Position numbers and translations under genes: made by a program
Assembly: GCA_025656675.1 (NCBI GenBank)
Contig: JAHXHN010000007.1
Span: forward strand, 5,040 to 69,039
DNA from: Candidatus Thiodiazotropha sp. (ex Codakia rugifera)
Lineage (GTDB): Bacteria; Pseudomonadota; Gammaproteobacteria; Chromatiales; Chromatiaceae
Length of the DNA: 64,000 nucleotides
Reading direction: 5' to 3'
In this document: positions 1 to 64,000 of the stretch, piece by piece
Layout of the letters: each line of letters starts with the position of its first letter
Position numbering within the stretch: position 1 is the stretch's first letter
Notes under the pieces: model-generated
Seen by the model: only the letters and a program-made list of their open reading frames with translations
What the model was told of the DNA's origin: nothing
Database searches by the model: none

Positions 1-433
1 AACAGAACACCGCGTCTAGATCCTCGGTGTTCAGACCGTCGAGCAAGATCCAGTCTTTTTTCTGTACCCGATGGTAGCTGCGTCTGCTGAACCAAGAGTA
101 CAGCAACATACCGGTGGTGATCTTCCACGGCCGTCGTGTGGTGCTGCGATATATCGGGAGATAGAACGGTTTAAGCTTCACCAGATGCGGCGCATTGCGT
201 AACAGATATCTACGCTCCCGGAGACACTCCCGTACCAGTGCAAACTGACCGGTTTCGAGATATCGCAGGCCCCCATGAATAAGCTTGGACGATTTACTCG
301 AGGTGGCACACGCCGCAGACGTGCACTGTTCCAGCAATAACACGCTATAGCCGTGCGCTGCCGCAGCCTGCGCTACACCAGCACCGTGAATGCCTGCGCC
401 GATGACAATAATGTCCCATTCTTGTTCAGTCAT
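1..433 (-). CDS. FAD-dependent glycerol-3-phosphate dehydrogenase (GlpD-like), N-terminal part only; continues beyond the window start
   Basis: Reverse-strand translation from the ATG at 433 reads MTEQEWDIIVIGAGIHGAGVAQAAAAHGYSVLLLEQ..., a classic GxGxxG FAD-binding N-terminus of GlpD-type oxidoreductases. No stop codon before the window edge. The start overlaps the stop of the upstream GDPD gene by 8 nt. Confidence 0.6.
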   Translation of the reverse strand, partial: MTEQEWDIIVIGAGIHGAGVAQAAAAHGYSVLLLEQCTSAACATSSKSSKLIHGGLRYLETGQFALVRECLRERRYLLRNAPHLVKLKPFYLPIYRSTTRRPWKITTGMLLYSWFSRRSYHRVQKKDWILLDGLNTEDLDAVFC

Positions 434-1202
434 TGTTGTTATAGTCATCAGTTGTGTGGTCACATGCACTCTGGCGCAACACATCATGCGCTAACAGCTC
501 GGCGATATGATCGGTCGCGATATAGGAAACACCGCGCGCACCCCAGTCGAGCGCGATCTGTGCATGTTCAACACCATATAACATCCACAGCCAACTACCC
601 GGCCATAGTTCTTGCGTATCGATCTTACGCTGGTTGCATATGAGGAAGTCCGGATGCAGATCTGCTGCATGTTCATAATGCGTATGGTCGTAGCGATGTA
701 GTACCCAGCCCGTACGTAGCTGACTGTGTTGTTTCACATAGGTGATCGCTGCAGCGCTGAACGATATGATGACGCACTGCGTCGCGTACGCACTGACTTC
801 AGCAAGCAAGCGCTGCATCACCCTGTCAACGCTGAAGTGATTGAGGCTCTCTTCCTTGATTTCAATATACGCTGTGAGCGCTGGATACACACGGATGAAG
901 TCGAGCATCTGCTGTAGTGAAGGCACAGGCTCCGGCGCAAGACGCTTGTCAGACCTTTCCACTTCGTACGTACTTATCTGCATACAATCAGCGAGCGTGA
1001 TGTCGAACACACTACGATCGACGCCACAGGTGCGTAACAGTTTGTCATCATGCATCACCACGAAATTTCCATCAGCACACATCTGTACATCGAATTCGAT
1101 ACAGCAGGCATCAGCAGCGACAGCAGCTTGCATGCTGATCAATGTATTTTCAGGATAAGCCGCAGAGTAACCACGGTGTGCGACTAAGCGAGGAATCTTC
1201 AT
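426..1202 (-). CDS. glycerophosphodiester phosphodiesterase (GDPD family)
   Basis: The ORF 426..1322 contains the GDPD signature (LVAHRGYSAAYPENTLISMQAAVAADACCIEFDVQMCADGNFVVMHDD). The internal Met of MKIPRLVAHRGY gives a start at 1202, which forms an ATGA overlap with the stop of the upstream kinase gene. Confidence 0.7.
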   Translation of the reverse strand: MKIPRLVAHRGYSAAYPENTLISMQAAVAADACCIEFDVQMCADGNFVVMHDDKLLRTCGVDRSVFDITLADCMQISTYEVERSDKRLAPEPVPSLQQMLDFIRVYPALTAYIEIKEESLNHFSVDRVMQRLLAEVSAYATQCVIISFSAAAITYVKQHSQLRTGWVLHRYDHTHYEHAADLHPDFLICNQRKIDTQELWPGSWLWMLYGVEHAQIALDWGARGVSYIATDHIAELLAHDVLRQSACDHTTDDYNNND

Positions 1203-2611
1203 ATGTGAGTCAGACACCGTTCGAGATAATCGAGGAAATGCAGGTAGCGTTGCTGTAATGCAGCATCCGTTTGCGGCCGGAACTGTGTTATCTCGGCATG
1301 CTGATGCCAGCCGTGAGGGCACCCGGCCGCCAGCCAGGCTGCTCCGCGTGCAGTGGCTTCGCTGTCATCACTGCGTATCACGCATAAACCGCTCAGATCG
1401 GCAAGCCGCTGACACAGGCCATCAAGTTTCGACAGACCACCACTGACGTGTAACAACGATAGTGCTGATTCACTTTGCATAAGTTTGAGGTTCGACTGCA
1501 CCATGAACAATATACTTTCAATGACACCGACGACACGCGCACCATCATCACTCCTCGCCGTATTGGTGTCTTCATCGATGAAGTGTGGATCGATGTCTGC
1601 GCGCCACCACGGCGATCCCAGACCACCAACACTGTTGAAGAATATTTCAGGTGTTTTCACCGCCTTCAACCAGTTTGGCAGTTGTTGTTCGATCCCTGTG
1701 ATGCCATAACGCTCTGCCAGCCAGGTGAGTGCCGATCCCGCACCGTTGATGGTTGCCTCGCGCACATAACTCACTTCAGACATGCTGGACACGGCGATAC
1801 CAGAGAGCTGCTGTTGTGATACACGGTAGTCATCCATGTGTCGCAATACGAATGCGCCCGTACCAAGATTGACCAGTGCGACTTCGGTCTGGGCAGTGGT
1901 CATGCCGCACAGCGCTGCATTCTGATCGCCAGTGACTGCTGTCACCGCGATTCCATGCTGTTCAAGATCACCATAAGCATGGCGTACGGGTACACACAGC
2001 GGTAACTGCTGCGATGACACGCCAAAGTTTGCACACAATGCGTCTGACCAGTTTAGTCGGTTGATATCGAACAACTGTGTGCGTTGTGCATTGCAATGGT
2101 CAACGACATAAGGTTTCGTATCGAGTAGATGGTAGAGCAGATAGCTCACCAGTGGTGACAACCGGAGATGTGCATCTGCATCTGAGATATGTTGCTGCAG
2201 CCAATGCAGCTTGCTGGCACCATAATGTGGCGACAGCGGTAGTCCCGAGATCTGCTGGATCATCTGCTGCTGCAGCCACAATGTATCGACGAGATCGCTA
2301 CCACGTACATCCTGCCAGCTGAGCGTAGCCGAGCAGGCTTCGCCCGCACTGTTCCAGGCGAGCATGGTAGATCGTTGGGTAGCGATACCGCAGGCTTTTA
2401 TCTGTGAATCTGCGTCGAAACCAGCGACCACTTCAGCTACCACTTGACGCACAGAAGCAAGTATCTCAGTGGCATCCTGTTCGACACGTTGAGCATCGAT
2501 TCTTTGTAGCGAGATGTCACACACTGCGCCACTGAGCACATCACCGTATTCATCGAACAGGATTGCACGGCTGGCGTGCGTACCCTGGTCGATCGCCAGA
2601 TAGTAGTTCAT
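1199..2611 (-). CDS. FGGY-family carbohydrate kinase, glycerol-kinase-like
   Basis: N-terminal motif MNYYLAIDQGTHASRAILFDEYGDVL matches the FGGY / glycerol kinase phosphate-1 motif. Size about 470 aa. In an operon with GDPD and GlpD-like genes. The track ORF starts with TTG at 2635; the ATG at 2611 is preferred. Confidence 0.6.
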   Translation of the reverse strand: MNYYLAIDQGTHASRAILFDEYGDVLSGAVCDISLQRIDAQRVEQDATEILASVRQVVAEVVAGFDADSQIKACGIATQRSTMLAWNSAGEACSATLSWQDVRGSDLVDTLWLQQQMIQQISGLPLSPHYGASKLHWLQQHISDADAHLRLSPLVSYLLYHLLDTKPYVVDHCNAQRTQLFDINRLNWSDALCANFGVSSQQLPLCVPVRHAYGDLEQHGIAVTAVTGDQNAALCGMTTAQTEVALVNLGTGAFVLRHMDDYRVSQQQLSGIAVSSMSEVSYVREATINGAGSALTWLAERYGITGIEQQLPNWLKAVKTPEIFFNSVGGLGSPWWRADIDPHFIDEDTNTARSDDGARVVGVIESILFMVQSNLKLMQSESALSLLHVSGGLSKLDGLCQRLADLSGLCVIRSDDSEATARGAAWLAAGCPHGWHQHAEITQFRPQTDAALQQRYLHFLDYLERCLTHI

Positions 2612-2929
2612 GCGGGTTGACTGTGTTTTGGTCAAGTCATTCCAGATACTTTACTAAGCTCGTTTTCGTAATCCATCGGTGTCCTGCAGCCCCGTGTTGA
2701 TTGCAATAGAAATGTGCTCCCATGTCGGATCGAGACTCCTGATATTATGTATTTGTTTTAGGTGAGTCAGGATACGTTCAGGATTATATACAAGTTTTGG
2801 TGCGGCCCTTCCCTTTACATAAAGCGATAAATATCGCCATACTTATGTTGAATCTGTACTACATGAGGAACCTAAGGTGGACCGATCTTACCCCGCCTCA
2901 TGAAGTTGAATCGCATTGCCGGGATGCCA

Positions 2930-3490
2930 TCACCTAACCCGTTTCGGCACTACCATTGTCAACAAACCATTCCGGAATTGACCACTGGCACGGCTGCTGT
3001 CCACCGCCTCTGGGAGTGTAAAGACTTGTTGCAGGTTACCGAAAAAGGTTTGCCATTGACCGGTGTTCACCTGATCATCTTTAGTCTGGACCGAAATGGT
3101 CAGCACCTGGCCGTCCAATCGCATATCAATGTCATTCGAAGTTACACCTGGCAATCGCATCTGCACCAGGTAATGATCTCCCCTATCCTGTAGATGGGAT
3201 GCGGTGCCTTTGAAATTGCCTCCCCAAGAGGGGATTGCGCCGAAGTACTTGGGACCGTGGAAAGTGTAGAATTGCAATTGCCGATAGAGTTGTTCCTGTA
3301 ACAAGTTCAGATTTCTGATCATATCGGCAGGGTTCGGGCCGTAATAGGGATGATACAGAGGGTATGCATGCCATTGCTGATAAGGAACGGAGGGTGCCTG
3401 TGCCATTAACAGTCCACTAGCCAGCAGCAATGCCATACCAAGAATAATTGCACGTTTTAATGGTTTTCGGTTTCTTTTAATCATGATCAT
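2930..3490 (-). CDS. Hsp20 / alpha-crystallin-domain protein with N-terminal signal peptide (predicted periplasmic)
   Basis: Predicted signal peptide, with a positively charged n-region and hydrophobic core ending ...LLMAQA. An alpha-crystallin domain follows (DRGDHYLVQMRLPGVTSNDIDMRLDGQVLTISVQ...FTLPEAVDSSRASGQFRNGLLTMVVPKR). Lies 29 nt downstream of the stomatin gene on the same strand. Confidence 0.7.
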   Translation of the reverse strand: MIMIKRNRKPLKRAIILGMALLLASGLLMAQAPSVPYQQWHAYPLYHPYYGPNPADMIRNLNLLQEQLYRQLQFYTFHGPKYFGAIPSWGGNFKGTASHLQDRGDHYLVQMRLPGVTSNDIDMRLDGQVLTISVQTKDDQVNTGQWQTFFGNLQQVFTLPEAVDSSRASGQFRNGLLTMVVPKRVR

Positions 3491-3519
3491 CTCAAATATA
3501 TATAGGAAGATTATCCAGA

Positions 3520-4275
3520 TTACGTTTTATCCGTATGTTTCAACAGAGGTTCAAGTAGATCCATCGGTAACGGAAACACCAAGGTATGGCTCTTATCACC
3601 TGCTACTTCAGTCAAGGTCTCCAGGTATCTCAACTGAATGGCCTGTGGTTGTTTAGCTAGAATGGTAGCAGCTTCCACCAGCTTTTGTGCAGCCTGTTCC
3701 TCACCTTCCGCATGGATCACCTTGGCGCGCCTGGCGCGTTCTGCCTCTGCCTGTCGGGCAATGGCGCGGATCATACTGTCATCCAGGTCAACATGTTTTA
3801 TCTCGACATTTGATACCTTGATTCCCCAGGTATCGGTCTGTTGATCGAGTATCTGTCTGACATCATCGTTTAACCGCTCACGCTCAGCTAGCATCTCATC
3901 AAGTTCATGCTGTCCCAATACGGAACGCAATGTGGTTTGAGCCAATTGACTGGTAGCAACCATGTAATCCTCAACCTGAATGATGGCTCTCTCCGGATCC
4001 AATACCCGGAAGTAAACCACTGCATTGACCTTTACCGAGACATTGTCACGTGAGATTACATCCTGTGAGGGAACATCGAGGACAATGGTACGTAAATCGA
4101 CTCTGACGAATTGCTGAATGATTGGAATTATGATAATCAGGCCAGGGCCTTTAACCCGCCAGAAACGGCCCAACATAAAAACCACACCACGTTCATATTC
4201 ACGTAAAATCTTTAGCGCTGAGGCGAGAAATGTTATGATGAAAAAAAAGATAACAGCATAGATATAGAGTGTCAC
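3520..4275 (-). CDS. SPFH / band-7 (stomatin-like, YbbK/QmcA-type) membrane protein
   Basis: N-terminal TM helix followed by an SPFH domain ([26 protein letters not shown]...[25 protein letters not shown]...). GTG start overlapping the NfeD stop (GTGA). Confidence 0.85.
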
Positions 4276-5636
4276 AATAATGTCTCCTTATCGGTTGGCG
4301 TCACTTCCAAAACCAATCCTTCTCTGCCGGTAACCTGTACCGGCTGATCCTTGCGTAACGGCTGCTTCGAGTGTGCTCGCCATACTTCGCCATGCACCCT
4401 TACAGCACCATCACCGGTAAAGTCCTCCACGACAAGGCCTTCACAACTCAGTAGTTCCTCTCGACCACTAACGACAGGCCTATGACGGGATTTGAGGGCC
4501 ATTCCGATAGTGAAAACCAAAATGAATGCACTGGCTACGGCAACTGTCAGAATAAGCGGTAACGAGACTCCAAAACCGGTTTGGTCCGTGTCTACGAGGA
4601 TCAATGAACCAATAACAAAAGCAATTACCCCACCTATACCCAGTGTGCCAAAACTAGGTACAAATGCCTCTGCAATCATCAATGAAAGTCCAAGTAGTAT
4701 CAGGGCAACACCAGCGTAATTTATGGGTAGTACATGAAAAGCATAGAGGGCTAAAAACAGGGAGATAGCCCCTACTGTTCCTGGCACGATTGCCCCGGGG
4801 TTGGCAAATTCGTAGATCAAACCATAAATTCCGAGCAGCATAAGAATATAAGCCAGATTAGGATTGCTGATGATGGAGAGTAACTGACTCTGCCAATCGG
4901 GCATTAGCATTTCCAACTGTAACGCTTTAGTGTCCAGAGTTTTTGTACCAAATGGCAGTTCAACCTGATGACCATCTAGCTTGATAACAAGTGACATAAG
5001 ATCTGTGGCAATATAATCAATGACCTTTTTTTCCAGTGCCTCTTCAGCCGAGAGGCTCGCTGCTTCGCGCACCGCCTGTTCAGCCCAGTCAGCATTACGC
5101 CCCCGTAATCCAGCCAGACTGCGCATGTAGGCGGAGGCATCATTGATGACTTTTCGCTCTTTTGCGTCGCTGGGTGGAGGTGGGTGACTACCCTCCTCCC
5201 CCTCAGAGTCACGGTCACGTATTGGTTTGGGCACACCTCCCAATGTTACGGGTGTTGCTGCACCTAAATTGGTAGCAGGTGCCATTACAGCAATATGACT
5301 GGCATAAAGTATGTAGGTCCCAGCACTCGCGGCTCGGGCGCCGCCTGGGGCAACATAGCCGATGACTGCGACCTGGGAAGCGATGATGCGTTTGATAATG
5401 GCACGCATTGAGGCATCGAGCCCGCCTGGTGTATCCATGCGGAGTACGACAAGCTCGACAGATTGTGACTCAGCTTTTTGGAGTGCACGTTCGATATAGT
5501 CAGCCGTTGCTGGTCCGATCGCTCCGGATATATCCAGGACGAATCCCTTGCGACCGTTTTCATCTGCATGAAGCTGACTCGTTCCACCTAGCAGTAGGCT
5601 CACGGAGAATAGAAGTGATAAGAACACGTTAATCAC
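4272..5636 (-). CDS. NfeD-family membrane-bound ClpP-class serine protease (stomatin operon partner protein)
   Basis: Signal sequence followed by a ClpP-like domain ([21 protein letters not shown]...), multiple TM helices and a C-terminal OB-fold-like tail. Forms the canonical nfeD-stomatin gene pair with a 4-nt overlap. Confidence 0.8.
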
Positions 5637-6074
5637 TGATCACCTCACTGTATTACTTACTCTTATTTTAGTCTCTCAGTGGATCGGCGTTGAATAATTT
5701 GGATATCAGGAATTTATTGGAGTCAGCGAAGAGTTAATATATACATTAACAATAACAGTAAGTTATCAGATTTTATAGATATTTAACATTAAGTATTGTA
5801 ATGACTCGAATCAACGATCTAATCAAAACACCCTCCACATCGATTGTTGAATCTGTTTTTGAAAACCACCCATTCGTGCCGAGACCGGATTCAGCGATTC
5901 GGCGGATCGTTCGGATCCAAGGCATTCGGCATAGTTGGACAACTTAAATATCGAAGTTCATTACACAGGAACACAAATATTATATTGCTGCATCAGTCAC
6001 TACCCGCTATCAAGTGAGTGGTTAATACACGCTTAAACTCAATGATCAGAAAATAACTTAGCCATCACTCTTCA

Positions 6075-6092
6075 CTGTCATACTCCTGTAAC
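6075..6092 (+). promoter_or_regulatory. Candidate Pho box (PhoB binding site) upstream of pstS
   Basis: CTGTCAT-ACTC-CTGTAAC matches the PhoB box consensus CTGTCAT-N4-CTGTCAC at 13 of 14 positions. Lies about 180 nt upstream of the pstS start in a 630-nt AT-rich leader. Coordinates approximate to within 1 nt. Confidence 0.4.
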
Positions 6093-6174
6093 AATAAAAG
6101 AATAAAGTTGTAAAAAATTCGAAATATTCATATTGAGCAACGTGCTGCATCACGACGCATAGGGAGGTTTCACT

Positions 6175-6222
6175 ATGAATATTATTTATAAAACTAAAGA
6201 TAGAAGAACTCGTTGGATTTAA
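6175..6222 (+). other. Tiny ORF (15 codons, MNIIYKTKDRRTRWI) with a strong Shine-Dalgarno in the pstS leader; possible leader peptide or small protein
   Basis: AGGGAGG lies 7 nt upstream of the ATG. No homology is assessable from sequence alone. Confidence 0.15.
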
Positions 6223-6270
6223 GCATTTAAAGCGGGTTATTAAAATTCGAAAATCATTTGAGGATGATCC

Positions 6271-7152
6271 ATGAAAAGAAAATTGTTTAGTGCCATCCCG
6301 TTGGCAACCACTACCCTGTTACTTGCTATAGCAGCGCAAGCTGCAGATCGTACCGTTATTCAGAACAAAGGCTCTGATACCCTGGTTAATGTCGCCCAGG
6401 CATGGGCGGAAGCCTATCGGGATGTCGATGCAAATATCGCAGTGGCTGTTTCCGGAGGGGGGTCCGGTACAGGCATAGCGGCTATGATCAACGGTACTGT
6501 GGATATAGCCAATGCCAGCCGTAAAATGAAATCAAAAGAGGTTAAACTGGCAAAGAAGAAAGGTCAGAATCCCATCGAACATGTGGTTGGTTATGATGCC
6601 CTCGCTGTCTTTATCCATAATGACAATCCGGCTAAATCCTTATCCTATGAACAGCTAAAATCGGTCTTCAGCCGGGGCGGCAAGGCTACAAAATGGTCCC
6701 ATATAGGACTGAAGGTTCCAGGTTGTGATAGCGATGAGATCGTCGTTGTCAGTCGCCAGAACAATTCGGGTACCTATGCCTATTTTAAAAAGGCCGTGCT
6801 TGGCAAGAAAGGCAAGTTTCGCCAAGGAACACTCGATATGCATGGTTCAAAGGATGTCGTGGACCTTGTTGAAAAAACACCTTGCGCTATTGGTTACAGC
6901 GGCCTGGCATACGCCACGGACCATATCAAAATGGCCTGCATTGAAAAAGAGTCCGGAAGTGCGTGTATCAACCCCAGTGTAGAGACTGCCAGCGACCGTA
7001 GTTACCCCATTGCTCGACCACTGTTTATGTATACCAATGGTGAACCCGCAGGGGCGATAAAAATATATCTTGACTGGGTCAAGAGTGATGAGGGTCAGTG
7101 CATTCTTCTGAAGAAGGGATATGCACCAACTCAAGATGTGAACTGCAGTTAA
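6271..7152 (+). CDS. pstS: phosphate ABC transporter substrate-binding protein PstS
   Basis: Signal peptide plus a PstS-type PBP motif (AVSGGGSGTGIAAMINGTVDIANASR). GAGGA RBS upstream. Confidence 0.9.
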   Translation: MKRKLFSAIPLATTTLLLAIAAQAADRTVIQNKGSDTLVNVAQAWAEAYRDVDANIAVAVSGGGSGTGIAAMINGTVDIANASRKMKSKEVKLAKKKGQNPIEHVVGYDALAVFIHNDNPAKSLSYEQLKSVFSRGGKATKWSHIGLKVPGCDSDEIVVVSRQNNSGTYAYFKKAVLGKKGKFRQGTLDMHGSKDVVDLVEKTPCAIGYSGLAYATDHIKMACIEKESGSACINPSVETASDRSYPIARPLFMYTNGEPAGAIKIYLDWVKSDEGQCILLKKGYAPTQDVNCS

Positions 7153-7285
7153 ATCTCCATTTACCTACTGATCAGGTTGAAGGTGCGTAAATTCGGACCT
7201 TTAACCTGACGAACAACTCATTTGCTGAATAGATAAGAATAGAACGGTATCTGCCAGTGACACCGTTTAATGGGGAGTATCAAGA

Positions 7286-8362
7286 ATGTCCCAACTCGAA
7301 GAACGCCTGGAGAGAGACCTTAATAATATCCACGATCGTGTGGCAAAAATGGGGGAGCAGGTCCAGGACGCTGTAAAAAATGCTGTTAATGCCCTTCAAA
7401 CCGGCAATAAAAAGCTTGCCTATGCAACAGTATTGAATGATAACCCGATCAATCGCTGTATGCGTGAGATCGATACAAGATGTCATCGTTTCTTCGCGAT
7501 ACATATACCCAGTGGTGGACATCTGCGCCTGCTCTCTTCAGTAATACGAGCAAATATTGAGCTGGAACGTATTGGTGATTATGCAGTGACTATTGCACGT
7601 GAAGCTGCACAGCTTTCTCAACCGCCAAGCGGAGGGCTTGGCAGAGAACTGGATCGTGTTGCTAATGAAACCATGCTTATGTTGCGGCAAGCCATTAAGG
7701 CATTTACCGAATTCAATGCCGATATTGCGAAAAGCACCATGATTATGGCGAATGAGCTGGAACACAATCTGGATGTGGTCTATACGGAAATGATGGCCAA
7801 TGACGAACGTGGCAAGGTCGAAGAGGTGCTCGCGATCTTTGTCATATTCACCCAATTAAAACGAGTCGCCGATCAGGCGAAAAACCTCTGTGAGGATACT
7901 GTATTTGCAGTCACTGGCGAGCAGAAGGCGCCGAAAATATTCAACATACTGTTTGTCGATGAAGACAACAGTTGTCACAGTCAGTTGGCAGAAGCGATTG
8001 CCAGACAAAACCATCCTCAGTCTGGCAGGTACCGCAGTGCTGGTCGGACGCAGGCAGAATCTATAAATCCAAAACTGAGATCGTTTATGGAAAAACGAGG
8101 TATCGATATCAGCCATACACAGCTGACATCGCTCGAACACCTGACTGCAAAAGAACTTTCGGAACAGCATGTCATCGTCAGTCTGCAAGGTGGCGTGTCT
8201 TCCTATCTACCGCAGATTCCATTTCATACCTCAGCCCTTGAATGGGGCTTGGGTGATATTCCAGAAGAAGAAGACGAGCATGAATATGAGATGCTTTACC
8301 ATGAAATTGCAATCTTGATAAAGGACCTGATGGAGTTGCTTCGCGGGGAAGGAGCAAGTTAA
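7286..8362 (+). CDS. phoU: PhoU-domain phosphate-signalling protein fused to a C-terminal degenerate LMW-PTP/ArsC-like domain
   Basis: Two PhoU repeats over roughly aa 1-215 (DRVAKMGEQVQDAVKNAV..., ERIGDYAVTIAREA..., VADQAKNLCEDTVF). The C-terminal 140 aa align with the LMW-PTP/ArsC P-loop region (ILFVDEDNSCHSQLAEAI versus the canonical FVCTGNSCRSQMAE). The catalytic Cys is replaced by Asp and the P-loop Arg by His. Confidence 0.8.
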   Translation: MSQLEERLERDLNNIHDRVAKMGEQVQDAVKNAVNALQTGNKKLAYATVLNDNPINRCMREIDTRCHRFFAIHIPSGGHLRLLSSVIRANIELERIGDYAVTIAREAAQLSQPPSGGLGRELDRVANETMLMLRQAIKAFTEFNADIAKSTMIMANELEHNLDVVYTEMMANDERGKVEEVLAIFVIFTQLKRVADQAKNLCEDTVFAVTGEQKAPKIFNILFVDEDNSCHSQLAEAIARQNHPQSGRYRSAGRTQAESINPKLRSFMEKRGIDISHTQLTSLEHLTAKELSEQHVIVSLQGGVSSYLPQIPFHTSALEWGLGDIPEEEDEHEYEMLYHEIAILIKDLMELLRGEGAS

Positions 8363-9295
8363 ATGTCGGCAATAAACCCACTAAACAGATCGATGACGAC
8401 CGATTTCGATAGCCGAAACATGGACTGGTATATCGATAAATTCGTTCAGTCTATTGTCTTTGTTGCAGGTATTTCCGCGATTATTTTTATCATCGGTATT
8501 TTTGTTTTTATCACCATGGAGGGTTTGGGTTTTCTGCTTGAGGATTTTAGCTTCAGGGAGTTTTTCCTCTCTCCGTTTTGGGAGCCCTCGGATGAGGATG
8601 CACCTGAGTACGGCATCCTGGCACTTGTGGCGGGTACTGCCAGCGTTACCGGGCTGGCCATGGTTGTCGCCATCCCCTTCTCTCTTGGTGCTGCCATTTT
8701 TATCGGTGAGTTTGCTTCTGGCAAGATGAGAGAGTACCTGAAGGTACTGGTGGAGCTTCTCGCTGCCATTCCTTCGGTTGTATGGGGCTTTATCGGTCTT
8801 TCCATCATGAACCCATTGATCATCGATCTGTTTGATGTACCTGTCGGCCTGAACGTACTCAATGCAGGTATCATCCTTGGATTAATGGCGGCACCTATTA
8901 TGACCTCGATCGCAGAGGATGCCCTTAAGGCAGTACCTGACCGTTATCGAGAGGCTGCCGAAGCATTGGGTGCTACGCGCTGGCAGGTGATATTCAAAAC
9001 CGTACTGCCTGCTGCAAAAAACGGTCTGCTCGGTGCAGTACTGTTGGGTGTGGGACGCGGCTTTGGTGAGACGATGGCAGTGCTCATGGCGACCGGTCAT
9101 GCGGTGAACATTCCAGGTAGCCTGTTCGATCCGGTACGTGCCCTGACGGCAACCATTGCTGCAGAACTGGGAGAAACCGCAGTAGGGTCACCGCACTATC
9201 AGGCACTGTTCACGATTGGCATTTTCCTATTCATCATTACTTTTCTAATCAACCTGACCGCGGATCTCATTGTTCGTGGCATCCGTAAAGGATAA
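8363..9295 (+). CDS. pstC: phosphate ABC transporter permease PstC
   Basis: Polytopic membrane protein carrying the EAA-like permease motif (EALGATRWQVIFKTVLPAAKNGL). The ATG immediately follows the phoU stop. Confidence 0.9.
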   Translation: MSAINPLNRSMTTDFDSRNMDWYIDKFVQSIVFVAGISAIIFIIGIFVFITMEGLGFLLEDFSFREFFLSPFWEPSDEDAPEYGILALVAGTASVTGLAMVVAIPFSLGAAIFIGEFASGKMREYLKVLVELLAAIPSVVWGFIGLSIMNPLIIDLFDVPVGLNVLNAGIILGLMAAPIMTSIAEDALKAVPDRYREAAEALGATRWQVIFKTVLPAAKNGLLGAVLLGVGRGFGETMAVLMATGHAVNIPGSLFDPVRALTATIAAELGETAVGSPHYQALFTIGIFLFIITFLINLTADLIVRGIRKG

Positions 9296-9301
9296 TAAGA
9301 G

Positions 9302-10171
9302 ATGTTTGCTGAATCTGCATTGAATATACGGAACAAGCGTGTCCAGAATCTGTTCCGCATTCTTTTTTTGATGATGACTGTGCTGTTGATCATACCGGTA
9401 GTGATCATTCTCGCTACTCTGGTTGCCAAGGGCGGCAGCATTATCTCCATTGACTTCCTGTTTACCGACCCAACCAATGGTATGACGGCAGGGGGCATCT
9501 TTCCCGCTTTACTTGGAACAGTGTGGATCGTAGCCGTTGCCTTGCTTGCTTCTGTCCCACTGGGTGTTGCTGCAGCGATCTATTTGAATGAATATGCCGG
9601 CGATAATTGGTTCACACGCATTATCCAACTGGCCATCATCAATCTGGCTGGCGTTCCGTCGATTGTGCATGCCCTTTTCGGCGTTGGTGCTTTTGTCATC
9701 TTTTTCGGTTTTGGCACCAGTATTCTGGCGGCCAGTTTAACCCTGGCTATCATGACATTGCCGGTTGTGATTGTCTCAACGCGTGAATCCTTAAGGGCCG
9801 TTCCGCAAGCTTTCAGAGAGGCTTGCTGGAATATGGGTGCTACACGCTGGCAGACCATTCGCAGAGTAGTCCTCCCCAATGCTGTCAGTGGCATCCTGAC
9901 AGGTGTCATCCTGGAAGTGTCACGCACTACCGGGGAAACAGCACCGATCATGTTCACCGGTGCCGCATTCTTTCTGCCATTTCTACCTCAGGGTGTATTT
10001 GATCAAACCATGGCCCTCTCCTTGCATCTGTTCGTAGTCGCCACCCAAGTGCCTGGTGTTCCTGATAACCTGCCATTTGGTGTCGCACTGGTACTGATAG
10101 CCATGGTACTGCTGATGAATAGTATCTCTATTGCGTTCCGTATGTATCTGCGAGGCAAAAAGAAATGGTAG
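9302..10171 (+). CDS. pstA: phosphate ABC transporter permease PstA
   Basis: Polytopic membrane protein with a second permease motif (NMGATRWQTIRRVVLPNAVSGIL). Confidence 0.9.
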   Translation: MFAESALNIRNKRVQNLFRILFLMMTVLLIIPVVIILATLVAKGGSIISIDFLFTDPTNGMTAGGIFPALLGTVWIVAVALLASVPLGVAAAIYLNEYAGDNWFTRIIQLAIINLAGVPSIVHALFGVGAFVIFFGFGTSILAASLTLAIMTLPVVIVSTRESLRAVPQAFREACWNMGATRWQTIRRVVLPNAVSGILTGVILEVSRTTGETAPIMFTGAAFFLPFLPQGVFDQTMALSLHLFVVATQVPGVPDNLPFGVALVLIAMVLLMNSISIAFRMYLRGKKKW

Positions 10172-10980
10172 ATATGAATGTCAACCTGGCTGCAGCCAAT
10201 AAAATTGAAGACCCCGCTTATAGTGCTCCCGTTAAACTCGGTGTCAGTGATCTGACCATCAGGTATGGTGGCACACCAGCGCTGAGTGGGGTCAATCTGG
10301 AAGTACGGGAACATGAAATTTTCGGCATTATCGGACCTGCCAATGCCGGAAAAACCTCTTTTCTTAAAACATTGAATCGAATGGATACTTTCAACACCAA
10401 CATGTCGGTTGAAGGCGAAATTCTGTTCAATGGACTCAATGTGCAAAACCTTAAAAACATCTATGCCTTGCGCAGCCGCATCGGTGTGGTATTCCCCTTG
10501 CCTGTCGGATTACCACTGACAATTTACGAAAACGTCGCACTTTCGCCTCGACTGCGCGGTATAAGGAGAAAAAGCGAACTCGATGTAATCGTTGAACGTT
10601 GCCTGAGCAGGGCTGCACTCTGGGATGAAGTCAAAGACAGACTTGATTCTCTCGGAAGTCTGCTTTCGGGAGGGCAGCAGCAAAGACTGACCATTGCCCG
10701 AGCACTTTCACAGGAACCCGACCTGTTGATGTTGGACGAATTCTCTATCGCGGTAGACCCGGTCACGACCATGCGTATAGAGGATGTTCTGAAAGAGTTG
10801 AAGCATGATATGACGATCATTCTAGTAACCAATCTGGTACAACAAGCGCGCCGCCTGGCAGATCGAACTGCCTTCTTTCTCGAAGGCGAATGTGTGGAAG
10901 TCGGCATTACGGAAGATCTATTTACAGGCGAGGTTCAAGATCAAAGAACCCGAGACTATGTCGAAGGTAAATTCGGCTAA
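10165..10980 (+). CDS. pstB: PstB-like ABC ATPase with canonical LSGGQ signature but noncanonical Walker A (GPANAGKTS) and no H-loop histidine (VTNLVQQ)
   Basis: ABC signature LSGGQQQRL and Walker B LLMLDEF are present. Where the second copy reads IVTHNMAQA, this copy reads LVTNLVQQA. Overlaps the pstA stop. Confidence 0.85.
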   Translation: MVDMNVNLAAANKIEDPAYSAPVKLGVSDLTIRYGGTPALSGVNLEVREHEIFGIIGPANAGKTSFLKTLNRMDTFNTNMSVEGEILFNGLNVQNLKNIYALRSRIGVVFPLPVGLPLTIYENVALSPRLRGIRRKSELDVIVERCLSRAALWDEVKDRLDSLGSLLSGGQQQRLTIARALSQEPDLLMLDEFSIAVDPVTTMRIEDVLKELKHDMTIILVTNLVQQARRLADRTAFFLEGECVEVGITEDLFTGEVQDQRTRDYVEGKFG

Positions 10981-11013
10981 TTCACAAACATTAACCCCTA
11001 TGAAGATCTCAAC

Positions 11014-11814
11014 ATGAATGCCACTGCAAAAGCCATGAGTGAACCGGTAGCGGAATATGCCATTCGAACCAGTAAACTCAATCTCTGGTACGGTACCTTT
11101 CAAGCACTTTTCGATGTTGATCTCAACATCTGCAATGGCATGATTACTTCTTTGATCGGGCCATCAGGTTGCGGGAAATCCACCCTTCTCCGTAGTGTAA
11201 ATCGTATCAATGAAAGACTTGGTTATGTGCGAATCGAGGGCAATATCGATGTCATGGATAAAAACATCTATGACCCTGATGTTGAACTGGTACAGGTACG
11301 CAAGCAGATCGGGATGGTTTTCCAAAGGCCCAATCCACTACCCATCTCGATACGGGATAATATTCTGTTTGGACACAGGATACATAATAAAGACCTTAAG
11401 TCATCGAAAAGCGATCAGAATGAAATTGTTGAATCGGCACTAAAGCAAGTGCTTCTATGGGACAAGGTGAAAGATCGCCTCAATCAAAAGGGAACGGAAC
11501 TCTCCCTGGAAGAACAGCAAAAACTCTGTATTGCCCGACTCCTACCGGTCAAACCCAGCGTATTGTTAATGGATGAGCCCTGCTCAGCACTCGATCCTAA
11601 AGGTACGGCAGCCGTAGAAGAGCTGATCTGGGAACTGCGTGGTGAATACACAATCCTTATTGTCACACATAATATGGCACAAGCCAGACGGGCCAGTGAA
11701 GAGTGTATTTTTATGTTGATGGGTAAAGTGGTCGAACATCAGGCTACGGAAGATCTATTCGTCACACCAGAACAAAAAGAAACTGCCGATTATATTGAGG
11801 GGCGATATGGATAG
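11014..11814 (+). CDS. pstB: PstB ABC ATPase with canonical Walker A, Walker B and H-loop but degenerate signature motif (LSLEEQQKL)
   Basis: Contains GPSGCGKST, LLMDEPCSALDP and IVTHNMAQA, and ends in the PstB-typical C-terminus ...DYIEGRYG. The signature reads LSLEEQQKL where LSGGQQQRL is expected. Confidence 0.9.
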   Translation: MNATAKAMSEPVAEYAIRTSKLNLWYGTFQALFDVDLNICNGMITSLIGPSGCGKSTLLRSVNRINERLGYVRIEGNIDVMDKNIYDPDVELVQVRKQIGMVFQRPNPLPISIRDNILFGHRIHNKDLKSSKSDQNEIVESALKQVLLWDKVKDRLNQKGTELSLEEQQKLCIARLLPVKPSVLLMDEPCSALDPKGTAAVEELIWELRGEYTILIVTHNMAQARRASEECIFMLMGKVVEHQATEDLFVTPEQKETADYIEGRYG

Positions 11815-12703
11815 GATGCGAATTAATCTGATAAGTATAGGTACTTTATTTGTCTGTCTACTCTCAACATCATTGCTTGTGCAGGCACAACGCATCCCAA
11901 TTCAAAACCGCGGATCGGACAGCATGGCGATCGCTGTATCGGCTTGGTCAGAAGCCTACCAGAAAATCGACCCTGAAGTGGGTATTGCCGTATCCGGAGG
12001 CGGTAGTGGAACCGGAATTGCGGCATTGATCAATGGTTTGGTCGATATCGCCAATGCCAGTCGACCACTCACAGCCAAAGAGCTTATGTTGGCAAAGAAA
12101 GCGCAAAGAGATCCCATGGAACATATTGTGGGCTATGATGCAGTTGCCATCTATCTGCACAGGGACAATCCGTTAAAGGCACTTTCATTTGCTCAGTTAG
12201 GTGGCCTATTTGGTCGGGGTGGCGCCACTTCAATATGGACAGACCTTGGAATCGAAGTACCCGGTTGTAAAGATCAGAAGGTCATTCTTGTCAGCAGACA
12301 AAGCAGTTCCGGTACCTATGCCTATTTTCGTAAGAAAATCATAGGAGAAAAATACCGGAATAAATACAAGCCTGAAATATTGAGCACTCAGTCATCCAAG
12401 GATTTGGTGGAACTTGTTGGAAATACACCCTGCGCAATTGGGTACAGTAGTTATGCTTACCAGACACCGGAAGTCAAAGCTGTATGTCTCTTACAGCAAG
12501 AGACTGAGAGTTGTTTGCAGGATGCAGCAGAGCGTGCTTCGGGAGAGACCGCCTACCCTTTGATCAGACCCCTGTACATGTACACAGATGGAGAGCCTAA
12601 CGGTAAGATTAAAGCGTATATTAATTGGGTGCTCAGTAAAGAGGGACAATGCGTTCTGTCAGGGTTGAACTACACGCCTGTACATAAAGAAGATTGTCAA
12701 TAA
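11795..12703 (+). CDS. pstS: second PstS-family phosphate-binding protein (paralog)
   Basis: Signal peptide plus the motif AVSGGGSGTGIAALINGLVDIANASR. About 60% identical to the first pstS by eye. The true start may be an internal Met at 11807 or 11816. Confidence 0.85.
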   Translation: MRGDMDRMRINLISIGTLFVCLLSTSLLVQAQRIPIQNRGSDSMAIAVSAWSEAYQKIDPEVGIAVSGGGSGTGIAALINGLVDIANASRPLTAKELMLAKKAQRDPMEHIVGYDAVAIYLHRDNPLKALSFAQLGGLFGRGGATSIWTDLGIEVPGCKDQKVILVSRQSSSGTYAYFRKKIIGEKYRNKYKPEILSTQSSKDLVELVGNTPCAIGYSSYAYQTPEVKAVCLLQQETESCLQDAAERASGETAYPLIRPLYMYTDGEPNGKIKAYINWVLSKEGQCVLSGLNYTPVHKEDCQ

Positions 12704-12923
12704 ATTCAGCCAGTACCCTAATTATAATAACAAAACTCAGCTTATTACCCTGTTACTTTTCAAACGAATATTTTGATTCTGTCAGCTAGAGTCGGACGGA
12801 TTGGGATCATCTGTTTTTTATATGACAGTTCGGCCGAGATCGCATATTGCCAAGTCAAATAAAAAACCAAGTAATATAGTCTACTATTTGGGTGAGGTAT
12901 CCCCTATTCCCTGGAGGCCAAGC

Positions 12924-13157
12924 ATGAGTAATCAGGTACAGGTCAGTCTGGATCAAGCCGTATATGATCGTCTTCTGCAACTGCAGGTTCCCCCCTACAA
13001 TGACATCAACTCAGTCATTGAGCGTCTGCTTTTTCACACTGGTCGTAAGAGTAACGAGGCCCTACAGCTTGAAGCGGAAGAACGCCATTTCAGTTTTGAA
13101 GAGGAAGTGCAGAGAGAAATGGATGGTGTATACGCTGGTTCCGGCATCTCAACTTAA
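12924..13157 (+). CDS. small hypothetical protein, possible ribbon-helix-helix DNA-binding fold
   Basis: The internal start of ORF 12801..13157 is preceded by GGAGG. The segment VQVSLDQAVYDRLLQLQV...NDINSVIERLL resembles an RHH strand-helix-helix pattern. Weak. Confidence 0.3.
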   Translation: MSNQVQVSLDQAVYDRLLQLQVPPYNDINSVIERLLFHTGRKSNEALQLEAEERHFSFEEEVQREMDGVYAGSGIST

Positions 13158-13302
13158 TCAGAGGGAATTACAAGGCCAGGGAAGGCTTAATAATGTGTGA
13201 TCGGCGATGGCTGGTATTCCCATCAATTATTTTGTGATCGAGAATCGGGTTATCTCATATTGCCTTAAATTATTCCCGGTCTTTTGATCCTTTAATATTT
13301 AA

Positions 13303-13668
13303 TTAATGTTCTCCTTTGGTACGACGTATCCCTGCCAATCGGTTACCCTGTTTCTGGGGACCTCCCTTGGGAAAAATGTCATGTAAATAGCGGTTATTGC
13401 CACGTTCAGGTCCCCAGGTATTTTTAAAGTGCTTAATCATGTCACGAACCTGGGCTTGCACACGGTGTTCTTCATAGTAAGCCTTGATGTAGTAGATCAC
13501 CTCCCAGTGATCCTTAGTCAATACCAAACCCTCCTTTTCAGCCAGGGCCACGGCGAAGGCCTCAGACCACTCATCCATTTTCTGAATATAACCTTCCTGG
13601 TCAGTAGCTACCTTGACACCATTGACATCTAAATATTCAACACGGATTGCGTATGGATTTGTACTCAT
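13303..13668 (-). CDS. DsrC/TusE-family protein lacking both conserved C-terminal cysteines
   Basis: KDHWEVIYYIKAYYEEHRVQAQVRDMIKHFKNTWGPERGNNRYLHDIFPKGGPQKQGNRLAGIRRTKGEH aligns with the DsrC/TusE core. The protein ends without the conserved CxxxxxxxxxxC-terminal cysteines. Lies 66 nt downstream of narI on the same strand. Start taken at the internal Met. Confidence 0.7.
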   Translation of the reverse strand: MSTNPYAIRVEYLDVNGVKVATDQEGYIQKMDEWSEAFAVALAEKEGLVLTKDHWEVIYYIKAYYEEHRVQAQVRDMIKHFKNTWGPERGNNRYLHDIFPKGGPQKQGNRLAGIRRTKGEH

Positions 13669-13734
13669 AGAGACAGCCTCTCGACAGGGTCGTGGGGGAC
13701 TCACGTCCCCCACGGTTTCATCAATTGTTTGTGC

Positions 13735-14433
13735 TTAGTTCATAGGTATCCGTTTGACACGAACAATCTGATAGGCACGACCGAGGTAACTAAACGGTAC
13801 GCTCCAAACATGAACCAGACGGGTAAACGGAAAAATCAGAAACACGGTCATCCCGAAGAATATATGGATCTTGAAAATCGTTGAGACTCCCTGAACCAGA
13901 CTCGGCTCTGCACTCAGGGTGGCCACACTTTTAACCCATTCAGTGAGCACTATCATCTGCGAGACATCACCATGGGAAGCATGACCTGATGAGACGAGAA
14001 TCGTGCTCAGACCCAGCGTGACGGTTACCAACAACCAGCCGATTACAAAGGTATCACGTGTACGACTGGTGGCTTTAATACGCGGGTTGCTGACGCGGCG
14101 ATAAAACAACATGGCGGCACCAACAAGGCACACAATGCCAAAGATGCCGCCAGCATAGATGGCGAGGTACTGATGTGCAACATCTGAGATGCCCATAGCG
14201 AGAAACCAGCTGTGTGGCAACAGCATACCGGCCAGATGACCAAAGAAGATACCCAGTATACCTATGTGGAACAGGTTACTGGCCAGGCGCATATTTTTAT
14301 TGCTGAGCAGTTGGCTGGAGTCGGTCTTCCATGTGTACTGCTCACGATCAAAGCGAATCCAGCTTCCCAGAAGAAAAATGGTCCCTGCCAGATAGGGGTA
14401 GGCTCCGAAAATAAAGTCATGAAGTGTCATCAT
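13735..14433 (-). CDS. narI: respiratory nitrate reductase gamma subunit NarI
   Basis: Five-TM cytochrome b with a NarI-like N-terminus (MMTLHDFIFGAYPYLAGTIFLLGSWIRFDREQYTWKTDSSQLL). Confidence 0.9.
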   Translation of the reverse strand: MMTLHDFIFGAYPYLAGTIFLLGSWIRFDREQYTWKTDSSQLLSNKNMRLASNLFHIGILGIFFGHLAGMLLPHSWFLAMGISDVAHQYLAIYAGGIFGIVCLVGAAMLFYRRVSNPRIKATSRTRDTFVIGWLLVTVTLGLSTILVSSGHASHGDVSQMIVLTEWVKSVATLSAEPSLVQGVSTIFKIHIFFGMTVFLIFPFTRLVHVWSVPFSYLGRAYQIVRVKRIPMN

Positions 14434-14446
14434 TTCGATTCTCTCC

Positions 14447-14962
14447 TCAGGCGGCCTGGGCTAAAGTGCCACGATTTTCAACGATACGAATCAGCTGTGC
14501 ATAGGGACTCTCCTTCTTCTCCAGGTTCTCCGCCAGCACTTTCAGTACTTTGACGGCGTCTCCCAGAAAAACCCGCGCCTGCATATCGTCCAGGGTCGAT
14601 ACAAACTCAAGTATCAGCGGCAGATAGTCGGGGATTTCACCTTTCTCCAACTCCAACCCCATGCCCTTGTAATACTCTGACAGGTCAATCAGGGCCGGCC
14701 CACGTCCTCGATCGTCACCGAACAGGTGGTGAGTCAGATGCAGATCGTGCTCTGGCGTCATATCGAAGGTTTGTACATAAATCCCCTGCAGTCCGGTCAG
14801 ATCATGTGATTGCATCCAGGTTATTAGCTGCATCAAAGTATCTCGCTCCTGCTCACTGATACCCGGATCTCCTTTTAACAGGCTGATGATCTCCGGCATA
14901 TTCTCCAGTAACACTTCATCTGGATAATCGAGCAGCCGCGCCAAAATAGTGTAGATATGCAT
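14447..14962 (-). CDS. narJ: nitrate reductase molybdenum cofactor assembly chaperone NarJ
   Basis: NarJ/TorD-family sequence lying between narH and narI. Confidence 0.85.
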   Translation of the reverse strand: MHIYTILARLLDYPDEVLLENMPEIISLLKGDPGISEQERDTLMQLITWMQSHDLTGLQGIYVQTFDMTPEHDLHLTHHLFGDDRGRGPALIDLSEYYKGMGLELEKGEIPDYLPLILEFVSTLDDMQARVFLGDAVKVLKVLAENLEKKESPYAQLIRIVENRGTLAQAA

Positions 14963-14976
14963 GAATTTTCTCCTGC

Positions 14977-16524
14977 CTAATCTTTTTTACGTGGCATGAT
15001 GCCCTGTGGGGTATATGTGCGCTTGCGTGGTGTCGGAAACAGGCTGACACCCGGACCGCTGCCCTGGGAACTGATGTTACCGGGAGCAAAGCCATTCTGA
15101 CCCTGAAAAGCATATGGATCCTCTTGAGCCATCTCTTCGTGAGAGGTCGGTATGACGAAACGATCCTCGTAGTTGGCAATACCCAGCAACTGGTACATGG
15201 CCTCGGCCTGAGACTCGTTGAGTCCGACTGACTCCAAGACCGCTGTATTCGGCTTGCCATCAACCTCCTTGGAACGCTGGTTACTGCGCATCGCCATCAT
15301 CCGGTTAAGTGCATTGATGATCGGACCCTCATCACCTGCGGTTAGAAGATTGGCCAGGTAGCGTGCAGGAAAGCGCAGTGTCTCGGCTTTGGGCATCACG
15401 CCATCCGCCTCAGTGGGTAGATTGCCCTGGTCAATCTGGCTCTGCACAGGTGATAGCGGGGGGACATACCACATCATGGGCAGGGTGCGGAATTCCGGAT
15501 GGATGGGAAAAGCGATCTTCCACTCCATTGCCATTTTGTAGACCGGTGAGTTTTGAGCTGCATCGAGCCAGGTCTGCGGAACGCCATCTTCCAGTGCCTG
15601 TTTGATCACCTTGGGATCATGGGGGTCGAGGAAGATATCTAGCTGGGACTGATAGAGATTCTTATTGTCATCGGTTCCGGCGGCATCACTGATCTTGTCT
15701 GCATCGTAGAGTACGACACCGATATAGCGGATACGTCCGACACAGGATTCGGCACAGGCTGTAGGTATCCCCGATTCGATACGCGGGTAGCAGAGAATGC
15801 ACTTCTCCGACTTGCCTGATTCCCAGTTGTAGTAGATCTTTTTGTAGGGACAGGCGCTGACACACATGCGCCAACCACGACAGCGGTCCTGATCGATCAA
15901 GACTGCACCGTCCTCATCGCGTTTATAGATGGCGCCGGATGGACAGCTTGCTACGCAGGCTGGATTCAGGCAGTGATTACATAAACGGGGCAGATACATA
16001 TGGAAGGTCTTTTCAAAGTCCTTGTACATCTGTTTCTGGATGCCCTCGAAGTTCTTATCCTTCGCACGCTCGTCGAATTCACCCGCCAGATCATCTTCCC
16101 AATTCGGACCCCAATGGATTTTTTCCATCTGTTCGCCGGTGATCATGGAGATTGGACGCGCAGTGGGGGCTGCCTCGGAGAGTTCCTTGTTCTGCAGTTT
16201 TGGATAATCGAAATCGAACGGTTCGTAGTAATCGTCAATCTCAGGCATATCCGGGTTGGCAAAAAGATTCAATAATTTACTGATACGGCCACCCGCCTTC
16301 AGTTCCAACTCACCATTCTTCTTCTCCCAGCCACCGTTCCACTTGTTCTGATTCTCCCACTCCTTGGGAAAACCGATACCCGGTTTACTCTCCACGTTGT
16401 TGAACCAGGCATATTCCACCCCCTTGCGATTGGTCCAGATATTTTTACAAGTCACTGAACAGGTGTGGCAACCAATGCACTTGTCCAGATTCAGGACCAT
16501 GGAGATTTGTGCACGTATTTTCAT
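14977..16524 (-). CDS. narH: respiratory nitrate reductase beta subunit NarH
   Basis: N-terminus MKIRAQISMVLNLDKCIGCHTCSVTCKNIW plus multiple Fe-S Cys clusters. About 515 aa. Confidence 0.95.
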   Translation of the reverse strand: MKIRAQISMVLNLDKCIGCHTCSVTCKNIWTNRKGVEYAWFNNVESKPGIGFPKEWENQNKWNGGWEKKNGELELKAGGRISKLLNLFANPDMPEIDDYYEPFDFDYPKLQNKELSEAAPTARPISMITGEQMEKIHWGPNWEDDLAGEFDERAKDKNFEGIQKQMYKDFEKTFHMYLPRLCNHCLNPACVASCPSGAIYKRDEDGAVLIDQDRCRGWRMCVSACPYKKIYYNWESGKSEKCILCYPRIESGIPTACAESCVGRIRYIGVVLYDADKISDAAGTDDNKNLYQSQLDIFLDPHDPKVIKQALEDGVPQTWLDAAQNSPVYKMAMEWKIAFPIHPEFRTLPMMWYVPPLSPVQSQIDQGNLPTEADGVMPKAETLRFPARYLANLLTAGDEGPIINALNRMMAMRSNQRSKEVDGKPNTAVLESVGLNESQAEAMYQLLGIANYEDRFVIPTSHEEMAQEDPYAFQGQNGFAPGNISSQGSGPGVSLFPTPRKRTYTPQGIMPRKKD

Positions 16525-16617
16525 AATTTGTTCCTCAAAATTCTTTCGCTGCCGGTGGCATGGGAGTGAGGGCTATCATCAGCCCCCCCTATTCCCTGTG
16601 CCGTTACGATCAAAAAC

Positions 16618-19600
16618 TCAGTTGTTGATTCCTGGAGGATTGAGTTGGGATTCACGTTTAGCCGTCAGCGGACGTTCAAGCCAATCCACATCGCCATCCT
16701 TGATTTTATGAATCACGACGTACTCATCACGCTGTGAACCGACAGTGCCGTAGTAGTTGAAAGCGTAAGAGAGTTGGGCATAGCCACCAATCATATGGGT
16801 AGGTTTAGGCACGATACGTGTCACGCTATTGAGAATACCGCCACGTTTACCGGTGGTATTGGAACCCGGTACGTTCACGTGTTTCTCCTGGGCGTGATAC
16901 ATGAAGGCCGCACCACTGGGTATGCGCTGACTGACCACCACCCTGGCCACAGTGGCGCCGTTGCCATTGATCGCCTCTACCCAGTCGTTATCCTTAAGAC
17001 CTATGGATTTGGCATCAACCTCCGCCACCCACATATAAGGACCGCCACGGAACAGTGTCAGCATGCGCAGGTTGTCCTGATAGGTGGAGTGGATACCCCA
17101 CTTGGAGTGAGGCGTGATCCAGTTGAGAGTCAGGTGTGGTTTGCTCTTTACTTTGTCCGGTACATTTTCGTGTGTCTTAAGATCGACAGGAGGACGGAAT
17201 GCGCACAAGCCCTCACCGAAATCGAGCATCCACTCATGATCCAGGTAGAACTGGGCACGCCCGGTCAGGGTGCGTAGTGGGATATGCTCATGGACATTGG
17301 TCCAGCAGGCGTTGTAACTCACCTCTTCCGATTCAATTCCAGACCAGGTCGGTGCGGTGATGATCTTGCGTGGTTGGGCCTGAATGTCCCGATATCGTAT
17401 CTTCTCGTCCTTGCGTGAATCGCACAGGTGATTGTGATCGATGCCGGTTTTTCTACCCAGGGCTTTCCAGGACTTGTGAGCAACCTCGCCATTGGTCTCC
17501 GGTGCCATCTGCAGTACCGAATCACAGACATAAATATCCTCTTCCAGAGATGGCAAACCCTGGCTGACGCCCTCTTCCTTGATCACACCATTGAGTTCCT
17601 TAAGTTGCTCGTATTCCACCTCGGTGTTCCAATCCAGACCCTTCACTCCATTTCCGATCTTGGTCATTAACGGCCCAAGAGAGGTGTATTTCTTGTAGGT
17701 GTTGGTGTAATCACGCTCCACCACCTTCAGCAGGGGCAATGTCTTACCCGGTACGGGTTCGCACTCACCTCGCTTCCAGTCCTTGACTTCACCCAGAGGC
17801 TGAGCCAGCGCCATGGGGCTATCGTGTTGCATGGGAAGCGCCACCACGTCCTTACGGGTACCCAGATGGGTTTCTGCCAGTTCGGAGAATTTCTTGGCAA
17901 TGGTCTTGAAGATCTGCCAGTCGGACCTGGACTCCCAGGCCGGATCTACTGCAGCATCCAGTGGATGTACAAAGGGATGCATGTCGGTGGTATTCAGGTC
18001 ACTCTTCTCATACCAGGTCGCCGTTGGCAGGATGATGTCGGAGTAGGCGCCGGTGGAATTGAGACGAAAGTTGATATCCACCATCAGATCAAGCTTGCCA
18101 ACCGGAGCCTCTTTTCGGAAGACGATCTCTTTGGAGTCAGCTCCGATGTTAGCCTCCTGCATGACACCGTTTTGCGCACCCATCAGGTGCTTGAGGAAAT
18201 ACTCGTGACCCTTGGCTGAGCAGCCCAGCAAGTTGGCGCGCCAGACAAACAGGTTACGTGGATGGTTCTCCGGTGCATCGATGTCTTCACTGGCAAATGT
18301 AAGATCACCGCTCTTGATTTGATCAACCATATATTTGGCCACACCTGACTCATCGGTAGCACCGGCCTTTTCGGCTTCATCCACGATATCCATTGGATTC
18401 TTATTGAAGTGCGGCGCGGATGGCCCCCAACCCAGACGCTGGGAGACGACGTTATAGTCAGCTAAGCTGTAGCCCTTGTAGCGACCCTTGGCAGTGGACG
18501 CCATAAGCTCATCGGCATTGACTGTTTCATAACGCCACTGATCGGTATGAAAATACCAGTAGGTGGTAGAGGCCATATGACGGGGTGGACGGTGCCAATC
18601 CAGACCGAAGGCAATAGGCGCCCAACCAGCCTGGGGTCGCAGCTTCTCCTGCCCCACATAGTGAGCCCAACCACCACCGGATTGCCCAACACAACCGCAC
18701 ATGTGCAGCAGGTTCATGATGCCACGGTAGTTCATGTCGTTGTGGTACCAATGGTTAATTGCGGCACCAAGGATGACCATCGACTTGCCGTGAGTCTTTG
18801 ATGCATTATCAGCGAACTCGCGGCCGGTGCGCTCCAGGTCGGCACGTTTAACACCGGTAACTTTTTCTGCCCAAGCCGGGGTATAGGGCACTGACTCATC
18901 GTCGTAGGATGTGGCCAGGTCATCACCCAGCCCCCGATCAATACCGTACTGAGCCACCTGCAGATCGAACACGGAGGTGACCATGACTGTTTCACCAGAA
19001 GCCAGCTTGAGTTTACGCACCGGTATGTTACGCATAAGAACGTCACCCTCACCCGGGGTGAAGTGGGGGAAGGCAACCGATACCACATCATCACTACCGT
19101 CGATACAGGAGAGTTCTGCCTCGATTACAGACTGGTCTACAGCATTCTTCTCCAGCAGGTTCCACTTACCCTCCTCGCCCCAACGGAATCCCACTGAACC
19201 ATTGGGCACTACAAAGGCCTCACTCTTGGTGTCGTAGACCACTGTTTTCCACTCGGGATTATTCGACTCGCCCATATTGTTGGAAAAGTCCGAGGCGCGC
19301 AGAAAACGATCCGATATATAACGATCCCCATCCTTTCGCAGCATCACCTGCATTGGCAGATCAGTGTACTTACGTGCATATTCAGTGAAATATGGGTCCT
19401 GTTTGTCGACATGGAACTCCTTCAGTGCCACATGACCCATGGCCAGAAAAGCAGCGGAATCGGTGCCCTGTTTGACCGGCATCCAGAGGTCGGCAAACTT
19501 CACATACTCAGCGTAGTCCGGGGCCATGGAGACTACCTTGGTTCCGTTATAGCGGGACTCGATAGCAAAGTGGGCATCTGGGGTGCGGGTCATAGGCAGG

Positions 19601-20367
19601 TTGGCACCACAGATGATGAGGTATTTGGAGTTGTACCAGTCGGCTGCCTCCGGCACGTCGGTCTGCTCACCCCACACCTGTGGTGAAGCCGGTGGCAAAT
19701 CACAGTACCAATCGTAAAAGGAACCGCATGCGCCACCGATCAGAGAGAGGTACCGGGAACCGGCAGCGTAACTGATCATGGACATGGCTGGAATCGGTGA
19801 GAAGCCATAGATCCGGTCAGGCCCCCATTTTTTCGCCGTATAGACATTGGCTGCTGCAGTGATTTCAGTCACCTCATCCCAGGTGCTGCGCACGAAACCT
19901 CCCAGACCGCGCACCGCTGTGTATTTCTTGCGCTTGTTGGGATCACTTTGGATTGCCTCCCAGGCTTCAACCGGGTCTTTACCACTTTTTCGTTCGGTGC
20001 GGTAGAGATCGAGCAGACGGCCGCGAATCAGCGGATATTTAATCCGGGTTGGACTATAGAGGTACCAGGAGAATGAGGCCCCACGTTGACAGCCCCGTGG
20101 TTCATGGTTGGGCATGTCTGGACGGGTACGCGGATAGTCGGTCTGCTGCATCTCGTAAGCAACCAGACCGTTCTTGACATAGATCTTCCAGGAACAGCCG
20201 CCGGTGCAGTTCACTCCATGGGTGGAACGGACCACCTTGTCATGACGCCAGCGATTGCGGTAGGTGTCTTCCCACTGCCGGTCTTCACCGGTCACGATGC
20301 CATGACCTTTGGAGAAGGTCCCTTGGATCTTCTTGAAGTACCTGAGTCTGTCTAACAAATGGCTCAT
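16618..20367 (-). CDS. narG: respiratory nitrate reductase alpha subunit NarG
   Basis: N-terminus MSHLLDRLRYFKK...HGVNCTGGCSWKIYVKNGLVAYEMQQTDYP, the molybdopterin guanine dinucleotide-binding large subunit. Start taken at the internal Met of the track ORF. Confidence 0.95.
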   Translation of the reverse strand: MSHLLDRLRYFKKIQGTFSKGHGIVTGEDRQWEDTYRNRWRHDKVVRSTHGVNCTGGCSWKIYVKNGLVAYEMQQTDYPRTRPDMPNHEPRGCQRGASFSWYLYSPTRIKYPLIRGRLLDLYRTERKSGKDPVEAWEAIQSDPNKRKKYTAVRGLGGFVRSTWDEVTEITAAANVYTAKKWGPDRIYGFSPIPAMSMISYAAGSRYLSLIGGACGSFYDWYCDLPPASPQVWGEQTDVPEAADWYNSKYLIICGANLPMTRTPDAHFAIESRYNGTKVVSMAPDYAEYVKFADLWMPVKQGTDSAAFLAMGHVALKEFHVDKQDPYFTEYARKYTDLPMQVMLRKDGDRYISDRFLRASDFSNNMGESNNPEWKTVVYDTKSEAFVVPNGSVGFRWGEEGKWNLLEKNAVDQSVIEAELSCIDGSDDVVSVAFPHFTPGEGDVLMRNIPVRKLKLASGETVMVTSVFDLQVAQYGIDRGLGDDLATSYDDESVPYTPAWAEKVTGVKRADLERTGREFADNASKTHGKSMVILGAAINHWYHNDMNYRGIMNLLHMCGCVGQSGGGWAHYVGQEKLRPQAGWAPIAFGLDWHRPPRHMASTTYWYFHTDQWRYETVNADELMASTAKGRYKGYSLADYNVVSQRLGWGPSAPHFNKNPMDIVDEAEKAGATDESGVAKYMVDQIKSGDLTFASEDIDAPENHPRNLFVWRANLLGCSAKGHEYFLKHLMGAQNGVMQEANIGADSKEIVFRKEAPVGKLDLMVDINFRLNSTGAYSDIILPTATWYEKSDLNTTDMHPFVHPLDAAVDPAWESRSDWQIFKTIAKKFSELAETHLGTRKDVVALPMQHDSPMALAQPLGEVKDWKRGECEPVPGKTLPLLKVVERDYTNTYKKYTSLGPLMTKIGNGVKGLDWNTEVEYEQLKELNGVIKEEGVSQGLPSLEEDIYVCDSVLQMAPETNGEVAHKSWKALGRKTGIDHNHLCDSRKDEKIRYRDIQAQPRKIITAPTWSGIESEEVSYNACWTNVHEHIPLRTLTGRAQFYLDHEWMLDFGEGLCAFRPPVDLKTHENVPDKVKSKPHLTLNWITPHSKWGIHSTYQDNLRMLTLFRGGPYMWVAEVDAKSIGLKDNDWVEAINGNGATVARVVVSQRIPSGAAFMYHAQEKHVNVPGSNTTGKRGGILNSVTRIVPKPTHMIGGYAQLSYAFNYYGTVGSQRDEYVVIHKIKDGDVDWLERPLTAKRESQLNPPGINN

Positions 20368-20519
20368 CTGTTTTTTCTCCCTGGGGACAAGCTGTATCAA
20401 TAACAACAAGCCCCACGTTTGTTAGGATCGGATGAATCCGCCAAGGCCTCCTGGGGGGGGTGAAATCGCCTTGTTCATTTCTGCAGATTCATCCGAAAAC
20501 TGTTTTCTATCAATTCACA

Positions 20520-22124
20520 CTAAGGATTCTTGTACTCAGCCTTGGGTCCGAGGTAGTACCACCAATTCAACAGCAGGCAGACAAAATAGAAGATGGCAAA
20601 ACCGTAGAGTGCATATTCAGGGGTTGCCATCTTGATTTGCTCACCGAACACCTTAGGAATGATAAAAGCACCATAGGCGGCCACTGCAGAAGTCCAACCC
20701 AGCGCAGGCCCAGCCTGCTCTTTGTCGAAGACCATGGCTATGGTGCGGAAGGTGGATCCGTTGCCAATGCCTGTCGCGGCGAACAGTATGAGAAACAGTA
20801 CAAAGAAGGGCAGGAAAAATTCCTCAGGCGTTGCTGACACATAGGCCTGCTTCAGGAAATAAGCCACGCCCAGGGCACTACCGATCATCACGATGGAAAC
20901 GATTTGCGTTACCTTGGCGCCACCCACTTTGTCGGCAATCCAGCCACCCACCGGACGAATCAGCGCACCAATGAACGGCCCCATCCAGGCATACATCAAG
21001 GCTGATGGCCCATTTGGGTTGGCTGTCGTGTGGGTCATTACCCCATCTACCATCAGATGCTGAAACCCGAAGACCACCTTGATGGCCAGTGCGAATCCTG
21101 CGGAGTAGCCTATAAAGCTGCCGAAAGTCATGGTGTAGATAACGCTCATGACCCAGGTGTGCTTATTGCCGAAGATCTTGAACTGGCGCTGCAGGTTCGG
21201 TTTGATGTCACCAGGAATCATTTTCAGCAGCATGACTGTACCGAACAGAATGCCTGCAATGACCGGCCATTTGGCCCAGCCGGGGGCTCCCATTCCGGTT
21301 GGTGCCGGTAAAATGATATAGAGTCCGATTGCCGCAGTGATGAAACCAATCAGCAGCATGCCGCTGATTTTCGAGAAGGCACCGAAGGTCGAGCCGATGT
21401 GGGGTGAAACGTGATCGGTTCGCAGATTATTCATACCGAACCAACCGGCAAAGGCCAGTGGTATCAGCAGTATCAGCCAGACATAACCGGCGTTGTGAAT
21501 CCAGGTCTCTGAGCCTGTCGGAATCTTGCCGATCAGGGTGCCAGAGGTATTTTCCAGAATCATCGAATCTCCACCGAAGATACCGAAAGTCATCACCAGC
21601 GGTATCACGATCTGCATGGTGGTAACACCTGCATTGCCCAGACCCGCATTCAATCCCAGTGCAAGACCCTGCATTTTCTTTGGAAAGAAGAAGCTGATAT
21701 TTGACATTGAGGAGGCGAAATTGCCACCGCCGAAGCCGGACAGGAAGGCAAGTATCTGGAATACCCACAGTGGCGTGTTCTTGTCCTGCAAAGCGATGCC
21801 GGCACCTATGGCCGGGATCATCAGCAAGGCAGTGGTGAAAAAGATGGTATTGCGTCCACCGGCGATACGGATGAAGAAACTGCTGGGGATGCGCAGTGTT
21901 GCACCGGTCAGACCGGCGATGGCTGCCAGGGTGAACAATTCGGCTTTCTCAAATGGAAAGCCCAAGTTGAGCATCTGCACGGTGATGATGCCCCAGTAGA
22001 GCCACACCGCAAAACCACAGAGCAGACTCGGGATCGAAATCCAGAGATTCCGGTTTGCTACTTTTTTACCCGTTGACTCCCAAAATTTCGAATCTTCTGG
22101 GTTCCATTCTCTGATATCTGACAT
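20520..22124 (-). CDS. narK: NarK-family MFS nitrate/nitrite transporter
   Basis: 12-TM MFS protein with a NarK-like N-terminus (WNPEDSKFWESTGKKVANRNLWISIPSLL). Confidence 0.9.
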   Translation of the reverse strand: MSDIREWNPEDSKFWESTGKKVANRNLWISIPSLLCGFAVWLYWGIITVQMLNLGFPFEKAELFTLAAIAGLTGATLRIPSSFFIRIAGGRNTIFFTTALLMIPAIGAGIALQDKNTPLWVFQILAFLSGFGGGNFASSMSNISFFFPKKMQGLALGLNAGLGNAGVTTMQIVIPLVMTFGIFGGDSMILENTSGTLIGKIPTGSETWIHNAGYVWLILLIPLAFAGWFGMNNLRTDHVSPHIGSTFGAFSKISGMLLIGFITAAIGLYIILPAPTGMGAPGWAKWPVIAGILFGTVMLLKMIPGDIKPNLQRQFKIFGNKHTWVMSVIYTMTFGSFIGYSAGFALAIKVVFGFQHLMVDGVMTHTTANPNGPSALMYAWMGPFIGALIRPVGGWIADKVGGAKVTQIVSIVMIGSALGVAYFLKQAYVSATPEEFFLPFFVLFLILFAATGIGNGSTFRTIAMVFDKEQAGPALGWTSAVAAYGAFIIPKVFGEQIKMATPEYALYGFAIFYFVCLLLNWWYYLGPKAEYKNP

Positions 22125-22187
22125 TCGAGTATCCTCGTTGATTGAACAGATTTTCTAACTACCCGGCTAGCCGGGACCTTCCCATGA

Positions 22188-24890
22188 CTAACACGACACC
22201 TCAGCGTCCTTGCGGTAATACCACCACCAGGTGGCGACCAAACAGCTCATGTGAAACACGCCGAAGCAGATCATGGCGAAATAGGGATTTCCGAAAAGTG
22301 CGTTGGAAATGGCTAAGGCAACTGGAATACCAAATCCCCCAAATGCTGCGATGGAGGCACTGAAGCCCAAGGCTACGGCAGTCTCGGTTTCGGCCTGATG
22401 CTTAGCGAGTGCTCGTCCCGCTTCACCCTTATCTGCCGACCAGCGTTGATGAAGCGTGTGGAAAACGATGGGAATCATCCGGAAGACAGAGCCATTGCCA
22501 ATTCCGGTGGTAAGGAACAGAAGCAGAAACAAAAGATAAAAGCCTGTCGCATTACCGCTGTAGGCATCGCCTGGTACGAAGAACAGTACGCCGAACATGG
22601 CAACAGTCATCACCGCAAAATTCCAGAAGGTAAGACTGGCACCGCCCATACGATCGGACAGCCAACCACCCAGCGGCCGGATCAGAGCCCCTACCAGTGG
22701 TCCAACGAAGGCATACCTGACCATGCCTGAATCTGGAAATTGTGTGGCCAACAACATCGGAAAGCCGACAGCAAAGCCAATAAAAGAGCCAAAGGTGCCT
22801 GTGTAAAGCCAGCTTCCCAACCAGGCATGCTTTCGGTGAAAAACAGCGGCCTCTTCTGCAAAAGTAGCCTTGGTATGCCGAATGTTGTTCATACCAAACC
22901 AAACGGCGAGCGTAGAGAGCAGTATGAACGGCACCCAGATAAAGCCTGCATTCTGCAGCCAGACCAATTTTTCGGTACCCCCTTCCATCATGGTCTGAGC
23001 CTCGCCGCCCATGAAGAAAAGTGCACCACCGTAGATCACCACTGGCACCACAGCCTGGGCCACAGCCACTCCCAGGTTACCGACACCGGCGTTAAAGCCG
23101 AGAGCCGTCCCCTGCATCTTCTTGGGAAAGAAGAAGCTGATGTTGGCCATGCTTGAGGAGAAATTGCCACCACCGAAGCCGCATAGCAGTGCAATCACTA
23201 CGAAGATGGCATAGTTGGTGTCGGGATTCTGAACAGCAACACTCATCCATAGGGAGGGGAGGAGCAGTGAAGCCGTACTGAAAACAGCCCAGTTGCGTCC
23301 ACCAAAGATGGGTACCACGAAAGAATAGAGCAACCGCAGGATAGCCCCTGACAAGCCAGGCAATGCCGCCAGCCAGAAAAGTTCACTGGTAGTAAACTGG
23401 AAGCCGACCTTGGGCAACTCAACCACCACCACGCTCCAGACCACCCAGACTGAAAACGACAGCAGCAGCGCCGGCATGGAGATCCACAAATTGCGGTTGG
23501 CGATGGCACGACCCGTGGTGTTCCAGAAGCCCTCATCCTCCGGGCGCCAATCCGTGAGCCAGACCTTCCTTCTCTGCTTGGCATCCACCAGGCCGTCGCG
23601 AACCATTTCATCACGCAGATCTTCATTTTCCTGAAGAATGGCCTCACGCTCACCCTTGGCCGCCGCCCATGTCCAGATCATGACACCTGCCAGGACCATA
23701 TACATCAACATGAAGCAACTGCTGCGAACACCCACCATATCAGCAGCGATACCAAACATAATGGGCAGGGAAAATCCACCAAGGCCACCGATGACCCCCA
23801 CTAAACCACCCACTGAGCCCATATTGGTGGGATAGTAGTCGGCCAGTTCGCGATAGACGCTGGCCTTGCCGATACCCTGAGCGATACCCACAATGAAGAT
23901 CAACACAGTGAACATCACAATACCGACACCGAGGCTCACTGAGACATCGCCCTCAATACCATGGATAGTCAACGTCGTAGGAGGATAGGAAACCAGGAAC
24001 AGGCAGATGATGCTCACCCAGAATACCCACCAGGTCACTGTACTCCCACCCCACTTATCCGACATCCAGCCACCCAGGGCACGAATCAACCCGGAGGGTA
24101 GTGTAAAGAACATGGTAATCAAGGCGGCCTCTTTCAGACCGAGCCCGTACTCACCCACGTAGTACTTGGGTAGCCATAGTGCCAGGGCGACAAAGCCGCC
24201 AAAGACAAAATAGTAGGCCAGTCCAAAGCGCCAGACCCGTGCTTCTGTGAGGGGCGCCAACTGCGATGCGAGTGAAAAAGGGGTCTTGGATTTTTTACGC
24301 TCTTCATGGAGCGGGTCAGGATAAGTCGTGAACCAGAACAGGACAGCCATAACCAACATGGCGATGGAATAGATTTCCGGTACTGCCCGCCAACCGTATG
24401 CCACCAGGATGAGGGGTGCCACCAGATTGGTTACCGCCGCGCCAGCATTGCCAGCACCGAAGATACCCATGGCTGTACCCTGGCGTTCCTTGGGAAACCA
24501 GGCGGAGGTATAGGCGATGCCGATCGCAAAGGAACCTCCGGCAAGACCTACAAACAGGCCAATGGCCAGGTATTGCCAGTACTCGGTGGCAAATGAGAGT
24601 CCATAGGTAGGGATGGCCACCAGAAGCATCTGGATGAAATAGACGATACGCCCACCGTAGCGGTCGGTCATCAGTCCCAAGGGTAAACGTACCAGGGAAC
24701 CGGTCAGGATCGGAGTGGCCACCAGTAGGCCGAACTCGGTCTCGCTGAGAGACAACTCCTGTTTGATCTTGATGCCGATAACCGAAAACATGGTCCAGAC
24801 CGCAAAGTTGACTGCGAAAGCAACCGTGTTCATGGTGAGAACCGATAATTGTTTGGTTCTTTGCGTGGCCATATCGAGAACCTCTGGCAA
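22188..24890 (-). CDS. narK: fused tandem NarK1-NarK2 MFS nitrate/nitrite transporter (900 aa, two complete MFS domains)
   Basis: Two MFS modules joined by a linker (...AAAKGEREAILQENEDLRDEMVRDGLVDAKQRRKVWLTDWRPEDEGFWNTTGRAIANRNLWISMPALL...). The second module begins like the stand-alone NarK. Confidence 0.85.
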   Translation of the reverse strand: MPEVLDMATQRTKQLSVLTMNTVAFAVNFAVWTMFSVIGIKIKQELSLSETEFGLLVATPILTGSLVRLPLGLMTDRYGGRIVYFIQMLLVAIPTYGLSFATEYWQYLAIGLFVGLAGGSFAIGIAYTSAWFPKERQGTAMGIFGAGNAGAAVTNLVAPLILVAYGWRAVPEIYSIAMLVMAVLFWFTTYPDPLHEERKKSKTPFSLASQLAPLTEARVWRFGLAYYFVFGGFVALALWLPKYYVGEYGLGLKEAALITMFFTLPSGLIRALGGWMSDKWGGSTVTWWVFWVSIICLFLVSYPPTTLTIHGIEGDVSVSLGVGIVMFTVLIFIVGIAQGIGKASVYRELADYYPTNMGSVGGLVGVIGGLGGFSLPIMFGIAADMVGVRSSCFMLMYMVLAGVMIWTWAAAKGEREAILQENEDLRDEMVRDGLVDAKQRRKVWLTDWRPEDEGFWNTTGRAIANRNLWISMPALLLSFSVWVVWSVVVVELPKVGFQFTTSELFWLAALPGLSGAILRLLYSFVVPIFGGRNWAVFSTASLLLPSLWMSVAVQNPDTNYAIFVVIALLCGFGGGNFSSSMANISFFFPKKMQGTALGFNAGVGNLGVAVAQAVVPVVIYGGALFFMGGEAQTMMEGGTEKLVWLQNAGFIWVPFILLSTLAVWFGMNNIRHTKATFAEEAAVFHRKHAWLGSWLYTGTFGSFIGFAVGFPMLLATQFPDSGMVRYAFVGPLVGALIRPLGGWLSDRMGGASLTFWNFAVMTVAMFGVLFFVPGDAYSGNATGFYLLFLLLFLTTGIGNGSVFRMIPIVFHTLHQRWSADKGEAGRALAKHQAETETAVALGFSASIAAFGGFGIPVALAISNALFGNPYFAMICFGVFHMSCLVATWWWYYRKDAEVSC

Positions 24891-24932
24891 GGAATTCGAA
24901 CCTAATTTAATTTGGCCAGAAGGGACCTACAA

Positions 24933-24946
24933 TTGACTGAAATCAA
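24933..24946. promoter_or_regulatory. FNR/ANR-type box TTGAC-TGAA-ATCAA in the divergent narK/narX intergenic region
   Basis: 9 of 10 matches to TTGAT-N4-ATCAA, about 45 nt upstream of the narK1K2 start codon. Coordinates approximate. Confidence 0.4.
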
Positions 24947-25127
24947 TCCAGCTTTTGCACCAACCCCTTGTCTAATCCTTTAGGAGTATTTGCTGTACCA
25001 CTTGCAATGCATTGAAAAAAAAGATTATTCCTAATAACGTGGCAAGTATTCGCAATCGTGCCGCGATGTTGTCAACGCAGAAGGATTAATCCCACAAATT
25101 TCTTGCTGGAATTGACAATGCAGCCGT

Positions 25128-27098
25128 TTGACCAGCCTGCAAACGGTCAACATGCTACTCAGGCATTTCATTGACAATTCGGAGGTCTGCTCCATGTTTG
25201 GATACCTGAACCACTCACTCCTGCTTCGTGCCGGTCTGGCGATGGGATTGGTCACTGTTTTAGCAGTGGGCGGAATGGCCAGTGCGGTATTCGTGGCCCG
25301 CTCCTCTCATGGTGAGGCTGCTGCAGTGAACCAAGCAGGCAGTTTGCGTATGCAGTCCTACCACATTGCAGCTGCACTGGAGTCAGAACACAACGGAGGG
25401 CCCGGCCCGTTCGGAGACATGGATCTTCTGACAGCGGAGTTTGAGCAACGCCTGACCCATCCGCGTTTGACCGATGTCATAAACACAACCAGCCGTAAGT
25501 CCATACAAGAGGTCTACCAGCTGATTATGGGCCGTTGGCAGGGAACGATTCTTCCCTTACTTCACGCTTACATGGAACAGAAAAATGATTCATTGGTGGA
25601 TTCATCATTTGATGAAACCCGTCTCGCCTTCCGCGACATAGTAGGTGGATTTGTAGCTGATATTGACAACCTGGTACGGCTGCTGGAGGAAGATGCCGAG
25701 TCACGTATACACATGTTGGGTCTGTTCCAGGGAATCAGCCTGTTTCTGACCCTGGCAGTAGCTATTGCCACCCTCTATTTGCTGCAAATCGATGTGTTGG
25801 GTCCCTTGCACGAATTGCTCAATGCCGCAGAGCAGGCAGGCAGCGGTAATTTTACAGCCCGGGTAAGTCACACAGGGCTTGATGAGCTTGGTCGATTGGG
25901 TAGGACTTTCAATACCATGGCCACTGACCTGTCCAAGATGTATGGGGCACTTGAGGAACGGGTTGCCGAGAAAACCAGAAAACTTACGCAACGCAATCAA
26001 TCACTGGAACTGCTCTACACCGCAACCCAGTATCTGACAGAGGCCCCGGTTTCTGATCAGACCTATAGTAAGTTGCTGGATGATATCGGACAGGTGGTAG
26101 AGATCGATGGCATCACTCTATGTCAGATGGATGAGAGGAAAAAACGTGCCTACCGGATAGCTTGTAATGGTCCGATACCACCGATGTGTGAAACTGAAAA
26201 CTGTGGCTTGTGTCTGGGTAACGGGATAACGCAGTTGCTAGGGAACATGGAACATGGCAGTGCTCAGAATATTCTGTCAGTACCCGTTGGCGATAAAAAA
26301 AATAATAATGGTGTTCTGCTTGTAGAGACCAAACCGGATAAAGCACTGGAGCCCTGGCAGATCCAACTTCTGGAAACACTCGGCAAACATATCGGTATCT
26401 CTGTGGACGTTGCTCGCCGCGTTACCCAACGTCGCCGTCTGGCACTCCTCGAGGAACGTAGTGTGATGGCTCGGGAGCTACATGATTCTCTGGCACAGTC
26501 CCTCACATATCTCAAGATACAAGTTACCCGCCTTTCAGTAATAACACGATCGGGAGCGGAGCAGAGCGCAGTAGAAGACGCCCTTCGCGAACTCAAGGAA
26601 GGGCTGGAATCAGCCTACCGCCAGTTACGTGAACTGCTCACCACATTTCGCTTACAGATGGATGGTAGCGGTCTTGGACCTGCACTGGCGAAAACGGTAA
26701 CGGAATTCAATGCGCGAGGTAATTTGGATATTCAACTGGACAATCAGCTTAAGACCTCTCCATTCACCGTCAATGAGGAGATTCATGTATTGCAAATCGT
26801 GCGTGAAGCGCTATCCAATGTCATTCACCACTCTAAAGCTACACAGGCCAGGGTCAGCCTAGGCTTTGACGATGACAAGGGCATACTGGTCAGTGTGGAA
26901 GACAATGGCATTGGCTTGCCACAAAAAGCCAAACGTACCCACCACTATGGGCTTGCGATCATGCACGAACGTAGCAACTCATTGCATGGCAATCTGCGAA
27001 TCGAACGGCAAGATCATGGTGGTACAAAGGTCAGTTTGAGGTTTCAGCCTGCAGTATCCGAGAAACAGTTCTCCCCACAGGAAGAACAGACGACATGA
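25128..27098 (+). CDS. narX: nitrate/nitrite sensor histidine kinase NarX-like
   Basis: Periplasmic P-box (AVNQAGSLRMQSYHIAAAL), HAMP, a Cys-containing central module, H-box (RELHDSLAQSLTYLKIQ) and HATPase domain. The true start may be an internal Met at 25152 or 25194. Confidence 0.85.
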   Translation: MTSLQTVNMLLRHFIDNSEVCSMFGYLNHSLLLRAGLAMGLVTVLAVGGMASAVFVARSSHGEAAAVNQAGSLRMQSYHIAAALESEHNGGPGPFGDMDLLTAEFEQRLTHPRLTDVINTTSRKSIQEVYQLIMGRWQGTILPLLHAYMEQKNDSLVDSSFDETRLAFRDIVGGFVADIDNLVRLLEEDAESRIHMLGLFQGISLFLTLAVAIATLYLLQIDVLGPLHELLNAAEQAGSGNFTARVSHTGLDELGRLGRTFNTMATDLSKMYGALEERVAEKTRKLTQRNQSLELLYTATQYLTEAPVSDQTYSKLLDDIGQVVEIDGITLCQMDERKKRAYRIACNGPIPPMCETENCGLCLGNGITQLLGNMEHGSAQNILSVPVGDKKNNNGVLLVETKPDKALEPWQIQLLETLGKHIGISVDVARRVTQRRRLALLEERSVMARELHDSLAQSLTYLKIQVTRLSVITRSGAEQSAVEDALRELKEGLESAYRQLRELLTTFRLQMDGSGLGPALAKTVTEFNARGNLDIQLDNQLKTSPFTVNEEIHVLQIVREALSNVIHHSKATQARVSLGFDDDKGILVSVEDNGIGLPQKAKRTHHYGLAIMHERSNSLHGNLRIERQDHGGTKVSLRFQPAVSEKQFSPQEEQTT

Positions 27099-28174
27099 TT
27101 AAAAGTAAAGGCCAGCGTATTGTCATCATCGATGATCATCCCCTATTACGTAAAGGACTGCAGCAACTTGCCAACCTCAGTCACCAGGTTGAGATAATAG
27201 GAGAAACAGACAGTGGTGAGAAAGGGCTGGCAATAGTCAAGGCCTTGCAACCCGATCTTGTATTACTTGATCTGAACATGCCCGGAATGAACGGGCTGGA
27301 AACCCTGGATGCACTGAAACAACTAAAGCCGCAACCTAAGGTAATTATCCTTACTGTCTCGGATACCCAAGAAGATGTCATCGCTGCTTTACGTGGGGGT
27401 GCTGACGGCTACTTGCTGAAAGACATGGATCCCGAAGAACTTCTGCTGAGAATTAGCGAGGTCGAAGAAGGTAAACCGATATTGTCCCCCAAAATTGCTG
27501 AACACTTGGGTGACTCACTGCAGGCAGAGGTTCAGCGCATCGTCATCATTGATGACCATCCCCTATTACGAAAAGGACTGCATCAACTTGTAGATCTCAG
27601 CCCGGACCTCGATATCATCGGGGAAACGGATAATGGTGAACAAGGTCTACTGATGGTTCAAGAGATACAACCCGACCTTGTACTGCTGGATCTGAATATG
27701 CCGGGAATGGACGGGTTGGAAACTCTTCAAGCCCTGAAACAGCTAAAGCCTTCACCCAAAGTGGCAATCCTCACCGTATCCGACAAGCAGAAGGATATCG
27801 TATCTGCCTTACGAAGAGGCGCTGATGGCTATCTGTTGAAGGACATGGACCCTGAGGACCTCCTGCAAAAATTACATGAATTGGCGGAAGGCCGGCTAGT
27901 GATGTCCCAAAACATAGCTGAAAGCCTGGCGCTGGCGTTGCGTGCTGAGAGTCAGAAGGATCAAGAACCGGGGGGTGAAGAACTCACAGAGCGGGAATGC
28001 GAGATCTTAATCCACATAAGCGGCGGTGAGAGCAATAAGGTAATCGCCCGTAAACTTGATATCGCTGAAGCCACAGTCAAGGTGCATGTCAAGCATCTGC
28101 TGAAAAAGCTAGGATTGAAGTCGCGTGTCGAAGCAGCAGTATGGGCCATTACCCATAAAGATGAGCTGAAATGA
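27095..28174 (+). CDS. narL: NarL/LuxR-family response regulator with two tandem receiver domains and a C-terminal LuxR HTH
   Basis: REC1 spans aa 7-118 and REC2 spans aa 147-258. Both begin QRIVIIDDHPLLRKGL and both retain the acceptor Asp in LVLLDLNMPGM. HTH segment ELTERECEILIHISGGESNKVIARKLDIAEATVKVHVKHLLKKLGL. ATGA overlap with narX. Confidence 0.85.
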   Translation: MIKSKGQRIVIIDDHPLLRKGLQQLANLSHQVEIIGETDSGEKGLAIVKALQPDLVLLDLNMPGMNGLETLDALKQLKPQPKVIILTVSDTQEDVIAALRGGADGYLLKDMDPEELLLRISEVEEGKPILSPKIAEHLGDSLQAEVQRIVIIDDHPLLRKGLHQLVDLSPDLDIIGETDNGEQGLLMVQEIQPDLVLLDLNMPGMDGLETLQALKQLKPSPKVAILTVSDKQKDIVSALRRGADGYLLKDMDPEDLLQKLHELAEGRLVMSQNIAESLALALRAESQKDQEPGGEELTERECEILIHISGGESNKVIARKLDIAEATVKVHVKHLLKKLGLKSRVEAAVWAITHKDELK

Positions 28175-28619
28175 CATAGCCTGCCATAAAAGGTGTGCTC
28201 GTATTCCTGTACCAATAAACAGGATGTCGTCTGAGCAATAGATCTGCAAATATCGTTTGACCTCCTCCACAAATGAGACCCAATCTCTCAGCACAATACG
28301 TTGGAGCAGACCCCACCCTACAGCTAGAAATGGACCGTCGGTTGGTGCCTGCCCCACCAATCACTAGCCGTACGCATTGAGTTTCAAGTAGCAAATTCTA
28401 TTCATAATGATTGAACATTAATCATCCAATCAGCTTAATATTGCTGCAAACTATCTTAGATGCCTTGAAGCACTTCATTGTTAAATTAACAAGACAGTTT
28501 CCAGTCCCAATGATTTAGCTCCGTAATCACGGCACCACGCTCATTCAAGTTCATCAAGTTAAATCTATAATTTCAACTTCTAGTAATTAACCTACTAAAT
28601 TTCTTGCTTTTTCCCTTGA

Positions 28620-28648
28620 TTGACATATTATGTCAGACAGTTTATCTT
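28620..28648 (+). promoter_or_regulatory. Candidate sigma70 promoter (TTGACA-N17-TATCTT) overlapping a 15-bp palindrome TGACATATTATGTCA, upstream of the yjfI-like / pspA-like locus
   Basis: Perfect -35 hexamer, a 17-nt spacer and a -10 matching 4 of 6. The inverted repeat TGACAT-N3-ATGTCA spans the -35 hexamer and spacer. Lies about 30 nt upstream of the first gene. Confidence 0.3.
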
Positions 28649-28675
28649 CTACTTATCGTGTGAATGGAGGAACCA

Positions 28676-29095
28676 ATGAACAACCTATTAGAAAAACTGG
28701 AGAGGGTACTCGGTATGTCTGATACGGGAAGCCTGAACGGACTTGAATATGAATTCAATCCGATACCAGGCGAAGTTGAGGTGGTCCAGGTTGCATTTAA
28801 AGATAGGGAGGAACTGCCGATATATCTGACTCAATCAGAAAGTCAGATGCTCTGTATCTGTTATTTATGGGATGACGAGGAGGTTATCTCCGATAAGCGA
28901 GCAGAAATGTTGGAAGTCATGCTGGATATGAATATACCCATGCCCCTCTCCTCTTTTGGCCGGATTGGATCACGCTATACAATATTCGGTGCCCTCTCTC
29001 TCGAATCGTCAGCAGAGAGTATTGCCAGAGAACTTACCGTACTCAGCGACAATGCGCTCGACGCCATTGACGCCATGAGCGAATACTTGAACTAA
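28676..29095 (+). CDS. small acidic cytoplasmic protein, YjfI-like (DUF2170-type) by size and context
   Basis: 139 aa, with GGAGG 6 nt upstream of the ATG at 28676. Sits immediately upstream of a YjfJ-type PspA homolog, as in the enterobacterial yjfIJ arrangement. The family assignment is tentative. Confidence 0.45.
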   Translation: MNNLLEKLERVLGMSDTGSLNGLEYEFNPIPGEVEVVQVAFKDREELPIYLTQSESQMLCICYLWDDEEVISDKRAEMLEVMLDMNIPMPLSSFGRIGSRYTIFGALSLESSAESIARELTVLSDNALDAIDAMSEYLN

Positions 29096-29115
29096 TTCTT
29101 AACAGGAGTCAACCA

Positions 29116-29817
29116 ATGGAATTTTTCAAAAAACTGATTACTGCTATTCGTGGTGGTAGCCGTGAGTTGGGTGAGGCAGTTCTCGATACACAAGGTATCC
29201 GCATCTATGAGCAGGAGATTGAAGATGCAAAGGAGGCAATTAAAAAGGCTGAAAGTGACCTGACAGGCGTCATGGCCAAGAATATGCAGGCTGGCCGCGA
29301 AATCGAACGCCTCGAAAAAGAGGTTGCCAGTTATGAATCGAAGGCATTGAGTGCCCTTGATCAGGATAACGAGGCACTAGCCGGCGAGGTTGCCGAAAAG
29401 ATTGCAGAACTAGAGGTTGAACTCGAAACACAAAGGATTGCCAAGGATAAGTTTTCTGCCCATGTGGATTCGGTCAAAGAGATGATCAAGCAGACTCATG
29501 CAAAGATCCGCGAACATGAACGTGAGATATCCATGGTGAAAACCACGGATAATGTCCATAAAGCAGCCAAATCGATCAATCAGCACATCGATGGTGGCAG
29601 TTCAAAGATGGTTGCTGCCAAAGAGTCGCTGGAGAGAATTAAACATCGCCAACAGGATGATAGTGACCGTATGGTTGCTTCAGAATCGCTGAATGATGAA
29701 TTGAGTGGCGAGTCGCTGGAGAATAAATTAAAAGCGGCAGGTATTGGTGATGAGAGTGATCGTAAAAAGCAGGTGTTGGAACGTTTAAAGGCCAAGCGCA
29801 AAGGCAATGAAAACTGA
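29116..29817 (+). CDS. PspA/IM30 (Vipp1, ESCRT-III-like) family protein, YjfJ-type
   Basis: N-terminus MEFFKKLITAIRGGSRELGEAVLDTQGIRIYEQEIEDAKEAIKKAE... followed by a long coiled coil, as in YjfJ/PspA. AGGAG RBS. Confidence 0.8.
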   Translation: MEFFKKLITAIRGGSRELGEAVLDTQGIRIYEQEIEDAKEAIKKAESDLTGVMAKNMQAGREIERLEKEVASYESKALSALDQDNEALAGEVAEKIAELEVELETQRIAKDKFSAHVDSVKEMIKQTHAKIREHEREISMVKTTDNVHKAAKSINQHIDGGSSKMVAAKESLERIKHRQQDDSDRMVASESLNDELSGESLENKLKAAGIGDESDRKKQVLERLKAKRKGNEN

Positions 29818-29853
29818 TCGTTCACTGCAACAGCAGTATTGCTTTACCCATTT

Positions 29854-29877
29854 GGCATGACCGTCTCCGGTCATGCC
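29854..29877 (+). other. Perfect 10-bp-stem hairpin (GGCATGACCG-TCTC-CGGTCATGCC) in the pspA-like / downstream intergenic region
   Basis: Inverted repeat read directly from the sequence. No T-tract follows, so it is not a canonical intrinsic terminator. Confidence 0.3.
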
Positions 29878-29905
29878 GGTTCAATGATCGATTGCTTATA
29901 CCCTA

Positions 29906-30238
29906 ATGACCAAAAAGAACCCAGCCAAACCGAAACGATGGTCAGATTCCGATAAGGCAATACGTGCAACCCAGGTCGCGTTTGATGTCGAAAATGAGAT
30001 TATTGATACGATAAAAAAGGAAGCTTGTCATAAGGGTGTTGCACCTTCGGATATGATTCGTCATATCGTTGGTCTGAATGTGACCGTAAAGCCTGTCAGA
30101 CCACGCCTTACAATGTCGTTAAAGGAAGATGATTATCATATATTAGCTGAAAAATATGGACTATTGCCCAGTGAGCGTCTTGCAATCAAGACACGGATGA
30201 TCGACGAGATCAGGAAATACGCATCACAGAAAAAATAG
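29906..30238 (+). CDS. small basic hypothetical protein (possible RHH/CopG-like DNA-binding)
   Basis: 110 aa. The segment TMSLKEDDYHILAEKYGLLPSERLAIKTRMIDEI resembles an RHH motif. No clear RBS. Confidence 0.35.
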   Translation: MTKKNPAKPKRWSDSDKAIRATQVAFDVENEIIDTIKKEACHKGVAPSDMIRHIVGLNVTVKPVRPRLTMSLKEDDYHILAEKYGLLPSERLAIKTRMIDEIRKYASQKK

Positions 30239-30270
30239 AGCGGCTAGCTGCTTGAATAAAGGAGATTAAC

Positions 30271-30933
30271 TTGGACGCTTTTTTTGACACGATCAGCAGT
30301 TATCCAACCAGTGTCTATACCGTTATTCTCGGAATAATGCTGGTATTTTGGCTGTTTGCTATTGTTGGCATGCTGGACATCGATCTAATCCCAACTGATG
30401 TTGATGAAGGTCTGTTTGAATCGGATGTGAACTTTGAAGGTGAGATCCCCGGTTTTGTGGGTCTCCTGCATACCCTGGGCTTGACCGGAGTTCCTTTTAC
30501 CTTAGTCATCAGTATCATCGCACTGATAGGTTTCACTCTTTCATATGTTGTCTCGGCCTACCTGCTCATACCCCTAGGCTCAACATTGGTTCGATATGCT
30601 GCTGGTACGTTGGTATTGGTTGGTGGTCTTGCTGTGGCAATTCCCATTACGGCAAAACTGATCAAGCCCATGAAACCACTCTTTGTAAAGCACTTTGCTC
30701 CTTCGAATAAGGATTTTATCGGATATATCTGCACGGTATCGTCTTCAAAAGTAAATACAACATTTGGTATCGGTATTGTGGAGACGGGTGGTTCTCCACT
30801 GCAAATCAACATCCGCGCAGATGAACATCAAGCTTTTAAGAAGGGTATGGCGGTAAGAATCGCTGCTTATGATCAAGCCAATGACGTCTTCGATGTCATC
30901 AGCGAAGAAGAGTATCAAAAACTTGTTGGCTGA
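30271..30933 (+). CDS. YqiJ/NfeD-like (DUF1449-type) inner-membrane protein, flotillin operon partner
   Basis: TTG start with AAGGAG 8 nt upstream. N-terminal TM helices plus a C-terminal soluble, OB-like region. Sits immediately upstream of a YqiK-like flotillin, as in the yqiJK and ydjGHI arrangements. Confidence 0.5.
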   Translation: MDAFFDTISSYPTSVYTVILGIMLVFWLFAIVGMLDIDLIPTDVDEGLFESDVNFEGEIPGFVGLLHTLGLTGVPFTLVISIIALIGFTLSYVVSAYLLIPLGSTLVRYAAGTLVLVGGLAVAIPITAKLIKPMKPLFVKHFAPSNKDFIGYICTVSSSKVNTTFGIGIVETGGSPLQINIRADEHQAFKKGMAVRIAAYDQANDVFDVISEEEYQKLVG

Positions 30934-30971
30934 AAACCGACACAGTTTCAATTTATAGAGGAAGTAAAGAT

Positions 30972-33029
30972 ATGGAAACAATCCTATTTATCATTGGATC
31001 TGCTGCAATTATTCTGCTTGGCGTATTTGCCCTGTTTGCTGGCCTATACAAAAAAGTTCCGCAGGGTAAAGCAATGATCGTGAGCACCCTCAGTAAAGAT
31101 CCAAAAGTGACGTTTACCGGTGCCTTGGTACTGCCTGTCATTCACCTCAAGGAGTTGATGACTATCTCTCTGAAGACGATCGAAATCGATCGCCGTGGAC
31201 ATGATGGGCTGATCTGTAAGGATAATATACGAGCAGATATCAAAGTAACTTTTTTTGTACGGGTAAATATGACCAAGGATGATGTATTGAAAGTTGCACA
31301 AGCCGTGGGTGTTGAGCGGGCCTCCGATCAATCATCGGTCGAAGAGCTTTTCTCAGCTAAATTTTCAGAAGCCTTGAAAACAGTGGGAAAACGAATGGAT
31401 TTCATCTCCCTGTACGAAGAGCGGGATGCTTTCAGAGATGACATCATCGAAGTTATCGGTAAAGATTTGAATGGTTATGTGCTTGAAGACGCAGCCATCG
31501 ATTATCTTGAGCAGACACCTGTTGAATCATTGGATCGGGACAACATTCTCGATGCAGAAGGCATTCGAAAAATCACCGAACTCACTGCAACCCAGCATAT
31601 CAAAACGAATGAGTACGAGCGGGATGAGGAGAAGGCGATTAAGAAGAAGGATGTTGAGACTCGTGAGGCGGTATTACAGCTGGAAAAGCAGGAGAAAGAT
31701 GCAATAGCTCGTCAGCATCGGGAAGTTGCCACGATTCAGGCACGGGAAGAAGCGGAGACACAAAAGATCCAGGCAGAGGAGAATCTCAGAGCTGAAGAGG
31801 CACGTATCAAGATGGAAGAAGCGATTGCAATCCAGGAGGAGAATAAACAGCGGGAAATCGAAGTTGCCGCCTATCAACGTCAAAGCGTAACTGTTAAAGA
31901 GGCAGAAGGTGTCACCAAAGCCAAAGATCTTGAAATTGTAGAGCGTCAGCGCATTGTTGCCCTTGCCGATTATGCCAAGGAGAAAGAGGTTGAACAGGAG
32001 AAAAAGGAGATCGCGGATCTCACCAGCGATCGCATATCGGTAGAGAAGCGGGTTGCGGAAGAAGAGGAGAATATCGAAAAAGTGCGTCTTGTCTCCAAGG
32101 CCGAACGTGAGAAGGAAGCTACCATCATCGCTGCTGAAGCTGAAGCGCAAGAGGGTCTTGTCAAAGAGGTGAAAGCAGCTGAGGCAGAGGCTCAAAAAGC
32201 GATTCAGAAGGCACAGGAAGAGGTGACACTGGCCGAAGGACGTAAACAATCAGCCACACTCGATGCCGAGGCGGCCATCAAACAGGCTGAGGCAACCCGT
32301 TCACTGGAAGCAGCCCCTGGGTTAGCAAAAGCAGAGGTCATGGAAGCCACCGCAGTTGCAAAAGAGAAAGATGGATTGGCCGAAGCAGTTATCCTGCGTG
32401 AGAGACTTGAGGCTCAGGCCATTGGTAATGAAAAAGTTGGACTGGCCGCGGCAAGGATTAAGGAAGCAGATGCGGATGCAGTTGAGAAGATGGGTGAGGC
32501 TGATGCAAAAAATGTTGAGTTGCGTTTTCTTGCTGAGGCCAATGGTCTGAAGGAGAAATTCACCGCTATGGACGCCATGAGTGACCATTCCCGACAACAT
32601 GAAGAGTTCCGTCTCAAGCTTGATCTCAACCACACAGAGACGATGCGCTGGATCGAGGCCAATACTGAGATCGCCAAAGAACAGGCTGATATTCTTGCTT
32701 CAGCCCTCAGCGATGCCAACATAGATATTGTCGGTGGTAGTGGCGACTACTTTGAGAAGTTCGTCAATGCACTTGCGGTTGGTAAATCAATGGATGGGGT
32801 TGTACGTGGTGAGACTGCCCAAAAATTGCTGGGAAAACACCTCAGTGGTGAAGCCGATTTAATTGAGGATATCAAGGATATTGCTGCTGGGCTTGGTGGC
32901 AATAGCGACAGTCTGCAGAATCTCACTGTTAGCGCCTTTATTGCCAAAATGATGCGAGATGGCAACCCAGAGCAAAAAGAGATGCTACAAAAACTGATGG
33001 GATCTGTCTCTAGTCAAAAAACATCATAA
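30972..33029 (+). CDS. flotillin-like SPFH-domain protein (YqiK/YdjI-type) with long E/K-rich coiled coil
   Basis: N-terminal TM helix, an SPFH domain (KKVPQGKAMIVSTLSKDPKVTFTGALVLPVIHLKELMTISLKTIEIDRRGHDGLICKDNIRADIKVTFFVRV) and about 400 aa of EA/EK-rich coiled coil. Confidence 0.85.
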   Translation: METILFIIGSAAIILLGVFALFAGLYKKVPQGKAMIVSTLSKDPKVTFTGALVLPVIHLKELMTISLKTIEIDRRGHDGLICKDNIRADIKVTFFVRVNMTKDDVLKVAQAVGVERASDQSSVEELFSAKFSEALKTVGKRMDFISLYEERDAFRDDIIEVIGKDLNGYVLEDAAIDYLEQTPVESLDRDNILDAEGIRKITELTATQHIKTNEYERDEEKAIKKKDVETREAVLQLEKQEKDAIARQHREVATIQAREEAETQKIQAEENLRAEEARIKMEEAIAIQEENKQREIEVAAYQRQSVTVKEAEGVTKAKDLEIVERQRIVALADYAKEKEVEQEKKEIADLTSDRISVEKRVAEEEENIEKVRLVSKAEREKEATIIAAEAEAQEGLVKEVKAAEAEAQKAIQKAQEEVTLAEGRKQSATLDAEAAIKQAEATRSLEAAPGLAKAEVMEATAVAKEKDGLAEAVILRERLEAQAIGNEKVGLAAARIKEADADAVEKMGEADAKNVELRFLAEANGLKEKFTAMDAMSDHSRQHEEFRLKLDLNHTETMRWIEANTEIAKEQADILASALSDANIDIVGGSGDYFEKFVNALAVGKSMDGVVRGETAQKLLGKHLSGEADLIEDIKDIAAGLGGNSDSLQNLTVSAFIAKMMRDGNPEQKEMLQKLMGSVSSQKTS

Positions 33030-33090
33030 CCCAGTTGATAAGACCTATATAAGGAAGCTTTGGTGCTCGCACAAAAGTTAAGGAGTTGGC

Positions 33091-36000
33091 ATGTCTGACA
33101 TGGTCACAAAGGATGAGAAGCAGAACCTGGAGCGCGCAGTCGCTGAAGGTGGTGCCTATGAGGTCATACGCAAACGACTGCTTGACCAAGCGAAAATGTT
33201 GGGCAAGCAGGTGACATCGCTGAATGAGGCCAGGCTGGCGGAGTTTGGTGATACCTCAATGGAGGTGGTCAGTCGAGTTCGTGTACGTACTGAAAATAAC
33301 TGCATAGCCCGTGATATCGCACTGGTAGATGACAGTCTGCTTTTTGGCTATAACGTCTTCATTGGCCTCAAGAAGGAAACTCAGGTTAGAGATGTCTTTG
33401 GTCTCTATCGATTGATTGAGACAGAGGATGGATTGGAGATTGAGCCTCGTCCTCTGCATGGCTCATTCCTGGACGAGTCCTCCTTTATTGCCGATTTTCA
33501 AGAACTCTACGCCTATTACAAGAATACCCGGCTCTCTAAACTACTGGTTGCCAATCAGTATTTACTGGCTACCTTCCAAATCGGGGAGAAGACATCTGAT
33601 ATAAAAGTTTTCCGTTGGTCGATCGGCAACAATGGAACTGTTCGCTATATCGATAATCGAGGTGAACGGGATATCCCTGCCCCACCCCGCTATGATTTTG
33701 AATGGGTTGCGTGTGACCGTGAAAATTTCATCACTGGTAGATTTCCCCATATCGGTATTCTTGACGAAGTTTTCATCGACACGATAAACGGATCGCTTAC
33801 CATTAAGGTGGAAAACAATACCGAGGCCGGACTGGGCATCTACGAGGAGCCTGTGGATGATAAAAACCAGTCCCTGGCTGATGCCAGTGTCCAGTACGCC
33901 AAAGTGGGGAGTTTGATCGTTCTTAAGGTTCTTCCCTATCGCGAGCAAGATTGGCGCTATTTCATTTTTAACACCAAGACGAAGGCAGTCATGCGTTCCG
34001 ATGCCATCGGTGAAGCTTGTCAACAGTTGCCGGAAGATCATGGCTTGATTTTCCCCGGTGGTTATTACCTTGAAAGTGATGAGACAAAAGTTTTCGATGA
34101 GGATAACCGGGGTATGCAGTTCGAGCGAGAAGTCAGGTCTCCGAATGGTGAAGACGTGCTCTATCGATTCTATGAACCTGTCTCAGGACGACTATCAGTA
34201 TACGTCTATAATTTAATCCGTAAGGATCTGCAACCTCCCCTGGTGGGGCATGGTTTTGCCCGCTTCAATGATGGAACGGCCATGCTGTTTAGCACCGATA
34301 CAGATGAACCAACTCGAAATCATCCCATGCAGGTTTGGCGAACCCCCTTTTCGAGTGACAGTCTCCTATCTAGAGAATCTGTCAGTCAAACCTTTCTAGG
34401 TAAAATCGGTAACGCGGAACTGGTGCGTGGTATTTCTGAATTTTACTCCGTTATACGGCGCATTCAGGAGCAAAAACCCAGTGCTATCCTCTATGAAGAC
34501 CTGATCAAGAGCTGTAGTGAGATCCTGGATAGATACCACTGGATCAACAAGCAGGAAACCGGTTCCATGGGGCAAATAGTTCGCCAGATACGCGAGACTG
34601 CTGAATTGGTTCTTGATGAATTCGAGAAGGTCCAGATTATTCAGCAACAAGCACTGCATGCAGTAGCTGATGCAACAAGTGCACAACAGAAAACACTACA
34701 AGCAATCAACCGGCGTGACTACAGAAAACCCGACGATTATGTAATTGGTCTTAAATCGATTCAGCAACATCGCGGCCATCTCCTCACAATGCGTGAACAA
34801 CGCTACATTGACCACGCAGCCCTGGATAACCTTGATGAGAGATTGCTCGATGAAGAGGAACGCCTCTCCAGCAAAACCGTTAATTACTTGCAGAGAGATG
34901 ATGCTTTCAATAGCTATGAGGAAGCGATTGAAGAGACCCTGAAGTCGATTGGAAAGGTAGAGACAGTTATCGATATCCAGCCGATCCAACAGCGACTTGA
35001 TGAAATAGGTGACGGTCTCGACCTCCTGACTGAGATGCTGAACTCACTGAAAGTCAACGATACAACAATACGGACGACCATACTCGAGACCATGTCCACA
35101 GTCTATGCGCGTCTCAACCAGGCCAGGGCTCGTGTTCGCAATCATCTGAAGGAGGTTGGTGCCGGAGAAGCGGTAGCGGAATTCGGCGCACAGTTCGCCC
35201 TCTTTTCACAATCAGTTATCAATGCACTCGGTCTGGCAACCACTCCGGAAAAATGCGACGAACAACTCTCCAAGCTATTAGTACAGTTGGAGGAGTTTGA
35301 AAGTAAATTCAGTGATTTTGATGAATTTCTCAATGACATCATCACAAAGCGAGAAGAGGTCTATGAAGCCTTTGAGGCACGAAAACAGACTCTCCTGGAT
35401 GAACGTCAGCGGCGAATCCACAATCTGAACAGTGCTGCCACACGGCTGCTAGATGGTATTGAAAAGCGCACCCAGAAGATGCAGTCACAGGATGAGATCA
35501 ATACCTACTTCGCCTCTGACCCAATGGTCAATAAGGTACGCACTCTCTCTAAGACGATCCGGGAACTGGGCGATACGGTTCGTTCAGATGACATTGATTC
35601 ACGCCTGAAAAATGCCAAAGAACAATCGGTGCGTTCACAACGGGACAAACAGGAGTTATTTGAGGATGGCGGCGAGGTCATAAAATTTGGTCGTCACCGC
35701 TTCAGTGTCAATGTTCAGGAGACAGACATCACAATTGTCCCTCATGAGAATACCATGGCATTGCATCTCAGTGGTACTGACTATTTTGAATCTGTGACTG
35801 ACCAGCGCCTGATCGCATTGCAGGGTTATTGGGAGCAAAGCCTACCCTCTGAAAATGGTCATGTCTATCGTGTTGAATATCTGATCTATACGTTGCTGAA
35901 TGCCGCTGAGCGGGGTGAATCCGGTCTCTCTATGAAATCGCTCATGGAACAGCAAGGCAATCAAACAGCATTGGCTGAAACCATCAGGAAGTTCATGACA

Positions 36001-38364
36001 CCACGCTATCAAGAGGGGTATGAGAAAGGCATCCACGATCAGGATGGAGTAATTTTACTAAACGCCATCTTAAAGATGTATCAGACCGCCTCTCTGTTAC
36101 GCTTCAGCCCAAGAAGTCGGGCCCTGGGTATGCTCTTCTGGCATGAGAAGCACAGAGATTCCCAACTGCTAAAAGCACGCGCCTGGATCGAACGAGCAAA
36201 AAGTGTTCATCAGCTGGAACAGGCCTTTGGTGCTTCAGATGCCTTTCAACGTTTACGCGAGGAACTCACTCAACAGATAAGTGAGTTTAGCACTGCCGGC
36301 AATCTACCTTTTTCCCCTACCGAAGCGGCATTGAGTGCCCACTATCTCACTCTGGAGTTGGCTAAGCCTAAACTCAGCTTTGAGGTCAGTGAGTATGCCA
36401 GTGAGCTTGCCGATCGCCTGATACAGCAACTGCGGAGACTCAAACATCAAGAGACCTTTTCTCAAGCACTCGATCAGATGAAGGGTGATAGTGGATCTCG
36501 TTGGAATCTGGTCTCGACATGGATCGATGGTTTTATCCGATTTCAGCAACTGGAGCAGCATGATTTCTTCAAAGCCGAAGCCACTGCCCTACTTCTGGCG
36601 GGTAATAGCCTGCCTGTGCAAAAACGCAGTGCGGTCATCCAACAAAATCTTGACGATCTACTTGGCGACCACCCGCGTATCGAATCTCAATCCATGTTAT
36701 TGCTGCTTCCTGAGTTTCTTGACCGGTTACACCACTTTAACTCATCCATTCTGCCTGAATATGAGTCCTTCAAGGTACTTCGGTCTGAACTTATTGATGA
36801 GGCTCGAAAGCAGTTGCGGATCGAAGATTTCAAGGGGCGCCCCCTCTCCTCCTTTGTACGTAATCGATTGATCAATGATGTCTATCTACCCATCATTGGT
36901 GACAACCTCGCCAAACAGTTGGGTACCGTCGGTAAAGATAAGAGAACCGACCTGATGGGACTGCTGTTACTGATATCACCTCCCGGCTATGGCAAAACAA
37001 CATTGATGGAGTACATTGCCAATCGTATGGGATTGATTTTCATGAAGATCAACTGTCCCTCTCTGGGGCATGACGTGCTTTCTCTCGATATCCAGCATGC
37101 ACCTAACGCAACAGCGCGCCAGGAACTGAAAAAACTCAATCTGGGTTTGGAAATGGCCAACAATGTAATGCTCTATCTTGATGACATCCAGCATACCAAT
37201 CCGGAATTTCTGCAGAAATTTATCTCTCTCAGTGATGGGACAAGACGTATTGAAGGTGTCTGGAAAGACAAACCGAAAACCTATGATCTTCGAGGAAAGA
37301 AGTTCTGTATTGTGATGGCAGGCAATCCCTATACTGAATCAGGAGACGTCTTCAAAATACCTGACATGCTGGCCAATCGCGCAGATATTTATAACCTGGG
37401 TGATGTCCTGAGCGGTCATGATGATGCATTCGCCCTAAGTTATATTGAAAATTCACTCACATCAAATCCAGTACTGGCACCTCTGGCAAATCGGGATATG
37501 CAGGATGTCTACCGGTTTGTACGCCTAGCAAAGGGTGAGAATATCCCTGGCACCGACTTTACACACGCATACAGTAGTGCAGAGACCAATGAAATTGTTG
37601 GCGTATTAAAGAAGCTATTCAAAGTTCAACAGACAGTAATGCGTGTCAATCAGCAGTATATTGAATCAGCAGCTCAAGATGACAAGTATAGGACAGAACC
37701 ACCATTCAAGTTACAGGGTAGCTATCGTAACATGAATAAACTGGCAGAAAAGATCAGTTCGATCATGAACGAAGATGAGCTGAATGCAATCATACGTGAC
37801 CACTATTTAGGTGAAGCACAGACACTCACCAGTGGTGCCGAGGAAAACCTACTAAAATTGGCTGAGATCTCTGCCTCTCTGACTGAAGAGGAGGCTGCAC
37901 GTTGGAACAAAATCAAGGCAGACTTTACCCGCATCCAAAGTATGGGAGGAGAAGGTGCAGATGCTGTTACCAAGATCGCCAACCAGATAGCCAGTGTTTC
38001 AGGTGAACTCAAGACCATTGATCAATCTCTGAGTCAGGCGTTTTCAAATAATCGGGCTGATGCTATCCAAGAGGAGTTGCAGGCACTTGTTTCATTGATC
38101 AGAACACTCGAACTCAATGTGGAAGTTATCAACAAACCGGTACCCGGCATGGATAAGGTATTGAGCGCCATGGGCGATGCCATCAATACTTCACTGCTTC
38201 CTGTAGTACAGGCAATGGAGCATAAATTAAAGATGGATCACGATATTTGGGAACGGGTCAAACGACTTGGAGAACAGATAGGCTCCCTTGAAAAATCAAT
38301 GGTGAAGACAACGCGAAAAAAACGCATAATTTCGAAGAAAAAAACTACCACTAGAACCGATTGA
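33091..38364 (+). CDS. 1757-aa protein with a single AAA+ ATPase module near aa 1290-1470, flanked by long helical / coiled-coil regions and a lysine-rich C-terminal tail
   Basis: Walker A LLLLISPPGYGKTTLMEYIANRMG, Walker B NVMLYLDDIQH, and sensor-1-like FCIVMAGNPYT. The N-terminal about 430 aa look beta-rich. The remainder is predominantly helical. C-terminus TRKKRIISKKKTTTRTD. AAGGAG RBS. No GTPase motifs. Confidence 0.8.
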   Translation: MSDMVTKDEKQNLERAVAEGGAYEVIRKRLLDQAKMLGKQVTSLNEARLAEFGDTSMEVVSRVRVRTENNCIARDIALVDDSLLFGYNVFIGLKKETQVRDVFGLYRLIETEDGLEIEPRPLHGSFLDESSFIADFQELYAYYKNTRLSKLLVANQYLLATFQIGEKTSDIKVFRWSIGNNGTVRYIDNRGERDIPAPPRYDFEWVACDRENFITGRFPHIGILDEVFIDTINGSLTIKVENNTEAGLGIYEEPVDDKNQSLADASVQYAKVGSLIVLKVLPYREQDWRYFIFNTKTKAVMRSDAIGEACQQLPEDHGLIFPGGYYLESDETKVFDEDNRGMQFEREVRSPNGEDVLYRFYEPVSGRLSVYVYNLIRKDLQPPLVGHGFARFNDGTAMLFSTDTDEPTRNHPMQVWRTPFSSDSLLSRESVSQTFLGKIGNAELVRGISEFYSVIRRIQEQKPSAILYEDLIKSCSEILDRYHWINKQETGSMGQIVRQIRETAELVLDEFEKVQIIQQQALHAVADATSAQQKTLQAINRRDYRKPDDYVIGLKSIQQHRGHLLTMREQRYIDHAALDNLDERLLDEEERLSSKTVNYLQRDDAFNSYEEAIEETLKSIGKVETVIDIQPIQQRLDEIGDGLDLLTEMLNSLKVNDTTIRTTILETMSTVYARLNQARARVRNHLKEVGAGEAVAEFGAQFALFSQSVINALGLATTPEKCDEQLSKLLVQLEEFESKFSDFDEFLNDIITKREEVYEAFEARKQTLLDERQRRIHNLNSAATRLLDGIEKRTQKMQSQDEINTYFASDPMVNKVRTLSKTIRELGDTVRSDDIDSRLKNAKEQSVRSQRDKQELFEDGGEVIKFGRHRFSVNVQETDITIVPHENTMALHLSGTDYFESVTDQRLIALQGYWEQSLPSENGHVYRVEYLIYTLLNAAERGESGLSMKSLMEQQGNQTALAETIRKFMTPRYQEGYEKGIHDQDGVILLNAILKMYQTASLLRFSPRSRALGMLFWHEKHRDSQLLKARAWIERAKSVHQLEQAFGASDAFQRLREELTQQISEFSTAGNLPFSPTEAALSAHYLTLELAKPKLSFEVSEYASELADRLIQQLRRLKHQETFSQALDQMKGDSGSRWNLVSTWIDGFIRFQQLEQHDFFKAEATALLLAGNSLPVQKRSAVIQQNLDDLLGDHPRIESQSMLLLLPEFLDRLHHFNSSILPEYESFKVLRSELIDEARKQLRIEDFKGRPLSSFVRNRLINDVYLPIIGDNLAKQLGTVGKDKRTDLMGLLLLISPPGYGKTTLMEYIANRMGLIFMKINCPSLGHDVLSLDIQHAPNATARQELKKLNLGLEMANNVMLYLDDIQHTNPEFLQKFISLSDGTRRIEGVWKDKPKTYDLRGKKFCIVMAGNPYTESGDVFKIPDMLANRADIYNLGDVLSGHDDAFALSYIENSLTSNPVLAPLANRDMQDVYRFVRLAKGENIPGTDFTHAYSSAETNEIVGVLKKLFKVQQTVMRVNQQYIESAAQDDKYRTEPPFKLQGSYRNMNKLAEKISSIMNEDELNAIIRDHYLGEAQTLTSGAEENLLKLAEISASLTEEEAARWNKIKADFTRIQSMGGEGADAVTKIANQIASVSGELKTIDQSLSQAFSNNRADAIQEELQALVSLIRTLELNVEVINKPVPGMDKVLSAMGDAINTSLLPVVQAMEHKLKMDHDIWERVKRLGEQIGSLEKSMVKTTRKKRIISKKKTTTRTD

Positions 38365-39023
38365 GTCATCAATTGGCAAGATCAAAGTTCAGTTTTATTT
38401 TACAGGTTGTAGCAGCACTGGTCCTTAGTGCCATTCCAATTCTCCACTATCCATTTGCCTGGTTTGAGACCCTATTCCATGAACTTTCTCATGGGCTGAG
38501 TGCTGTCTTGACTGGAGGTTCCATAGAGTCAATAGCGCTGAATTACAATGGCTCGGGCTTATGCACCACTATAGGTGGTAACCGGTTTCTAATACTCGTA
38601 TCTGGATACACCGGTAGTGCATGTTGGGGCTTCCTTGTCTATATTTCTGTAACCTATACTAAGGCACATTCTGTGAAAATAGTGGCTGCATTACTTGCTA
38701 TCTTAGCTGCATTTGTCGGCATCCTATGGGTAAGAGATATTGTGACACTTAGTATCCTTCTCGTTATTATCATCGTATTCTTCGTCGCATACCGCTATGG
38801 AAGCCACCAGCTAACCCGGTCGTTTATCGAATTTACCGGTATCTATGTGGTGATGAATGCTATCCGCAGTCCTCTGTATCTGATTGATGGTAGGGATATC
38901 GGAGATGGAAGCGCACTTTCAGAATTAACCTATATACCCGAGATTTTTTGGGTGACAATATGGGCTTTGATTGGGATATCTATTTTGATGCTACTCTATC
39001 AGCGCTCTATAAAATCTGTTTGA
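38361..39023 (+). CDS. M50B-like intramembrane zinc-metalloprotease-family protein (HExxH within a TM segment)
   Basis: 220 aa polytopic membrane protein with the motif FHELSHGLSAVLTGG at the end of the first TM helix. TTG start overlapping the stop of the preceding gene (TTGA). Confidence 0.5.
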   Translation: MSHQLARSKFSFILQVVAALVLSAIPILHYPFAWFETLFHELSHGLSAVLTGGSIESIALNYNGSGLCTTIGGNRFLILVSGYTGSACWGFLVYISVTYTKAHSVKIVAALLAILAAFVGILWVRDIVTLSILLVIIIVFFVAYRYGSHQLTRSFIEFTGIYVVMNAIRSPLYLIDGRDIGDGSALSELTYIPEIFWVTIWALIGISILMLLYQRSIKSV

Positions 39024-39421
39024 TTTGATACTCAGGCTGGTGCGTATATTCAGGCTTCCCAATAGTTATAAAGATTATGTTTTGATTTAGCAGATTGACG
39101 CATAAGAGCAGAGATACACAACCGTTCATCATGCAAACAGTTTGTGATATCTCTTCAGATAAACTTACATCACCGTTATCTCGATAGCTCATTTTTATTC
39201 ACTAACTGGGTTTATATTTGAATTTAAAATGAATTTGTCATTGGCGTCATTTTAAGGAAGAGCATTCCTATTTAAACATGCTGACCTGTAGAAACCCTAG
39301 TGTGTGCCGATAAACCATAAGAGTAAGATATATTGTCCATTTTATCGTTTTAAGGAAAAGGCAGATTAACAGTATATCTGTTACTTATATATGTTTTACA
39401 TAGAGTTACAGGTTAATATTA

Positions 39422-40492
39422 ATGTCTTTTCTTGTGTTAAATCGAGGTACTGTCAATCTAGTTACTAGAAGTCTGAATGCAGCTTATGGCTTATTACCGA
39501 CACTGATACTTATTACATCTGCATTCATCCTGTTCAATGCAGTCACAGTACGTGCAGAGACCTCGTGGGATCTAACCCAAAATAGCCGGCTAGCATTTGA
39601 TATTTCCAGTAAAATCAGCCGAAATATCGACACTCACCACTCCGCAGCAAGTCATGTATTCGGCTTGGACTTTCATAAAGTTTTTTCCGCTGAATCAGGC
39701 GATATTGGTACTCTGGTCTTCCAACCGTACATCGTATCCCTGAACAATGTACCGAACCCCCCCTTTTTCTTTGATGATGGTGAAGATACGGAGTTAACAT
39801 GGCGTATCGCCAACTTCAATTACACCGCTCTATCAGAGGGCAATTTCAATATCCGCTTTGGACATTTCGAAATACCTTTTGGGCTTGAGCAGAATCTCGA
39901 TACGAATGGCACACTTCGACAATATACCTTCTCAGATCGTGGCATTAAGGCCGACTGGGGTATCTCATTTAATGGCATATTGACCAACCTTGACTATGAA
40001 GTTGCACTGACCCGTGGGTCTGGTAATGAAGTTAAGAGTCAGGGAGACCCATTTATTTTTTCTGGCCGTTTCGGTACACCCTCACATGAGAATTTTGTAG
40101 TAGGCCTATCCTGGTTTTATGGTGATGTGCTGGGTGGTAGTGGAATAACTGAGCGAAAATATTTGGGTCTTGATTTTGCTTATTACTACCATAACTGGGA
40201 ACTCCTGATGGAAGTCTCGGGTGGAAAAACCGAACAGGTGGATACGGTTAATGTGTTAATGGAAGTATCATGGCGATCTGCCGTGGAGGACCTACACCTG
40301 TACGCTCAATGGAAGAACTCACAATTGAAAACTGATAATGATTGGGAAGCTGGTGATGATTTTATTGCCGGACTCCGGTGGTTCCAATCTTCGAACTTCG
40401 AAATCAGTACTCAATTTGTAAAACAACTTGATCTGGTCAAGCAACAGGAAAAACCAACATTGTTAACACTTCAGATACGACTGCGTATTTAG
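39422..40492 (+). CDS. hypothetical secreted protein, possible outer-membrane beta-barrel
   Basis: Signal peptide (...ILFNAVTVRA/ETS) with alternating hydrophobic residues, rich in Tyr, Gly, Phe, Asn and Trp. AT-rich codon usage. Confidence 0.35.
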   Translation: MSFLVLNRGTVNLVTRSLNAAYGLLPTLILITSAFILFNAVTVRAETSWDLTQNSRLAFDISSKISRNIDTHHSAASHVFGLDFHKVFSAESGDIGTLVFQPYIVSLNNVPNPPFFFDDGEDTELTWRIANFNYTALSEGNFNIRFGHFEIPFGLEQNLDTNGTLRQYTFSDRGIKADWGISFNGILTNLDYEVALTRGSGNEVKSQGDPFIFSGRFGTPSHENFVVGLSWFYGDVLGGSGITERKYLGLDFAYYYHNWELLMEVSGGKTEQVDTVNVLMEVSWRSAVEDLHLYAQWKNSQLKTDNDWEAGDDFIAGLRWFQSSNFEISTQFVKQLDLVKQQEKPTLLTLQIRLRI

Positions 40493-40510
40493 AATATTGA
40501 GAGTTGGAAT

Positions 40511-41116
40511 ATGAAGATAATTGCTAACTTGTTATCCCTACTGATTTTTTTAAGTGCAAATATGGCACATGGTGCCTATTGCTCGCTGCGAGATCCTGTC
40601 ACAGCTATCAAAACACTATATCATAATACAAATCAATATCGCTCAATCGTTGCACCCATTACAAATAAGAACAGAGACAGTGTAAAAGATCTCCTTCCCT
40701 TTACTCTACACAGGAGCGAGATAGGAAAACATACGCTTTATATGGTACTTGATAACAACAAACCCACCGGGTTTGTACAAGCAAGATCAGAATTGGCGGA
40801 ATGGGGGCTTATTGAGATTGCATGGGGTATCAATTTTGATATGACAATAAATGGTCTGTTTTTCCAACGCTGTAGAAGCCCAAAATGCAATCAGGTTCTC
40901 TCCGACAAACTTAATAATCTTCTTAAAGACAGGTCATTTAAAGAGATTCGCGATATGTTGAGTGATGATGGCACGAAGACAGCTTCATCAATAGCTTCTA
41001 AGTTCAGTGAATCTAACGATATAGCCTTGTTAGCCATTAGGTCTGCTTTGAAAACGATTGCTATTACTGAAATAACCTGGAAAAAAGAGATAACTGAAAT
41101 AACAGGAATCAAATGA
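40511..41116 (+). CDS. hypothetical secreted protein
   Basis: Signal peptide (LLSLLIFLSANMAHGA). No recognisable domain. Lies in a low-GC region. Confidence 0.35.
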   Translation: MKIIANLLSLLIFLSANMAHGAYCSLRDPVTAIKTLYHNTNQYRSIVAPITNKNRDSVKDLLPFTLHRSEIGKHTLYMVLDNNKPTGFVQARSELAEWGLIEIAWGINFDMTINGLFFQRCRSPKCNQVLSDKLNNLLKDRSFKEIRDMLSDDGTKTASSIASKFSESNDIALLAIRSALKTIAITEITWKKEITEITGIK

Positions 41117-41172
41117 ATCTACCCATATCCTTAGTGACAGGGTAGATCATGGTAATAATGACATAGATAGTA

Positions 41173-43221
41173 ATGAGCATTAAAGTCTACCTGGCAATCT
41201 TGATTCTTACCTGCCTAGCTGGTGGATATGCCTTAGAGGAAGCCCTATCAATACAGTTTGACAATGTTCATGAGCTCTCCAATAAATACAATGCTGACTT
41301 ACTATGGGAAAAGGATCTTGTGCGTACGGGTGATAACACGGCGCAGTTCCTGATATCCGTAGATTTAATACTTGGCTCTGGTAATACTTACCTTATTGAC
41401 GGCACTTATAAAAAAGGTGTTCTTTTACAGAAAGCGTTTGCAAAGCTTTCTGAAAATGCATCATTACTACAAAACCCCCATCTATTGGGGGCGTCTGCAG
41501 AGCAGGTGAGATCCATTAACAAGCTGTTGATTCAAGCTAACGATCTATCAGAGGGAGAGCTTTTTGAAGAGGAGTTATCTGAGCTGTTGATACAGCATGA
41601 CCAACTGGGTTACATATTGGCCAGTAATATTCAGAATGTTACATCCGAGGTGGGCGAGAGGCTGAAACACAATAACCAGATATTACTTGACAAAAAAGAA
41701 GACGCTGCATTAATTCGTCATATTGCAAGAGCTCTCTTTGCACTGCTCATCGCTGCTGTTTGGTATTGGGCAAGCAAACAAATCAGTATCCCCTTGAGAC
41801 ATCTAAAGGAATCGTCTGCGAGTGCCGTATCTGGCAGTAGTTTTGAAAAAACGTCCTATGGTCCAAAAGAGATCATAGACTTAAGCTATCACCTGGAGAG
41901 CATTACAGCAACACTTTTTCATCAAGCATCCCATGATCAATTAACAGGACTCTACAATCGAAGGGCGTTTGAACGTATCCTGAAGCAACAATTGGAAAAA
42001 GGCTCGAATCATATCGAAAGAGACGCCCTATGCTTTATAGATCTTGACTACTTCAAAACAGTCAATGATGCCTGTGGACATGCAGAAGGTGACAAACTGC
42101 TGATCAGTGTTGCGAATATTCTTACCGAAAATATCCGAACCAGTGATGTGGTTGCACGAATAGGTGGAGATGAATTCGCAATTATTTATATGGGCTGCAC
42201 GTTAGAAAAGGCATTGATTATCAGTGATAACATCCGGTTGGCAATCAGTAATATCAAGCATCACTGTGAAAATAAGCAGTATCAGATAGGTGCAAGCATT
42301 GGCGTGACTGAGATTGAGAAAAGTAACCAGACTATAACAGAAATCCTGAATACAGCTGATATCGCCTGTAGCATTGCGAAAGAGTCAGGAAGAAACAAAG
42401 TATACGCTTATGACCAAAGTAGTGAGATCTCCGTTAGAAACAGCAAAAAAATGTTATCTGTTGAACAGATTAAAGCCGCTATTACACATAGCGCATTTGT
42501 TTTATATAAACAAGATATAATTCCTTTGAATTCCCAGGATATTTCATTGAGTAGAATGGAAATACTCATCAGAATGAAACAAGCTGATGGTACCATTCTC
42601 GATCCCGAGTACTTTCTACCAGTCGCAGAGCGTTATCGATTGAGTAATCAAATAGATCATTGGGTAATAAACAGAACCATAGATTGGTTCAATGATCATC
42701 CGCATGAACTGAATCATACAACATCTATATTTATAAATTTGACGGCCCAATCATTAGCTGACAATGAGCTCAAAATGTTTATTATAAACAAACTGAAAAT
42801 GAGTGATTTTCCTGCTGATAAAATATATTTTGAGATAAAAGAGGCAGCAGCCATATCAAATATTGATGATGCAAAGCTGTTTATGCAGGATCTACGCTTA
42901 CATGGATGCAAGTTTGCACTGGACGATTTCGGGAGTGGTCACTCGTCCTATGCTTACTTAAAACAGTTACCCACGGATATCATAAAGATTGATGGAGTCC
43001 TGGTAAAAGAGATGACCAGTAACTCAGTCGACTATGCTACCGTGAAATCGATATGTGAAATATCAAAAGCTGTAAACCAGCTAACCGTTGCTGAGTCTGT
43101 AGAAACTGATGAGATTGCAGCGTCTCTAAAAAAACTGGATGTTGATTTTGCTCAGGGATTCTGTTTATCAATGCCTGAGCCACTAGATTGTTTTCATGTA
43201 GATAATAATTGCACTGTATAA
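41173..43221 (+). CDS. membrane-anchored GGDEF-EAL c-di-GMP turnover protein with periplasmic sensor region
   Basis: Signal/TM, about 180 aa periplasmic region, a second TM, a GGDEF domain (RIGGDEFAII) and an EAL domain (variant EILIRMK, DDFGSGHSSYAYLKQLP). Confidence 0.85.
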   Translation: MSIKVYLAILILTCLAGGYALEEALSIQFDNVHELSNKYNADLLWEKDLVRTGDNTAQFLISVDLILGSGNTYLIDGTYKKGVLLQKAFAKLSENASLLQNPHLLGASAEQVRSINKLLIQANDLSEGELFEEELSELLIQHDQLGYILASNIQNVTSEVGERLKHNNQILLDKKEDAALIRHIARALFALLIAAVWYWASKQISIPLRHLKESSASAVSGSSFEKTSYGPKEIIDLSYHLESITATLFHQASHDQLTGLYNRRAFERILKQQLEKGSNHIERDALCFIDLDYFKTVNDACGHAEGDKLLISVANILTENIRTSDVVARIGGDEFAIIYMGCTLEKALIISDNIRLAISNIKHHCENKQYQIGASIGVTEIEKSNQTITEILNTADIACSIAKESGRNKVYAYDQSSEISVRNSKKMLSVEQIKAAITHSAFVLYKQDIIPLNSQDISLSRMEILIRMKQADGTILDPEYFLPVAERYRLSNQIDHWVINRTIDWFNDHPHELNHTTSIFINLTAQSLADNELKMFIINKLKMSDFPADKIYFEIKEAAAISNIDDAKLFMQDLRLHGCKFALDDFGSGHSSYAYLKQLPTDIIKIDGVLVKEMTSNSVDYATVKSICEISKAVNQLTVAESVETDEIAASLKKLDVDFAQGFCLSMPEPLDCFHVDNNCTV

Positions 43222-43384
43222 GCGTTATTCAAATATAAACTATGAATAAATAATGCCAATATATCTATATTATTCTCACTGATGATTAATCCTCATAGAA
43301 AAAAGTATACAGTGTTCTACATATATGACAGTAAAATACCGCCCCAGCTTATTTTAAACCAGGGCGATATAGCCGAGGAGAGCC

Positions 43385-43780
43385 TTACACAGTGCGAATC
43401 TCGATCTTACGAGGCTGGAACTGCTCCCGCTTGGGGATCCGCAATGACAATACACCATCCTTGAGCGTCGCTTCAGTTTTATCTGCATCCAGTTCACTGC
43501 TAAGCGAAAAACTCCGCTGGTAACGGGTTGCTCTAACACCCACATGGACAACTTCCATATCTTCCAGTGTTGAGATTTCAGTTCTTCCGTCTATTGTCAA
43601 CGTCTCTTTATCGACCTGAACATCAAGTCCCTTTTTTGAGACACCAGGCATATCTGCCATGACAGTGATCCCGGTTTCATCCTCAAATATATCGACACTG
43701 GGCCTGATAGTTGTTTGGGAAGTAGCAACAGGTTGTTGAGTTACCACTTCTCTTTCAGTCATATCGTTTCGATTGTTCAT
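43385..43780 (-). CDS. Hsp20/alpha-crystallin small heat-shock protein
   Basis: Alpha-crystallin domain (...GITVMADMPGVSKKGLDVQVDKETLTIDGRTEIS...YQRSFSLSSELDADKTEATLKDGVLSLRIPK). Confidence 0.85.
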   Translation of the reverse strand: MNNRNDMTEREVVTQQPVATSQTTIRPSVDIFEDETGITVMADMPGVSKKGLDVQVDKETLTIDGRTEISTLEDMEVVHVGVRATRYQRSFSLSSELDADKTEATLKDGVLSLRIPKREQFQPRKIEIRTV

Positions 43781-43799
43781 GAATCTTACCTCTTACCTT

Positions 43800-44243
43800 T
43801 TACTGAACTGTGATCTGACGCGGTTTGGAAGCCTCACGCCGCTGTACAACAATATGCAATACACCGTTGCTATAGCTTGCCTCAACCTTGTCCGCATCCA
43901 CATCTTCTGGCAAGTTGACCACTTTATGAAATGCACCGTCATAACGCTCATTTCTTATGTATTTGACCTTAGTGTCTTTACTTATCAGACGTTCACCTTC
44001 TACAGTCAGTTGGCTGTCATGTATTGAAATAATCAGGCTTTCCGGATTGACACCGGCAATAAACAGGTAGAGATCAACCTGGGTTGATGTGGTGCCGATG
44101 TTGATAGGTGGATAGGAATCCTTCGCCACGGAATGAATGGTATTTGGCCACACACCTGCACTGAAAAGTTTATCCATTTCATGTTCCATGCGCCTGAATT
44201 CATTGAGCAGGCCACCCTCAAAACCGTGTAATCTAGCAATCAT
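43800..44243 (-). CDS. Hsp20/alpha-crystallin small heat-shock protein
   Basis: Alpha-crystallin domain (...ISIHDSQLTVEGERL...YDGAFHKVVNLPEDVDADKVEASYSNGVLHIVV). Start taken at the internal Met of the track ORF. Confidence 0.8.
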   Translation of the reverse strand: MIARLHGFEGGLLNEFRRMEHEMDKLFSAGVWPNTIHSVAKDSYPPINIGTTSTQVDLYLFIAGVNPESLIISIHDSQLTVEGERLISKDTKVKYIRNERYDGAFHKVVNLPEDVDADKVEASYSNGVLHIVVQRREASKPRQITVQ

Positions 44244-44295
44244 TTGGATCTCTCCTTTGCAATTCTCATGCAATCATTCATAGCGTTGCCTTGTA

Positions 44296-44324
44296 GATAG
44301 GGATTCGAGTGTTATTTTTCAAGT
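44296..44324 (-). promoter_or_regulatory. Candidate sigma32 heat-shock promoter (CTTGAAA-N14-CCCTATCT) upstream of the tandem sHSP genes
   Basis: The reverse strand reads CTTGAAAAATAACACTCGAATCCCTATCT. This matches the sigma32 consensus CTTGAAA-N13-15-CCCCATNT. Coordinates approximate to within 2 nt. Confidence 0.45.
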
Positions 44325-44838
44325 GGATTGAACAAAGGGTGGATTTTTCCGAAAGAAAATGTCGTTAGGATGTATTAAATGATTGAACGTATCTGCGGGA
44401 TGGGCCCTACTCTGCAAATTATTGATCCGGCACCTTATTCGTTACCACGGGCTATTATCTGATTACTGGACAGTGACAGTTATCCTTTCCGATATGAGAG
44501 GTGGTTGTGAGGTTCATGAGTCTCAGCTCCCAACAGTAATTGAAGTGTATGACGACCAGGAACCCATTCCAATATTGCTTCAGCTTCACCCTGACCATAG
44601 TAGATATGCCAGGTGTCTCTTGGTATATGCTTTATTTTAACCGGCAGATGATGGTGTCCCGCTCAAGGGCGAATTATTCTTTGAATGGACTTGTCACAAT
44701 AGCACCATCTTGCAGTCCTAAAAAACGACTCTTGCCTCCTTCGTAGGTGTATGGTCACTTACAGAACTGCTGAGGATGAGGAGAAGAAGTAAAGGAATGT
44801 ATCCTGTTATATGTCTACACATGAAAGATCCCATTATT

Positions 44839-45318
44839 TTAGTAACTGGAATAGATGCGGGTCTTTCCATTTTTCTCGAATGTCAGAACATTATATTTAT
44901 CTTTTCTCGGTCCTTCCATACCAGGTGATCCCATCGGCATACCTGGTACTGCAACCCCTTTGACTGCAGGTTTCTCTTTTAAAAGACGGGTAATATCATC
45001 AGCAGGAACATGCCCTTCAACAATATAGTCCCCAACCAATGCCGTATGGCAAGATTGTATATGGTTGGGAATACCCAGCGAATTTTTTACTAATTGCATA
45101 TTATTTCGATCATGCATTTCAACTGAGAAACCATTCTTCTGTAAATGTTTGATCCATGCACTGCAACAGCCACAGGTCGGACTTTTATAAACAACAATGT
45201 CAGCTGCATTTAATTGAGGTGCAATCAGGAAACCAGCCAATACCCAACTAACTAGTTTTGTGTTCGTGGATTTAGACAGTATTTTTAATAGTCTGATTTT
45301 AGTCATCTTTAACCTCAT
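44839..45318 (-). CDS. DUF411 (CopG-type) periplasmic copper-binding protein
   Basis: Signal peptide plus the motif VYKSPTCGCCSAWIKHLQKNGF, typical of DUF411 copper-resistance proteins. Confidence 0.65.
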   Translation of the reverse strand: MRLKMTKIRLLKILSKSTNTKLVSWVLAGFLIAPQLNAADIVVYKSPTCGCCSAWIKHLQKNGFSVEMHDRNNMQLVKNSLGIPNHIQSCHTALVGDYIVEGHVPADDITRLLKEKPAVKGVAVPGMPMGSPGMEGPRKDKYNVLTFEKNGKTRIYSSY

Positions 45319-45328
45319 TGATTAGATA

Positions 45329-45832
45329 TCAACCTTTTTTCAGCAGCTGAGGCGATTTGTCAGCCTGCAGATTTCGCTCATGCCAGATAGTATAGATCTC
45401 ATCGGTCCAGTGAGACTGCACCCATGCCAAGATGTCATCAATCTGTTGATTATTTAGCTTGTCTGAAAATCCAGGCATAGTGCCTCCCAAAGGAATGCCC
45501 CCTATCTTGACAGTCCTCCTTAGAACAGAGAGCGGATGGTGCCAGGTGTGTGCAGTACCATTTAATGGGGGTGGTGGATAGTTGCCTTGAGCGTCCAACT
45601 CCTGCCAGTTTGGTGTACCTGAGGCATCGGGTTTATGGCAGCTAGCGCAAGTCTCCCGATACAACTCCCCCCCTCTATTGACTTGATTAATATCATACCA
45701 GCGATCAGTGGGCGATGATTGAGATTGAGTGACGGACGTGGCCTTTTCACCAGAAGCAACCTTTTGATTATCACAGCCAGTCAAGTTAGTCAGGCCAAGC
45801 ATCAATATCAGGATTAATTTCATTCTGTTCAT
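45329..45832 (-). CDS. lipoprotein mono-heme c-type cytochrome
   Basis: Lipobox (LTNLTGC) and a single CASCH heme motif. Confidence 0.75.
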   Translation of the reverse strand: MNRMKLILILMLGLTNLTGCDNQKVASGEKATSVTQSQSSPTDRWYDINQVNRGGELYRETCASCHKPDASGTPNWQELDAQGNYPPPPLNGTAHTWHHPLSVLRRTVKIGGIPLGGTMPGFSDKLNNQQIDDILAWVQSHWTDEIYTIWHERNLQADKSPQLLKKG

Positions 45833-45960
45833 GCAAATACACCCTTGGTAGCAGGTACGAATACCGACCGTAAACCCTAGACGGTTGGTATCCTCACCCT
45901 CTTCTCACATACGCAAATTCAAAAGAGCGTTGAAACCTCAGCGTATTGATAGAAAGAAAG

Positions 45961-46323
45961 TCAGATTCGAGGCGGTCGCAAGGGAGGAGAGATAAATTGA
46001 GAAAGTGGCATCTGATGGTTAAGAATTGGTTCACAAGCACGCGGCATTTGAGTGGTCAATATGCGGTATGAGGAAGCAATAGCCGGAGTAGAGACACAAT
46101 GGGTGATACTACAGATATCTCCAGCACAGCATGCTGTATCTTCACCTTGTCCACATTGGCACGATACATGCCGATCGGCCATAACAGATGAGTTGTCCAT
46201 CTCTATTTGCTGAGAACGCTCATCAAACGTAACTGATAAACTTGCAAATGCAACCTGCAATGGCGATATGACCCAAAGCAAAGTGAGAAGAATCAGTAAA
46301 TATTTTCCACATGACCGGTGCAT
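45961..46323 (-). CDS. small Cys-rich periplasmic hypothetical protein (possible metal-binding)
   Basis: Signal peptide plus the motif CQCGQGEDTACCAGDICSITHC. Start taken at the internal Met. Adjacent to the copper-related genes. Confidence 0.35.
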   Translation of the reverse strand: MHRSCGKYLLILLTLLWVISPLQVAFASLSVTFDERSQQIEMDNSSVMADRHVSCQCGQGEDTACCAGDICSITHCVSTPAIASSYRILTTQMPRACEPILNHQMPLSQFISPPLRPPRI

Positions 46324-46583
46324 ATTTAGGTGGTGATGTCGATATTGTTTTTGAATCAGTATCAACGTTCGAACAATGGCTGGCAGAATAAGTTCAAACT
46401 TTCAATACAATGTCATCTTACGAGTAGCCTGTTAAGTAATTGCCAAACCAGAGGTTTGTACCCGTCATTCCGGTATGAAATAGGGACTTCCAGATGCGAA
46501 AATCAATACAATTCTCAGCTAGCCTACTAAATCGTGGAAACATTAAAGCTTGACTAGACCGACCGGTCAAATATAATGACGCC

Positions 46584-47192
46584 ATGAGCATCGAACCAGA
46601 TACCAAGGATCGTATACTAGCAACAGCCCGCGAGCTGTTTCATGGCCGCAGCTATGCCGATGTGGGTATCAAGGAGATCTGTACCCTTGCCAAAGTCCAG
46701 AAAGGGAGTTTTTATCACTTCTTCCCTTCAAAACAGGATTTGGCCATGGCCGTCATCGACAATATGTCAGATGATTGGGCGCACGGCTTTGTTGCAGAAG
46801 CCTTCGATCAAGAACTACCTCCCATTGAACGTCTCGATTATATGGTCGATGCGGTCTACTACTGGCAGAAAGCAGCCAAGAATGTTGAGGGGCGTATGCC
46901 CGGGTGCCTGTTCGGGAACCTTGCGCTCGAAGTTAGCACCCGTGACGAGGTACTCAGGGCACGACTGAATGCTGTATTTGAAAAGGCCAGTGCCCGTTTC
47001 AACGAAACCCTGGAGCAGGCTGTGGAGCTTGGTGATATGCCGCCCCTCGATACGGCAGCAACAGCAACGGCAATGCTAGCTTATCTTGAAGGCGTCATTC
47101 TACTTGCCAAGACCCGCAATGATCCTGATGTGGTAAGGGTCCTGGGTCCAGCGATCAAGAGTATTCGTATTGAACAGAGACATCAAAATTGA
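46584..47192 (+). CDS. TetR/AcrR-family transcriptional regulator
   Basis: N-terminal HTH (RILATARELFHGRSYADVGIKEICTLAKVQKGSFYHFFPSKQDL). Confidence 0.85.
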   Translation: MSIEPDTKDRILATARELFHGRSYADVGIKEICTLAKVQKGSFYHFFPSKQDLAMAVIDNMSDDWAHGFVAEAFDQELPPIERLDYMVDAVYYWQKAAKNVEGRMPGCLFGNLALEVSTRDEVLRARLNAVFEKASARFNETLEQAVELGDMPPLDTAATATAMLAYLEGVILLAKTRNDPDVVRVLGPAIKSIRIEQRHQN

Positions 47193-47273
47193 GGACTATT
47201 TTTTTCACCTTCGAATTGACCGACCGGTCATCTCTGCGGAAATTAGCCGCTTAGTTTGTAAAGGAGTAATGCC

Positions 47274-47504
47274 ATGAGTGAAACCAAACATACCCTGGAT
47301 GCAAGAGGTTTGAATTGCCCTCTACCCATCCTGAGAACCAAGAAAGCCATTGCTGCATTGGCTTCCGGTGAGATTCTGGAAGTAACGGCAACGGATCCTG
47401 GATCAGTTAAGGACCTGGATTCATTTTGCAGCCAAACCGGGCATGAAATGCTCTCCAGCGAGCAGATTGACAATGGATTCTTCTTCAAAATCCGAAAGGC
47501 TTGA
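47274..47504 (+). CDS. tusA: TusA-family sulfur carrier protein
   Basis: 76 aa with the motif LDARGLNCPLPILRTKKAI (the CPxP motif). Confidence 0.8.
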   Translation: MSETKHTLDARGLNCPLPILRTKKAIAALASGEILEVTATDPGSVKDLDSFCSQTGHEMLSSEQIDNGFFFKIRKA

Positions 47505-47524
47505 TCATAGTAAGGAGTCATGAC

Positions 47525-48130
47525 ATGAGTAGTACAGTACCTATAGTCGATATCCCTAGCTCAGATCTGAATAACTGGTTTGACCATCGATTTGAGGAAA
47601 AGATGGCCGAACGTGAAGCGGCTCACGTTCCTTCAATGACGATCATATCCACCAAAGGGACCCTGGATATGGCCTACCCTCCTTTCATCCTGGCATCTAC
47701 AGCTGCCGCTTTGGGGTGGGATGTATCGATATTCTTTACTTTCTATGGTCTTAATCTATTGAAACGTGATTTGGACCTCAAGGTAAGCCCACTTGGTAAT
47801 CCGGCCATGCCGATGAAACTGCCTGAGGGGCCTGCATGGATCAAAGGTAAGGATATCCCTATGCCAACATCTGTGATGACATTAATACCCGGCTTCGAAA
47901 AAATGGCGACTGGCATGATGATGAAGACCATGGATAACAAGGGTATTGCACGCATAGACCAACTACGTGAGATGTGCATTGAAGCTGATGTCAAACTTGT
48001 TGCCTGCCAGATGACCGTGGATCTCTTTGACTACCCTAAAGAGGTATTTATTCCAGAGATTGAAGAGTGGGTTGGTGCAGCAAGCTTTCTGCCACGAGCG
48101 CTTAAGGCCGATGTGAACTTGTTTGTATGA
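47525..48130 (+). CDS. DsrE/DsrF-like family protein (DsrE2-type), TusA partner
   Basis: DsrE-like fold inferred from the segment MAYPPFILASTAAALGWDVSIFFTFYGLNLLKRD...VKLVACQMTVD, which contains the conserved Cys. AAGGAG RBS 8 nt upstream of the ATG at 47525. Confidence 0.65.
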   Translation: MSSTVPIVDIPSSDLNNWFDHRFEEKMAEREAAHVPSMTIISTKGTLDMAYPPFILASTAAALGWDVSIFFTFYGLNLLKRDLDLKVSPLGNPAMPMKLPEGPAWIKGKDIPMPTSVMTLIPGFEKMATGMMMKTMDNKGIARIDQLREMCIEADVKLVACQMTVDLFDYPKEVFIPEIEEWVGAASFLPRALKADVNLFV

Positions 48131-48136
48131 GGATTG

Positions 48137-48158
48137 TGTCCCCCTCCATTGGGGGACA
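48137..48158. repeat. REP-like palindromic element TGTCCCCC-TCCATT-GGGGGACA between convergent genes
   Basis: Perfect 8-bp stem. Related copies occur near 49450-49466 (TCCCC-TTAATTG-GGGGA) and 50363-50375 (CCCC-ATTCA-GGGG). All are intergenic. Confidence 0.35.
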
Positions 48159-48187
48159 TGGAATGATGATAAACAAAAGTCTGTGTA

Positions 48188-49396
48188 TCAACCCGATGCA
48201 GCGTCCTTGAGCTTATCCAGCCCGTCAGTGTCCAGGGCGTTGGCCAGGGCGCGCAGTGTGGTGATGCTGTCGGCATTGCCTTTAACCTTGATGATGAAAC
48301 GCTGCCCGATAATGATGTTGTATTCACCATGTCCGTCGACCTCATCCCACTCCTCATTGACCATGCGCCCGGCATCCGAATAGGTTTTTTCATAGCCTCG
48401 TTCGGTTTTGCGCTCGCTGCCTATTGCAGCGAAACCCGCCAGTGCAAGCATACCTTTGGCACCGCCCATATCCATGATTTCCACACGAAGTTGCTGGCGG
48501 CCGTTGCTGTATTTGGCCTTCGCCAGGGCAACTTGCACCCCTATGGCCTGATTGCTTTCAGTAGATAAGTCGCTGCGTTGCATACCCAGTAGGTTTTCGG
48601 GCAGGAATTCCCCCAGCTTATCGTGGGCCACAGCCTCGACCGCCCCATTGCCGCCAAGTAACGTACCAACCATCTCTTGCATAGCCTCCTGTTGGGCCTC
48701 GCTGTCACCGGATTGCTGTGCCGACTCCATCTGTTTGCCCCATGTTTCTAGTTTGCCCATGGGCGAGTCTTTGTCGAAATGTGCATCGTTCGTTGTAGTG
48801 GGTGATATACCGCTGACTGCGGTCACCAGCAGATTTAGGACTAACCCGAGCACAATGCCGATCACAACGACCGCCGCAGTGTAGCCCAGGGATTTTTCCT
48901 TCGGGCACTTCATAGTCTCGGGCAGACCGAGTTTGATCAGATAAATCGCGTATACTGCCGCAGCCAGGCCCAGTAGAGCGACCAATGCACCCAACCCGGG
49001 CAGGATGTGCAGAACACCCACCACCCAGACCGGTGTAAGGGCATAGGCAGCGGTTTTGAGACCTTGCAGTCGGTCGCGGATGCCGCCGAAGGTCGGGGCC
49101 AGCGACTCGATGACCACCGCCATCAGATAGATCATCAACAAGCTGACGGTGTAACTCAGTATCGCCTGAATCAGCAGGGCACCAAAACCGACGTGAATGG
49201 TGCCCATCATGGGAACCTTGATGCCGAACAAAGCGGTGCCTATCAGCATGCCCAGGGCCGGCAGTGCTGCAAGGATAAGCACATAATTGCGGTAGATACT
49301 CGAAATACTGGCCGGTTCGACTGCGATTTCCGGCCAGGTCTGTTGTGGTTTGAGCAGGATGGCACGCACACGTGCGATGAGTGACAGGATGTTCAT
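48188..49396 (-). CDS. Yip1-domain polytopic membrane protein with a C-terminal soluble domain
   Basis: The N-terminal 200 aa contain five TM helices typical of the Yip1/DUF1282 family. The C-terminal 200 aa are hydrophilic. Confidence 0.45.
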   Translation of the reverse strand: MNILSLIARVRAILLKPQQTWPEIAVEPASISSIYRNYVLILAALPALGMLIGTALFGIKVPMMGTIHVGFGALLIQAILSYTVSLLMIYLMAVVIESLAPTFGGIRDRLQGLKTAAYALTPVWVVGVLHILPGLGALVALLGLAAAVYAIYLIKLGLPETMKCPKEKSLGYTAAVVVIGIVLGLVLNLLVTAVSGISPTTTNDAHFDKDSPMGKLETWGKQMESAQQSGDSEAQQEAMQEMVGTLLGGNGAVEAVAHDKLGEFLPENLLGMQRSDLSTESNQAIGVQVALAKAKYSNGRQQLRVEIMDMGGAKGMLALAGFAAIGSERKTERGYEKTYSDAGRMVNEEWDEVDGHGEYNIIIGQRFIIKVKGNADSITTLRALANALDTDGLDKLKDAASG

Positions 49397-49507
49397 TCTT
49401 GTGTTCCCCCCGAAAGAAGTGAACTTGTTTTTTTGGAATAATACTAGAGTCCCCTTAATTGGGGGAGAATAAAATCTATGTAGGTGATGAAATTAATCAG
49501 GTCACCC

Positions 49508-50314
49508 TCAACGCAGAGCCGGTACCAACTGGGTAAGATCCAATGTCAGACCTACATCCCAATTAACGTTGCCGGTAGTACTGGATTGTGCTGCGCCACC
49601 CCGTACACTGACTCCTGACCCGCCAATGTTGCTGAGTCCGGCACCGGCACCACGCCCCCGCCCCCGCATTTGCACTGTCAAGCCACGAATGCCTGGTACC
49701 GGAATATCACGCCCGTTGACAAAATCAAGGGCAAGCTCTCGTGTTGGTGCATTGGCCAATATTGCGACAAGCGACGTACCTGCAAAGGAGGCAGCGGCCG
49801 TTACCATTATCACTTGCCCACCGGTGTCTGCCCGCCCCCACTCAAGTCTTAGCCTTCTCTGCGTATCATTCAATAGTCGACGGGCTGCTTGCTGGATGGC
49901 AGGAAGTGCCCAGACTGCTCGCATGATATCACCAACCTGGCCAGGTCTGGGAGTTGCAGGCCCTGCAGCTGGCGCTACAGGTGCAGCTGATGTGCTGGAC
50001 GTTTGGCGCAGCATGATACTAAGCAGACTCTGGTTAAAGCTGCGCCAGTCTGGTTGCAGAAACAATCGTTGCAACCGGGGCGTGACATTTCCCGTAACCA
50101 TCCCCTGGATCTGAGCTTCGATTGCCGGATCAAGACGAAGCTGATAGTTGCCGAGATTGAATCGTGACGCCCTGGCGCCCAAATCAAAGTCACCCATCGC
50201 AAGCCCTCCTCTTCCTAACAAATGAAACAATGCCTTTGATCCTAGTCTGCTCACTATTGATAGGATGTAACAGTCTCGCTGTTCACATATATTTTGTGAA
50301 AAACTACCTACCAT
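49508..50314 (-). CDS. hypothetical protein (GC-rich, Gly/Arg-rich C-terminal region)
   Basis: The only protein-like frame in a markedly GC-rich segment. The opposite-strand ORF (49569..50114) is Pro/Arg/Cys-rich and antisense-like. The start is uncertain and may be the internal Met at 50197. Confidence 0.3.
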   Translation of the reverse strand: MVGSFSQNICEQRDCYILSIVSRLGSKALFHLLGRGGLAMGDFDLGARASRFNLGNYQLRLDPAIEAQIQGMVTGNVTPRLQRLFLQPDWRSFNQSLLSIMLRQTSSTSAAPVAPAAGPATPRPGQVGDIMRAVWALPAIQQAARRLLNDTQRRLRLEWGRADTGGQVIMVTAAASFAGTSLVAILANAPTRELALDFVNGRDIPVPGIRGLTVQMRGRGRGAGAGLSNIGGSGVSVRGGAAQSSTTGNVNWDVGLTLDLTQLVPALR

Positions 50315-50445
50315 GGAGAGAACTTTTCGGAACGGTGTGAATTGGTCTGCGTGTTTTGCATGACTTAACCCCCCATTCAGGGGAATAGTTTTTTTATCAA
50401 TTCAGGAGGTCACGCTCTATTTACGGAGAGTATTTAATCTTCACC

Positions 50446-53400
50446 CTACTCTGTGTTTGGGAAGCGACTATTCATACAAGCTGGAATTTTTGAAGCCGGT
50501 ACAGGACGACTGAAGTAGAATCCCTGTGCGGTCATACAGCCTATCTCCCGCAATATCCTGACCTGTTGCTGGGTTTCCACCCCTTCAGCGACAACATCGT
50601 GTCCGAGTGCTTCCGCGACTCTGACAATTGTTCCGAAGAGAATGGACGAGTCCGGGTCTTGTGTCATATCTGAGACAAATAGGCGATCGATCTTTAGACA
50701 ATCGATGGGCAGTTTTTTCAATGATCCAAAAGATGAATAGCCAGTGCCGAAATCATCAATTGCAATCCTCACACCAAGTGCTCTGATCTTCTCAAAGATA
50801 TCAATATCATCACCAGTGGTCTGTACTACACTTTCGGTAATCTCCAGCTCGAGGTCGCTTGCCGTAAATCCGGTTTTTTGCAACGTATGAGAAAGCGTAT
50901 TGAGAATTGTCGGATCCTGAAAATGGATAGGCGAAATATTGACCGACATGCGAAAATCGGGCAGTCCCATCTTATGCCATGTCATCGCCTGCTCGCAGGC
51001 AGTATTAAGCACCCATTCACCCAGCAGATTAATCAGGCCGATACGTTCTGCGATGCCGATGAATTCATTGGGCGCTATCAGCCCAAGCCGTGGATGTTGC
51101 CAGCGAACCAGGGCCTCAACCCCCACCAGTTTACCTTTTACAAGATCGATTTGTGGCTGATAGTGCAACCGTAATTCGTTGTTCTCCAACCCTTGTCGAA
51201 GCTCCTCTTCCAATTGAAGACGTTGTTCTGCCTGTATGGTCAATTCGGGTTGATAGAAAGCGTAACGGTGCTTACCATCTGATTTGGCAGCATACATGGC
51301 ACTGTCAGCAGCCTTGAGTAATGTTTGCAGATCCTTGCCGTCATCTGGAAAATAGGCGATACCGATACTGCCCCTGGGTCTGACCTGTTGCTGAGTTAGT
51401 TCAACAGATTGATTGATGATTTCCAGACAACGCTTGGCGACATCAGCAGCATCATATTCGCTGTTGACGCTGTCCACTAAGATGCAGAATTCATCACCAC
51501 TGAGACGTGCGACAAAATCTGCCTGACGCATGACCGATTGGATGCGCATTGCAACTGTCTGCAGTAGAAGATCACCGGCATCATGACCCAGGCTGTCATT
51601 CACATCCTTGAAACCGTCCAGATCCAGGTAGAGTAGAGCAAAACGCTCTTCTCTCCGTTGTGCTGCTTTAATTACGTCTTCAACATGCTTATAGAAGTAG
51701 GCGCGGCTTGCCAAGCCAGTCAATTCATCTGAGTAGGCAAGTTGGCGAATACGTTTTTCAGCCTTACGTTGTTGGGTGATATCCTGGATTGTACCCAGAA
51801 CCACCAGGCTGCCATTGGAAATTAAATCGAGTTCCTGATGTACGTTAATCAAATGTGCTCGATCAGCAAACATACGATAGTCTGCAGGTTCCAAGGAGCC
51901 ACCCAGTTTAGCCGTTTTCAGTTGATGTGAAATATAGTCCTGGTCGTCTGGATGAATTAACTTGATAAAGTCTTCCAGTTTATTGCCAAAATTAGCCAGT
52001 GTGCTCCCCAACATTTCCAGCAGATGTTCCGACATTTCAAAGATGTCTTCATCACAATTCCAGCGCCAGTAACCCAAGCGAGCAATTCGTTGTGCAGTGG
52101 ACAACTGTTCACGACTCTCATGTAAGGCCCTGGCGTTTGCCGCTGCACGGAGCTGGAACCGGATACGATGAGCGACGTGTGTAAAATTGACCGGTTTAGT
52201 GATGAAACTGGCCGCACCTGATTCGTAGGCATGATTGACTGATTCCATATCATCGAGTCCGGTAACGATGATGACTGGAACTTTTTCGCATCCGGGTATT
52301 TTATGAATACGAGAGCAAACCTCATATCCATCCATGTCATCCATCAATGCATCCAGTAATACGAGTTCCGGTTGCTCAAGTTGAATACGGTTCAAGGCTT
52401 CCTGGCCATTGGCCGCATCAGATACGGAAAATCCAGCTCCGGCAAGGGCCTCGGTCGCTGTCAGACGAAATCCCGGGTCATCATCCACAATCAGCAACTT
52501 TGCCTCGGGAGTCGGTTGTGCCGGTTTCATTACCTCAGATTGTGCATTCTCAACCACAACTGTTTGCAAGGCTGTCAATACTGCTGGTAGTGATTGTTGA
52601 AGTATGTCAAAGGCAGCAGTCGCTTGTTCAAGCTGTTCATTCCTGGCCAGTAACTCCAATTCGGCACACTGTGAGGAAAAATCCATCGCTCCAAGATTGG
52701 CGCTTCCAGACTTGAGGGAGTGAACGATGCCTCGAAGTGTTTTCGCATCCTGCGCTTCAAGCGCAGCCTGCATGCGATTGACATCTTCAGGTGTGTGCTG
52801 CAAATAGTAGCCAATCGACTTACCTAATACATCCCGACCAGTTTTATTTCCCAGTTCACGCAGTTGATGTAATTGGTTCAAATCGAGAATGCCACTTACA
52901 GATAGCTCCTCCGGCTCATTGTTCTTGTCAGTTATGTCATGACTTAAGAATTGCTCAGGCAACCATTTTTCCAAAATCCCCTCAAGTTTTACCTGACTGA
53001 ACGGTTTGCTGAGATAGTCATCCATGCCGGCATTTTCACACTGTATTTGAATGCCTTTCTGCACATCAGCAGTTAATGCGATGATAGGTACTCTACTGTG
53101 ACCCTGAAGACGTTCCGACTGCCTGATTAGACTGGCGGCGGTAAAGCCATCCATTACCGGCATATGGCAGTCCATAAGAATCAAGTCATAAGTAGTTTGG
53201 GTTGCTAATTTCAGCGCGATAGCTCCATCTTCCGCTAAATGGGTATCACAACCCAGGGTCTTTAGCATACTCAGCGTTACATCCTGATTGACCAAATTAT
53301 CCTCAGCAACCAATACTCGACCTTGCAGTTTGGTTTGTGTAGCTGTTTTGATGTGTTCATTGGTTACTATTTTACGCCCAATCACGTCACACATTCTTTC

Positions 53401-55314
53401 CAATAACTGATGTTGACGTACAGGTTTTGGTAGAAATGCCGCAATACCGGCATCTGCCATTAGTGGTGCACTGGGATCAAATCCGCTGGAACTCAGAATA
53501 ATCACATGTGGCCGGGGAATTGATGCATCAACCAGAATTCGACGTGCCAATTCCACTCCGTCCATGCCAGGCATATGCCAGTCAAGCAGAATGATCTCGT
53601 AGGGTTGTCCCTGAATCGCACTCTCTCGTAACATCTCGAGCGCCTTCTCGCCAGAGGCACAACTACCGTTGCACATACCCCAGGCAATGACCTGATTATG
53701 CAAAATCTCCCTGTTGATTGCGTTGTCATCTACAACCAGCACCTTTACACCCTGTAGCGCCTGCGGGTTGTTAGAGTCAAGCTGGGGATTTTCAGCCATA
53801 TCAATAGGAATATTAAAACAGAAAGTACTGCCTTGGCCCGGTACGCTGTCCAGCGCGAGTCGCCCCCCCATCAATGATACCAGTCGCTTGGAGATGGCCA
53901 GACCCAGACCGGTACCACCATGACGGCGAGTGGTGGAACTATCAGCTTGGCTGAACGCATCGAAGATAATTTCTTGCTGTGTAGCATTGATACCGGTACC
54001 AGTATCAGAAACCTCAATCGCAAGTTTGTAGTGATCTGCATTGCGCTCAACCACTTGGGCCGAGAGACTCACCTCACCCTGATCAGTGAACTTGACCGCA
54101 TTGCCCAACAGGTTAATGAGAATCTGTCTTAGTCTCGCCGCATCACCACTGACCCACTCAGGCAGATCTGGTGGTAAATTAGGCAACAGTTCGAGCTCCT
54201 TGCGATGGGCTTGGTCAGTAACCATCTCCAGCGTCTCCTCCAGCAGCTGGCGTAGATTAAAATCCTCATGAGTCAGTTGTAGTTTGTCGGCTTCAATCTT
54301 GGAGAAATCGAGAATATCGTTAATGACACTCAATAGGGTCTCAGCAGAACGGTGCGCTGTGTGTGCCAAGCGTCGTGCGTGCTCATCCAGACCTGTGTCG
54401 AGTAAAAGCTCAGTCATACCCAGCACCCCGTTCATAGGTGTGCGGATTTCGTGACTCATGGTGGCAAGGAACTCACTTTTAGCCCGGCTAGCTGATTCTG
54501 CGGCATCCTTTGCCTTTGACAAACTGGCGGTACGCTCCTCCACCCGCTGTTCAAGTTCTTCTCGATAGGAAGCCAGTGACTTATCGCGCTCTTCGATCTG
54601 ACCGAGCATCTCATTGAAACCTTCAATGATGATACCGACCTCATCATTGTCTCCTGACTTCAGACGCAACCCATAATCCTGTTCCTTTGAAACCTTGCGC
54701 ATTCCACTGACCAGGTGACTGATCGGTCCGGAGATGCGACGATGCAGTAGGTATGAGAGCAGGTAAACTCCAAGCATCAGAGTAGCAAGCAGTAGAGCGA
54801 CAATCTGCAAATAATTGGTTATCTGGTTATAGAGTGGTTCCAGACTGGATTCAATATGTAAAAAGCCGATGACCTCGGTATCAAGCAAGATCGGCGTAAA
54901 AAGATCTAGATCGTTATCGTCATAGCGATGTTTGCTCTGTTTATCATGCAGTGCCTCTTCAAGCCATTCATGGTCTTCGGTTTCAATACCCGCTTGTATG
55001 TCCTTCCTTGCGACATAGATGGCGAACAACTCTCCGTTCATCTGGAAGAGTGTGGCACCATCAATAGCTGCTTCTGTCTGAAGTGAATTCAACAGTTTCT
55101 GAGCGGTTTTCGGGTCATCGAAAGCAAGTGAAGCCGTAGCATTGGTACCGATGACATCAGCTAGTATTGATAGGTGGTCAACCAGGCTCTTTCGATAGGA
55201 GTAGACTTCAATGGCCACATAAGCCAGTGAGGCGATAATCAGTACAATCCCACTAATCAACAGAATGATGCGTCTGAGTTTCTGGGCAATACTGATGTTG
55301 GTTAGGAAGCTCAT
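50446..55314 (-). CDS. 1622-aa hybrid sensor histidine kinase / response regulator with c-di-GMP output: periplasmic sensor, HAMP, HisKA, HATPase, REC, REC, Hpt, REC, PAS, GGDEF, EAL
   Basis: Motifs: H-box [10 protein letters not shown]; HATPase G-boxes; REC1 [11 protein letters not shown]; REC2 [11 protein letters not shown]; Hpt [11 protein letters not shown]; REC3 [11 protein letters not shown]; a PAS domain; a GGDEF domain (variant SGDEF); and an EAL domain ([15 protein letters not shown]). Confidence 0.9.
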
Positions 55315-55907
55315 TCTTCTGTTTTATTGGATACAGAGCCGACAACTGTTGCCAGGTCAAGAAGCGGTGCTGCTATCGTCAAATTGGATCGTTTCGCACT
55401 CTTCAGGTTGATCAAAAAACCAATACGCTTTTTTCCGGCAGTGAATTGCAGTATGCCGCCCAGTTCTGCGAAATTAGCCATATCACTCAGAGTGAGTATC
55501 GGCCGATTCTGCATGGATTGAAGAATAGGCTTTATAAAAGCCTGTTTGGACTCACTGATAAACACGATCTGGCAGCGAGTATCGACAGTATCTGACTGGG
55601 ACAAGCGGTGTACCATGATCGGTAGTTCCTGTACCTTGCGTTCTTCCAGTGCATCCAATGCCTCACCAAAATTGTCCTCTCCTAGGAGACAAATACCGAA
55701 ATTATGATGGGGGTGACCCATCTGCTGATTAGGCCATTCTATGAATTTAGTCAGTTTATAGATCAATGCTGCTTTGAGTTTATATTCCGATGAAGGCGTT
55801 GCAGCATGCAGATGCAATGAAATACCTGTCAAAAACAGCAATATGCACAATTGCATACAAATAGCTGTGATAAGTCCATATTCCCTTATTTTTTTATCAG
55901 GTATCAA
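55311..55907 (-). CDS. YfiR-like (DUF4154) periplasmic protein
   Basis: Signal peptide and the motif [17 protein letters not shown] typical of YfiR/DUF4154. ATGA overlap with the downstream hybrid kinase gene. Confidence 0.55.
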
Positions 55908-55941
55908 GTTGTCAGCTCCATCATCAGGTAACTATCGTATT

Positions 55942-57978
55942 CTATTGGAATTTCCAGCGTACCTTTGCGTAGACTGATCGCTCGACTTCTGTTTTTAATA
56001 GAAGGTTTTCTCCAACAAACTCTGTATGTCGACTATCAAATAGGTTCTGACCGACCAGAGAAACTTCCAGATCATTGTTTAGTCGCCATGCCAAGCGTGC
56101 ATTCATGCTGGTATACTTATCTATAGGCATGGGGACGGAAAAACTGGTCCTGTTCAGCTCGTCCACAAAATAGAACCAAAGATCTAGAGATACCTGTTTG
56201 CTCAAATCCATATTGGAGCGCAGTGAAACTTGATGTTTGGGGCTTGAGCTCTCGCTTACCTTTTCTGTATCAACCGGATCACTGCTCTCGCTGTCTAACT
56301 GAGATTTGATTCGAATGTAGCTGTAGTTACTTTCCAGACGCCACCACTCCAGGGGGCGCCAGTCCATGACCCATTCCAGCCCGTAAGCATAGGCTGATAG
56401 TTTATTATCGAAGATGAGTTCTGTCGGAGTAGAGCTGAATTCAAATGTCTGTAGATTCTCATAGTCGTTATAAAAGACAGCCAGGTCTGATGAGATGTTC
56501 TCTCTGGGCTGGAAGCGATAGCCGACCTCATAGGCGAGCATTTTTTCTGATTCAAAACTACCATTGCCAACGGTATAAAACACCATAGGATTGATGACTC
56601 TGGCTACAATACGAGAACCTTCTTCAAGGAATGAAGGTGTTCTGACCGCGTGGGAGACCGAGGTCCAAAAGGTACTACGCTCGGATGCCAGCCAGACCAG
56701 ACGTGCACTAGGCTGCAACTCGAGGCCAGTGAAATCATTTTTTTCGAATTTTGAGCCCAGGGTAAGGCGCAACCGCTCTGGTATAAGATTTATTTCGTCT
56801 TGCAGGAAGGCACTGATGATATCCACAGAGCGATTTTCAGGCAGAAATGTTACGTTGAACGTATTATTGAAATCACTCTGAATATGACGATAACCCAGTC
56901 CCCATTGCAGGTCATGACGTTTATTAATCTGAAACTGATGTTGATAGTCGATATCCAGCGTATCGTGTTCCTGTCCTAGGAATACTTCCTCGCGTTTCGT
57001 GTGATCGTAATAGAATTGCAGGCTGGCATTAGATTGCTTTGTAAAGATATGATCCCAGCGAGCCAACAGGTTCCAACCTGAGGAATCCACCTCATCCTGG
57101 TTGAGCGCTGCTAAGAAGAAAGGTGCATAGATCGTATTGGTTGAATCAGCAGGGTCTTTCCACAGGTTGATTCTCTGATTTTCCTCCGCATCATAGAAAT
57201 CGCCCTGAATGGTCCAGTGATCGATATCTGTGGGGTCGCTGTCAAGCCGAAATCCACCTTGCACCCGCTTCCAGTCATCTTCTGTCTGATTATTCAGTTG
57301 AGGCGCATAAGAACTGTCCCTGTCGTTATATTTAAGATAATAACGTCCATGGGTGTATTCGTTTAATTCACTTCCATAGCGCAGACTCCCAATAACCTTT
57401 TCTTCACCACCGGTACCGGCGACCAACAAACCACCCTGAGTTTCATTGGCAGGCTTTGTAATAATGTTAATTACACCATTAACTGCATTCGCTCCCCACA
57501 AAGAGGCGCCTGGGCCACGGATTACCTCAATACGATCAATATCCTCCAGCATTGTATCCTGCACATCCCAGTAGACACCGGAGTAAGCTGGTGTGTAGAC
57601 AGAACGTCCATCAATTAACACCAAGAGCTTATTTGCAAACTGATTATTGAAGCCACGACTGGAGATAGCCCATTTATTCGCATCCAACCTTCCAACATGG
57701 ATTCCAGGCGCCAGGCGAAGCGCTTCAGGAATGGTGGTAACTCCCGAACGTCTGATGTCTTCATTAGTGATGACATACACCGCTGCCGCCGCCTCAGTCA
57801 GTCTCTGCTTCTTCTTGGAGACGGAGGTGACCTCCATGTTAAGTAGATCCTCTAGGGAGAGATCTAAATAACTGTCACTCGACTGATCGGCTAGAGCCGG
57901 TACGATTATCAGGATGGGTGAAAAGGCCGTGCAAAATAAAACAGCCTGCACTAAACGACTGATCATTATGCTTTTCAT
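55942..57978 (-). CDS. TonB-dependent outer-membrane receptor
   Basis: Signal peptide, a plug domain (VTSVSKKKQRLTEAAAAVYVITNEDIRRSGVTTIPEALRLAPGIHV...NKLLVLIDGRSVY) and a beta-barrel of about 550 aa. Confidence 0.85.
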   Translation of the reverse strand: MKSIMISRLVQAVLFCTAFSPILIIVPALADQSSDSYLDLSLEDLLNMEVTSVSKKKQRLTEAAAAVYVITNEDIRRSGVTTIPEALRLAPGIHVGRLDANKWAISSRGFNNQFANKLLVLIDGRSVYTPAYSGVYWDVQDTMLEDIDRIEVIRGPGASLWGANAVNGVINIITKPANETQGGLLVAGTGGEEKVIGSLRYGSELNEYTHGRYYLKYNDRDSSYAPQLNNQTEDDWKRVQGGFRLDSDPTDIDHWTIQGDFYDAEENQRINLWKDPADSTNTIYAPFFLAALNQDEVDSSGWNLLARWDHIFTKQSNASLQFYYDHTKREEVFLGQEHDTLDIDYQHQFQINKRHDLQWGLGYRHIQSDFNNTFNVTFLPENRSVDIISAFLQDEINLIPERLRLTLGSKFEKNDFTGLELQPSARLVWLASERSTFWTSVSHAVRTPSFLEEGSRIVARVINPMVFYTVGNGSFESEKMLAYEVGYRFQPRENISSDLAVFYNDYENLQTFEFSSTPTELIFDNKLSAYAYGLEWVMDWRPLEWWRLESNYSYIRIKSQLDSESSDPVDTEKVSESSSPKHQVSLRSNMDLSKQVSLDLWFYFVDELNRTSFSVPMPIDKYTSMNARLAWRLNNDLEVSLVGQNLFDSRHTEFVGENLLLKTEVERSVYAKVRWKFQ

Positions 57979-58607
57979 ACGATAAAATCCCTAATATTAT
58001 TTTTATTGGCGTAAATTATGAGACAATTCAATTGCTTGTAAATAGATAGTGATACTACTTACCACATCAATCAGTTAACGGCTAATTTCCAGGTTTCTTT
58101 AACGAGAATTAGTACTGGTTTGAATAGGCTACGATTGGAAATCACCATGCCATTTCCTGACAATATTTTATTTGTCTGAAAATCCAAGCCGGCTTCCGGC
58201 GATAAGTAATATTGTACAACCTGGTCACTGCTATTGAATGATTTAAACAGCAGTTTTGAGGTATTGATTTTTCATTTGGGAGCTATATGCGATTCAAAAT
58301 CCTTCTAAAGGAAAGTATCGAGATAGATTATATTTACGATGGGCTGGTTCAGCCAGTCATCCTGATCCATATCTCAATCAGCGGACAATGACAAAGGCGT
58401 TCTCCTACTGAGGTGAAATATAATTACAGTGTTTGCGCAATTTACTCTTCGGTTATGGAAATACAACATCTGGCCTTCTACTATAACTGCGCATAGCTCA
58501 GTTATTAGCCCGGCTACCTAATATGTTGTATTGAGCCGTCTGGTGGGCACATTCAGATGATTCAGACTATTCTTGAATGATAATGTTTGGACGTTGTAAC
58601 AAAATAA

Positions 58608-58985
58608 TCATTTACCACTCTTCTTCTCTTTTTTGTCCTTCTTTTTCTTCTTTTTATCCATTTTCTTATCTTTTTTGCTCTTTTTTGCCGCCTTATTTTT
58701 TTTCGATTTAGACTCAACGGATGCTTTTGGTGATTTCATCTTTTTGACATCTTTATGAGCTTTGTTGACAGAAGCCTTAGCCTTTTTTGGTTTTGTCCTG
58801 CAATAAGCATCAACTTTTGTACCTGTTTTTGTTTTGTAGCTATTGATCCAACTACAGCCAGCATTTCCATTGCAGCTTGATTTGCTTAGACCCTTACACA
58901 GTTTTGCAGCATATACATTGGGTTGGATCATGATCAATGATAGAACGACCAGGGACAGTGCCGCATTTCTGACAAAAGCAATCAT
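58608..58985 (-). CDS. small secreted protein with Cys-rich N-terminal module and extremely lysine-rich (histone-H1-like) C-terminal tail
   Basis: Signal peptide (LVVLSLIMIQPNVYA), a six-Cys module (CKGLSKSSCNGNAGCSWINSYKTKTGTKVDAYC), then about 70 aa that are more than 50% Lys (KKAKASVNKAHKDVKKMKSPKAS...KKKKKKDKKEKKSGK). Confidence 0.5.
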   Translation of the reverse strand: MIAFVRNAALSLVVLSLIMIQPNVYAAKLCKGLSKSSCNGNAGCSWINSYKTKTGTKVDAYCRTKPKKAKASVNKAHKDVKKMKSPKASVESKSKKNKAAKKSKKDKKMDKKKKKKDKKEKKSGK

Positions 58986-59191
58986 TGGTAAACCTCTGTA
59001 TTGATACTTAGTAAAACATATGAAGCTTGTTACTGTATGACACTGGAGTATAAATCAACCTGTTCGTAGTAATCTTTGTTAATTCACTACATTTAACAAT
59101 AATTCAAATAGACTCGACTAATAAAGTACCAATACCCCGTAATTGGATAAAAAGTAGCCATACAGTCTATCTGACGATCAATTAATAATAA

Positions 59192-59794
59192 TCAACCGCG
59201 CTTGGACTCATGACCGACAATCATCTCTCTCAAATAACCAAACGGCTCTTCACTGGTAGTCAGAGTAAGATAGAGGTGTATTGGAATAAAACTAAGAATG
59301 GCGAAAGCACCGATAGTATGCACGGCTGCAACCAATCCCAAAGAAGCACTGCTCATGCCTATCAGAGGCCAGTATTGATAGAAAAGATAGAGTATGCCAC
59401 TCACCCAGATAATAGGTGAAATGATCATAGTCAGTATGAGGTAAGCCATACGTTGCATAGGGTTGTGTTTCTCTGCCCTCTTCCGGTGAAAAGGATGAGG
59501 TGCCCCAAGAAAGATACCGACCAGGTAGTATTTAACCATTGACATCATACTGTCGGCATCACTGGGGAGATATTGGCGCCATTCACCGGTGGTGGTGTGC
59601 CAGAAAAGTGCCAGCAGCCACAATCCAATCAGCACCCACGCCAAAAGTGTATGTAGATTAATCGCCTGCTCATAGCCCAATAGCTGATACGTACCATGAA
59701 TCTCAAAACCTGTAATCAGCATACCGAAAATCAGTATCGCTTGAGACCAGTGCCAGAAACGCTCAAAGAGACTGAAGTAGTATATTTGACTCAT
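59192..59794 (-). CDS. b-type cytochrome membrane subunit (PF01292 / HyaC/FdnI/PhsC-like)
   Basis: N-terminal motif FSLFERFWHWSQAILIFGMLITG, four TM helices and conserved His residues. Start taken at the internal Met, 5 nt after the octaheme cytochrome stop. Confidence 0.7.
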   Translation of the reverse strand: MSQIYYFSLFERFWHWSQAILIFGMLITGFEIHGTYQLLGYEQAINLHTLLAWVLIGLWLLALFWHTTTGEWRQYLPSDADSMMSMVKYYLVGIFLGAPHPFHRKRAEKHNPMQRMAYLILTMIISPIIWVSGILYLFYQYWPLIGMSSASLGLVAAVHTIGAFAILSFIPIHLYLTLTTSEEPFGYLREMIVGHESKRG

Positions 59795-59799
59795 TGCTG

Positions 59800-61404
59800 T
59801 TATCTCCTGTTGGACTTTGATAACAATCGGCCCAGACCATGTAGGGAGATACCCCCCACAGTACCTAATACTGCCAGCCAACCGAAAAGGTCAACCCAGT
59901 AGTAGTTATCACGTCCGGGCATATAAAACCCACTGAGATTACTTAAACGTCCCTCTTTCGCGTGACAACTTTCACAACCCAGTGCCTCTTCTTTGAGTGA
60001 TACCATGTGTGCCAATGGCCAATGATAGGTCGTCTCTATGAAGCCATACTCTCCGCTATAGTCAGCATTGCCTGCATCCATGGCTGCTTTGATGGCTCTG
60101 TTCCAATCAAATGATTTCCAATAAGCATCACTATCCTTACCAAAAAGGTGCGTCGTCACTAGCGTATTATTGCCCTTGTCAAAGGGTTGTTTACCTCGCA
60201 TGACCTTGAATGGCCATATTCTCGCATCAGGATCGTCGTAACTCCCTTCAAAGGTATTGATAGCTACGACACTGTTTGGATCGATCTTCTCATCGAGTTG
60301 CTTATAGCGGATATTGCCGGAGTACCAGGCATATTCAGGAACCAGGTTTTCACCCCATTCAAATGAGCCCTTTTTGGTTACATAGTTTACGTACCCCTTG
60401 GCATCCTTGGTTTTGATGTGTTTTCCATCATTGCTCATACGACCCGCTGTTGACCAGTCCCACCAGGTTTTGGTGGGTCTGCCACCTCTGGCATAGGTGG
60501 GAATATGGCAGGTTGTGCAAGCAATTTTGCTGGTATGATCATTGAGTTTATTGTTTACCGTAACAGGATGTGGCCTGTCACCATGACAGGACTCGCAAGT
60601 TGAGCGGATGTTGTCATCACGACCTGGGATATCGATACCGTGTTTATCTTTAGCTTGCGTGATGTAACGACTACCCGATACATCATGCCCCTCTTTTTGA
60701 TGACATGTGCTGCAGGCGAAATCCAATCCATCCGTACCCATGTGGACATCCAATGCCTGGTTTGGATTGGTCATGCTGGAGTCGAGATCACCATGTTTGA
60801 TTCCATCACCCCCGCCCCCATAGAAATGGCATGCACCACACGTTTTACGACTGGTTTTACCCACGCGCTGTGCAACCTGCGATAAATCAGGTGCTTTCCA
60901 GATCTTCTTGCTTTTGGGTGGAAAGGGTTTATCCACATAGGGGGGGTGACCTGCACCAGTAGGAAACTTTTTGTAGGTTCCTGTGGTATCGTGACAAACA
61001 AGACAGTCAACATTTGTCTCAGCGCTGAAATCAAAACTGTTGTCTTTCCAGCCATATCCAATATGACAACTGGTGCAGCGAGCATAGTTTGTCTCGATAG
61101 CCCCACAAAAATTATTTACAATTGTCTGCTTGCCCAACTCCTCACCTGTATCTGGGTGAGTGAACTTCCACAACCAGTGTTTGGTTTTGTGTATCTGTTT
61201 TGAGGCCTCTGTATGACAACTCAGACAGGCTTGGGTAACCTCCGGACCTGATTTGAATGTCTGTTGAAGCTCATCAAACTTGGTGTGATCGGCTGTGGTC
61301 TTAATGATCGCTTCTGCTGCAGGCAGAGCAACAGTGAACAGCAGTAATGAGAGTAGAGGTATGAGTGAAATCAGACGAAGCGTACAGCAGTTTTTCGAGC
61401 ACAT
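59800..61404 (-). CDS. octaheme c-type cytochrome (Otr-like family)
   Basis: Signal peptide plus eight CxxCH motifs: CLSCH, CTSCH, CLVCH, CGACH, CSTCH, CESCH, CTTCH and CESCH. Confidence 0.75.
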   Translation of the reverse strand: MCSKNCCTLRLISLIPLLSLLLFTVALPAAEAIIKTTADHTKFDELQQTFKSGPEVTQACLSCHTEASKQIHKTKHWLWKFTHPDTGEELGKQTIVNNFCGAIETNYARCTSCHIGYGWKDNSFDFSAETNVDCLVCHDTTGTYKKFPTGAGHPPYVDKPFPPKSKKIWKAPDLSQVAQRVGKTSRKTCGACHFYGGGGDGIKHGDLDSSMTNPNQALDVHMGTDGLDFACSTCHQKEGHDVSGSRYITQAKDKHGIDIPGRDDNIRSTCESCHGDRPHPVTVNNKLNDHTSKIACTTCHIPTYARGGRPTKTWWDWSTAGRMSNDGKHIKTKDAKGYVNYVTKKGSFEWGENLVPEYAWYSGNIRYKQLDEKIDPNSVVAINTFEGSYDDPDARIWPFKVMRGKQPFDKGNNTLVTTHLFGKDSDAYWKSFDWNRAIKAAMDAGNADYSGEYGFIETTYHWPLAHMVSLKEEALGCESCHAKEGRLSNLSGFYMPGRDNYYWVDLFGWLAVLGTVGGISLHGLGRLLSKSNRR

Positions 61405-61615
61405 GACGCCCTCCGGTAACGGAGATTTTCAAAACGGCCCTCACACCGGTATAACCCGGTATGAGGACTCAAACTGACTAGTGTTCGCCCATAGTAAGCA
61501 GTGTCCGTTATCCCGGCGTATCTAGAACCCAGTATGACGTTGAACATGCTGGACCCCGGCATCTGCCGGGGTGATACGATTTAGAAAAAACATGCGTTTC
61601 CGGACGAATACCAGC

Positions 61616-62908
61616 TTATAGATTCACCTCTGCAACTGCTATCGACTCAGGTGCAACCAAGTCTTCAGGCAGGTGTTTGAATTTATTGACCAGTACAGGC
61701 CATAGCAGGTTGTAGAACAGTTCACCCCGTACAAGTACTGTGCCTTTTGCAGGAATATTGTATGAAAGTATTCTTTCTTCATAGGGTTTCAGACGCGTGT
61801 CGGCACCCAATTGTGTCGCTGTAGGAGGCATAGCAGGATCGCCTTTGTCATTCGCCAGCAGATAAGCGAAATAGGCCTTGGAGTCGTCCTTGGCTGGATG
61901 GCCTTCTGCGTTTTGCCAGACTACATTGCCCTGTGCATCATAAGCGGAGAGTTTCAGGTAAATATTTCTGAAAGGAGCACCGGTTGGTAGACTGTGAGGC
62001 TGCATATTCTTCAGCTTCACCGTTGCATTCAGATTATCACCCTCTTTGACGGCATCCAGGGTGAAGACAACACTGCGCTTCAACATGGCATGGTTGTGTC
62101 CGCCCCCCATACCGTGATCCGCCATACCACCGGCTATCGGCATATGGCATGACTGGCAATTGACATTACTGCCGGCATATTCATTGCCGGTCTGGCAAAG
62201 TGGTACGCCATGTGGATTATTGCGCTTATCGTGGCAACCCATACAGGCCGCATTGGTCTTCATCAATCCGGGATTTCCCGCCATTGGTAATGCAGGAATC
62301 TTCTTGCCATCCAGTTCCACTTCACCCTGTGTATGGGGATTGGGTTTTGAATCATCACTGCCGGCACCACCAAACATATCGTCAGCCGCCACTAATTTTG
62401 CCAATCCCTGGTTGAATCCCTGAGGGCCCTGCAGTTCATTCTTTCGCTCATACGCTTTAAGCCCTAATAAAAGCTTGCCATTTTTTCCACTGGTCCCTTT
62501 GAACTTAGACAGGGTATGGCATGCGACGCAATTGACACCTTCTGAATAAGCAGGCTTGGCATCGAGCTTCGTTGTTTTATCAACGGCCGCATTAGGCGCA
62601 TGGCACTGTAAACAGATTGGATACTTACCTGAAGCCTTGTGTTTGACACCCTCTTCAATCGGACTGCCAACGACTTTTTTATAGAAAGTCCCATGAATCG
62701 GATCTTTCAATGCAGTGCTTTGAGCGTGCATTGAGCCCTTCCACTGTTTGTATATTTCTTTATGACAATTTTGACAAACTTCTGAAGATATTTGATGAAC
62801 CGGTTTTTCGGTACCAGCCGATACTCCCAAGGGATTTATCAGTAGAACCAGTAATGAGAATGTGTAGCTTAAGACGCGGTATGTCCTTGAAGCAAATGCT
62901 GCTTCCAT
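61616..62908 (-). CDS. pentaheme c-type cytochrome
   Basis: Five CxxCH motifs: CQNCH, CLQCH, CVACH, CMGCH and CQSCH. Start at the internal Met, preceded by a perfect AAGGAGG. Confidence 0.75.
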   Translation of the reverse strand: MEAAFASRTYRVLSYTFSLLVLLINPLGVSAGTEKPVHQISSEVCQNCHKEIYKQWKGSMHAQSTALKDPIHGTFYKKVVGSPIEEGVKHKASGKYPICLQCHAPNAAVDKTTKLDAKPAYSEGVNCVACHTLSKFKGTSGKNGKLLLGLKAYERKNELQGPQGFNQGLAKLVAADDMFGGAGSDDSKPNPHTQGEVELDGKKIPALPMAGNPGLMKTNAACMGCHDKRNNPHGVPLCQTGNEYAGSNVNCQSCHMPIAGGMADHGMGGGHNHAMLKRSVVFTLDAVKEGDNLNATVKLKNMQPHSLPTGAPFRNIYLKLSAYDAQGNVVWQNAEGHPAKDDSKAYFAYLLANDKGDPAMPPTATQLGADTRLKPYEERILSYNIPAKGTVLVRGELFYNLLWPVLVNKFKHLPEDLVAPESIAVAEVNL

Positions 62909-63485
62909 GGTGTTCCTCCTTAATTTCTTGATGCAGGATGAGAGAGAATTTTTATACTTCTTTTCTTCTCGGTTAAGAATCATACACAGATTGATTGATA
63001 TAAAAAATAAAAAAACAGTGAGTTATTGATTGAGCGCAGAAGATTAAAATCACTAATTAGTAAATACCCTGCATTTTATTAGTACATTTATTGAATAAGT
63101 GTTTTTTTATATTTTAAGTGTTGTTTCAGCTTAATTGATAATTCTCATTGACATGTACTGTGTTTAGTTTGCGCAAGGCATCCTTGCCACCGCCACCTTC
63201 ATGTGTGTAATATCGAACGTATATCAACCTTGTTTAAATAAGCCTACATTTTATGATGCATATCATGATCTGTATGCAACATCATGATAGGATGATTGAG
63301 TAACCATTAACCCTTCGACTAAAAAAAACGATAAGCGCATTCCTGCATGGCCTGTTCTGCAGGCATGCCCAAAGAACAAAAACTACAGCTGCGATTGTCA
63401 CTAATAATTCCAATATCTAAATAACGCCTAATGCAGTATCTGGCTAGGATGCACGATATGACACTCCAGCTTAAGGAGATCGTGA

Positions 63486-64000
63486 ATGAACCTGTCCCTG
63501 CTGAGGCGTCTTCTGTGTCTTGCCCTGATTTGCTGTCCCCCTATCCTGTTTGCAGCGAAAGTCACCGTTGATCCCAACCAGTGGGGCGATCCGCTTGGAA
63601 AGGAGTGCATCAGTTGCCATGAAAAAGCATCGCCCGGCCTGGCCCAGCAATGGCACAAGAGTGTTCATGCGGAAGCGGGCGTTAATTGCCTCGATTGCCA
63701 TAAGGCATCAGTCGATGACATTGATGCGATAACCCACGAAGGACAGGTTATTGCCACCATTGTATCTCCTCTCGATTGTTCCCGATGTCATACAGTTGAG
63801 TATGAACAGCAGAAAGGTTCGGTTCATTCCGAGGCAGCGACAATCATCGAAAACAGGCTGCCTGCCCTGGCCGGTCATGTTGGCGGTGATGCCATCGTAG
63901 CGGCGGGCTGTGACCAGTGTCATGGCTCAAAGGTCAAATTGCGAGGCGATGGCACGATTGACCCCAGCACCTGGCCAAACTCGGGTATTGGCCGAATAAA
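63486..64000 (+). CDS. multiheme c-type cytochrome (HAO/octaheme-family-like N-terminus), 5' partial; continues beyond the window end
   Basis: AAGGAG RBS, a signal peptide (MNLSLLRRLLCLALICCPPILFA) and four CxxCH motifs in the first 170 aa (CISCH, CLDCH, CSRCH, CDQCH). No stop before the window edge. Confidence 0.65.
   Translation, partial: MNLSLLRRLLCLALICCPPILFAAKVTVDPNQWGDPLGKECISCHEKASPGLAQQWHKSVHAEAGVNCLDCHKASVDDIDAITHEGQVIATIVSPLDCSRCHTVEYEQQKGSVHSEAATIIENRLPALAGHVGGDAIVAAGCDQCHGSKVKLRGDGTIDPSTWPNSGIGRI

Follow-up and report, generated by a model that had tools for sequence, protein, structure and literature searches.

PhoU bridges PstB and PhoR, and how the Pst-PhoU-PhoR system perceives phosphate is an unsolved question. 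The locus described here lies in a 64,000-nucleotide stretch of DNA from Candidatus Thiodiazotropha sp. (ex Codakia rugifera), referred to below as the window, and it encodes a PhoU protein prolonged by a domain that resembles low-molecular-weight phosphatases and arsenate reductases. It has to be asked whether this fusion is genuine, whether the attached domain can still act as an enzyme, and what it could contribute to a phosphate importer. The gene and its parts are as follows.

7286..8362, forward strand: phoU fusion open reading frame, 358 aa, PhoU followed by an ArsC-like pseudoenzyme domain
7286..7927, forward strand: PhoU domain, aa 1-214, a six-helix bundle formed by two PhoU repeats
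7928..8362, forward strand: ArsC-like (LMWPc fold) pseudoenzyme domain, aa 215-358
7958..7981, forward strand: degenerate P-loop D225-E-D-N-S-C-H-S232, which in the HMM alignment to 1jl3 corresponds to ArsC C10-T-G-N-S-C-R-S17

The open reading frame is preceded by a ribosome-binding site (GGGGAG, 8 nt 5'), and its TAA stop codon (8360-8362) is followed immediately by the ATG of pstC at 8363. In the AlphaFold2 model of the 358-aa protein (pLDDT 86.2) the helices of the PhoU half span aa 3-210, and this half superposes in Foldseek on Pseudomonas aeruginosa PhoU (4q25) with a TM-score of 0.93 and an rmsd of 1.5 Å. It gives two PhoU repeats with Pfam PF01895 (E 5.7e-23) and passes the NCBIfam model TIGR02135, phoU_full, with 134.1 bits (cut-off 130.25), but falls far short of NF008332, the equivalog for enterobacteria (92 against 342). 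The two-repeat six-helix bundle, the location in a pst operon preceded by a Pho-box-like site and, in one relative, the adjoining phoBR genes are shared with the PhoU proteins of E. coli, Salmonella and P. aeruginosa. The window protein differs from them by an additional C-terminal domain of 140 aa, by a gene that follows pstS and is translationally coupled to the next gene, pstC, instead of standing at the operon end, by His79 in place of the Asp of the canonical 'DLR' motif, and by a Lys that opens the second ExxxD motif. Canonical PhoU has a pair of such metal-binding E/DxxxD motifs, one in each repeat. Here the first, E94-R-I-G-D98, is intact and does not vary; in the subclade of the window the second is K192-R-V-A-D196, Lys192 replacing an acidic residue that the Verrucomicrobia clade and roughly half of the diverse representatives have as Glu. 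Identity to E. coli PhoU amounts to just 24-28%, and residues A147, R148 and Q120, by which enterobacterial PhoU contacts PhoR or PstB (PMC9239213), are not kept. Mapping of these contacts together with R184 (PMC9239213) was uninformative, as they are unconserved even in unfused distant PhoUs. The fusion protein is a genuine PhoU-family regulator integral to a phosphate ABC importer of a distinct type, and the fusion is considered an uncharacterised variant of a known system.

The initial annotation had assigned the C-terminal domain to the LMW-PTP/ArsC fold, and this assignment was borne out by sequence profiles and by structure. Pfam LMWPc (PF01451) matches aa 221-302 with 28.8 bits, above its gathering cut-off of 23.2, and the NCBIfam ArsC models match the domain at E 2e-13 to 3e-12, although far under their cut-offs (for thioredoxin-coupled ArsC, TIGR02691, 46.8 bits against 174.3). 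A profile of 21 homologous C-terminal domains searched against solved structures found 3t38 (E 4e-9) and 1jl3 (E 6e-9) with the whole domain covered, and in the AlphaFold2 model the domain superposes in Foldseek on pI258 ArsC (1jf8) with a TM-score of 0.87 and an rmsd of 2.1 Å. The low-molecular-weight phosphatases Wzb, YwlE and bovine LMW-PTP belong to the same superfamily and have the P-loop at the same position, but they are farther than ArsC (TM 0.70-0.74), and the window domain has neither their C-X5-R motif nor their DP acid. The C-terminal domain goes back to an arsenate reductase of the thioredoxin type (ArsC, low-molecular-weight phosphatase superfamily).

Its catalytic residues were read off the HMM alignment to Bacillus subtilis ArsC. 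Cys10 is replaced by Asp225, Arg16 by His231, Gly12 by Asp, Cys82 by Gln and Cys89 by Leu or Tyr, and Asp105 is not conserved; Asn13, Ser14, Cys15 and Ser17 are kept. In comparison to the thioredoxin-coupled ArsC of S. aureus pI258 and B. subtilis, to which it is 25% identical, the domain has lost every catalytic residue and retained the fold, the order of secondary structure elements, the SAG motif and the HW strand motif, and it is joined to PhoU outside any ars operon. No clade of fusion homologues has a conserved Cys at the redox-relay positions 82 and 89, and the 'WGLGDIP' of the window protein is not a conserved DP general-acid motif in its clade. As the initial annotation had supposed, a domain that lacks both the catalytic Cys and the catalytic Arg should work neither as a phosphatase nor as an arsenate reductase, and it is predicted to be a pseudoenzyme. 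In STYX-type pseudophosphatases and inactive rhodanese/Cdc25-like modules the active-site Cys is likewise replaced, often by Asp, with the fold otherwise conserved, and such domains are reused as regulatory or binding modules fused to signalling proteins; the fold family in the window is a different one. In the literature no bacterial ArsC-fold pseudoenzyme joined to a transporter regulator was found, and searches for a PhoU-ArsC-like fusion gave nothing.

A sequencing artefact, which had been considered, is ruled out by the homologues: the nucleophilic Cys is kept in none of 321 aligned full-length sequences. The fusion was also sought in other genomes and was found in several phyla, with 129 confirmed matches among species-representative genomes. 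It occurs in Ca. Thiodiazotropha, other Sedimenticolaceae, tubeworm symbionts and Ca. Accumulibacter, and also in a Deltaproteobacteria MAG, Verrucomicrobia and Methylomirabilota. Both Pfam domains are present in more than 120 clusters of full-length homologues (59-94% identity), and of 269 cluster representatives (50% identity, E <= 1e-10) nearly all are 350-366 aa long with the domain at about 215-360. Among the hundreds of full-length homologues listed there are no truncated forms, and the domain is full-length across several phyla. With dN/dS ratios of 0.05-0.06 (PhoU half) and 0.09-0.11 (C-terminal domain), both domains are under purifying selection; the C-terminal domain evolves about twice as fast. 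The phoU fusion gene is real, conserved and no artefact, and the fold matches, the readout of catalytic residues and the gene order are all far beyond chance. A homologue search with a diverse alignment of 31 C-terminal domains returned mostly fragments. Public annotation names the fusions plain 'PhoU', or names fragments 'protein-tyrosine-phosphatase' or 'arsenate reductase', which hides the architecture and can mislead metabolic reconstructions.

The conservation of the P-loop differs between two clades. At the nucleophile position the 321 homologues have Asp in 310 cases and Glu in 7, and D225 is present in all 119 close homologues, so that the exchange of Cys for Asp noted at the outset extends to nearly the whole family. 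The companion exchange of Arg for His is correct for the window protein and does not stand as a conserved change: the 119 close homologues mostly have Q (39), L (36), K (23) or H (14) there, and His is specific to the nearest Thiodiazotropha relatives. In the wider clade of the window the Arg16 position is variable and usually hydrophobic, mostly Leu, Ala, Gln or Lys, with Arg in 5 of 130 representatives. The close relatives share an acidic D-E-D-N loop in which D225, E226, D227 and N228 are invariant or nearly so; in the wider clade the loop shows little conservation, with neither N13 nor S17 kept. Of 130 representatives, 4 have one-residue deletions in the loop, 58 have E at position 12 and 36 have D at position 13. 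For these reasons (variable Arg16, replaced Gly12, acidic loop, deletions) the idea of a retained oxyanion-binding P-loop in the window protein could not be upheld. The Verrucomicrobia/Methylomirabilota-type clade, in contrast, has a nearly intact loop, D-x-H-N-x-C-R-S, with Arg in 96 of 120 sequences, and it alone keeps the DP motif. This clade also has the higher scores with both ArsC and PhoU models, and the similarity of the C-terminal domain to ArsC models fades to undetectable in some members of the family. The Verrucomicrobia-type clade is regarded as the less-derived form of the fusion, and because it keeps the loop, the Arg and the DP motif, phosphate binding is plausible for the ancestral form. 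Two further readings of these residues were followed and dropped. R254, the Arg after the SAG motif ('SAGR'), is found in 108 of 119 close homologues and never where Arg16 is kept, a perfect anticorrelation between the two large clades, however its role as a relocated Arg16 is confounded by clade, with Arg or Lys there in just 25 of 81 diverse representatives. A HAD-like Asp-x-Asp-x-Ser catalytic motif was rejected on the ground that its second Asp is conserved in close relatives only (D in 36 of 130).

The fused gene belongs to an operon, the remaining features of which are these.

6075..6092, forward strand: Pho-box-like direct repeat CTGTCATACTCCTGTAAC, 196 nt 5' of the pstS start
6271..7152, forward strand: pstS, periplasmic phosphate-binding protein (PF12849, E 3.6e-45; TIGR02136, 235 bits against 206.6)
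7172..7268, forward strand: pair of stable RNA hairpins between pstS and phoU (7172-7209 and 7242-7268), no T-run
8363..9295, forward strand: pstC permease (TIGR02138, 278.9 bits against a cut-off of 196)
9302..10171, forward strand: pstA permease (TIGR00974, 264.5 bits against a cut-off of 193)
10165..10980, forward strand: pstB1, divergent ATPase subunit (TIGR00972, 274.7 bits, under the cut-off of 343.2)
11014..11814, forward strand: pstB2, ATPase subunit (TIGR00972, 324.3 bits, under the cut-off of 343.2)
11795..12703, forward strand: second pstS paralogue, overlapping the end of pstB2 (PF12849, E 5.4e-34)

The repeat matches the Pho-box consensus CTGTCAT-N4-CTGTCAT at 12 of 14 positions. 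Of 67 related loci, 21 have a match of at least 12/14 ahead of pstS, a level reached in 9 of 1600 random windows of 450 nt, and in Thiodiazotropha loci the site is similarly placed, at -165 to -204; PhoB may bind there. The spacer between pstS and phoU folds at -41.2 kcal/mol (z-score -3.7; none of 200 shuffles folds as well); no terminator-like site was found on its plus strand, and the hairpins may serve to stabilise or process the mRNA. That phoU stands within the operon is indeed atypical, as noted at the outset, and this placement is conserved: the order pstS-phoU*-pstC-pstA-pstB1-pstB2 (phoU* being the fused gene) is identical in 80 of 80 related loci and recurs in distant members. At every locus examined the fused phoU lies in a pst operon and is never the last gene; in the Verrucomicrobia clade it precedes pstS. 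Its stop codon abuts or overlaps the pstC start in the window and in distant loci. The second pstS paralogue scores 185.7 bits with TIGR02136, under the cut-off, and among the 80 loci is present in the two closest relatives only (L001, L002). Directly upstream of the operon phoB-phoR are found in L085, and a Na/Pi-PhoU fusion lies near it in L082. A link to arsenic was considered and rejected, as one Verrucomicrobia locus (L168) has ars genes next to the operon and L169 and L170 do not. The 64-kb window contains no further PhoU, ArsC-like gene or PstB, and no Rfam family was found in 5500-13400.

The two ATPase subunits of the operon are unequal. Alignment to E. coli PstB shows that PstB1 has an intact LSGGQ signature, with Pro for the Q-loop Gln, Asn for the H-loop His and a Walker A of GPANAGKTS; in PstB2 the Walker A, Walker B, Q-loop and H-loop are canonical and the signature is degenerate (LSLEEQQKL). 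These complementary defects are kept in 63 and 62 orthologues respectively, in distant loci and in Verrucomicrobia. The pair would leave one consensus and one degenerate ATP site and is predicted to form a heterodimer with a single hydrolytic site. Two adjoining pstB genes in one operon are also known from Firmicutes (PstB1/PstB2 of E. faecalis, PstBA/PstBB of B. subtilis); the pair in the window is distinguished by complementary defects, its members being 33-39% identical (BLASTP). Wherever the flanks of a fused PhoU were examined, the gene lay in a pst operon whose two PstB subunits are degenerate in complementary ways. In about 50 single-pstB loci of one metagenome scan an unfused PhoU of about 220 aa stands at the operon end, and the fusion occurs in none of them. 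The asymmetric pair is found alongside an unfused PhoU at the operon end in one locus (L114), hence the C-terminal domain is not obligatory for that type of transporter. Over 56 operons the domain tracks PstB1 with a partial correlation of distance matrices of 0.34 (0.23-0.44 over subsamples), the values being 0.12 for the domain with PstB2 and 0.09 for the PhoU domain with PstB1; this sign of co-evolution is weak, and shared variation in rate, not contact, could account for it.

The best overall explanation, put forward tentatively, is that a PhoU with a non-catalytic regulatory or docking module of ArsC-like fold acts on an asymmetric Pst ATPase. The PhoU half would work as elsewhere, binding to the cytoplasmic face of the transporter and throttling phosphate import, and where PhoR is present it would relay the signal. 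The asymmetric ATPase dimer would be where the ArsC-like half anchors or orients PhoU, with PstB1 as the likeliest side. The conserved Asp at the old nucleophile position may keep the fold together by mimicking the thiolate or by capping the P-loop and helix. In the Verrucomicrobia-type clade the Arg-bearing loop may also bind cytoplasmic phosphate; in the lineage of the window this capacity was probably lost or changed. The general logic, a cytoplasmic regulatory module attached to a nutrient importer or its regulator, is common to the Na/Pi cotransporter-PhoU fusions (PF02690+PF01895) and to the C-terminal domains of MalK, MetN and ModC, but the partner domains and the point of attachment differ, and no homology of the C-terminal domain to those regulatory domains of ABC importers was seen. 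Docking tied to the asymmetric ATPase is only weakly favoured, and the strong conservation of D-E-D-N in close relatives is unexplained by a pure docking or capping idea; it points to a specific local function, such as binding of a cation or of a basic partner residue. A cation is what one rival proposes: the acidic loop would bind Mg2+ or Mn2+, alone or bridging phosphate, so that the metal replaces the lost Arg. Acidic metal-binding clusters do occur in other Rossmann-like phosphoryl-transfer folds, and the hhhh-D-x-D-x-S at the end of the first strand resembles them (a resemblance only); PhoU proteins have been reported as metal binders, and the four loop residues are nearly invariant in close homologues. 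The second and third acidic residues are, however, not conserved in the wider family, and the proposal is considered improbable.

Another possibility, which goes back to the initial annotation and is unlikely on present evidence yet of some substance, is that the non-catalytic P-loop cradles phosphate or arsenate and that its occupancy by cytoplasmic phosphate alters PhoU gating or PhoR signalling. The domain derives from an oxyanion-binding enzyme, an acidic residue able to mimic the thiolate is almost universal, and the Verrucomicrobia-type sequences keep N13, C15, R16, S17 and the DP motif, a pattern difficult to account for unless a ligand is bound. The P-loops of LMW phosphatases and of ArsC take up phosphate or sulphate at millimolar affinity, which fits the range of cytoplasmic phosphate. 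What stands against it lies mainly in the clade of the window, with its lost Arg16, its replaced Gly12 and three acidic loop residues, and, further out, unconserved N13 and S17 and loop deletions; R254 might substitute for the Arg, a pattern confounded by clade. Sensing via the loop is accordingly plausible for the Verrucomicrobia-type clade and doubtful in the window protein. Persistence of a catalytic role, in which Asp225 would be the nucleophile of a phosphatase or of a receiver-like switch and turn into an acyl-phosphate, is very improbable: the Asp is conserved and the Verrucomicrobia clade adds Arg and the DP acid, but the window protein is devoid of Arg, general acid and loop Gly, both the sequence and the length of the loop differ within the clade, and literature searches gave no precedent. 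There is also little probability that the domain is a functionless relic, fused once and persisting only because its removal destabilises PhoU. The loss of all catalytic residues, the undetectable ArsC similarity of some members and the faster evolution would agree with such an appendage; a dN/dS of about 0.1, full-length preservation across phyla and strongly conserved lineage-specific motifs argue against it.

The fusion offers an experimental handle on phosphate perception: a soluble 140-aa domain for ligand or partner binding, two natural versions for comparison, with and without Arg, and a matched transporter variant with two unequal ATP sites. Its carriers are ecologically important and include sulfur-oxidising symbionts of lucinid clams and tubeworms, marine and sediment Gammaproteobacteria, and soil and freshwater Verrucomicrobia; Ca. 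Accumulibacter is a polyphosphate accumulator, the phosphate regulation of which matters for wastewater treatment. The boldest proposal, which is judged unlikely though not remote, is that the whole family is a direct sensor of cytoplasmic phosphate, in which the Asp-bearing P-loop of a former arsenate reductase binds millimolar phosphate and, via PhoU, switches off an importer with a degenerate regulatory ATP site. The loop would be intact with its Arg in the Verrucomicrobia-type clade and remodelled in the Thiodiazotropha clade with acidic residues, possibly with a relocated Arg or a metal, and the asymmetric PstB1/PstB2 pair would offer the dedicated regulatory, degenerate site. If this is true, it would be the first molecular answer to what PhoU-type regulators sense.

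The gene at 7286-8362 encodes a PhoU-family protein joined to a domain that descends from ArsC, is catalytically dead and is under selection, and it is part of a Pst transporter operon with an asymmetric ATPase pair, to which it is translationally coupled. Its ATG is preceded by a GGGGAG ribosome-binding site, its TAA (8360-8362) directly abuts the pstC ATG at 8363, and no second phoU is present in the 64-kb window.

Features of the pst operon
6075-6092: Pho-box-like direct repeat CTGTCATACTCCTGTAAC, 196 nt upstream of pstS
6271-7152, plus strand: pstS
7286-8362, plus strand: fused phoU, ORF of 358 aa
8363-9295, plus strand: pstC
9302-10171, plus strand: pstA
10165-10980, plus strand: pstB1
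11014-11814, plus strand: pstB2
11795-12703, plus strand: second pstS paralogue, overlapping the end of pstB2

The second pstS, shared among 80 related loci by just the two nearest relatives, L001 and L002, is followed by an ORF of 118 aa at 12801-13157 with no Pfam match. The neighbours on the minus strand are genes for a GDPD phosphodiesterase, FGGY sugar kinase, Hsp20, SPFH/Band 7 protein and NfeD upstream (426-5636), and for a DsrC-like protein and a narGHJI-type respiratory nitrate reductase downstream (13303-20409).

Residues 1-214 contain two PhoU repeats (Pfam, E 5.7e-23) and score 134.1 bits against NCBIfam TIGR02135 (cut-off 130.25). The C-domain (aa 215-358), for which the initial annotation had proposed an LMW-PTP/ArsC fold, passes the gathering score of Pfam LMWPc at aa 221-302 (28.8 bits, threshold 23.2) and matches thioredoxin-type ArsC models from end to end, though far under their cut-offs (TIGR02691, 46.8 vs 174.3). 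A profile of 21 homologous C-domains found only arsenate reductases among solved structures (3t38, E 4e-9; 1jl3, E 6e-9; weakest E 8e-5). The AlphaFold2 model of the fusion (mean pLDDT 86.2, pTM 0.72) consists of a helical bundle at aa 3-210 and an alpha/beta domain at aa 219-353, which superpose in Foldseek against PDB on P. aeruginosa PhoU (TM 0.93) and pI258 ArsC (TM 0.87, rmsd 2.1 A, 25% identity) respectively, while tyrosine and arginine phosphatases such as Wzb and YwlE are farther from the C-domain than pI258 ArsC. The proposed fold is borne out, and both domains can be assigned to known superfamilies.

HMM alignment places D225-E-D-N-S-C-H231-S over C10-T-G-N-S-C-R16-S of B. subtilis ArsC, confirming the replacement of the nucleophilic Cys by Asp and of the P-loop Arg by His. 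In the C-domain Cys82 has become Gln and Cys89 Leu or Tyr, and the DP general acid shows no conservation in the window's clade. With these catalytic residues absent, reductase or phosphatase chemistry of a known type, at first called unlikely, is excluded as judged from sequence. The PhoU half qualifies for its family except in its operon position and one motif; the C-domain lacks every functional hallmark of ArsC and of LMW phosphatases, and "ArsC-like" or pseudoenzyme is the right label for it, rather than arsenate reductase or phosphatase. The loop was compared in several sets of proteins, including a second, Verrucomicrobia-type clade of distant fused PhoUs.

Residues at the ArsC Cys10 and Arg16 positions
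119 close homologues: Cys10 position, Asp 119/119; Arg16 position, Q 39, L 36, K 23, H 14
82 full-length diverse representatives: Cys10 position, Asp 72, Glu 7; Arg16 position, chiefly L and A
130 representatives spanning the loop: Cys10 position, Asp 119, Glu 7; Arg16 position, L 60, A 19, R only 5
Second clade, 120 proteins: Cys10 position, Asp 119/120; Arg16 position, Arg 96/120

Since the Arg16 position varies even among close homologues, His231 is a local variant and not a functional replacement. The acidic loop D-E-D-N is common to close relatives; in the wider clade loop positions 11-17 are free to vary, N13 and S17 are frequently missing, and one residue is deleted from the loop in 4 of the 130 representatives. 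For the Asp that almost universally takes the nucleophile's place, the simplest reading is that it keeps the loop folded, as a thiolate mimic or helix cap. Other strongly conserved positions (F223, A235, the SAG motif, P312-F313, W320 and the C-terminal helix) appear for the most part to be fold-determining, and the SAG motif and Trp are also found in true ArsCs.

The same fusion, sought in other genomes, is widely present. The nearest homologues (94% identity) belong to Candidatus Thiodiazotropha, sulfur-oxidising symbionts of lucinid clams, and a homologue search listed more than 120 clusters of full-length proteins (354-368 aa, 59-94% identity), most of them already assigned both Pfam domains in precomputed records. 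Among 1.84 billion cluster representatives, a profile search found 269 matches at E <= 1e-10; the best 150 are nearly all either fragments or proteins of 350-366 aa in which the domain spans about 215-360. A scan of one genome per species gave 129 confirmed matches, including Ca. Thiodiazotropha, Sedimenticola and other Sedimenticolaceae, endosymbionts of Lamellibrachia and Escarpia tubeworms and many uncultured Gammaproteobacteria; farther members occur in Ca. Accumulibacter propinquus and one Deltaproteobacteria MAG. Comparison with the four closest loci (Nei-Gojobori) gives a dN/dS of 0.05-0.06 in the PhoU half and 0.09-0.11 in the C-domain, so the pseudoenzyme domain is under purifying selection and changes at about twice the rate of the PhoU half.

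The order pstS, fused phoU, pstC, pstA, pstB1, pstB2 is kept in all 80 genome loci, as far as contigs reach, and in the distant clade members L081-L087, in which the stop codon of phoU touches or overlaps the start of pstC. Loci of the Verrucomicrobia-type clade have the fused gene ahead of pstS (L105, L113, L168-L170). In the Ca. Accumulibacter propinquus MAG (L081, 6360-11914) the operon is the same, and its PstC and PstA reach 80-90% identity with those of the window, a closeness across orders that hints at horizontal transfer; several of its genes, including the fused phoU, are frameshifted, which may reflect misassembly or gene decay. Two MAGs labelled "Halobacteria archaeon" (L074, L075) contain a gammaproteobacterial-type operon with a C-domain 50% identical to the window's and are probably mislabelled or contaminated bins, and Pseudomonadota MAG113 (JBDLJX01) has two separate operon copies with fused phoU (L036, L053). 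Locus L082 lies in a phosphate island (1-7000 and 12551-16263) with ppk1, Usp, a Na/Pi cotransporter-PhoU fusion, CHAD, ppk2 and His_Phos_1, and there, as in two further loci (L083, 4204-5394; L084, 220-1410), the operon adjoins a gene whose product of roughly 400 aa faintly matches the ATP-cone domain.

The products of the adjacent pstB genes are complementary, not redundant.

ATPase motifs of the PstB pair
Walker A: E. coli PstB, GPSGCGKST; PstB1, GPANAGKTS; PstB2, canonical
Q-loop Gln: E. coli PstB, present; PstB1, Pro; PstB2, canonical
Signature: E. coli PstB, LSGGQ; PstB1, LSGGQ intact; PstB2, LSLEEQQKL
H-loop His: E. coli PstB, present; PstB1, Asn; PstB2, canonical

The same pattern was seen in 63 and 62 orthologues of PstB1 and PstB2, in distant loci and in Verrucomicrobia too, and both subunits score under the PstB equivalog cut-off of 343.2 bits (274.7 and 324.3). 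In an ATPase dimer with complementary defects of this kind, the PstB2 catalytic side and the PstB1 signature are predicted to form one consensus, active ATP site, and the other site to be degenerate. The duplicated PstB1 and PstB2 of E. faecalis, in contrast, are 60% identical and share the same canonical motifs (PMC12096839). About 50 single-pstB loci from a metagenome scan are of the textbook type, pstSCAB and then an unfused PhoU (about 220 aa), and the fusion occurs in none of them; PstB1-type loci with sufficient upstream sequence have the fusion, though not without exception: in L114, for example, the PhoU after pstB2 is unfused. All fused PhoUs with examined flanks belong to asymmetric-ATPase operons, but the converse is not strict.

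The metagenome scan, seeded with PstB1, revealed the second clade, whose fused PhoUs in L105 and L113 are about 30% identical to the window's.

Fused genes of the second clade
L113: 2897-3991
L105: 489-1625
L168: 9001-10098

A homologue search from one of these proteins added 120 clusters (about 365 aa), all with PF01895 and all but two also with PF01451 on record; named members are Verrucomicrobia (subdivision 3, SCN 57-15) and Methylomirabolita. Their loop reads F-[IVL]-D-[ED]-H-N-[SAH]-C-R-S-Q-M-A (N13 in 116, C15 in 118 and S17 in 119 of the 120), and the ArsC DP acid is retained within L-D-W-S-x-P-D-P; Cys82 and Cys89 are not present in the 120 proteins. The clade is considered less derived because it scores higher against both parental models: 65-75 bits for TIGR02691 (window 46.8, other Gamma/Delta members <=19.5) and 162-171 for TIGR02135 (window 134, others 125-141). 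In place of the canonical PhoU "DLR" the window has HLR (H79, codon 7520-7522; homologue alignment A5), as have 113/119 close homologues, 60/82 diverse representatives and 99/120 second-clade proteins, while E. coli PhoU and the unfused PhoU of L114, beside an asymmetric PstB pair, keep the Asp. HLR is possibly a derived trait common to the fusion lineage, and a His common to both fused clades points to a fusion that arose once. Given one origin, the Verrucomicrobia-type state would be near ancestral and the window lineage further degenerated, on model scores and shared motifs in an unrooted comparison. In the Verrucomicrobia locus L168, the fused phoU has the arsenic-resistance genes arsD, arsA and one for an ACR3-like (SBF) carrier a short way upstream (3924-7697); such genes were not seen in two other contigs of this clade.

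As for regulation, Pho-box-like sites comparable to that of the window precede pstS in 21/67 related loci vs 9/1600 random windows, most Thiodiazotropha loci having similar ones at similar distances, and phoB and phoR stand immediately upstream of pstS in the distant relative L085. In the pstS-phoU spacer (7172-7268) the RNA folds into a pair of unusually stable hairpins (z = -3.7) that lack a T-run; they may be an mRNA stability or processing element and would fit a pstS message of differential stability.

By analogy with characterised systems, for which an enterobacterial model is available (PMC9239213), the PhoU half would gate the transporter and, where PhoR is present, signal to it, and the C-domain would be a non-catalytic regulatory or docking module. 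Across 56 complete operons, partial correlations between matrices of pairwise distances link the C-domain to its own PhoU half (0.46) and, apart from this, best to PstB1 (0.34, range 0.23-0.44 over 300 subsamples); the latter value exceeds that for C-domain and PstB2 (0.12) in 94% of subsamples and that for PhoU half and PstB1 (0.09) in 99.7%. This co-variation is a weak and indirect hint of docking, and shared rate variation instead of contact may explain it. It had also been proposed that a retained oxyanion-binding P-loop senses phosphate. This is attractive for the Arg-bearing clade, which keeps Arg16 in 96/120, but weakened for the window protein, which has lost Arg16 and Gly12 and whose loop is acidic and varies across its clade. 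Among close relatives D-E-D-N is strongly conserved, which leaves room for a cation-dependent site in this loop.

Public precomputed Pfam tables already show the PhoU-LMWPc architecture, and public annotation calls the fusions "phosphate signaling complex protein PhoU" and the fragments "protein-tyrosine-phosphatase" or "arsenate reductase". No description of the fusion was found in the literature searched, including papers on Thiodiazotropha gene expression and Accumulibacter PhoU. The fusion, with its non-catalytic C-domain, is rated as an uncharacterised PhoU subtype, together with an uncharacterised asymmetric subtype of the Pst transporter.

Follow-up and report, generated by a model that had tools for sequence, protein, structure and literature searches.

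A phosphate-transport operon with two divergent PstB ATPases

The window, that is, the whole 64,000-nt stretch of DNA that was analysed and to which all positions refer, contains an operon in the order pstS, phoU-fusion, pstC, pstA, pstB1, pstB2 and pstS2, with all listed genes on the plus strand (Table 1). In the profile search PstS, PstC and PstA scored above their NCBIfam cutoffs and proved contiguous on one strand, and examination of the junction sequences revealed that stop and start codons in the operon overlap or are closely spaced. The pstA stop overlaps the pstB1 start, and pstB1 and pstB2 are separate genes, divided by a stop codon and 33 nt of spacer. The likely start of pstS2 is the ATG at 11807, which follows a GAGGGG ribosome-binding site, and this gene overlaps the pstB2 stop. 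It is lineage-specific and lies outside the conserved cassette described below, being absent after PstB2 at other loci.

Table 1. Features of the pst operon and motifs of its proteins (positions in the window)
Feature	Position	Strand	Evidence or remark
Pho-box-like direct repeat CTGTCATACTCCTGTAAC, weak candidate regulatory site	6075..6092	+	pattern search; ~180 nt upstream of pstS
pstS, periplasmic phosphate-binding protein	6271..7152	+	NCBIfam TIGR02136, 235 bits (cutoff 206.6)
PhoU fused to LMW-PTP/ArsC-like domain	7286..8362	+	NCBIfam PhoU, 134 bits, above cutoff; Pfam PF01895 + PF01451
P-loop of LMW-PTP/ArsC-like domain, VDEDNSCHS	7955..7981	+
pstC, permease	8363..9295	+	TIGR02138, 279 bits
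PstC EAA loop, REAAEALGATRWQ	8948..8986	+	canonical
pstA, permease	9302..10171	+	TIGR00974, 264 bits
PstA EAA loop, REACWNMGATRWQ	9815..9853	+	unusual, conserved
pstB1, ABC ATPase (271 aa) with degenerate "cis" half-site and consensus signature	10165..10980	+	TIGR00972, 274.7 bits (cutoff 343.2)
PstB1 Walker A, GPANAGKTS	10333..10359	+
PstB1 Q-loop Pro111 (IGVVFPLP)	10495..10497	+	Gln in canonical PstB
PstB1 signature, LSGGQQQRL	10663..10689	+	consensus
PstB1 LLMLDEFSIAVD	10723..10758	+
PstB1 H-loop segment, LVTNLVQQA	10822..10848	+
PstB1 H-loop Asn223	10831..10833	+	His in canonical PstB
pstB2, ABC ATPase (266 aa) with consensus "cis" half-site and degenerate signature	11014..11814	+	TIGR00972, 324.3 bits (cutoff 343.2)
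PstB2 Walker A, GPSGCGKST	11158..11184	+
PstB2 Q-loop Gln104	11323..11325	+
PstB2 signature, LSLEEQQKL	11500..11526	+	degenerate
PstB2 LLMDEPCSALDP	11563..11598	+
PstB2 H-loop segment, IVTHNMAQA	11659..11685	+
PstB2 H-loop His219	11668..11670	+
pstS2, second pstS-like binding protein	11795..12703	+	TIGR02136, 185.7 bits, below cutoff

Two of the partner proteins are unusual. In the LMW-PTP/ArsC-like domain of the PhoU fusion the nucleophile Cys of the P-loop is replaced by Asp, and both the fusion and the loss of this Cys are kept in 14 related cassettes. When the EAA loops were compared (20 cassette against 41 canonical PstA sequences), the cassette PstA loop was found to be REACWNMG, conserved to at least 90%, and PstC retains the canonical REAAEALG. 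Upstream of the genes, only the position of the Pho-box-like repeat is suggestive, since Pho-box matches across the window were not enriched (15 found against 8.3 expected). In the promoter and terminator scan, promoter-like sites were fewer than in shuffled sequences.

Both ATPases belong to the PstB family. TIGR00972 (PstB) was the top family for PstB1 (5.8e-82) and PstB2 (4.2e-97), E. coli PstB was the best match among solved structures, and both proteins fell below the equivalog cutoff. They share 37% identity with each other, and in the scan their mean identity to canonical PstB sequences was 45% for PstB1 and 49% for PstB2, compared with 62% among the canonical sequences themselves. The two reading frames lie exactly where the first-pass annotation had placed them, and every motif that it quoted was present. 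A misreading of the motif positions was ruled out by aligning PstB1 residue by residue with E. coli PstB of solved structure (9k3x; E = 5e-62 over the full length), which put the motifs at canonical positions.

Neither protein carries the complete catalytic-motif set of GPSGCGKST, Q-loop Gln, LSGGQ, DEP, SALD and H-loop His. PstB1 has a consensus signature and an altered Walker A, its Q-loop Gln is replaced by Pro and its H-loop His by Asn, Walker B is followed by Phe (DEF, where canonical PstB has DEP), and the D-loop is IAVD instead of SALD. The Q-loop Pro, DEF and IAVD had been overlooked in the first-pass annotation. PstB1 retains the A-loop Tyr, the Walker A Lys/Thr and the Walker B Asp-Glu. 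PstB2 has a GPSGCGKST Walker A, the Q-loop Gln, a canonical Walker B and the H-loop His, so that among its motifs just the signature is degenerate.

Conservation and pairing of the two genes across bacteria

We compared the motifs with a reference set of 65 canonical PstB sequences and with clade sets of 20 PstB1-type and 19 PstB2-type orthologues. In canonical PstB, the positions G46, Q98, G156, G157 and H210 (E. coli numbering) are conserved at 98-100% (n=65), the signature Gly-Gly reaching 100%. All 13 departures of PstB1 fall in Walker A, Q-loop, Walker B/D-loop and H-loop, its signature being unaltered, and PstB2 shows three in the signature and one elsewhere. The complementary motif pattern is more than chance, with the departures partitioned between the two proteins at Fisher p = 0.006.

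The same pattern extends through both clades. All 20 PstB1 orthologues share the Gln-to-Pro and His-to-Asn changes, DEF, the intact LSGGQQQRL and the Walker B Asp-Glu (LLMLDEF), none of them has Gly at position 4 of Walker A, and the PLPVGLP segment of the Q-loop does not vary within the clade. In all 19 PstB2 orthologues the signature Gly-Gly is replaced by Leu-Glu. The Walker A, Q-loop, Walker B and H-loop of PstB2 and the LSGGQQQRL of PstB1 are 100% canonical in all orthologues, and the relaxed positions (Walker A positions 4-5 in PstB1, signature positions 2 and 5 in PstB2) are confined to what would be the degenerate site. The degeneracy had been described from this locus as complementary, the Walker side of one copy going with the signature of the other, and the comparison supports this description, as each clade keeps the half-site lost by its partner.

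The pair co-occurs at all informative loci. When we started from PstB1, PstB2 was found immediately downstream at every one of the 19 complete loci in species genomes from eight phyla (as named in the genome records), the twentieth PstB1 contig ending inside PstB1 itself. The carriers include Accumulibacter, Planctomycetota, Acidobacteriota and Verrucomicrobiota, and the stop codon of PstB1 and the start codon of PstB2 often overlap by 4-8 nt at the genome loci. One carrier, Limisphaera sp. 4302-co (locus L019), is recorded as an isolate and not as a MAG. When we started from PstB2, PstB1 was located upstream on 77 of 80 metagenome contigs, and the remaining three have less than 90 nt upstream and are uninformative. 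Eleven metagenome contigs considered as exceptions to the pairing were rejected as such: eight carry the PstB1 C-terminus at the contig edge (contig L113, for example, starts with SDYVEGKFG followed by a stop), and the other three are the contigs with the short upstream ends. Among the 19 complete genome loci and the 77 informative metagenome contigs, no PstB1 or PstB2 was found without its partner, and independent gene calls on a 5.2-Mb contig gave an identical operon. Far from being a peculiarity of this locus, the PstB1/PstB2 pair is a conserved cassette that occurs in at least eight phyla of bacteria.

In the phylogenetic tree, PstB1 and PstB2 form separate monophyletic clades with mirrored topology, and their distance matrices are correlated (r = 0.89, Mantel p = 1e-4), which is what co-inheritance within a single operon should give for any pair of genes. 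Identity among the orthologues spans 56-97% over the eight phyla. The dN values were 0.16 for PstB1, 0.15 for PstB2 and 0.12 for both PstC and PstA, and four-fold sites were saturated (66-70% differ). Selection was read from dN and saturation, since the NG86 dS was about 3 or undefined. Both genes are under strong purifying selection, and both reading frames are intact at the recovered loci except in copies cut at a contig end.

A broad search of 1.84 billion representatives with PstB1 as query returned many fragments and apparent chimeras. In this search the PstB1 lineage fills a few 50%-identity clusters, and a second, milder lineage with the motifs GPAGAGKTT, VFAVP and VTNN was found.

A putative PstB1/PstB2 heterodimer and its alternatives

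Each ATP site of an ABC dimer is built from the Walker A, Walker B, Q-loop and H-loop of one subunit and the signature of the other. From these comparisons, we consider it likely that PstB1 and PstB2 form an obligate heterodimer with one catalytic and one non-hydrolytic ATP site, which would power the PstC/PstA permease. The active site would be composed of the Walker A, Q-loop, Walker B and H-loop of PstB2 and the LSGGQ of PstB1, and this consensus site would hydrolyse ATP. The first-pass annotation had predicted one fully consensus site; the PstB2 Walker side and the PstB1 signature agree with this, but "fully" is slightly overstated because PstB1 contributes its altered D-loop (IAVD) to the active site. 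The presence of this D-loop in the supposedly consensus site counts against the model.

The degenerate site would consist of the PstB1 GPANAGKTS, a Q-loop without Gln and the H-loop Asn, facing the LSLEE signature of PstB2. It would keep the nucleotide-holding A-loop Tyr, Walker A Lys/Thr and Walker B Asp-Glu and lack the gamma-phosphate sensors and the signature Gly-Gly, so that it probably serves to bind nucleotide or to keep the dimer assembled, with no useful turnover. The earlier description of this site as doubly degenerate held up and is extended by the missing Q-loop Gln, but the PstB1 Walker A still fits GxxxxGK[ST] and the catalytic Glu is kept, so the site probably binds nucleotide and hydrolyses it poorly, rather than being dead. 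Slow hydrolysis there is possible, given the retained Walker A Lys/Thr, catalytic Glu and P-loop pattern. In NBS2 of ABCC1, mutants with the H-loop His changed to Asn or Gln kept wild-type-like transport (PMC7756269), indicating that an H-loop change alone need not inactivate a site.

A homodimer of either PstB1 or PstB2 would have two defective composite sites, because ABC dimers are arranged head-to-tail (PMC7756269; E. coli PstSCAB, PMC12976172), and the motif logic argues against PstB homodimers here. The heterodimeric transporter would spend one ATP per cycle, and its fixed NBD asymmetry may match the asymmetric PstC/PstA pair, perhaps because PstA has the unusual conserved EAA coupling loop. 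We infer from sequence the heterodimer itself, single-site catalysis, nucleotide binding at the degenerate site, the subunit docked on PstA and the asymmetry of hydrolysis between the two sites. A more far-reaching proposal, which we regard as rather unlikely, is that the cassette represents a separate class of Pst importer. Its crippled site would then serve as a regulatory nucleotide/phosphate sensor working with the PhoU/pseudo-phosphatase fusion and the PstA coupling loop, with one ATP per cycle and cytoplasmic gating, and the class would have spread horizontally among polyphosphate accumulators (Accumulibacter), chemosynthetic symbionts and sediment bacteria.

Three other explanations need to be weighed against the heterodimer. 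PstB2 homodimers might transport despite LSLEE. PstB1 would then not be a stoichiometric half of the motor but a catalytically silent regulator, which might, for instance, serve the PhoU fusion as a partner in docking or signalling. The unusual PhoU fusion in the cassette points in this direction, as do the contact of PhoU with PstB in E. coli (cited in PMC12976172) and the E. faecalis tandem PstB proteins, one of which is essential and the other accessory. In such a homodimer, however, both sites would face a Leu-Glu signature without the Gly-Gly that is 100% conserved in canonical PstB, and the complete conservation of LSGGQQQRL in PstB1 across phyla is hard to explain unless this signature completes a working ATP site in trans. 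In addition, PstB1 is a full NBD with the invariant PLPVGLP segment, as expected of a permease-seated subunit, and we consider this explanation improbable.

We give similarly little weight to the idea that both proteins are active and form interchangeable homo- and heterodimers, with the substitutions merely tuning the kinetics. The Walker A Lys and catalytic Glu kept in PstB1, the tolerance of an H-loop Asn in ABCC1 and a comparable redundancy in E. faecalis would favour it. Against it, the pair carries substitutions at five positions where canonical PstB is 98-100% invariant, these substitutions are complementary instead of scattered, and neither gene was found without the other among the loci examined. 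Replacement of the second signature Gly by an acidic residue is also a classic inactivating change, as in CFTR G551D. Finally, the pair might be decaying duplicates under relaxed selection whose motif losses are incidental, and the scores of both proteins below the NCBIfam PstB equivalog cutoff are in line with this. But this explanation is extremely improbable and effectively refuted by the cross-phylum conservation and the low dN (about 0.15 while synonymous sites are saturated, close to the values for PstC/PstA), and the substituted residues are themselves invariant in intact reading frames.

Relation to known ABC transporters

High-affinity phosphate import and sensing for the Pho regulon are the textbook roles of PstSCAB, which to our knowledge has always been described with two identical PstB subunits. 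The E. coli complex (9k3x/9k3s; PMC12976172) shares with the present system the ATPase family, the PstS, PstC, PstA and PhoU partners and the type I importer architecture, in which PstA and PstC each seat one NBD. It differs in having two identical canonical PstB subunits with equivalent ATP sites, whereas here two genes show complementary losses, and the phoU gene, placed between pstS and pstC, encodes a fusion with a pseudo-phosphatase domain. Tandem PstB proteins of Firmicutes (E. faecalis, PMC12096839; B. subtilis PstBA/PstBB, PMC11466899) are likewise encoded by adjacent genes in one operon and have unequal roles, but the E. faecalis pair is fully canonical in its motifs. The Bacillota tandem pairs L033, L034, L036 and L038 were canonical and were positioned among canonical PstB in the tree, outside the PstB1 and PstB2 clades. 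An excess of PstB2 can stand in for PstB1 in E. faecalis (PMC12096839), so tandem PstB proteins are not necessarily obligate partners.

Degenerate sites occur in heterodimeric exporters such as TM287/288, TmrAB, BmrCD, PatAB, EfrCD, TAP1/2 and Rv1273c/72c (PMC7756269), which also combine two different NBDs with deviations in one composite site, although their NBDs are fused to TMDs and they act in the export direction. As in such systems, two NBDs are co-encoded and co-inherited here, and the deviations fall in one composite site with the other consensus. The loss of the Walker B catalytic Glu, given as the hallmark of these exporters in PMC7544095 and usual in type I/IV exporters, is not found in the present pair; Glu is retained, and the residues missing are Gln of the Q-loop, His of the H-loop, Gly of Walker A and, in the partner, the signature Gly-Gly. 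In Pdr5 the degenerate signature is LNVEQ and the H-loop His is replaced (PMC7756269), and the LQLEQ, LSLEQ and LSLEE signatures of the PstB2 clade share this change of Gly-Gly to hydrophobic-Glu. Pdr5 has, however, also lost the Walker A Lys and Walker B Glu. Restoring all of its motifs cost Pdr5 its function (PMC7756269). In ABCG5/G8 signature changes accompany Walker A changes and not the loss of the Walker B Glu (PMC7756269), and the pattern of PstB1 with its retained Glu is closer to this pair. Both Pdr5/PDR and ABCG5/G8 are eukaryotic full- or half-size exporters of unrelated descent. The CUT2 ATPases RbsA and NupO (PMC11466899) are bacterial importer proteins with one of two ATP sites degenerate, but their two NBDs form a single fused polypeptide, their degenerate half has lost the Walker A Lys that PstB1 keeps, and transporter class and substrates differ.

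In a full-text literature search, whose coverage excluded most subscription journals, we found no description of degenerate PstB pairs. If the pair is a one-active-site motor, it would provide a natural test case of whether one ATP per cycle suffices for a type I importer, and it would reveal a role of degenerate sites outside the exporter families studied so far. The carriers include Accumulibacter, which is key in biological phosphorus removal, and sulfur-oxidising animal symbionts, so the cassette may bear on their phosphate and energy management. The pair also matters for annotation, as both copies fall under the PstB equivalog cutoff and PstB1-type proteins are often labelled just "ATP-binding cassette domain-containing protein".

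The pst operon and the motifs of its two ATPases

ORF calls and NCBIfam matches place the pst genes in a single compact operon on the + strand (6271-12703). The junction sequences show that the pstA stop overlaps the start of PstB1 (B1), that a 33-nt spacer separates B1 from PstB2 (B2), and that the likely start of the second PstS-like gene, ATG 11807, overlaps the pstB2 stop; translation of this gene is coupled to that of pstB2, and none of the other cassettes examined has it. The TIGR00972 scores of B1 (274.7 bits) and B2 (324.3 bits) are both below the equivalog cutoff of 343.2, and the two proteins are only 37% identical. An AT-rich intergenic region contains a Pho-box-like repeat, CTGTCATACTCCTGTAAC, approximately 180 nt before pstS, and such matches showed no enrichment across the window.

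Features of the window and of related loci (positions in L-numbered loci, homologous loci retrieved in the scans, are within each locus)
Feature	Position	Strand	Basis or remark
Pho-box-like repeat	6075-6092	+	
pstS	6271-7152	+	TIGR02136, 235 bits, above cutoff
PhoU with C-terminal extension (LMW-PTP/ArsC-like fusion)	7286-8362	+	NCBIfam
P-loop of the fused domain	7955-7981		
pstC	8363-9295	+	NCBIfam
PstC EAA loop	8948-8986		
pstA	9302-10171	+	NCBIfam
PstA EAA loop	9815-9853		
B1, PstB-like ATPase	10165-10980	+	271 aa; TIGR00972 best family
B2, PstB-like ATPase	11014-11814	+	266 aa; TIGR00972 best family
Second PstS-like gene	11795-12703	+	weaker match; PstS-family score below cutoff
DsrC-like protein	13303-13713	-	PF04358, E = 2.5e-32
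Respiratory nitrate reductase cluster	within 13735-28174	-	
Three-gene SPFH/Band-7 module	30972-39023	+	
Hybrid signalling protein	50446-55314	-	1622 aa
TonB-dependent receptor	55942-57978		
Multihaem cytochrome	59800-61404		
Milder PstB pair, L037	4534-6396		
Milder PstB pair, L041	2658-3443, 5986-6747		
Milder PstB pair, L065	976-1773, 4410-5171		
Third PstB-like gene region, L015	7660-9974		Poribacteria MAG

Aligned with the E. coli PstB structure 9k3x (E = 5e-62), B1 has every motif at its canonical position. Walker A reads GPANAGKTS (against GPSGCGKST), the Q-loop VVFPLP with Gln replaced by Pro, Walker B and the D-loop LLMLDEFSIAVD (against LLLDEPCSALD), and the H-loop VTNLVQQ with His replaced by Asn. 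The signature LSGGQQQRL is unchanged, and the A-loop Tyr, the Walker A Lys/Thr and the Walker B Asp-Glu are retained. In B2, the signature LSLEEQQKL is the sole non-canonical motif. The motifs and positions quoted in the first-pass annotation are thus present and were not misread; its B1 list was right on Walker A, the signature and the H-loop, and overlooked the Q-loop, DEF and D-loop changes.

Fixation, pairing and distribution of the cassette

The best 120 database homologues of each ATPase are 80-100% identical and carry essentially the same motifs. They come from Thiodiazotropha (sulfur-oxidising Sedimenticolaceae that live in symbiosis with lucinid clams), from Sedimenticola and tubeworm endosymbionts, and from many sediment metagenomes; the nearest of them assign the window to a Candidatus Thiodiazotropha. 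A B1 scan of species genomes gave 20 loci, by record title from Gammaproteobacteria/Chromatiaceae, Accumulibacter, Planctomycetota (three), Polyangiaceae, Poribacteria, Acidobacteriota (Holophagales, Thermoanaerobaculia, Ca. Multivorans), Binatia, Verrucomicrobiota (Limisphaera) and Rhodothermia. Their B1-type proteins are 56-83% identical to that of the window, whereas canonical PstB reaches at most 49%. A B2-type gene directly follows B1 in all 19 loci extending far enough, usually in the order pstS, phoU-fusion, pstC, pstA, B1, B2, and stop/start overlaps of 4-8 nt are common. Independent gene calls on a 5.2-Mb contig gave the identical six-gene operon. In a metagenome scan with B2, a B1 ORF lies upstream in 69 of 80 contigs, the B1 C-terminus is found at the contig edge or beyond a longer spacer in 8 more, and the remaining 3 have less than 90 nt of upstream sequence. 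No unpaired B1 or B2 was found in the species-genome scan or among these 80 contigs; the co-occurrence of paired degenerate pstB genes, first noticed in a single sequence, recurs across taxa.

The substitutions are fixed and complementary. G46, Q98, G156, G157 and H210 (E. coli numbering) are 98-100% conserved in 65 canonical PstB sequences. All 20 B1 sequences have Pro at 98, Asn at 210, Phe at 180 and Ile at 182, none keeps Gly at 46 (N, Q, T or R instead), and LSGGQQQRL is 100% conserved. All 19 B2 sequences replace G156-G157 by Leu-Glu and R161 by Lys, with canonical Walker A, Q-loop, Walker B, D-loop and H-loop. Canonical PstB has 90 columns with conservation of at least 90%; B1 deviates in 17 of them and B2 in 7. 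When the motifs alone are counted, all 13 B1 deviations are on the Walker side and the signature is spared, and B2 deviates at 3 signature positions and at 1 position outside the signature (Fisher p = 0.006). Among the motif positions, variation within the clades is confined to positions 4-5 of the B1 Walker A and positions 2 and 5 of the B2 signature, all of which fall in one predicted composite site.

Neighbour-joining analysis placed B1 and B2 in two separate monophyletic clades outside canonical PstB, and the internal topologies of these clades mirror each other. The correlation between the pairwise distance matrices of the two proteins (r = 0.89, Mantel p = 1e-4) shows that B1 and B2 are inherited as a unit, although the correlation alone does not imply physical contact. 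Since Holophagales sequences occur in both sub-clades and cassette identity between phyla is 70-83%, compared with 62% typical within canonical PstB, horizontal spread of the cassette is suggested. Against orthologues 74-88% identical, dN was 0.16 for B1, 0.15 for B2 and 0.12 for PstC and PstA. With 66-70% differences, four-fold degenerate sites are at saturation, so that selection was judged from dN and this saturation, a formal dN/dS ratio not being reliable here; both values point to strong purifying selection on B1 and B2.

Predicted ATP sites and comparison with known systems

In an ABC dimer, one subunit supplies Walker A, Walker B, Q-loop and H-loop to an ATP site and its partner supplies the signature (PMC7756269), and E. 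coli PstSCAB has such composite sites, with one PstB on PstA and the other on PstC (PMC12976172). Based on this architecture, a B1/B2 heterodimer would have one consensus site, in which the B2 Walker side meets the B1 signature, and a second site with both faces degenerate. In a B1 homodimer, both sites would lack the Q-loop Gln and the H-loop His; in a B2 homodimer, both would be opposite Leu-Glu instead of Gly-Gly. From this motif logic and the obligatory pairing, the explanation that we favour, and consider likely, is a heterodimer in which only one site is catalytic. The degenerate site probably binds nucleotide and hydrolyses it poorly, as judged from the nucleotide-holding residues retained in B1. 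Some points call for caution, as ABCC1 tolerates Asn at the H-loop position (PMC7756269) and E. faecalis PstB1 is replaceable by excess PstB2 (PMC12096839). Comparative evidence supports the proposal of one consensus and one degenerate site; the description of the former as fully consensus holds for the B2 Walker side and the B1 signature, but the altered B1 D-loop belongs to that site.

The EAA coupling loop of cassette PstA is REACWNMGATRWQ, compared with REGSLALGATKWQ in canonical PstA, and is at least 90% conserved in 20 cassettes, whereas that of PstC, REAAEALGATRWQ, is canonical. The permease asymmetry thus parallels that of the ATPases, and our guess is that B1, with its altered Q-loop, docks on PstA. 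In the domain fused to PhoU, the catalytic CX5R corresponds to VDEDNSCHS, in which Asp takes the place of Cys and His that of Arg. Fourteen related cassettes have the same fusion between pstS and pstC; at the first P-loop position, 13 of them have Asp, the Binatia locus has Ser and none has Cys. This suggests a conserved pseudo-phosphatase domain, perhaps one that senses oxyanions.

In contrast to B1/B2, the tandem PstB1/PstB2 of Firmicutes are both fully canonical and approximately 60% identical to each other; according to the E. faecalis authors, tandem pstB paralogues had been studied nowhere else as of 2025 (PMC12096839), and the B. subtilis pair, PstBA/PstBB, has only been modelled (PMC11466899). 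Degenerate sites are well known in exporters, where they are usually marked by the absence of the Walker B Glu (PMC7756269; PMC7544095), but B1 retains this residue. The closest motif analogies are the Pdr5 signature LNVEQ, which resembles B2-type LQLEQ and LSLEE, and ABCG5/G8, where signature and Walker A are altered together as in B1/B2 (PMC7756269). Among importers, degenerate sites were noted in the fused RbsA and NupO ATPases (PMC11466899). Full-text literature searches found no description of a degenerate PstB. Based on this comparison and the literature result, we class the predicted B1/B2 arrangement as the known asymmetric-NBD principle, newly in a Pst type I importer.

Milder complementary pairs also exist, with a B1-like copy lacking the Q-loop Gln and a partner signature LS[L/P]GQ. 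In three such loci (L037, L041, L065), one copy has Ala or Asp for the Q-loop Gln and the H-loop VPH, and the partner has LSLGQ or LSPGQ. An Anaerolineae MAG has the order PstS-C-A-B1like-B2like-PhoU, and in MAGs of Syntrophaceae and Clostridium the ATPase genes are not in tandem but lie on either side of pstS-pstC-pstA. A similar lineage was also among the representative-search matches. In view of these variants, asymmetric PstB pairs may have repeated origins or may represent a graded series. In a Poribacteria MAG (L015), the B1/B2 cassette is directly followed by a third, highly unusual PstB-like gene (GPTNSGKST, LSIGQQQLL, FATN), adjoining a weak PstA-like ORF and a plain PhoU.

Other genes in the window

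The DsrC-like protein, encoded between the pst operon and narI, ends in RRTKGEH, a tail without cysteine. From position and size, we take the nitrate reductase genes to be narI, narJ, narH and one for a 1263-aa narG-like protein. Upstream of them are a second MFS ORF and a double-MFS transporter of 900 aa that is probably a NarK fusion, and next, on the + strand, a NarX/NarL-like sensor-regulator pair whose response regulator has two receiver domains. The three-gene module encodes an SPFH/Band-7 protein (685 aa), a 1757-aa protein with DUF3686, DUF7902 and an AAA_5 ATPase domain, and a 220-aa ORF, and may be a defence-like or repair-related system. The hybrid signalling protein combines CHASE8, HAMP, HisKA, HATPase, Hpt, three receiver domains, GGDEF and EAL, and adjoins the TonB-dependent receptor and the multihaem cytochrome.

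Follow-up and report, generated by a model that had tools for sequence, protein, structure and literature searches.

A Thiodiazotropha variant of the YjfI-PspA, YqiJ-flotillin and giant AAA+ ATPase operon family

We found that seven genes at 28.66-39.02 kb of a 64-kb stretch of Candidatus Thiodiazotropha DNA (the window, meaning the whole stretch analysed) are one conserved unit and a lineage-specific variant of an already described membrane-stress operon family, represented by bacABCDEF in P. aeruginosa; a membrane protease and a small putative regulator of its own are the additions of the Thiodiazotropha variant. In order, the genes encode a YjfI/DUF2170 protein, a YjfJ-type PspA, a tandem ribbon-helix-helix (RHH)-like protein, a YqiJ-like protein, a flotillin, a DUF3686 AAA+ ATPase and an M50B-like protein. 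As the preliminary description had it, all seven ORFs are co-directional on the + strand and tightly spaced, with gaps between genes 1 to 6 of 20, 88, 32, 38 and 61 nt, in order, and a 4-nt overlap (aTTGA) of genes 6 and 7. The features are as follows.

28620..28648, + strand: sigma-70-like promoter, TTGACA-17 nt-TATCTT, 10/12 consensus matches
28622..28634, no strand: perfect palindrome of 13 bp, GACATATTATGTC, which overlaps the -35 box and may be the operator of the RHH protein
28676..29095 (ORF opens at 28664), + strand: gene 1, YjfI/BacA-like DUF2170 protein (Pfam DUF2170 1.8e-33)
29116..29817, + strand: gene 2, YjfJ-type PspA/IM30 of the bacterial ESCRT-III superfamily (Pfam PspA_IM30 1.1e-37)
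29852..29879, + strand: RNA hairpin between the PspA and RHH genes, 12 bp, GC-rich and without a U tract (fold compared with shuffles)
29906..30238, + strand: gene 3, tandem RHH-like protein of 110 aa, putative operon repressor (alignment and weak Pfam matches)
30271..30933, + strand: gene 4, YqiJ/NfeD2-like membrane protein (hhalign with E. coli YqiJ; hydropathy)
30972..33029, + strand: gene 5, flotillin (Pfam Band_7 3e-7; E. coli YqiK by BLASTP 1e-38)
33091..38364, + strand: gene 6, 1757-aa DUF3686 AAA+ protein, BacE homologue (Pfam DUF3686 3e-193, DUF7902 3e-26, AAA_5 2.7e-9)
33262..34341, + strand: gene 6 residues 58-417, modelled as a beta-propeller-like domain, with helical bundles after it to about residue 700
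36937..37770, + strand: AAA+ module of gene 6, with Walker A GYGKT 1299-1303, Walker B LYLDD 1361-1365, beta-hairpin 1386-1399 and GNP sensor-1
38361..39023, + strand: gene 7, M50B-like membrane zinc metalloprotease with about 6 TM segments (Pfam Peptidase_M50B 1.4e-38)

The gene identities proposed earlier were borne out by Pfam, hhalign and BLASTP, and for the RHH-like protein by weak Pfam matches and alignment. The gene 1 product matches E. coli YjfI (1e-11) and scores 43 bits against NCBIfam BacA, short of the equivalog cut-off of 300; YjfI-type proteins have a CesT/Tir-type chaperone fold in the literature (CesT/Tir(YjfI) in PMC11237479). Its start is most likely ATG 28676, since GGAGG lies 5 nt upstream and the start is conserved in relatives; position 28620, given before as the start of the locus, is the -35 box of the promoter-like site. 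Gene 2 is 31% identical to E. coli YjfJ over its full length (1e-26) and 39% identical to P. paraeruginosa BacB (7e-46), and a basic C-terminal helix, VLxRLK, is conserved among YjfJ-type PspAs. For gene 4, hhalign against E. coli YqiJ gave a probability of 91.5% (E 8.8e-7) and hydropathy a layout of 3-4 TM segments, an acidic loop and a C-terminal beta-domain; none of 27 family members had a relevant Pfam match. The flotillin has one N-terminal TM segment, an SPFH domain and a long coiled coil. The locus lies among housekeeping or respiratory genes and not in a defence island, and the GC of the cluster is below that of the upstream nar region.

The gene 6 protein is soluble (0 TM segments) and has more than 5650 homologues, its N-terminal domain alone forming 718 clusters at 50% identity. 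Its Walker motifs are invariant among homologues, and Walker B reads DD, not DE, in all of them; hence, robust ATP hydrolysis is not guaranteed. The best Pfam match of the AAA+ module is AAA_5, with weak RuvB P-loop matches, and sequence searches of the PDB gave matches restricted to the Walker-A region. The predicted model contains a pre-sensor-1 beta-hairpin, and its top Foldseek matches are NorQ, CbbQ, MCM and RuvB, and also HslU, all at low TM-scores and outside the classical-clade AAA proteins; since the C-terminal model is poor (pLDDT 65, pTM 0.40), the clade assignment is only indicative. Pfam found no MIT or Vps4_C domain in the protein. We rejected a Vps4-like identity for gene 6 on the hairpin and the lack of an MIT domain. 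The protein is named 'DNA repair ATPase' by NCBI, and DUF3686 is labelled 'ATPase involved in DNA repair' by Pfam.

Gene neighbourhoods were surveyed for the best-scoring 80 of at least 536 confirmed matches to the giant ATPase, mostly from Proteobacteria. We found YqiJ in 70/70 and flotillin in 73/73 evaluable loci, in every case with YqiJ first, flotillin second and the ATPase last on the same strand, so that among these best 80 the linkage is invariant across phyla. YjfI and PspA occur at 42 of 69 evaluable loci, always as a pair, and at the other 27 PspA is missing within 10 kb of the ATPase. Hence, the constant partner of the giant ATPase is flotillin, not PspA, and the linkage that the preliminary description had proposed to check holds for both, in full for flotillin and in part for PspA. 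Three related genomes (L001, L081 and L082) show the identical order of seven genes, and in L081 and L082 the block sits between unrelated flanks. As the order recurs in these relatives and the core in every evaluable locus of the 80 genomes, the arrangement is far beyond chance, in agreement with the earlier view of the genes as a conserved unit.

The architecture had been thought undescribed. However, comparative genomics by Ravi et al. 2024 (PMC11237479) contains an operon class of CesT/Tir(YjfI)-PspA, YqiJ, flotillin and a giant AAA+ protein, and Wallart et al. 2024 (PMC10948618) showed by RT-PCR that P. aeruginosa bacABCDEF is co-transcribed as one operon. The first gene of one surveyed locus (L027) reaches 340 bits with the BacA equivalog model, above its cut-off, and thus identifies that locus as a bac operon and ties the class of Ravi et al. 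to bacABCDEF.

The seventh gene has an intact active site as judged from its residues, HELSH 40-44 and D182, with H40, E41, H44 and D182 invariant in 21 homologues. Its overlap with the ATPase gene is present as described, but the TTG start that creates it is not conserved, since relatives have ATPase-M50B gaps of 28-45 nt. Nor does M50B extend the ATPase module generally, as had been supposed: it follows the ATPase at a single locus, from a Thiodiazotropha, of the 74 whose downstream DNA is long enough, and also in L081 and L082, which lie outside the 80-genome survey, and hence in the Thiodiazotropha lineage only. M50B adjoins YjfI-PspA in three different architectures, and outside this lineage it accompanies YjfI-PspA in operons that lack flotillin and ATPase, an association that is apparently new. 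M50B relatives are also found in a dinG-tsaB neighbourhood without PspA or flotillin; given this neighbourhood and the single-lineage linkage to the ATPase, the role of M50B may be only loosely tied to the system. Also apparently new is a variable slot behind the ATPase that is often filled by a hydrolase: at the 74 loci we found a rhomboid protease 15 times, a PLD-type protein 19 times (8 of them as ATPase, rhomboid, PLD) and M50B once; at 39 of them no tail gene was recognised. A 4-nt overlap between tail gene and ATPase stop codon is common. Catalytic residues are intact in the intramembrane proteases of this slot; its PLD and XanU family proteins are soluble, and the PLD protein weakly resembles NucT, DrmC and DpdK.

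A third detail, apparently new as well, is the co-occurrence of the RHH gene with the 13-bp palindrome GACATAWTATGTC across the operon's -35 box. Alignment of the RHH-like protein shows two tandem strand-helix-helix units, and profiles weakly back the RHH fold (RHH_1 7.6e-4 in 2/10 homologues, CopG_antitoxin, DUF6364). Homologues were found at 9 of 87 loci and once in L088, a locus added after the 87-locus scan (E about 1e-36), always inside or adjoining YjfI-PspA operons. In 1.98 Mb (the window and the 87 loci), exact palindrome copies are confined to the window and 7 loci, with 1-mismatch copies at 2 further loci; L088 adds 3 more exact copies. All copies except one lie in promoter-proximal or intergenic DNA of YjfI-PspA-type operons: 5' of yjfI, in the divergent yjfI/yqiJ gap or, for one L088 copy, 5' of an AdoMet_dc gene. 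The exception (L074) is about 300 nt upstream of yqiJ. The palindrome is found at 9 of 11 places with an RHH gene, and it is likely the operator through which the RHH protein would repress its own operon. Both promoter boxes are kept in L081 and L082 while the DNA around them is not conserved. The PspA-RHH gap folds at -30.7 kcal/mol (z -4.1, 0/200 shuffles), and both relatives have a hairpin at the matching position, that of L082 differing in sequence; a function of the hairpin is putative.

We consider it probable that the locus is the Thiodiazotropha version of an envelope-stress and membrane-maintenance family made of two fused modules, one with YjfI, PspA and the tandem-RHH protein, joined in this lineage by M50B, and one with YqiJ, flotillin and the giant ATPase. 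The RHH protein would bind the palindrome and repress the operon until membrane damage lifts the repression. As characterised PspA proteins do, PspA would then coat and seal the damaged inner membrane, with YjfI acting as a CesT-like chaperone or negative regulator of PspA, like BacA in P. aeruginosa, where BacB-F rise 6-13-fold upon bacA loss (PMC10948618). Flotillin and its NfeD-like partner may form an oligomeric SPFH scaffold at the cytoplasmic membrane face, as other SPFH proteins do, on which the soluble ATPase could dock via its N-terminal beta-propeller and helical arm, spending ATP to assemble, remodel or clear the scaffold or its clients. Because the linkage to flotillin and YqiJ is invariant and PspA is optional, the flotillin/YqiJ assembly would be its primary target. 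M50B would cleave some membrane protein in the operon context, filling the slot that in other lineages holds a rhomboid protease, a PLD-type hydrolase or both.

The preliminary description had instead drawn an analogy to ESCRT-III and Vps4, with the ATPase dedicated to disassembling or remodelling PspA polymers and flotillin and YqiJ a mere membrane platform. PspA is an ESCRT-III homologue for which, as was stated correctly, no Vps4-like ATPase is known in bacteria (2025 review, PMC7619361), Ravi et al. (PMC11237479) raise the analogy for PspA/AAA+ associations generally, PspA and ATPase share an operon in the 42 genomes above, and VLxRLK could, speculatively, be a docking motif. However, E. 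coli YjfJ has the motif too and its operon lacks a giant ATPase, the invariant partners are YqiJ and flotillin, and the domain content, AAA_5 match, hairpin and MoxR/MCM/RuvB/HslU-type fold neighbours of the modelled ATPase do not suggest a classical-clade AAA protein; we regard this analogy as unlikely. Marginally less likely still is a split counterpart of HflK/C-FtsH, a membrane quality-control machine and not a sealing system, in which a flotillin cage corrals membrane proteins, the AAA+ protein extracts or presents them and an interchangeable tail enzyme (M50B, rhomboid or PLD) degrades proteins or lipids within the microdomain. SPFH-protease pairings are established (HflKC-FtsH, prohibitin with m-AAA protease, stomatin with NfeD; PMC2636767), and the repeated filling of the tail slot by intact intramembrane proteases or PLD and the common 4-nt overlap fit such a machine, but about half of the loci lack a tail enzyme, PLD and XanU proteins are soluble, and M50B goes elsewhere with PspA operons that have neither flotillin nor ATPase.

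The variable tail gene, the nuclease-like affinities of PLD and the lower GC of the cluster might also suggest anti-phage defense or abortive infection, by a large NTPase whose effectors can be exchanged (a PLD nuclease-like protein, proteases, membrane-disrupting PspA/flotillin). We give this little credence: none of the seven proteins gave a significant PADLOC match, the neighbours are not of the defence type, the components are classic membrane-stress proteins, and the phenotypes in P. aeruginosa are those of biofilm, rhamnolipid, virulence and envelope stress (PMC10948618; bioRxiv 10.1101/2023.01.29.526047). Least credible is a DNA repair ATPase that unrelated membrane genes merely adjoin, as the database names and RuvB matches would have it, since we detected no DNA-binding or nuclease domain in the ATPase, the RuvB likeness is restricted to Walker A, YqiJ and flotillin are linked to it across phyla, and its P. 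aeruginosa homologue is co-transcribed with membrane genes (PMC10948618).

The preferred reading, a membrane-maintenance operon, is to be set beside bacABCDEF, whose PA3731 (BacB) is induced by staphylococcal PSM peptides, which are membrane-active (bioRxiv 10.1101/2023.01.29.526047). The two differ in their promoters: sigma-54 dependence is reported for the P. aeruginosa bac operon, whereas a search upstream of the Thiodiazotropha operon found no sigma-54 -24/-12 site and the promoter there is sigma-70-like. Hence, regulation differs between the lineages.

The ORF listing confirmed that the window holds the seven co-directional genes of the preliminary description, as follows.

28664-29095, + strand: gene 1, DUF2170/YjfI protein (Pfam, 1.8e-33)
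29116-29817, + strand: gene 2, YjfJ-type PspA (Pfam PspA_IM30, 1.1e-37)
29906-30238, + strand: gene 3, 110-aa tandem RHH-like protein (alignment and weak profile matches)
30271-30933, + strand: gene 4, 220-aa YqiJ-like protein (hhalign to E. coli YqiJ)
30972-33029, + strand: gene 5, flotillin (Pfam Band_7, 3e-7)
33091-38364, + strand: gene 6, 1757-aa giant ATPase (DUF3686, 3e-193; DUF7902, 3e-26; AAA_5, 2.7e-9)
38361-39023, + strand: gene 7, M50B (Peptidase_M50B, 1.4e-38)

Profile searches of the proteins gave matches to DUF2170, PspA_IM30, Band_7, DUF3686/AAA_5 and M50B. The intergenic gaps are 20, 88, 32, 38 and 61 nt, with the DUF2170 gene 20 nt directly upstream of the YjfJ-type pspA, and the ATPase and M50B genes overlap as aTTGA. 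Judged from sequence, the putative operon is closely spaced, has a single promoter-like site and shows no clean terminator inside it. We found that PspA matches E. coli YjfJ over its full length (BLASTP 1e-26); against the P. paraeruginosa BacB homologue it gave 7e-46. For the flotillin, the match to E. coli YqiK is 1e-38, and TM prediction gives a TM-Band7-coiled-coil layout; a PDB sequence search with it gave no match. The YqiJ-like protein has 3-4 hydrophobic segments. Pfam gave no match for it or its 26 homologues (27 proteins) and was dropped as a route to YqiJ kinship, which rests on hhalign of the YqiJ-like profile to E. coli YqiJ (probability 91.5%, E 8.8e-7, aligned across the C-terminal beta-domain and the final TM segments). 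For the 110-aa protein, RHH-type profile matches were weak, and two tandem strand-helix-helix units were seen by eye in an alignment of ten homologues. NCBIfam gave no informative name for the window proteins, save a sub-threshold BacA match (YjfI, 43 bits against an equivalog cut-off of 300).

The closest homologues of the giant ATPase are in Candidatus Thiodiazotropha MAGs (up to 95% identity); Thiodiazotropha are sulfur-oxidising symbionts of lucinid clams. The survey locus L001 has the seven-gene order of the window, and two fetched relatives, L081 (79% ATPase identity) and L082 (72%), carry the same seven genes in the same order within entirely different flanks. Hence, the seven-gene block is a discrete conserved unit, since its order is kept in relatives while the flanks differ. 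On the same grounds the upstream two-component pair was assigned to the nar cluster: the histidine kinase and response regulator at 25128-28174 were rejected as operon regulators, being NarX/NarL-like and beside narGHJI and narK, and their absence from the L081 and L082 flanks also counts against such a role. Downstream, a 400-nt AT-rich gap is followed by unrelated genes and a gene for a GGDEF-EAL protein; the genes at 39422-41116 were rejected as operon members because of this gap and because they are not conserved in relatives.

The flanks hold several features of their own. The respiratory nitrate reductase cluster (13735-28174) has narGHJI on the - strand, two NarK-type MFS transporter genes, one of them a 900-aa fusion-sized ORF, a NarX-like kinase, and a response regulator with two receiver domains and a LuxR HTH. 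At 50446-57978 (-), downstream of YfiR/HmsC-like and TonB-dependent receptor genes, lies the gene for a c-di-GMP signalling protein of unusual size, a 1622-aa hybrid sensor (CHASE8-HAMP-HisKA-HATPase-Hpt-3xREC-GGDEF-EAL). Two multihaem cytochrome genes lie at 59800-62983 (-), with Cytochrome_cB, MtrC/MtrF-like and c554-like domains. GC content is ~0.40-0.43 at 38000-46000, against 0.52-0.54 in the nar region and 0.44-0.49 in the PspA-flotillin operon; the drop may be a sign of mosaic origin.

We surveyed the gene neighbourhood of the giant ATPase, for which the protein collection searched contains more than 5650 homologues. At 50% identity, 718 clusters match its N-terminal DUF3686 domain, and the full-length DUF3686 proteins among the 150 clusters listed are mostly 1550-1900 aa. 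A genome scan with the giant-protein profile confirmed at least 536 relatives, and the best 80 loci (Gamma-, Beta-, Zeta- and Deltaproteobacteria, Longimicrobium and a Clostridia MAG) were taken for the survey, in which ORFs were called and then searched with profiles seeded from the window proteins. Wherever enough upstream DNA was present, we found flotillin (73/73 loci) and a YqiJ-like gene (70/70) beside the ATPase, always in the order YqiJ, flotillin, ATPase on one strand. YjfI and PspA occur in 42 of 69 loci, both always together, usually directly upstream and twice divergent. The RHH gene is present in seven of the 80 loci and M50B in one, the Thiodiazotropha locus L001. Hence, flotillin and YqiJ always accompany the ATPase in this survey, and PspA is optional. 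The linkage of ATPase homologues to PspA or flotillin genes, whose absence would have refuted the preliminary description, thus stands in full for flotillin and in part for PspA, which comes as a dyad with YjfI.

The same description had held the combined architecture to be undescribed, which is wrong. Ravi, Anantharaman, Aravind, Gennaro et al. (mSystems 2024, bioRxiv 2020; PMC11237479) define a class of CesT/Tir(YjfI)-PspA operons with four further elements: a Band-7/flotillin protein, a YqiJ/YuaF-type TM protein, a novel AAA+ protein with coiled coil and beta-propeller and, in some Proteobacteria, a PLD hydrolase. They also report that abbreviated flotillin-YqiJ-ATPase operons are widespread and that RHH genes occasionally occur in YjfI-PspA operons (PMC11237479). 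The P. aeruginosa "biofilm-associated cluster" bacABCDEF (PA3732-PA3727; Mace 2008; Wallart 2024, PMC10948618) is one operon by RT-PCR, and loss of BacA raises BacB-F 6-13-fold (Wallart et al. 2024, PMC10948618). A sigma-54 promoter has been proposed for the bac operon, which affects biofilm formation and virulence in P. aeruginosa, and PA3731 (BacB) is induced by membrane-active staphylococcal peptides (bioRxiv 10.1101/2023.01.29.526047). We found that the P. paraeruginosa locus L027 has the order YjfI, PspA, YqiJ, flotillin, DUF3686 ATPase, PLD and that the BacA equivalog model of NCBIfam accepts its first gene (340 bits, cut-off 300). L027 thus ties the bac cluster to the Ravi operon class, and the two descriptions overturn the claim of novelty. 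We found no relevant literature description of DUF3686, of a rhomboid with flotillin and PspA, or of flotillin-MoxR operons. The observation made earlier on this operon is confirmed, and its interpretation is partly supported.

The giant ATPase has no TM segment. An AlphaFold2 model of residues 1-700 was good (pLDDT 86, pTM 0.70) and has an N-terminal helix followed by a beta-rich domain (58-417), for which Foldseek gave 97 PDB matches at E<=1e-3, with a beta-propeller in 48 of the 50 listed; helical bundles come after it, up to about residue 700. For residues 1181-1757 (577 aa) the model was poor (pLDDT 65, pTM 0.40): its Walker A-to-sensor-1 core is moderately confident, and it leaves unmodelled the best-conserved stretch preceding Walker A. 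Between the Walker-B helix and the sensor-1 strand this model places a beta-hairpin (1386-1399, local pLDDT ~70-86). In the AAA+ classification of Iyer 2004 and Erzberger and Berger 2006, such a pre-sensor-1 hairpin reportedly sets the HCLR/MoxR/MCM/dynein superclade apart from the classical clade of Vps4, FtsH and p97. The placement agrees with the Foldseek neighbours of the C-terminal model (NorQ, CbbQ, MCM, RuvB, HslU and ClpB-type), whose low TM-scores make them an indication of clade only (top fold matches NorQ and CbbQ, TM 0.15-0.3), and with AAA_5 as the best Pfam match to the AAA+ module (profile positions 2-127 of 139). Hence, the AAA+ module is probably not of the classical clade; our confidence in this is moderate because overall model quality is low.

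Among homologues, the Walker A GYGKT, the GNP sensor-1 and the candidate Arg finger R1430 are invariant. In the Walker B motif LYLDD (residues 1361-1365, window 37171-37185), Asp replaces the usual catalytic Glu throughout the 39-50 homologues aligned, so ATP hydrolysis may be slow or regulated. Pfam gave no match to MIT or Vps4_C in the ATPase at E<=0.01, and its N-terminus is helix plus propeller. There is no VWA gene within the operon. A PDB sequence search with the whole ATPase profile gave no match, and the AAA region, alone or as a profile, matched PDB sequences only around Walker A.

The gene directly after the ATPase gene often overlaps the ATPase stop codon by 4 nt, and its identity varies between lineages. 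This tail slot was counted in the 74 survey loci with enough downstream DNA.

Occupants of the tail slot in 74 survey loci.
Rhomboid protease, GASG and His motifs intact: 15/74
Single-HKD PLD-like: 19/74, 8 of these in the order ATPase, rhomboid, PLD
"XanU", soluble helical family with GW[LI]GRLLGRD motif: 10/74, all Xanthomonadales
MscK-like mechanosensitive channel: 3/74, all Comamonas
M50B: 1/74
Nothing recurrent: 39/74

The rhomboid gene encodes ~185 aa (L002, L003, L004, L005, L006, L009, L010, L017, L019, L020, L022, L024, L029, L033 and L053). Neither rhomboid nor M50 nor protease is mentioned in the Ravi et al. 2024 main text or the supplement searched. XanU proteins (~230-260 aa; L035:15274-16050, L040, L042, L044, L046, L047, L049, L054, L066:15334-16041 and L078) had no Pfam or NCBIfam match, and were rejected as divergent rhomboids or M50B proteins (hhalign probability 0.1%; soluble). 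In Comamonas the gene directly after the ATPase encodes a 1148-aa MscK-like channel (L065:15530-18976, L071 and L072), which is another membrane-tension link for the system.

The window M50B protein (PF13398) scores 133 bits against a Pfam cut-off of 26; proteolysis is a prediction. Its H40, E41 and H44 (HELSH) and D182 are invariant in 21 homologues, and it has ~6 hydrophobic segments. An M50B gene following the ATPase gene is a feature of the Thiodiazotropha lineage alone. In the P0029 contig (59% ATPase identity), M50B is upstream of YqiJ in the order PspA, 213 aa, 106 aa, K channel, 311 aa, DUF350, M50B, YqiJ, flotillin, ATPase. In Mariprofundaceae L084 and metagenomic L088 it lies in polyamine-type operons that lack flotillin and ATPase (AdoMet_dc-M50B-...-DUF2170-PspA-...-spermine synthase). 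Alteromonadales-type contigs have dinG-tsaB-unknown-M50B-hydrolase and no PspA, and a distant homologue (L085) sits in an unrelated context. Hence, with three differing gene orders, the M50B clade is recurrently, not universally, tied to the YjfI-PspA module. The polyamine-type YjfI-PspA operons with M50B carry AdoMet decarboxylase, DUF350/YjfL, spermine-synthase-like and K+ channel genes. The P0029 contig, which joins a polyamine-type operon to YqiJ-flotillin-ATPase, suggests that PspA operon classes exchange modules.

A sigma-70-like promoter (TTGACA-17-TATCTT, 28620-28648) lies upstream of the operon. No sigma-54 -24/-12 site was found upstream of the operon, and matches across the window were at chance level; a sigma-54 promoter as proposed for bacA was rejected for the window on this ground. 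When the DNA upstream of the operon is aligned between the window, L081 and L082, little is conserved apart from TTGACATAWTATGTC, the -10 box, the Shine-Dalgarno sequence and ATGAAC. Because the last two are conserved, the likely start of gene 1 moves to 28676. Inside the conserved upstream element we found a perfect 13-bp palindrome, GACATAWTATGTC.

The palindrome was sought in the window and 87 loci (1.98 Mb), with L088 scanned separately. Exact copies are present in the window, L001 (5436), L032, L053 (4903), L074 (6834), L075 (four copies, 6898-7083), L081 (3496) and L082 (3403), and L088 has three (9617/10708/10723). Copies with one mismatch are at L063:4945, L084:12415 and the third L032 site (L032 sites 6993/7116/7145, one with the mismatch). 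Almost every copy precedes yjfI or falls in the gap between divergent yjfI and yqiJ. L088, which carries a 103-aa gene clearly homologous to the window 110-aa gene (~1e-36), has one copy upstream of the operon-heading AdoMet_dc gene and the other two in the DNA separating M50B from yjfI. In L074 the copy lies ~300 nt before yqiJ, with no RHH gene within 10 kb. The palindrome is present at nine of the 11 places carrying the RHH gene and occurs without it only in L074 and L084 (the latter with one mismatch); the pairing extends to polyamine-type operons without flotillin or ATPase. This co-occurrence suggests that the 110-aa tandem-RHH gene and GACATAWTATGTC are a likely regulator-operator pair, and we infer that the protein is a dedicated repressor of the YjfI-PspA module acting at the candidate operator over the -35 box. 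No description of this pair was found in the literature.

The pspA-RHH gap holds a strong GC-rich RNA hairpin with no U tract (29852-29879, z -4.1), and hairpins lie at the same position in L081 (~4721-4743) and L082 (~4622-4654), the L082 stem differing in sequence. The hairpin may be a partial terminator or mRNA stabiliser, and it may tune how much YjfI-PspA is made relative to the products of the genes behind it.

We read the operon as two fused modules, A (YjfI, PspA and RHH, plus M50B here) and B (YqiJ, flotillin and ATPase). Module A would be a stress-inducible PspA unit in which the RHH protein represses the promoter and damage relieves this repression. By analogy with characterised PspA proteins, PspA would then seal or remodel the membrane, with YjfI as its chaperone or negative regulator, as the BacA data suggest. 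Module B would form an SPFH scaffold whose assembly, remodelling or clearance falls to the ATPase, as the invariant linkage suggests; the helical arm and the propeller might serve the ATPase for docking. The substrate of M50B in this setting would be a membrane lipid or protein, and the same would hold for the rhomboid and PLD enzymes of other lineages. A bolder and rather improbable reading would make the ATPase the long-sought, energy-consuming remodeller of flotillin and/or PspA assemblies, paired with an interchangeable membrane-embedded hydrolase and controlled by a dedicated tandem-RHH repressor on GACATAWTATGTC. The hydrolase would be M50B here and a rhomboid or PLD elsewhere, which would make the system a modular, split counterpart of SPFH-AAA-protease machines such as HflK/C-FtsH. 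Its targets, to be cleared or cleaved, would be the lipids and proteins of a membrane microdomain that forms under stress.

That the giant ATPase acts on PspA as Vps4 acts in the ESCRT-III system is possible but disfavoured. The window PspA is a member of the ESCRT-III superfamily and shares its operon with an AAA+ gene; as the preliminary description stated, the field still knows of no Vps4-like ATPase acting on bacterial PspA (PMC7619361). However, PspA is missing from 27 of 69 ATPase loci, and the ATPase, unlike Vps4, lacks an MIT domain, appears from its model to have an AAA+ module unlike that of the Vps4 clade, and is invariably linked to flotillin, not PspA. A split HflKC-FtsH-like machine for membrane quality control is attractive, but half of the loci have no tail enzyme. 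As in HflK/C-FtsH and the stomatin-NfeD/STOPP pairs, an SPFH scaffold, an NfeD-like partner, an AAA+ protein and a membrane metalloprotease are encoded together. The ATPase (DUF3686) and protease (M50B) here are separate and of unrelated families, whereas FtsH is a fused AAA-M41 protein; in addition, the flotillin faces the cytoplasm and the protease of the window operon is lineage-specific.

A phage-defence system is a rival to which PADLOC gives no support: its defence models matched the seven proteins only as coiled-coil/P-loop noise at E>=1e-3, with nothing significant. As an explanation, the database label "DNA repair ATPase" appears unsupported, the similarity to RuvB being that of the P-loop only.

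How PspA/ESCRT-III polymers and flotillin scaffolds are assembled and disassembled without a Vps4-like enzyme is an open question in the field (PMC7619361), and the DUF3686 ATPase, encoded in pathogens (the P. aeruginosa bac operon) and in chemosynthetic symbionts, is a strong genomic candidate for this role. The survey sharpens the hypothesis, in that the invariant partner of the ATPase is flotillin/YqiJ and not PspA, and adds testable elements: the variable tail hydrolase (M50B, rhomboid, PLD), the recurrent M50B-PspA linkage and the putative regulator-operator pair. Hence, what energises bacterial flotillin and PspA dynamics is now more testable, within an operon architecture that is already known and not of a new kind.

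Other named systems resemble parts of the operon. It encodes PspA together with an SPFH protein, as does B. subtilis pspA-ydjGHI, whose SPFH protein tethers PspA to the membrane (PMC7619361); however, it lacks YdjG and YdjH (TPM) homologues, and the B. subtilis operon lacks YjfI, the giant ATPase and M50B. The M50B protein shares with site-2 proteases (M50: RseP, RasP, SpoIVFB) a polytopic form, HExxH with a conserved downstream Asp, and an envelope-stress context. In contrast to them, it is a small (220 aa) M50B-like PF13398 protein that lacks PDZ and CBS domains, and the operon shows no evident site-1 protease or anti-sigma substrate. By direct comparison with the window proteins, module A corresponds to E. 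coli yjfIJ and module B to yqiJK. In E. coli, yjfIJ(KLMC) and yqiJK are unlinked, whereas the window operon joins both; the E. coli modules lack the giant ATPase, M50B and the RHH gene, and yjfIJ runs into polyamine-related genes.

The closest likeness is to the described class. All components listed by Ravi et al. are present, including the beta-propeller and helical arm of the ATPase seen in the model; their class names PLD as the only tail hydrolase and gives no operator, to which the window adds M50B and the palindrome. With the bac operon it shares the order and families of five genes (BacA DUF2170, BacB PspA, BacC YqiJ-like, BacD flotillin, BacE DUF3686 AAA+) and a hydrolase gene after the ATPase (L027). 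The differences are a PLD-like tail gene in Pseudomonas and M50B in the window, an RHH gene between PspA and YqiJ in the window and none in Pseudomonas, and a proposed sigma-54 promoter for bac where the window has a sigma-70-like promoter with a palindrome and no -24/-12 site. With a BacA score of 43 bits against a cut-off of 300, an M50B tail instead of PLD and no sigma-54 promoter, the window operon is not a strict bac orthologue. It belongs to a known family, within which this version, with its M50B tail gene, its putative in-operon tandem-RHH regulator and operator and its sigma-70-type promoter, appears to be new.
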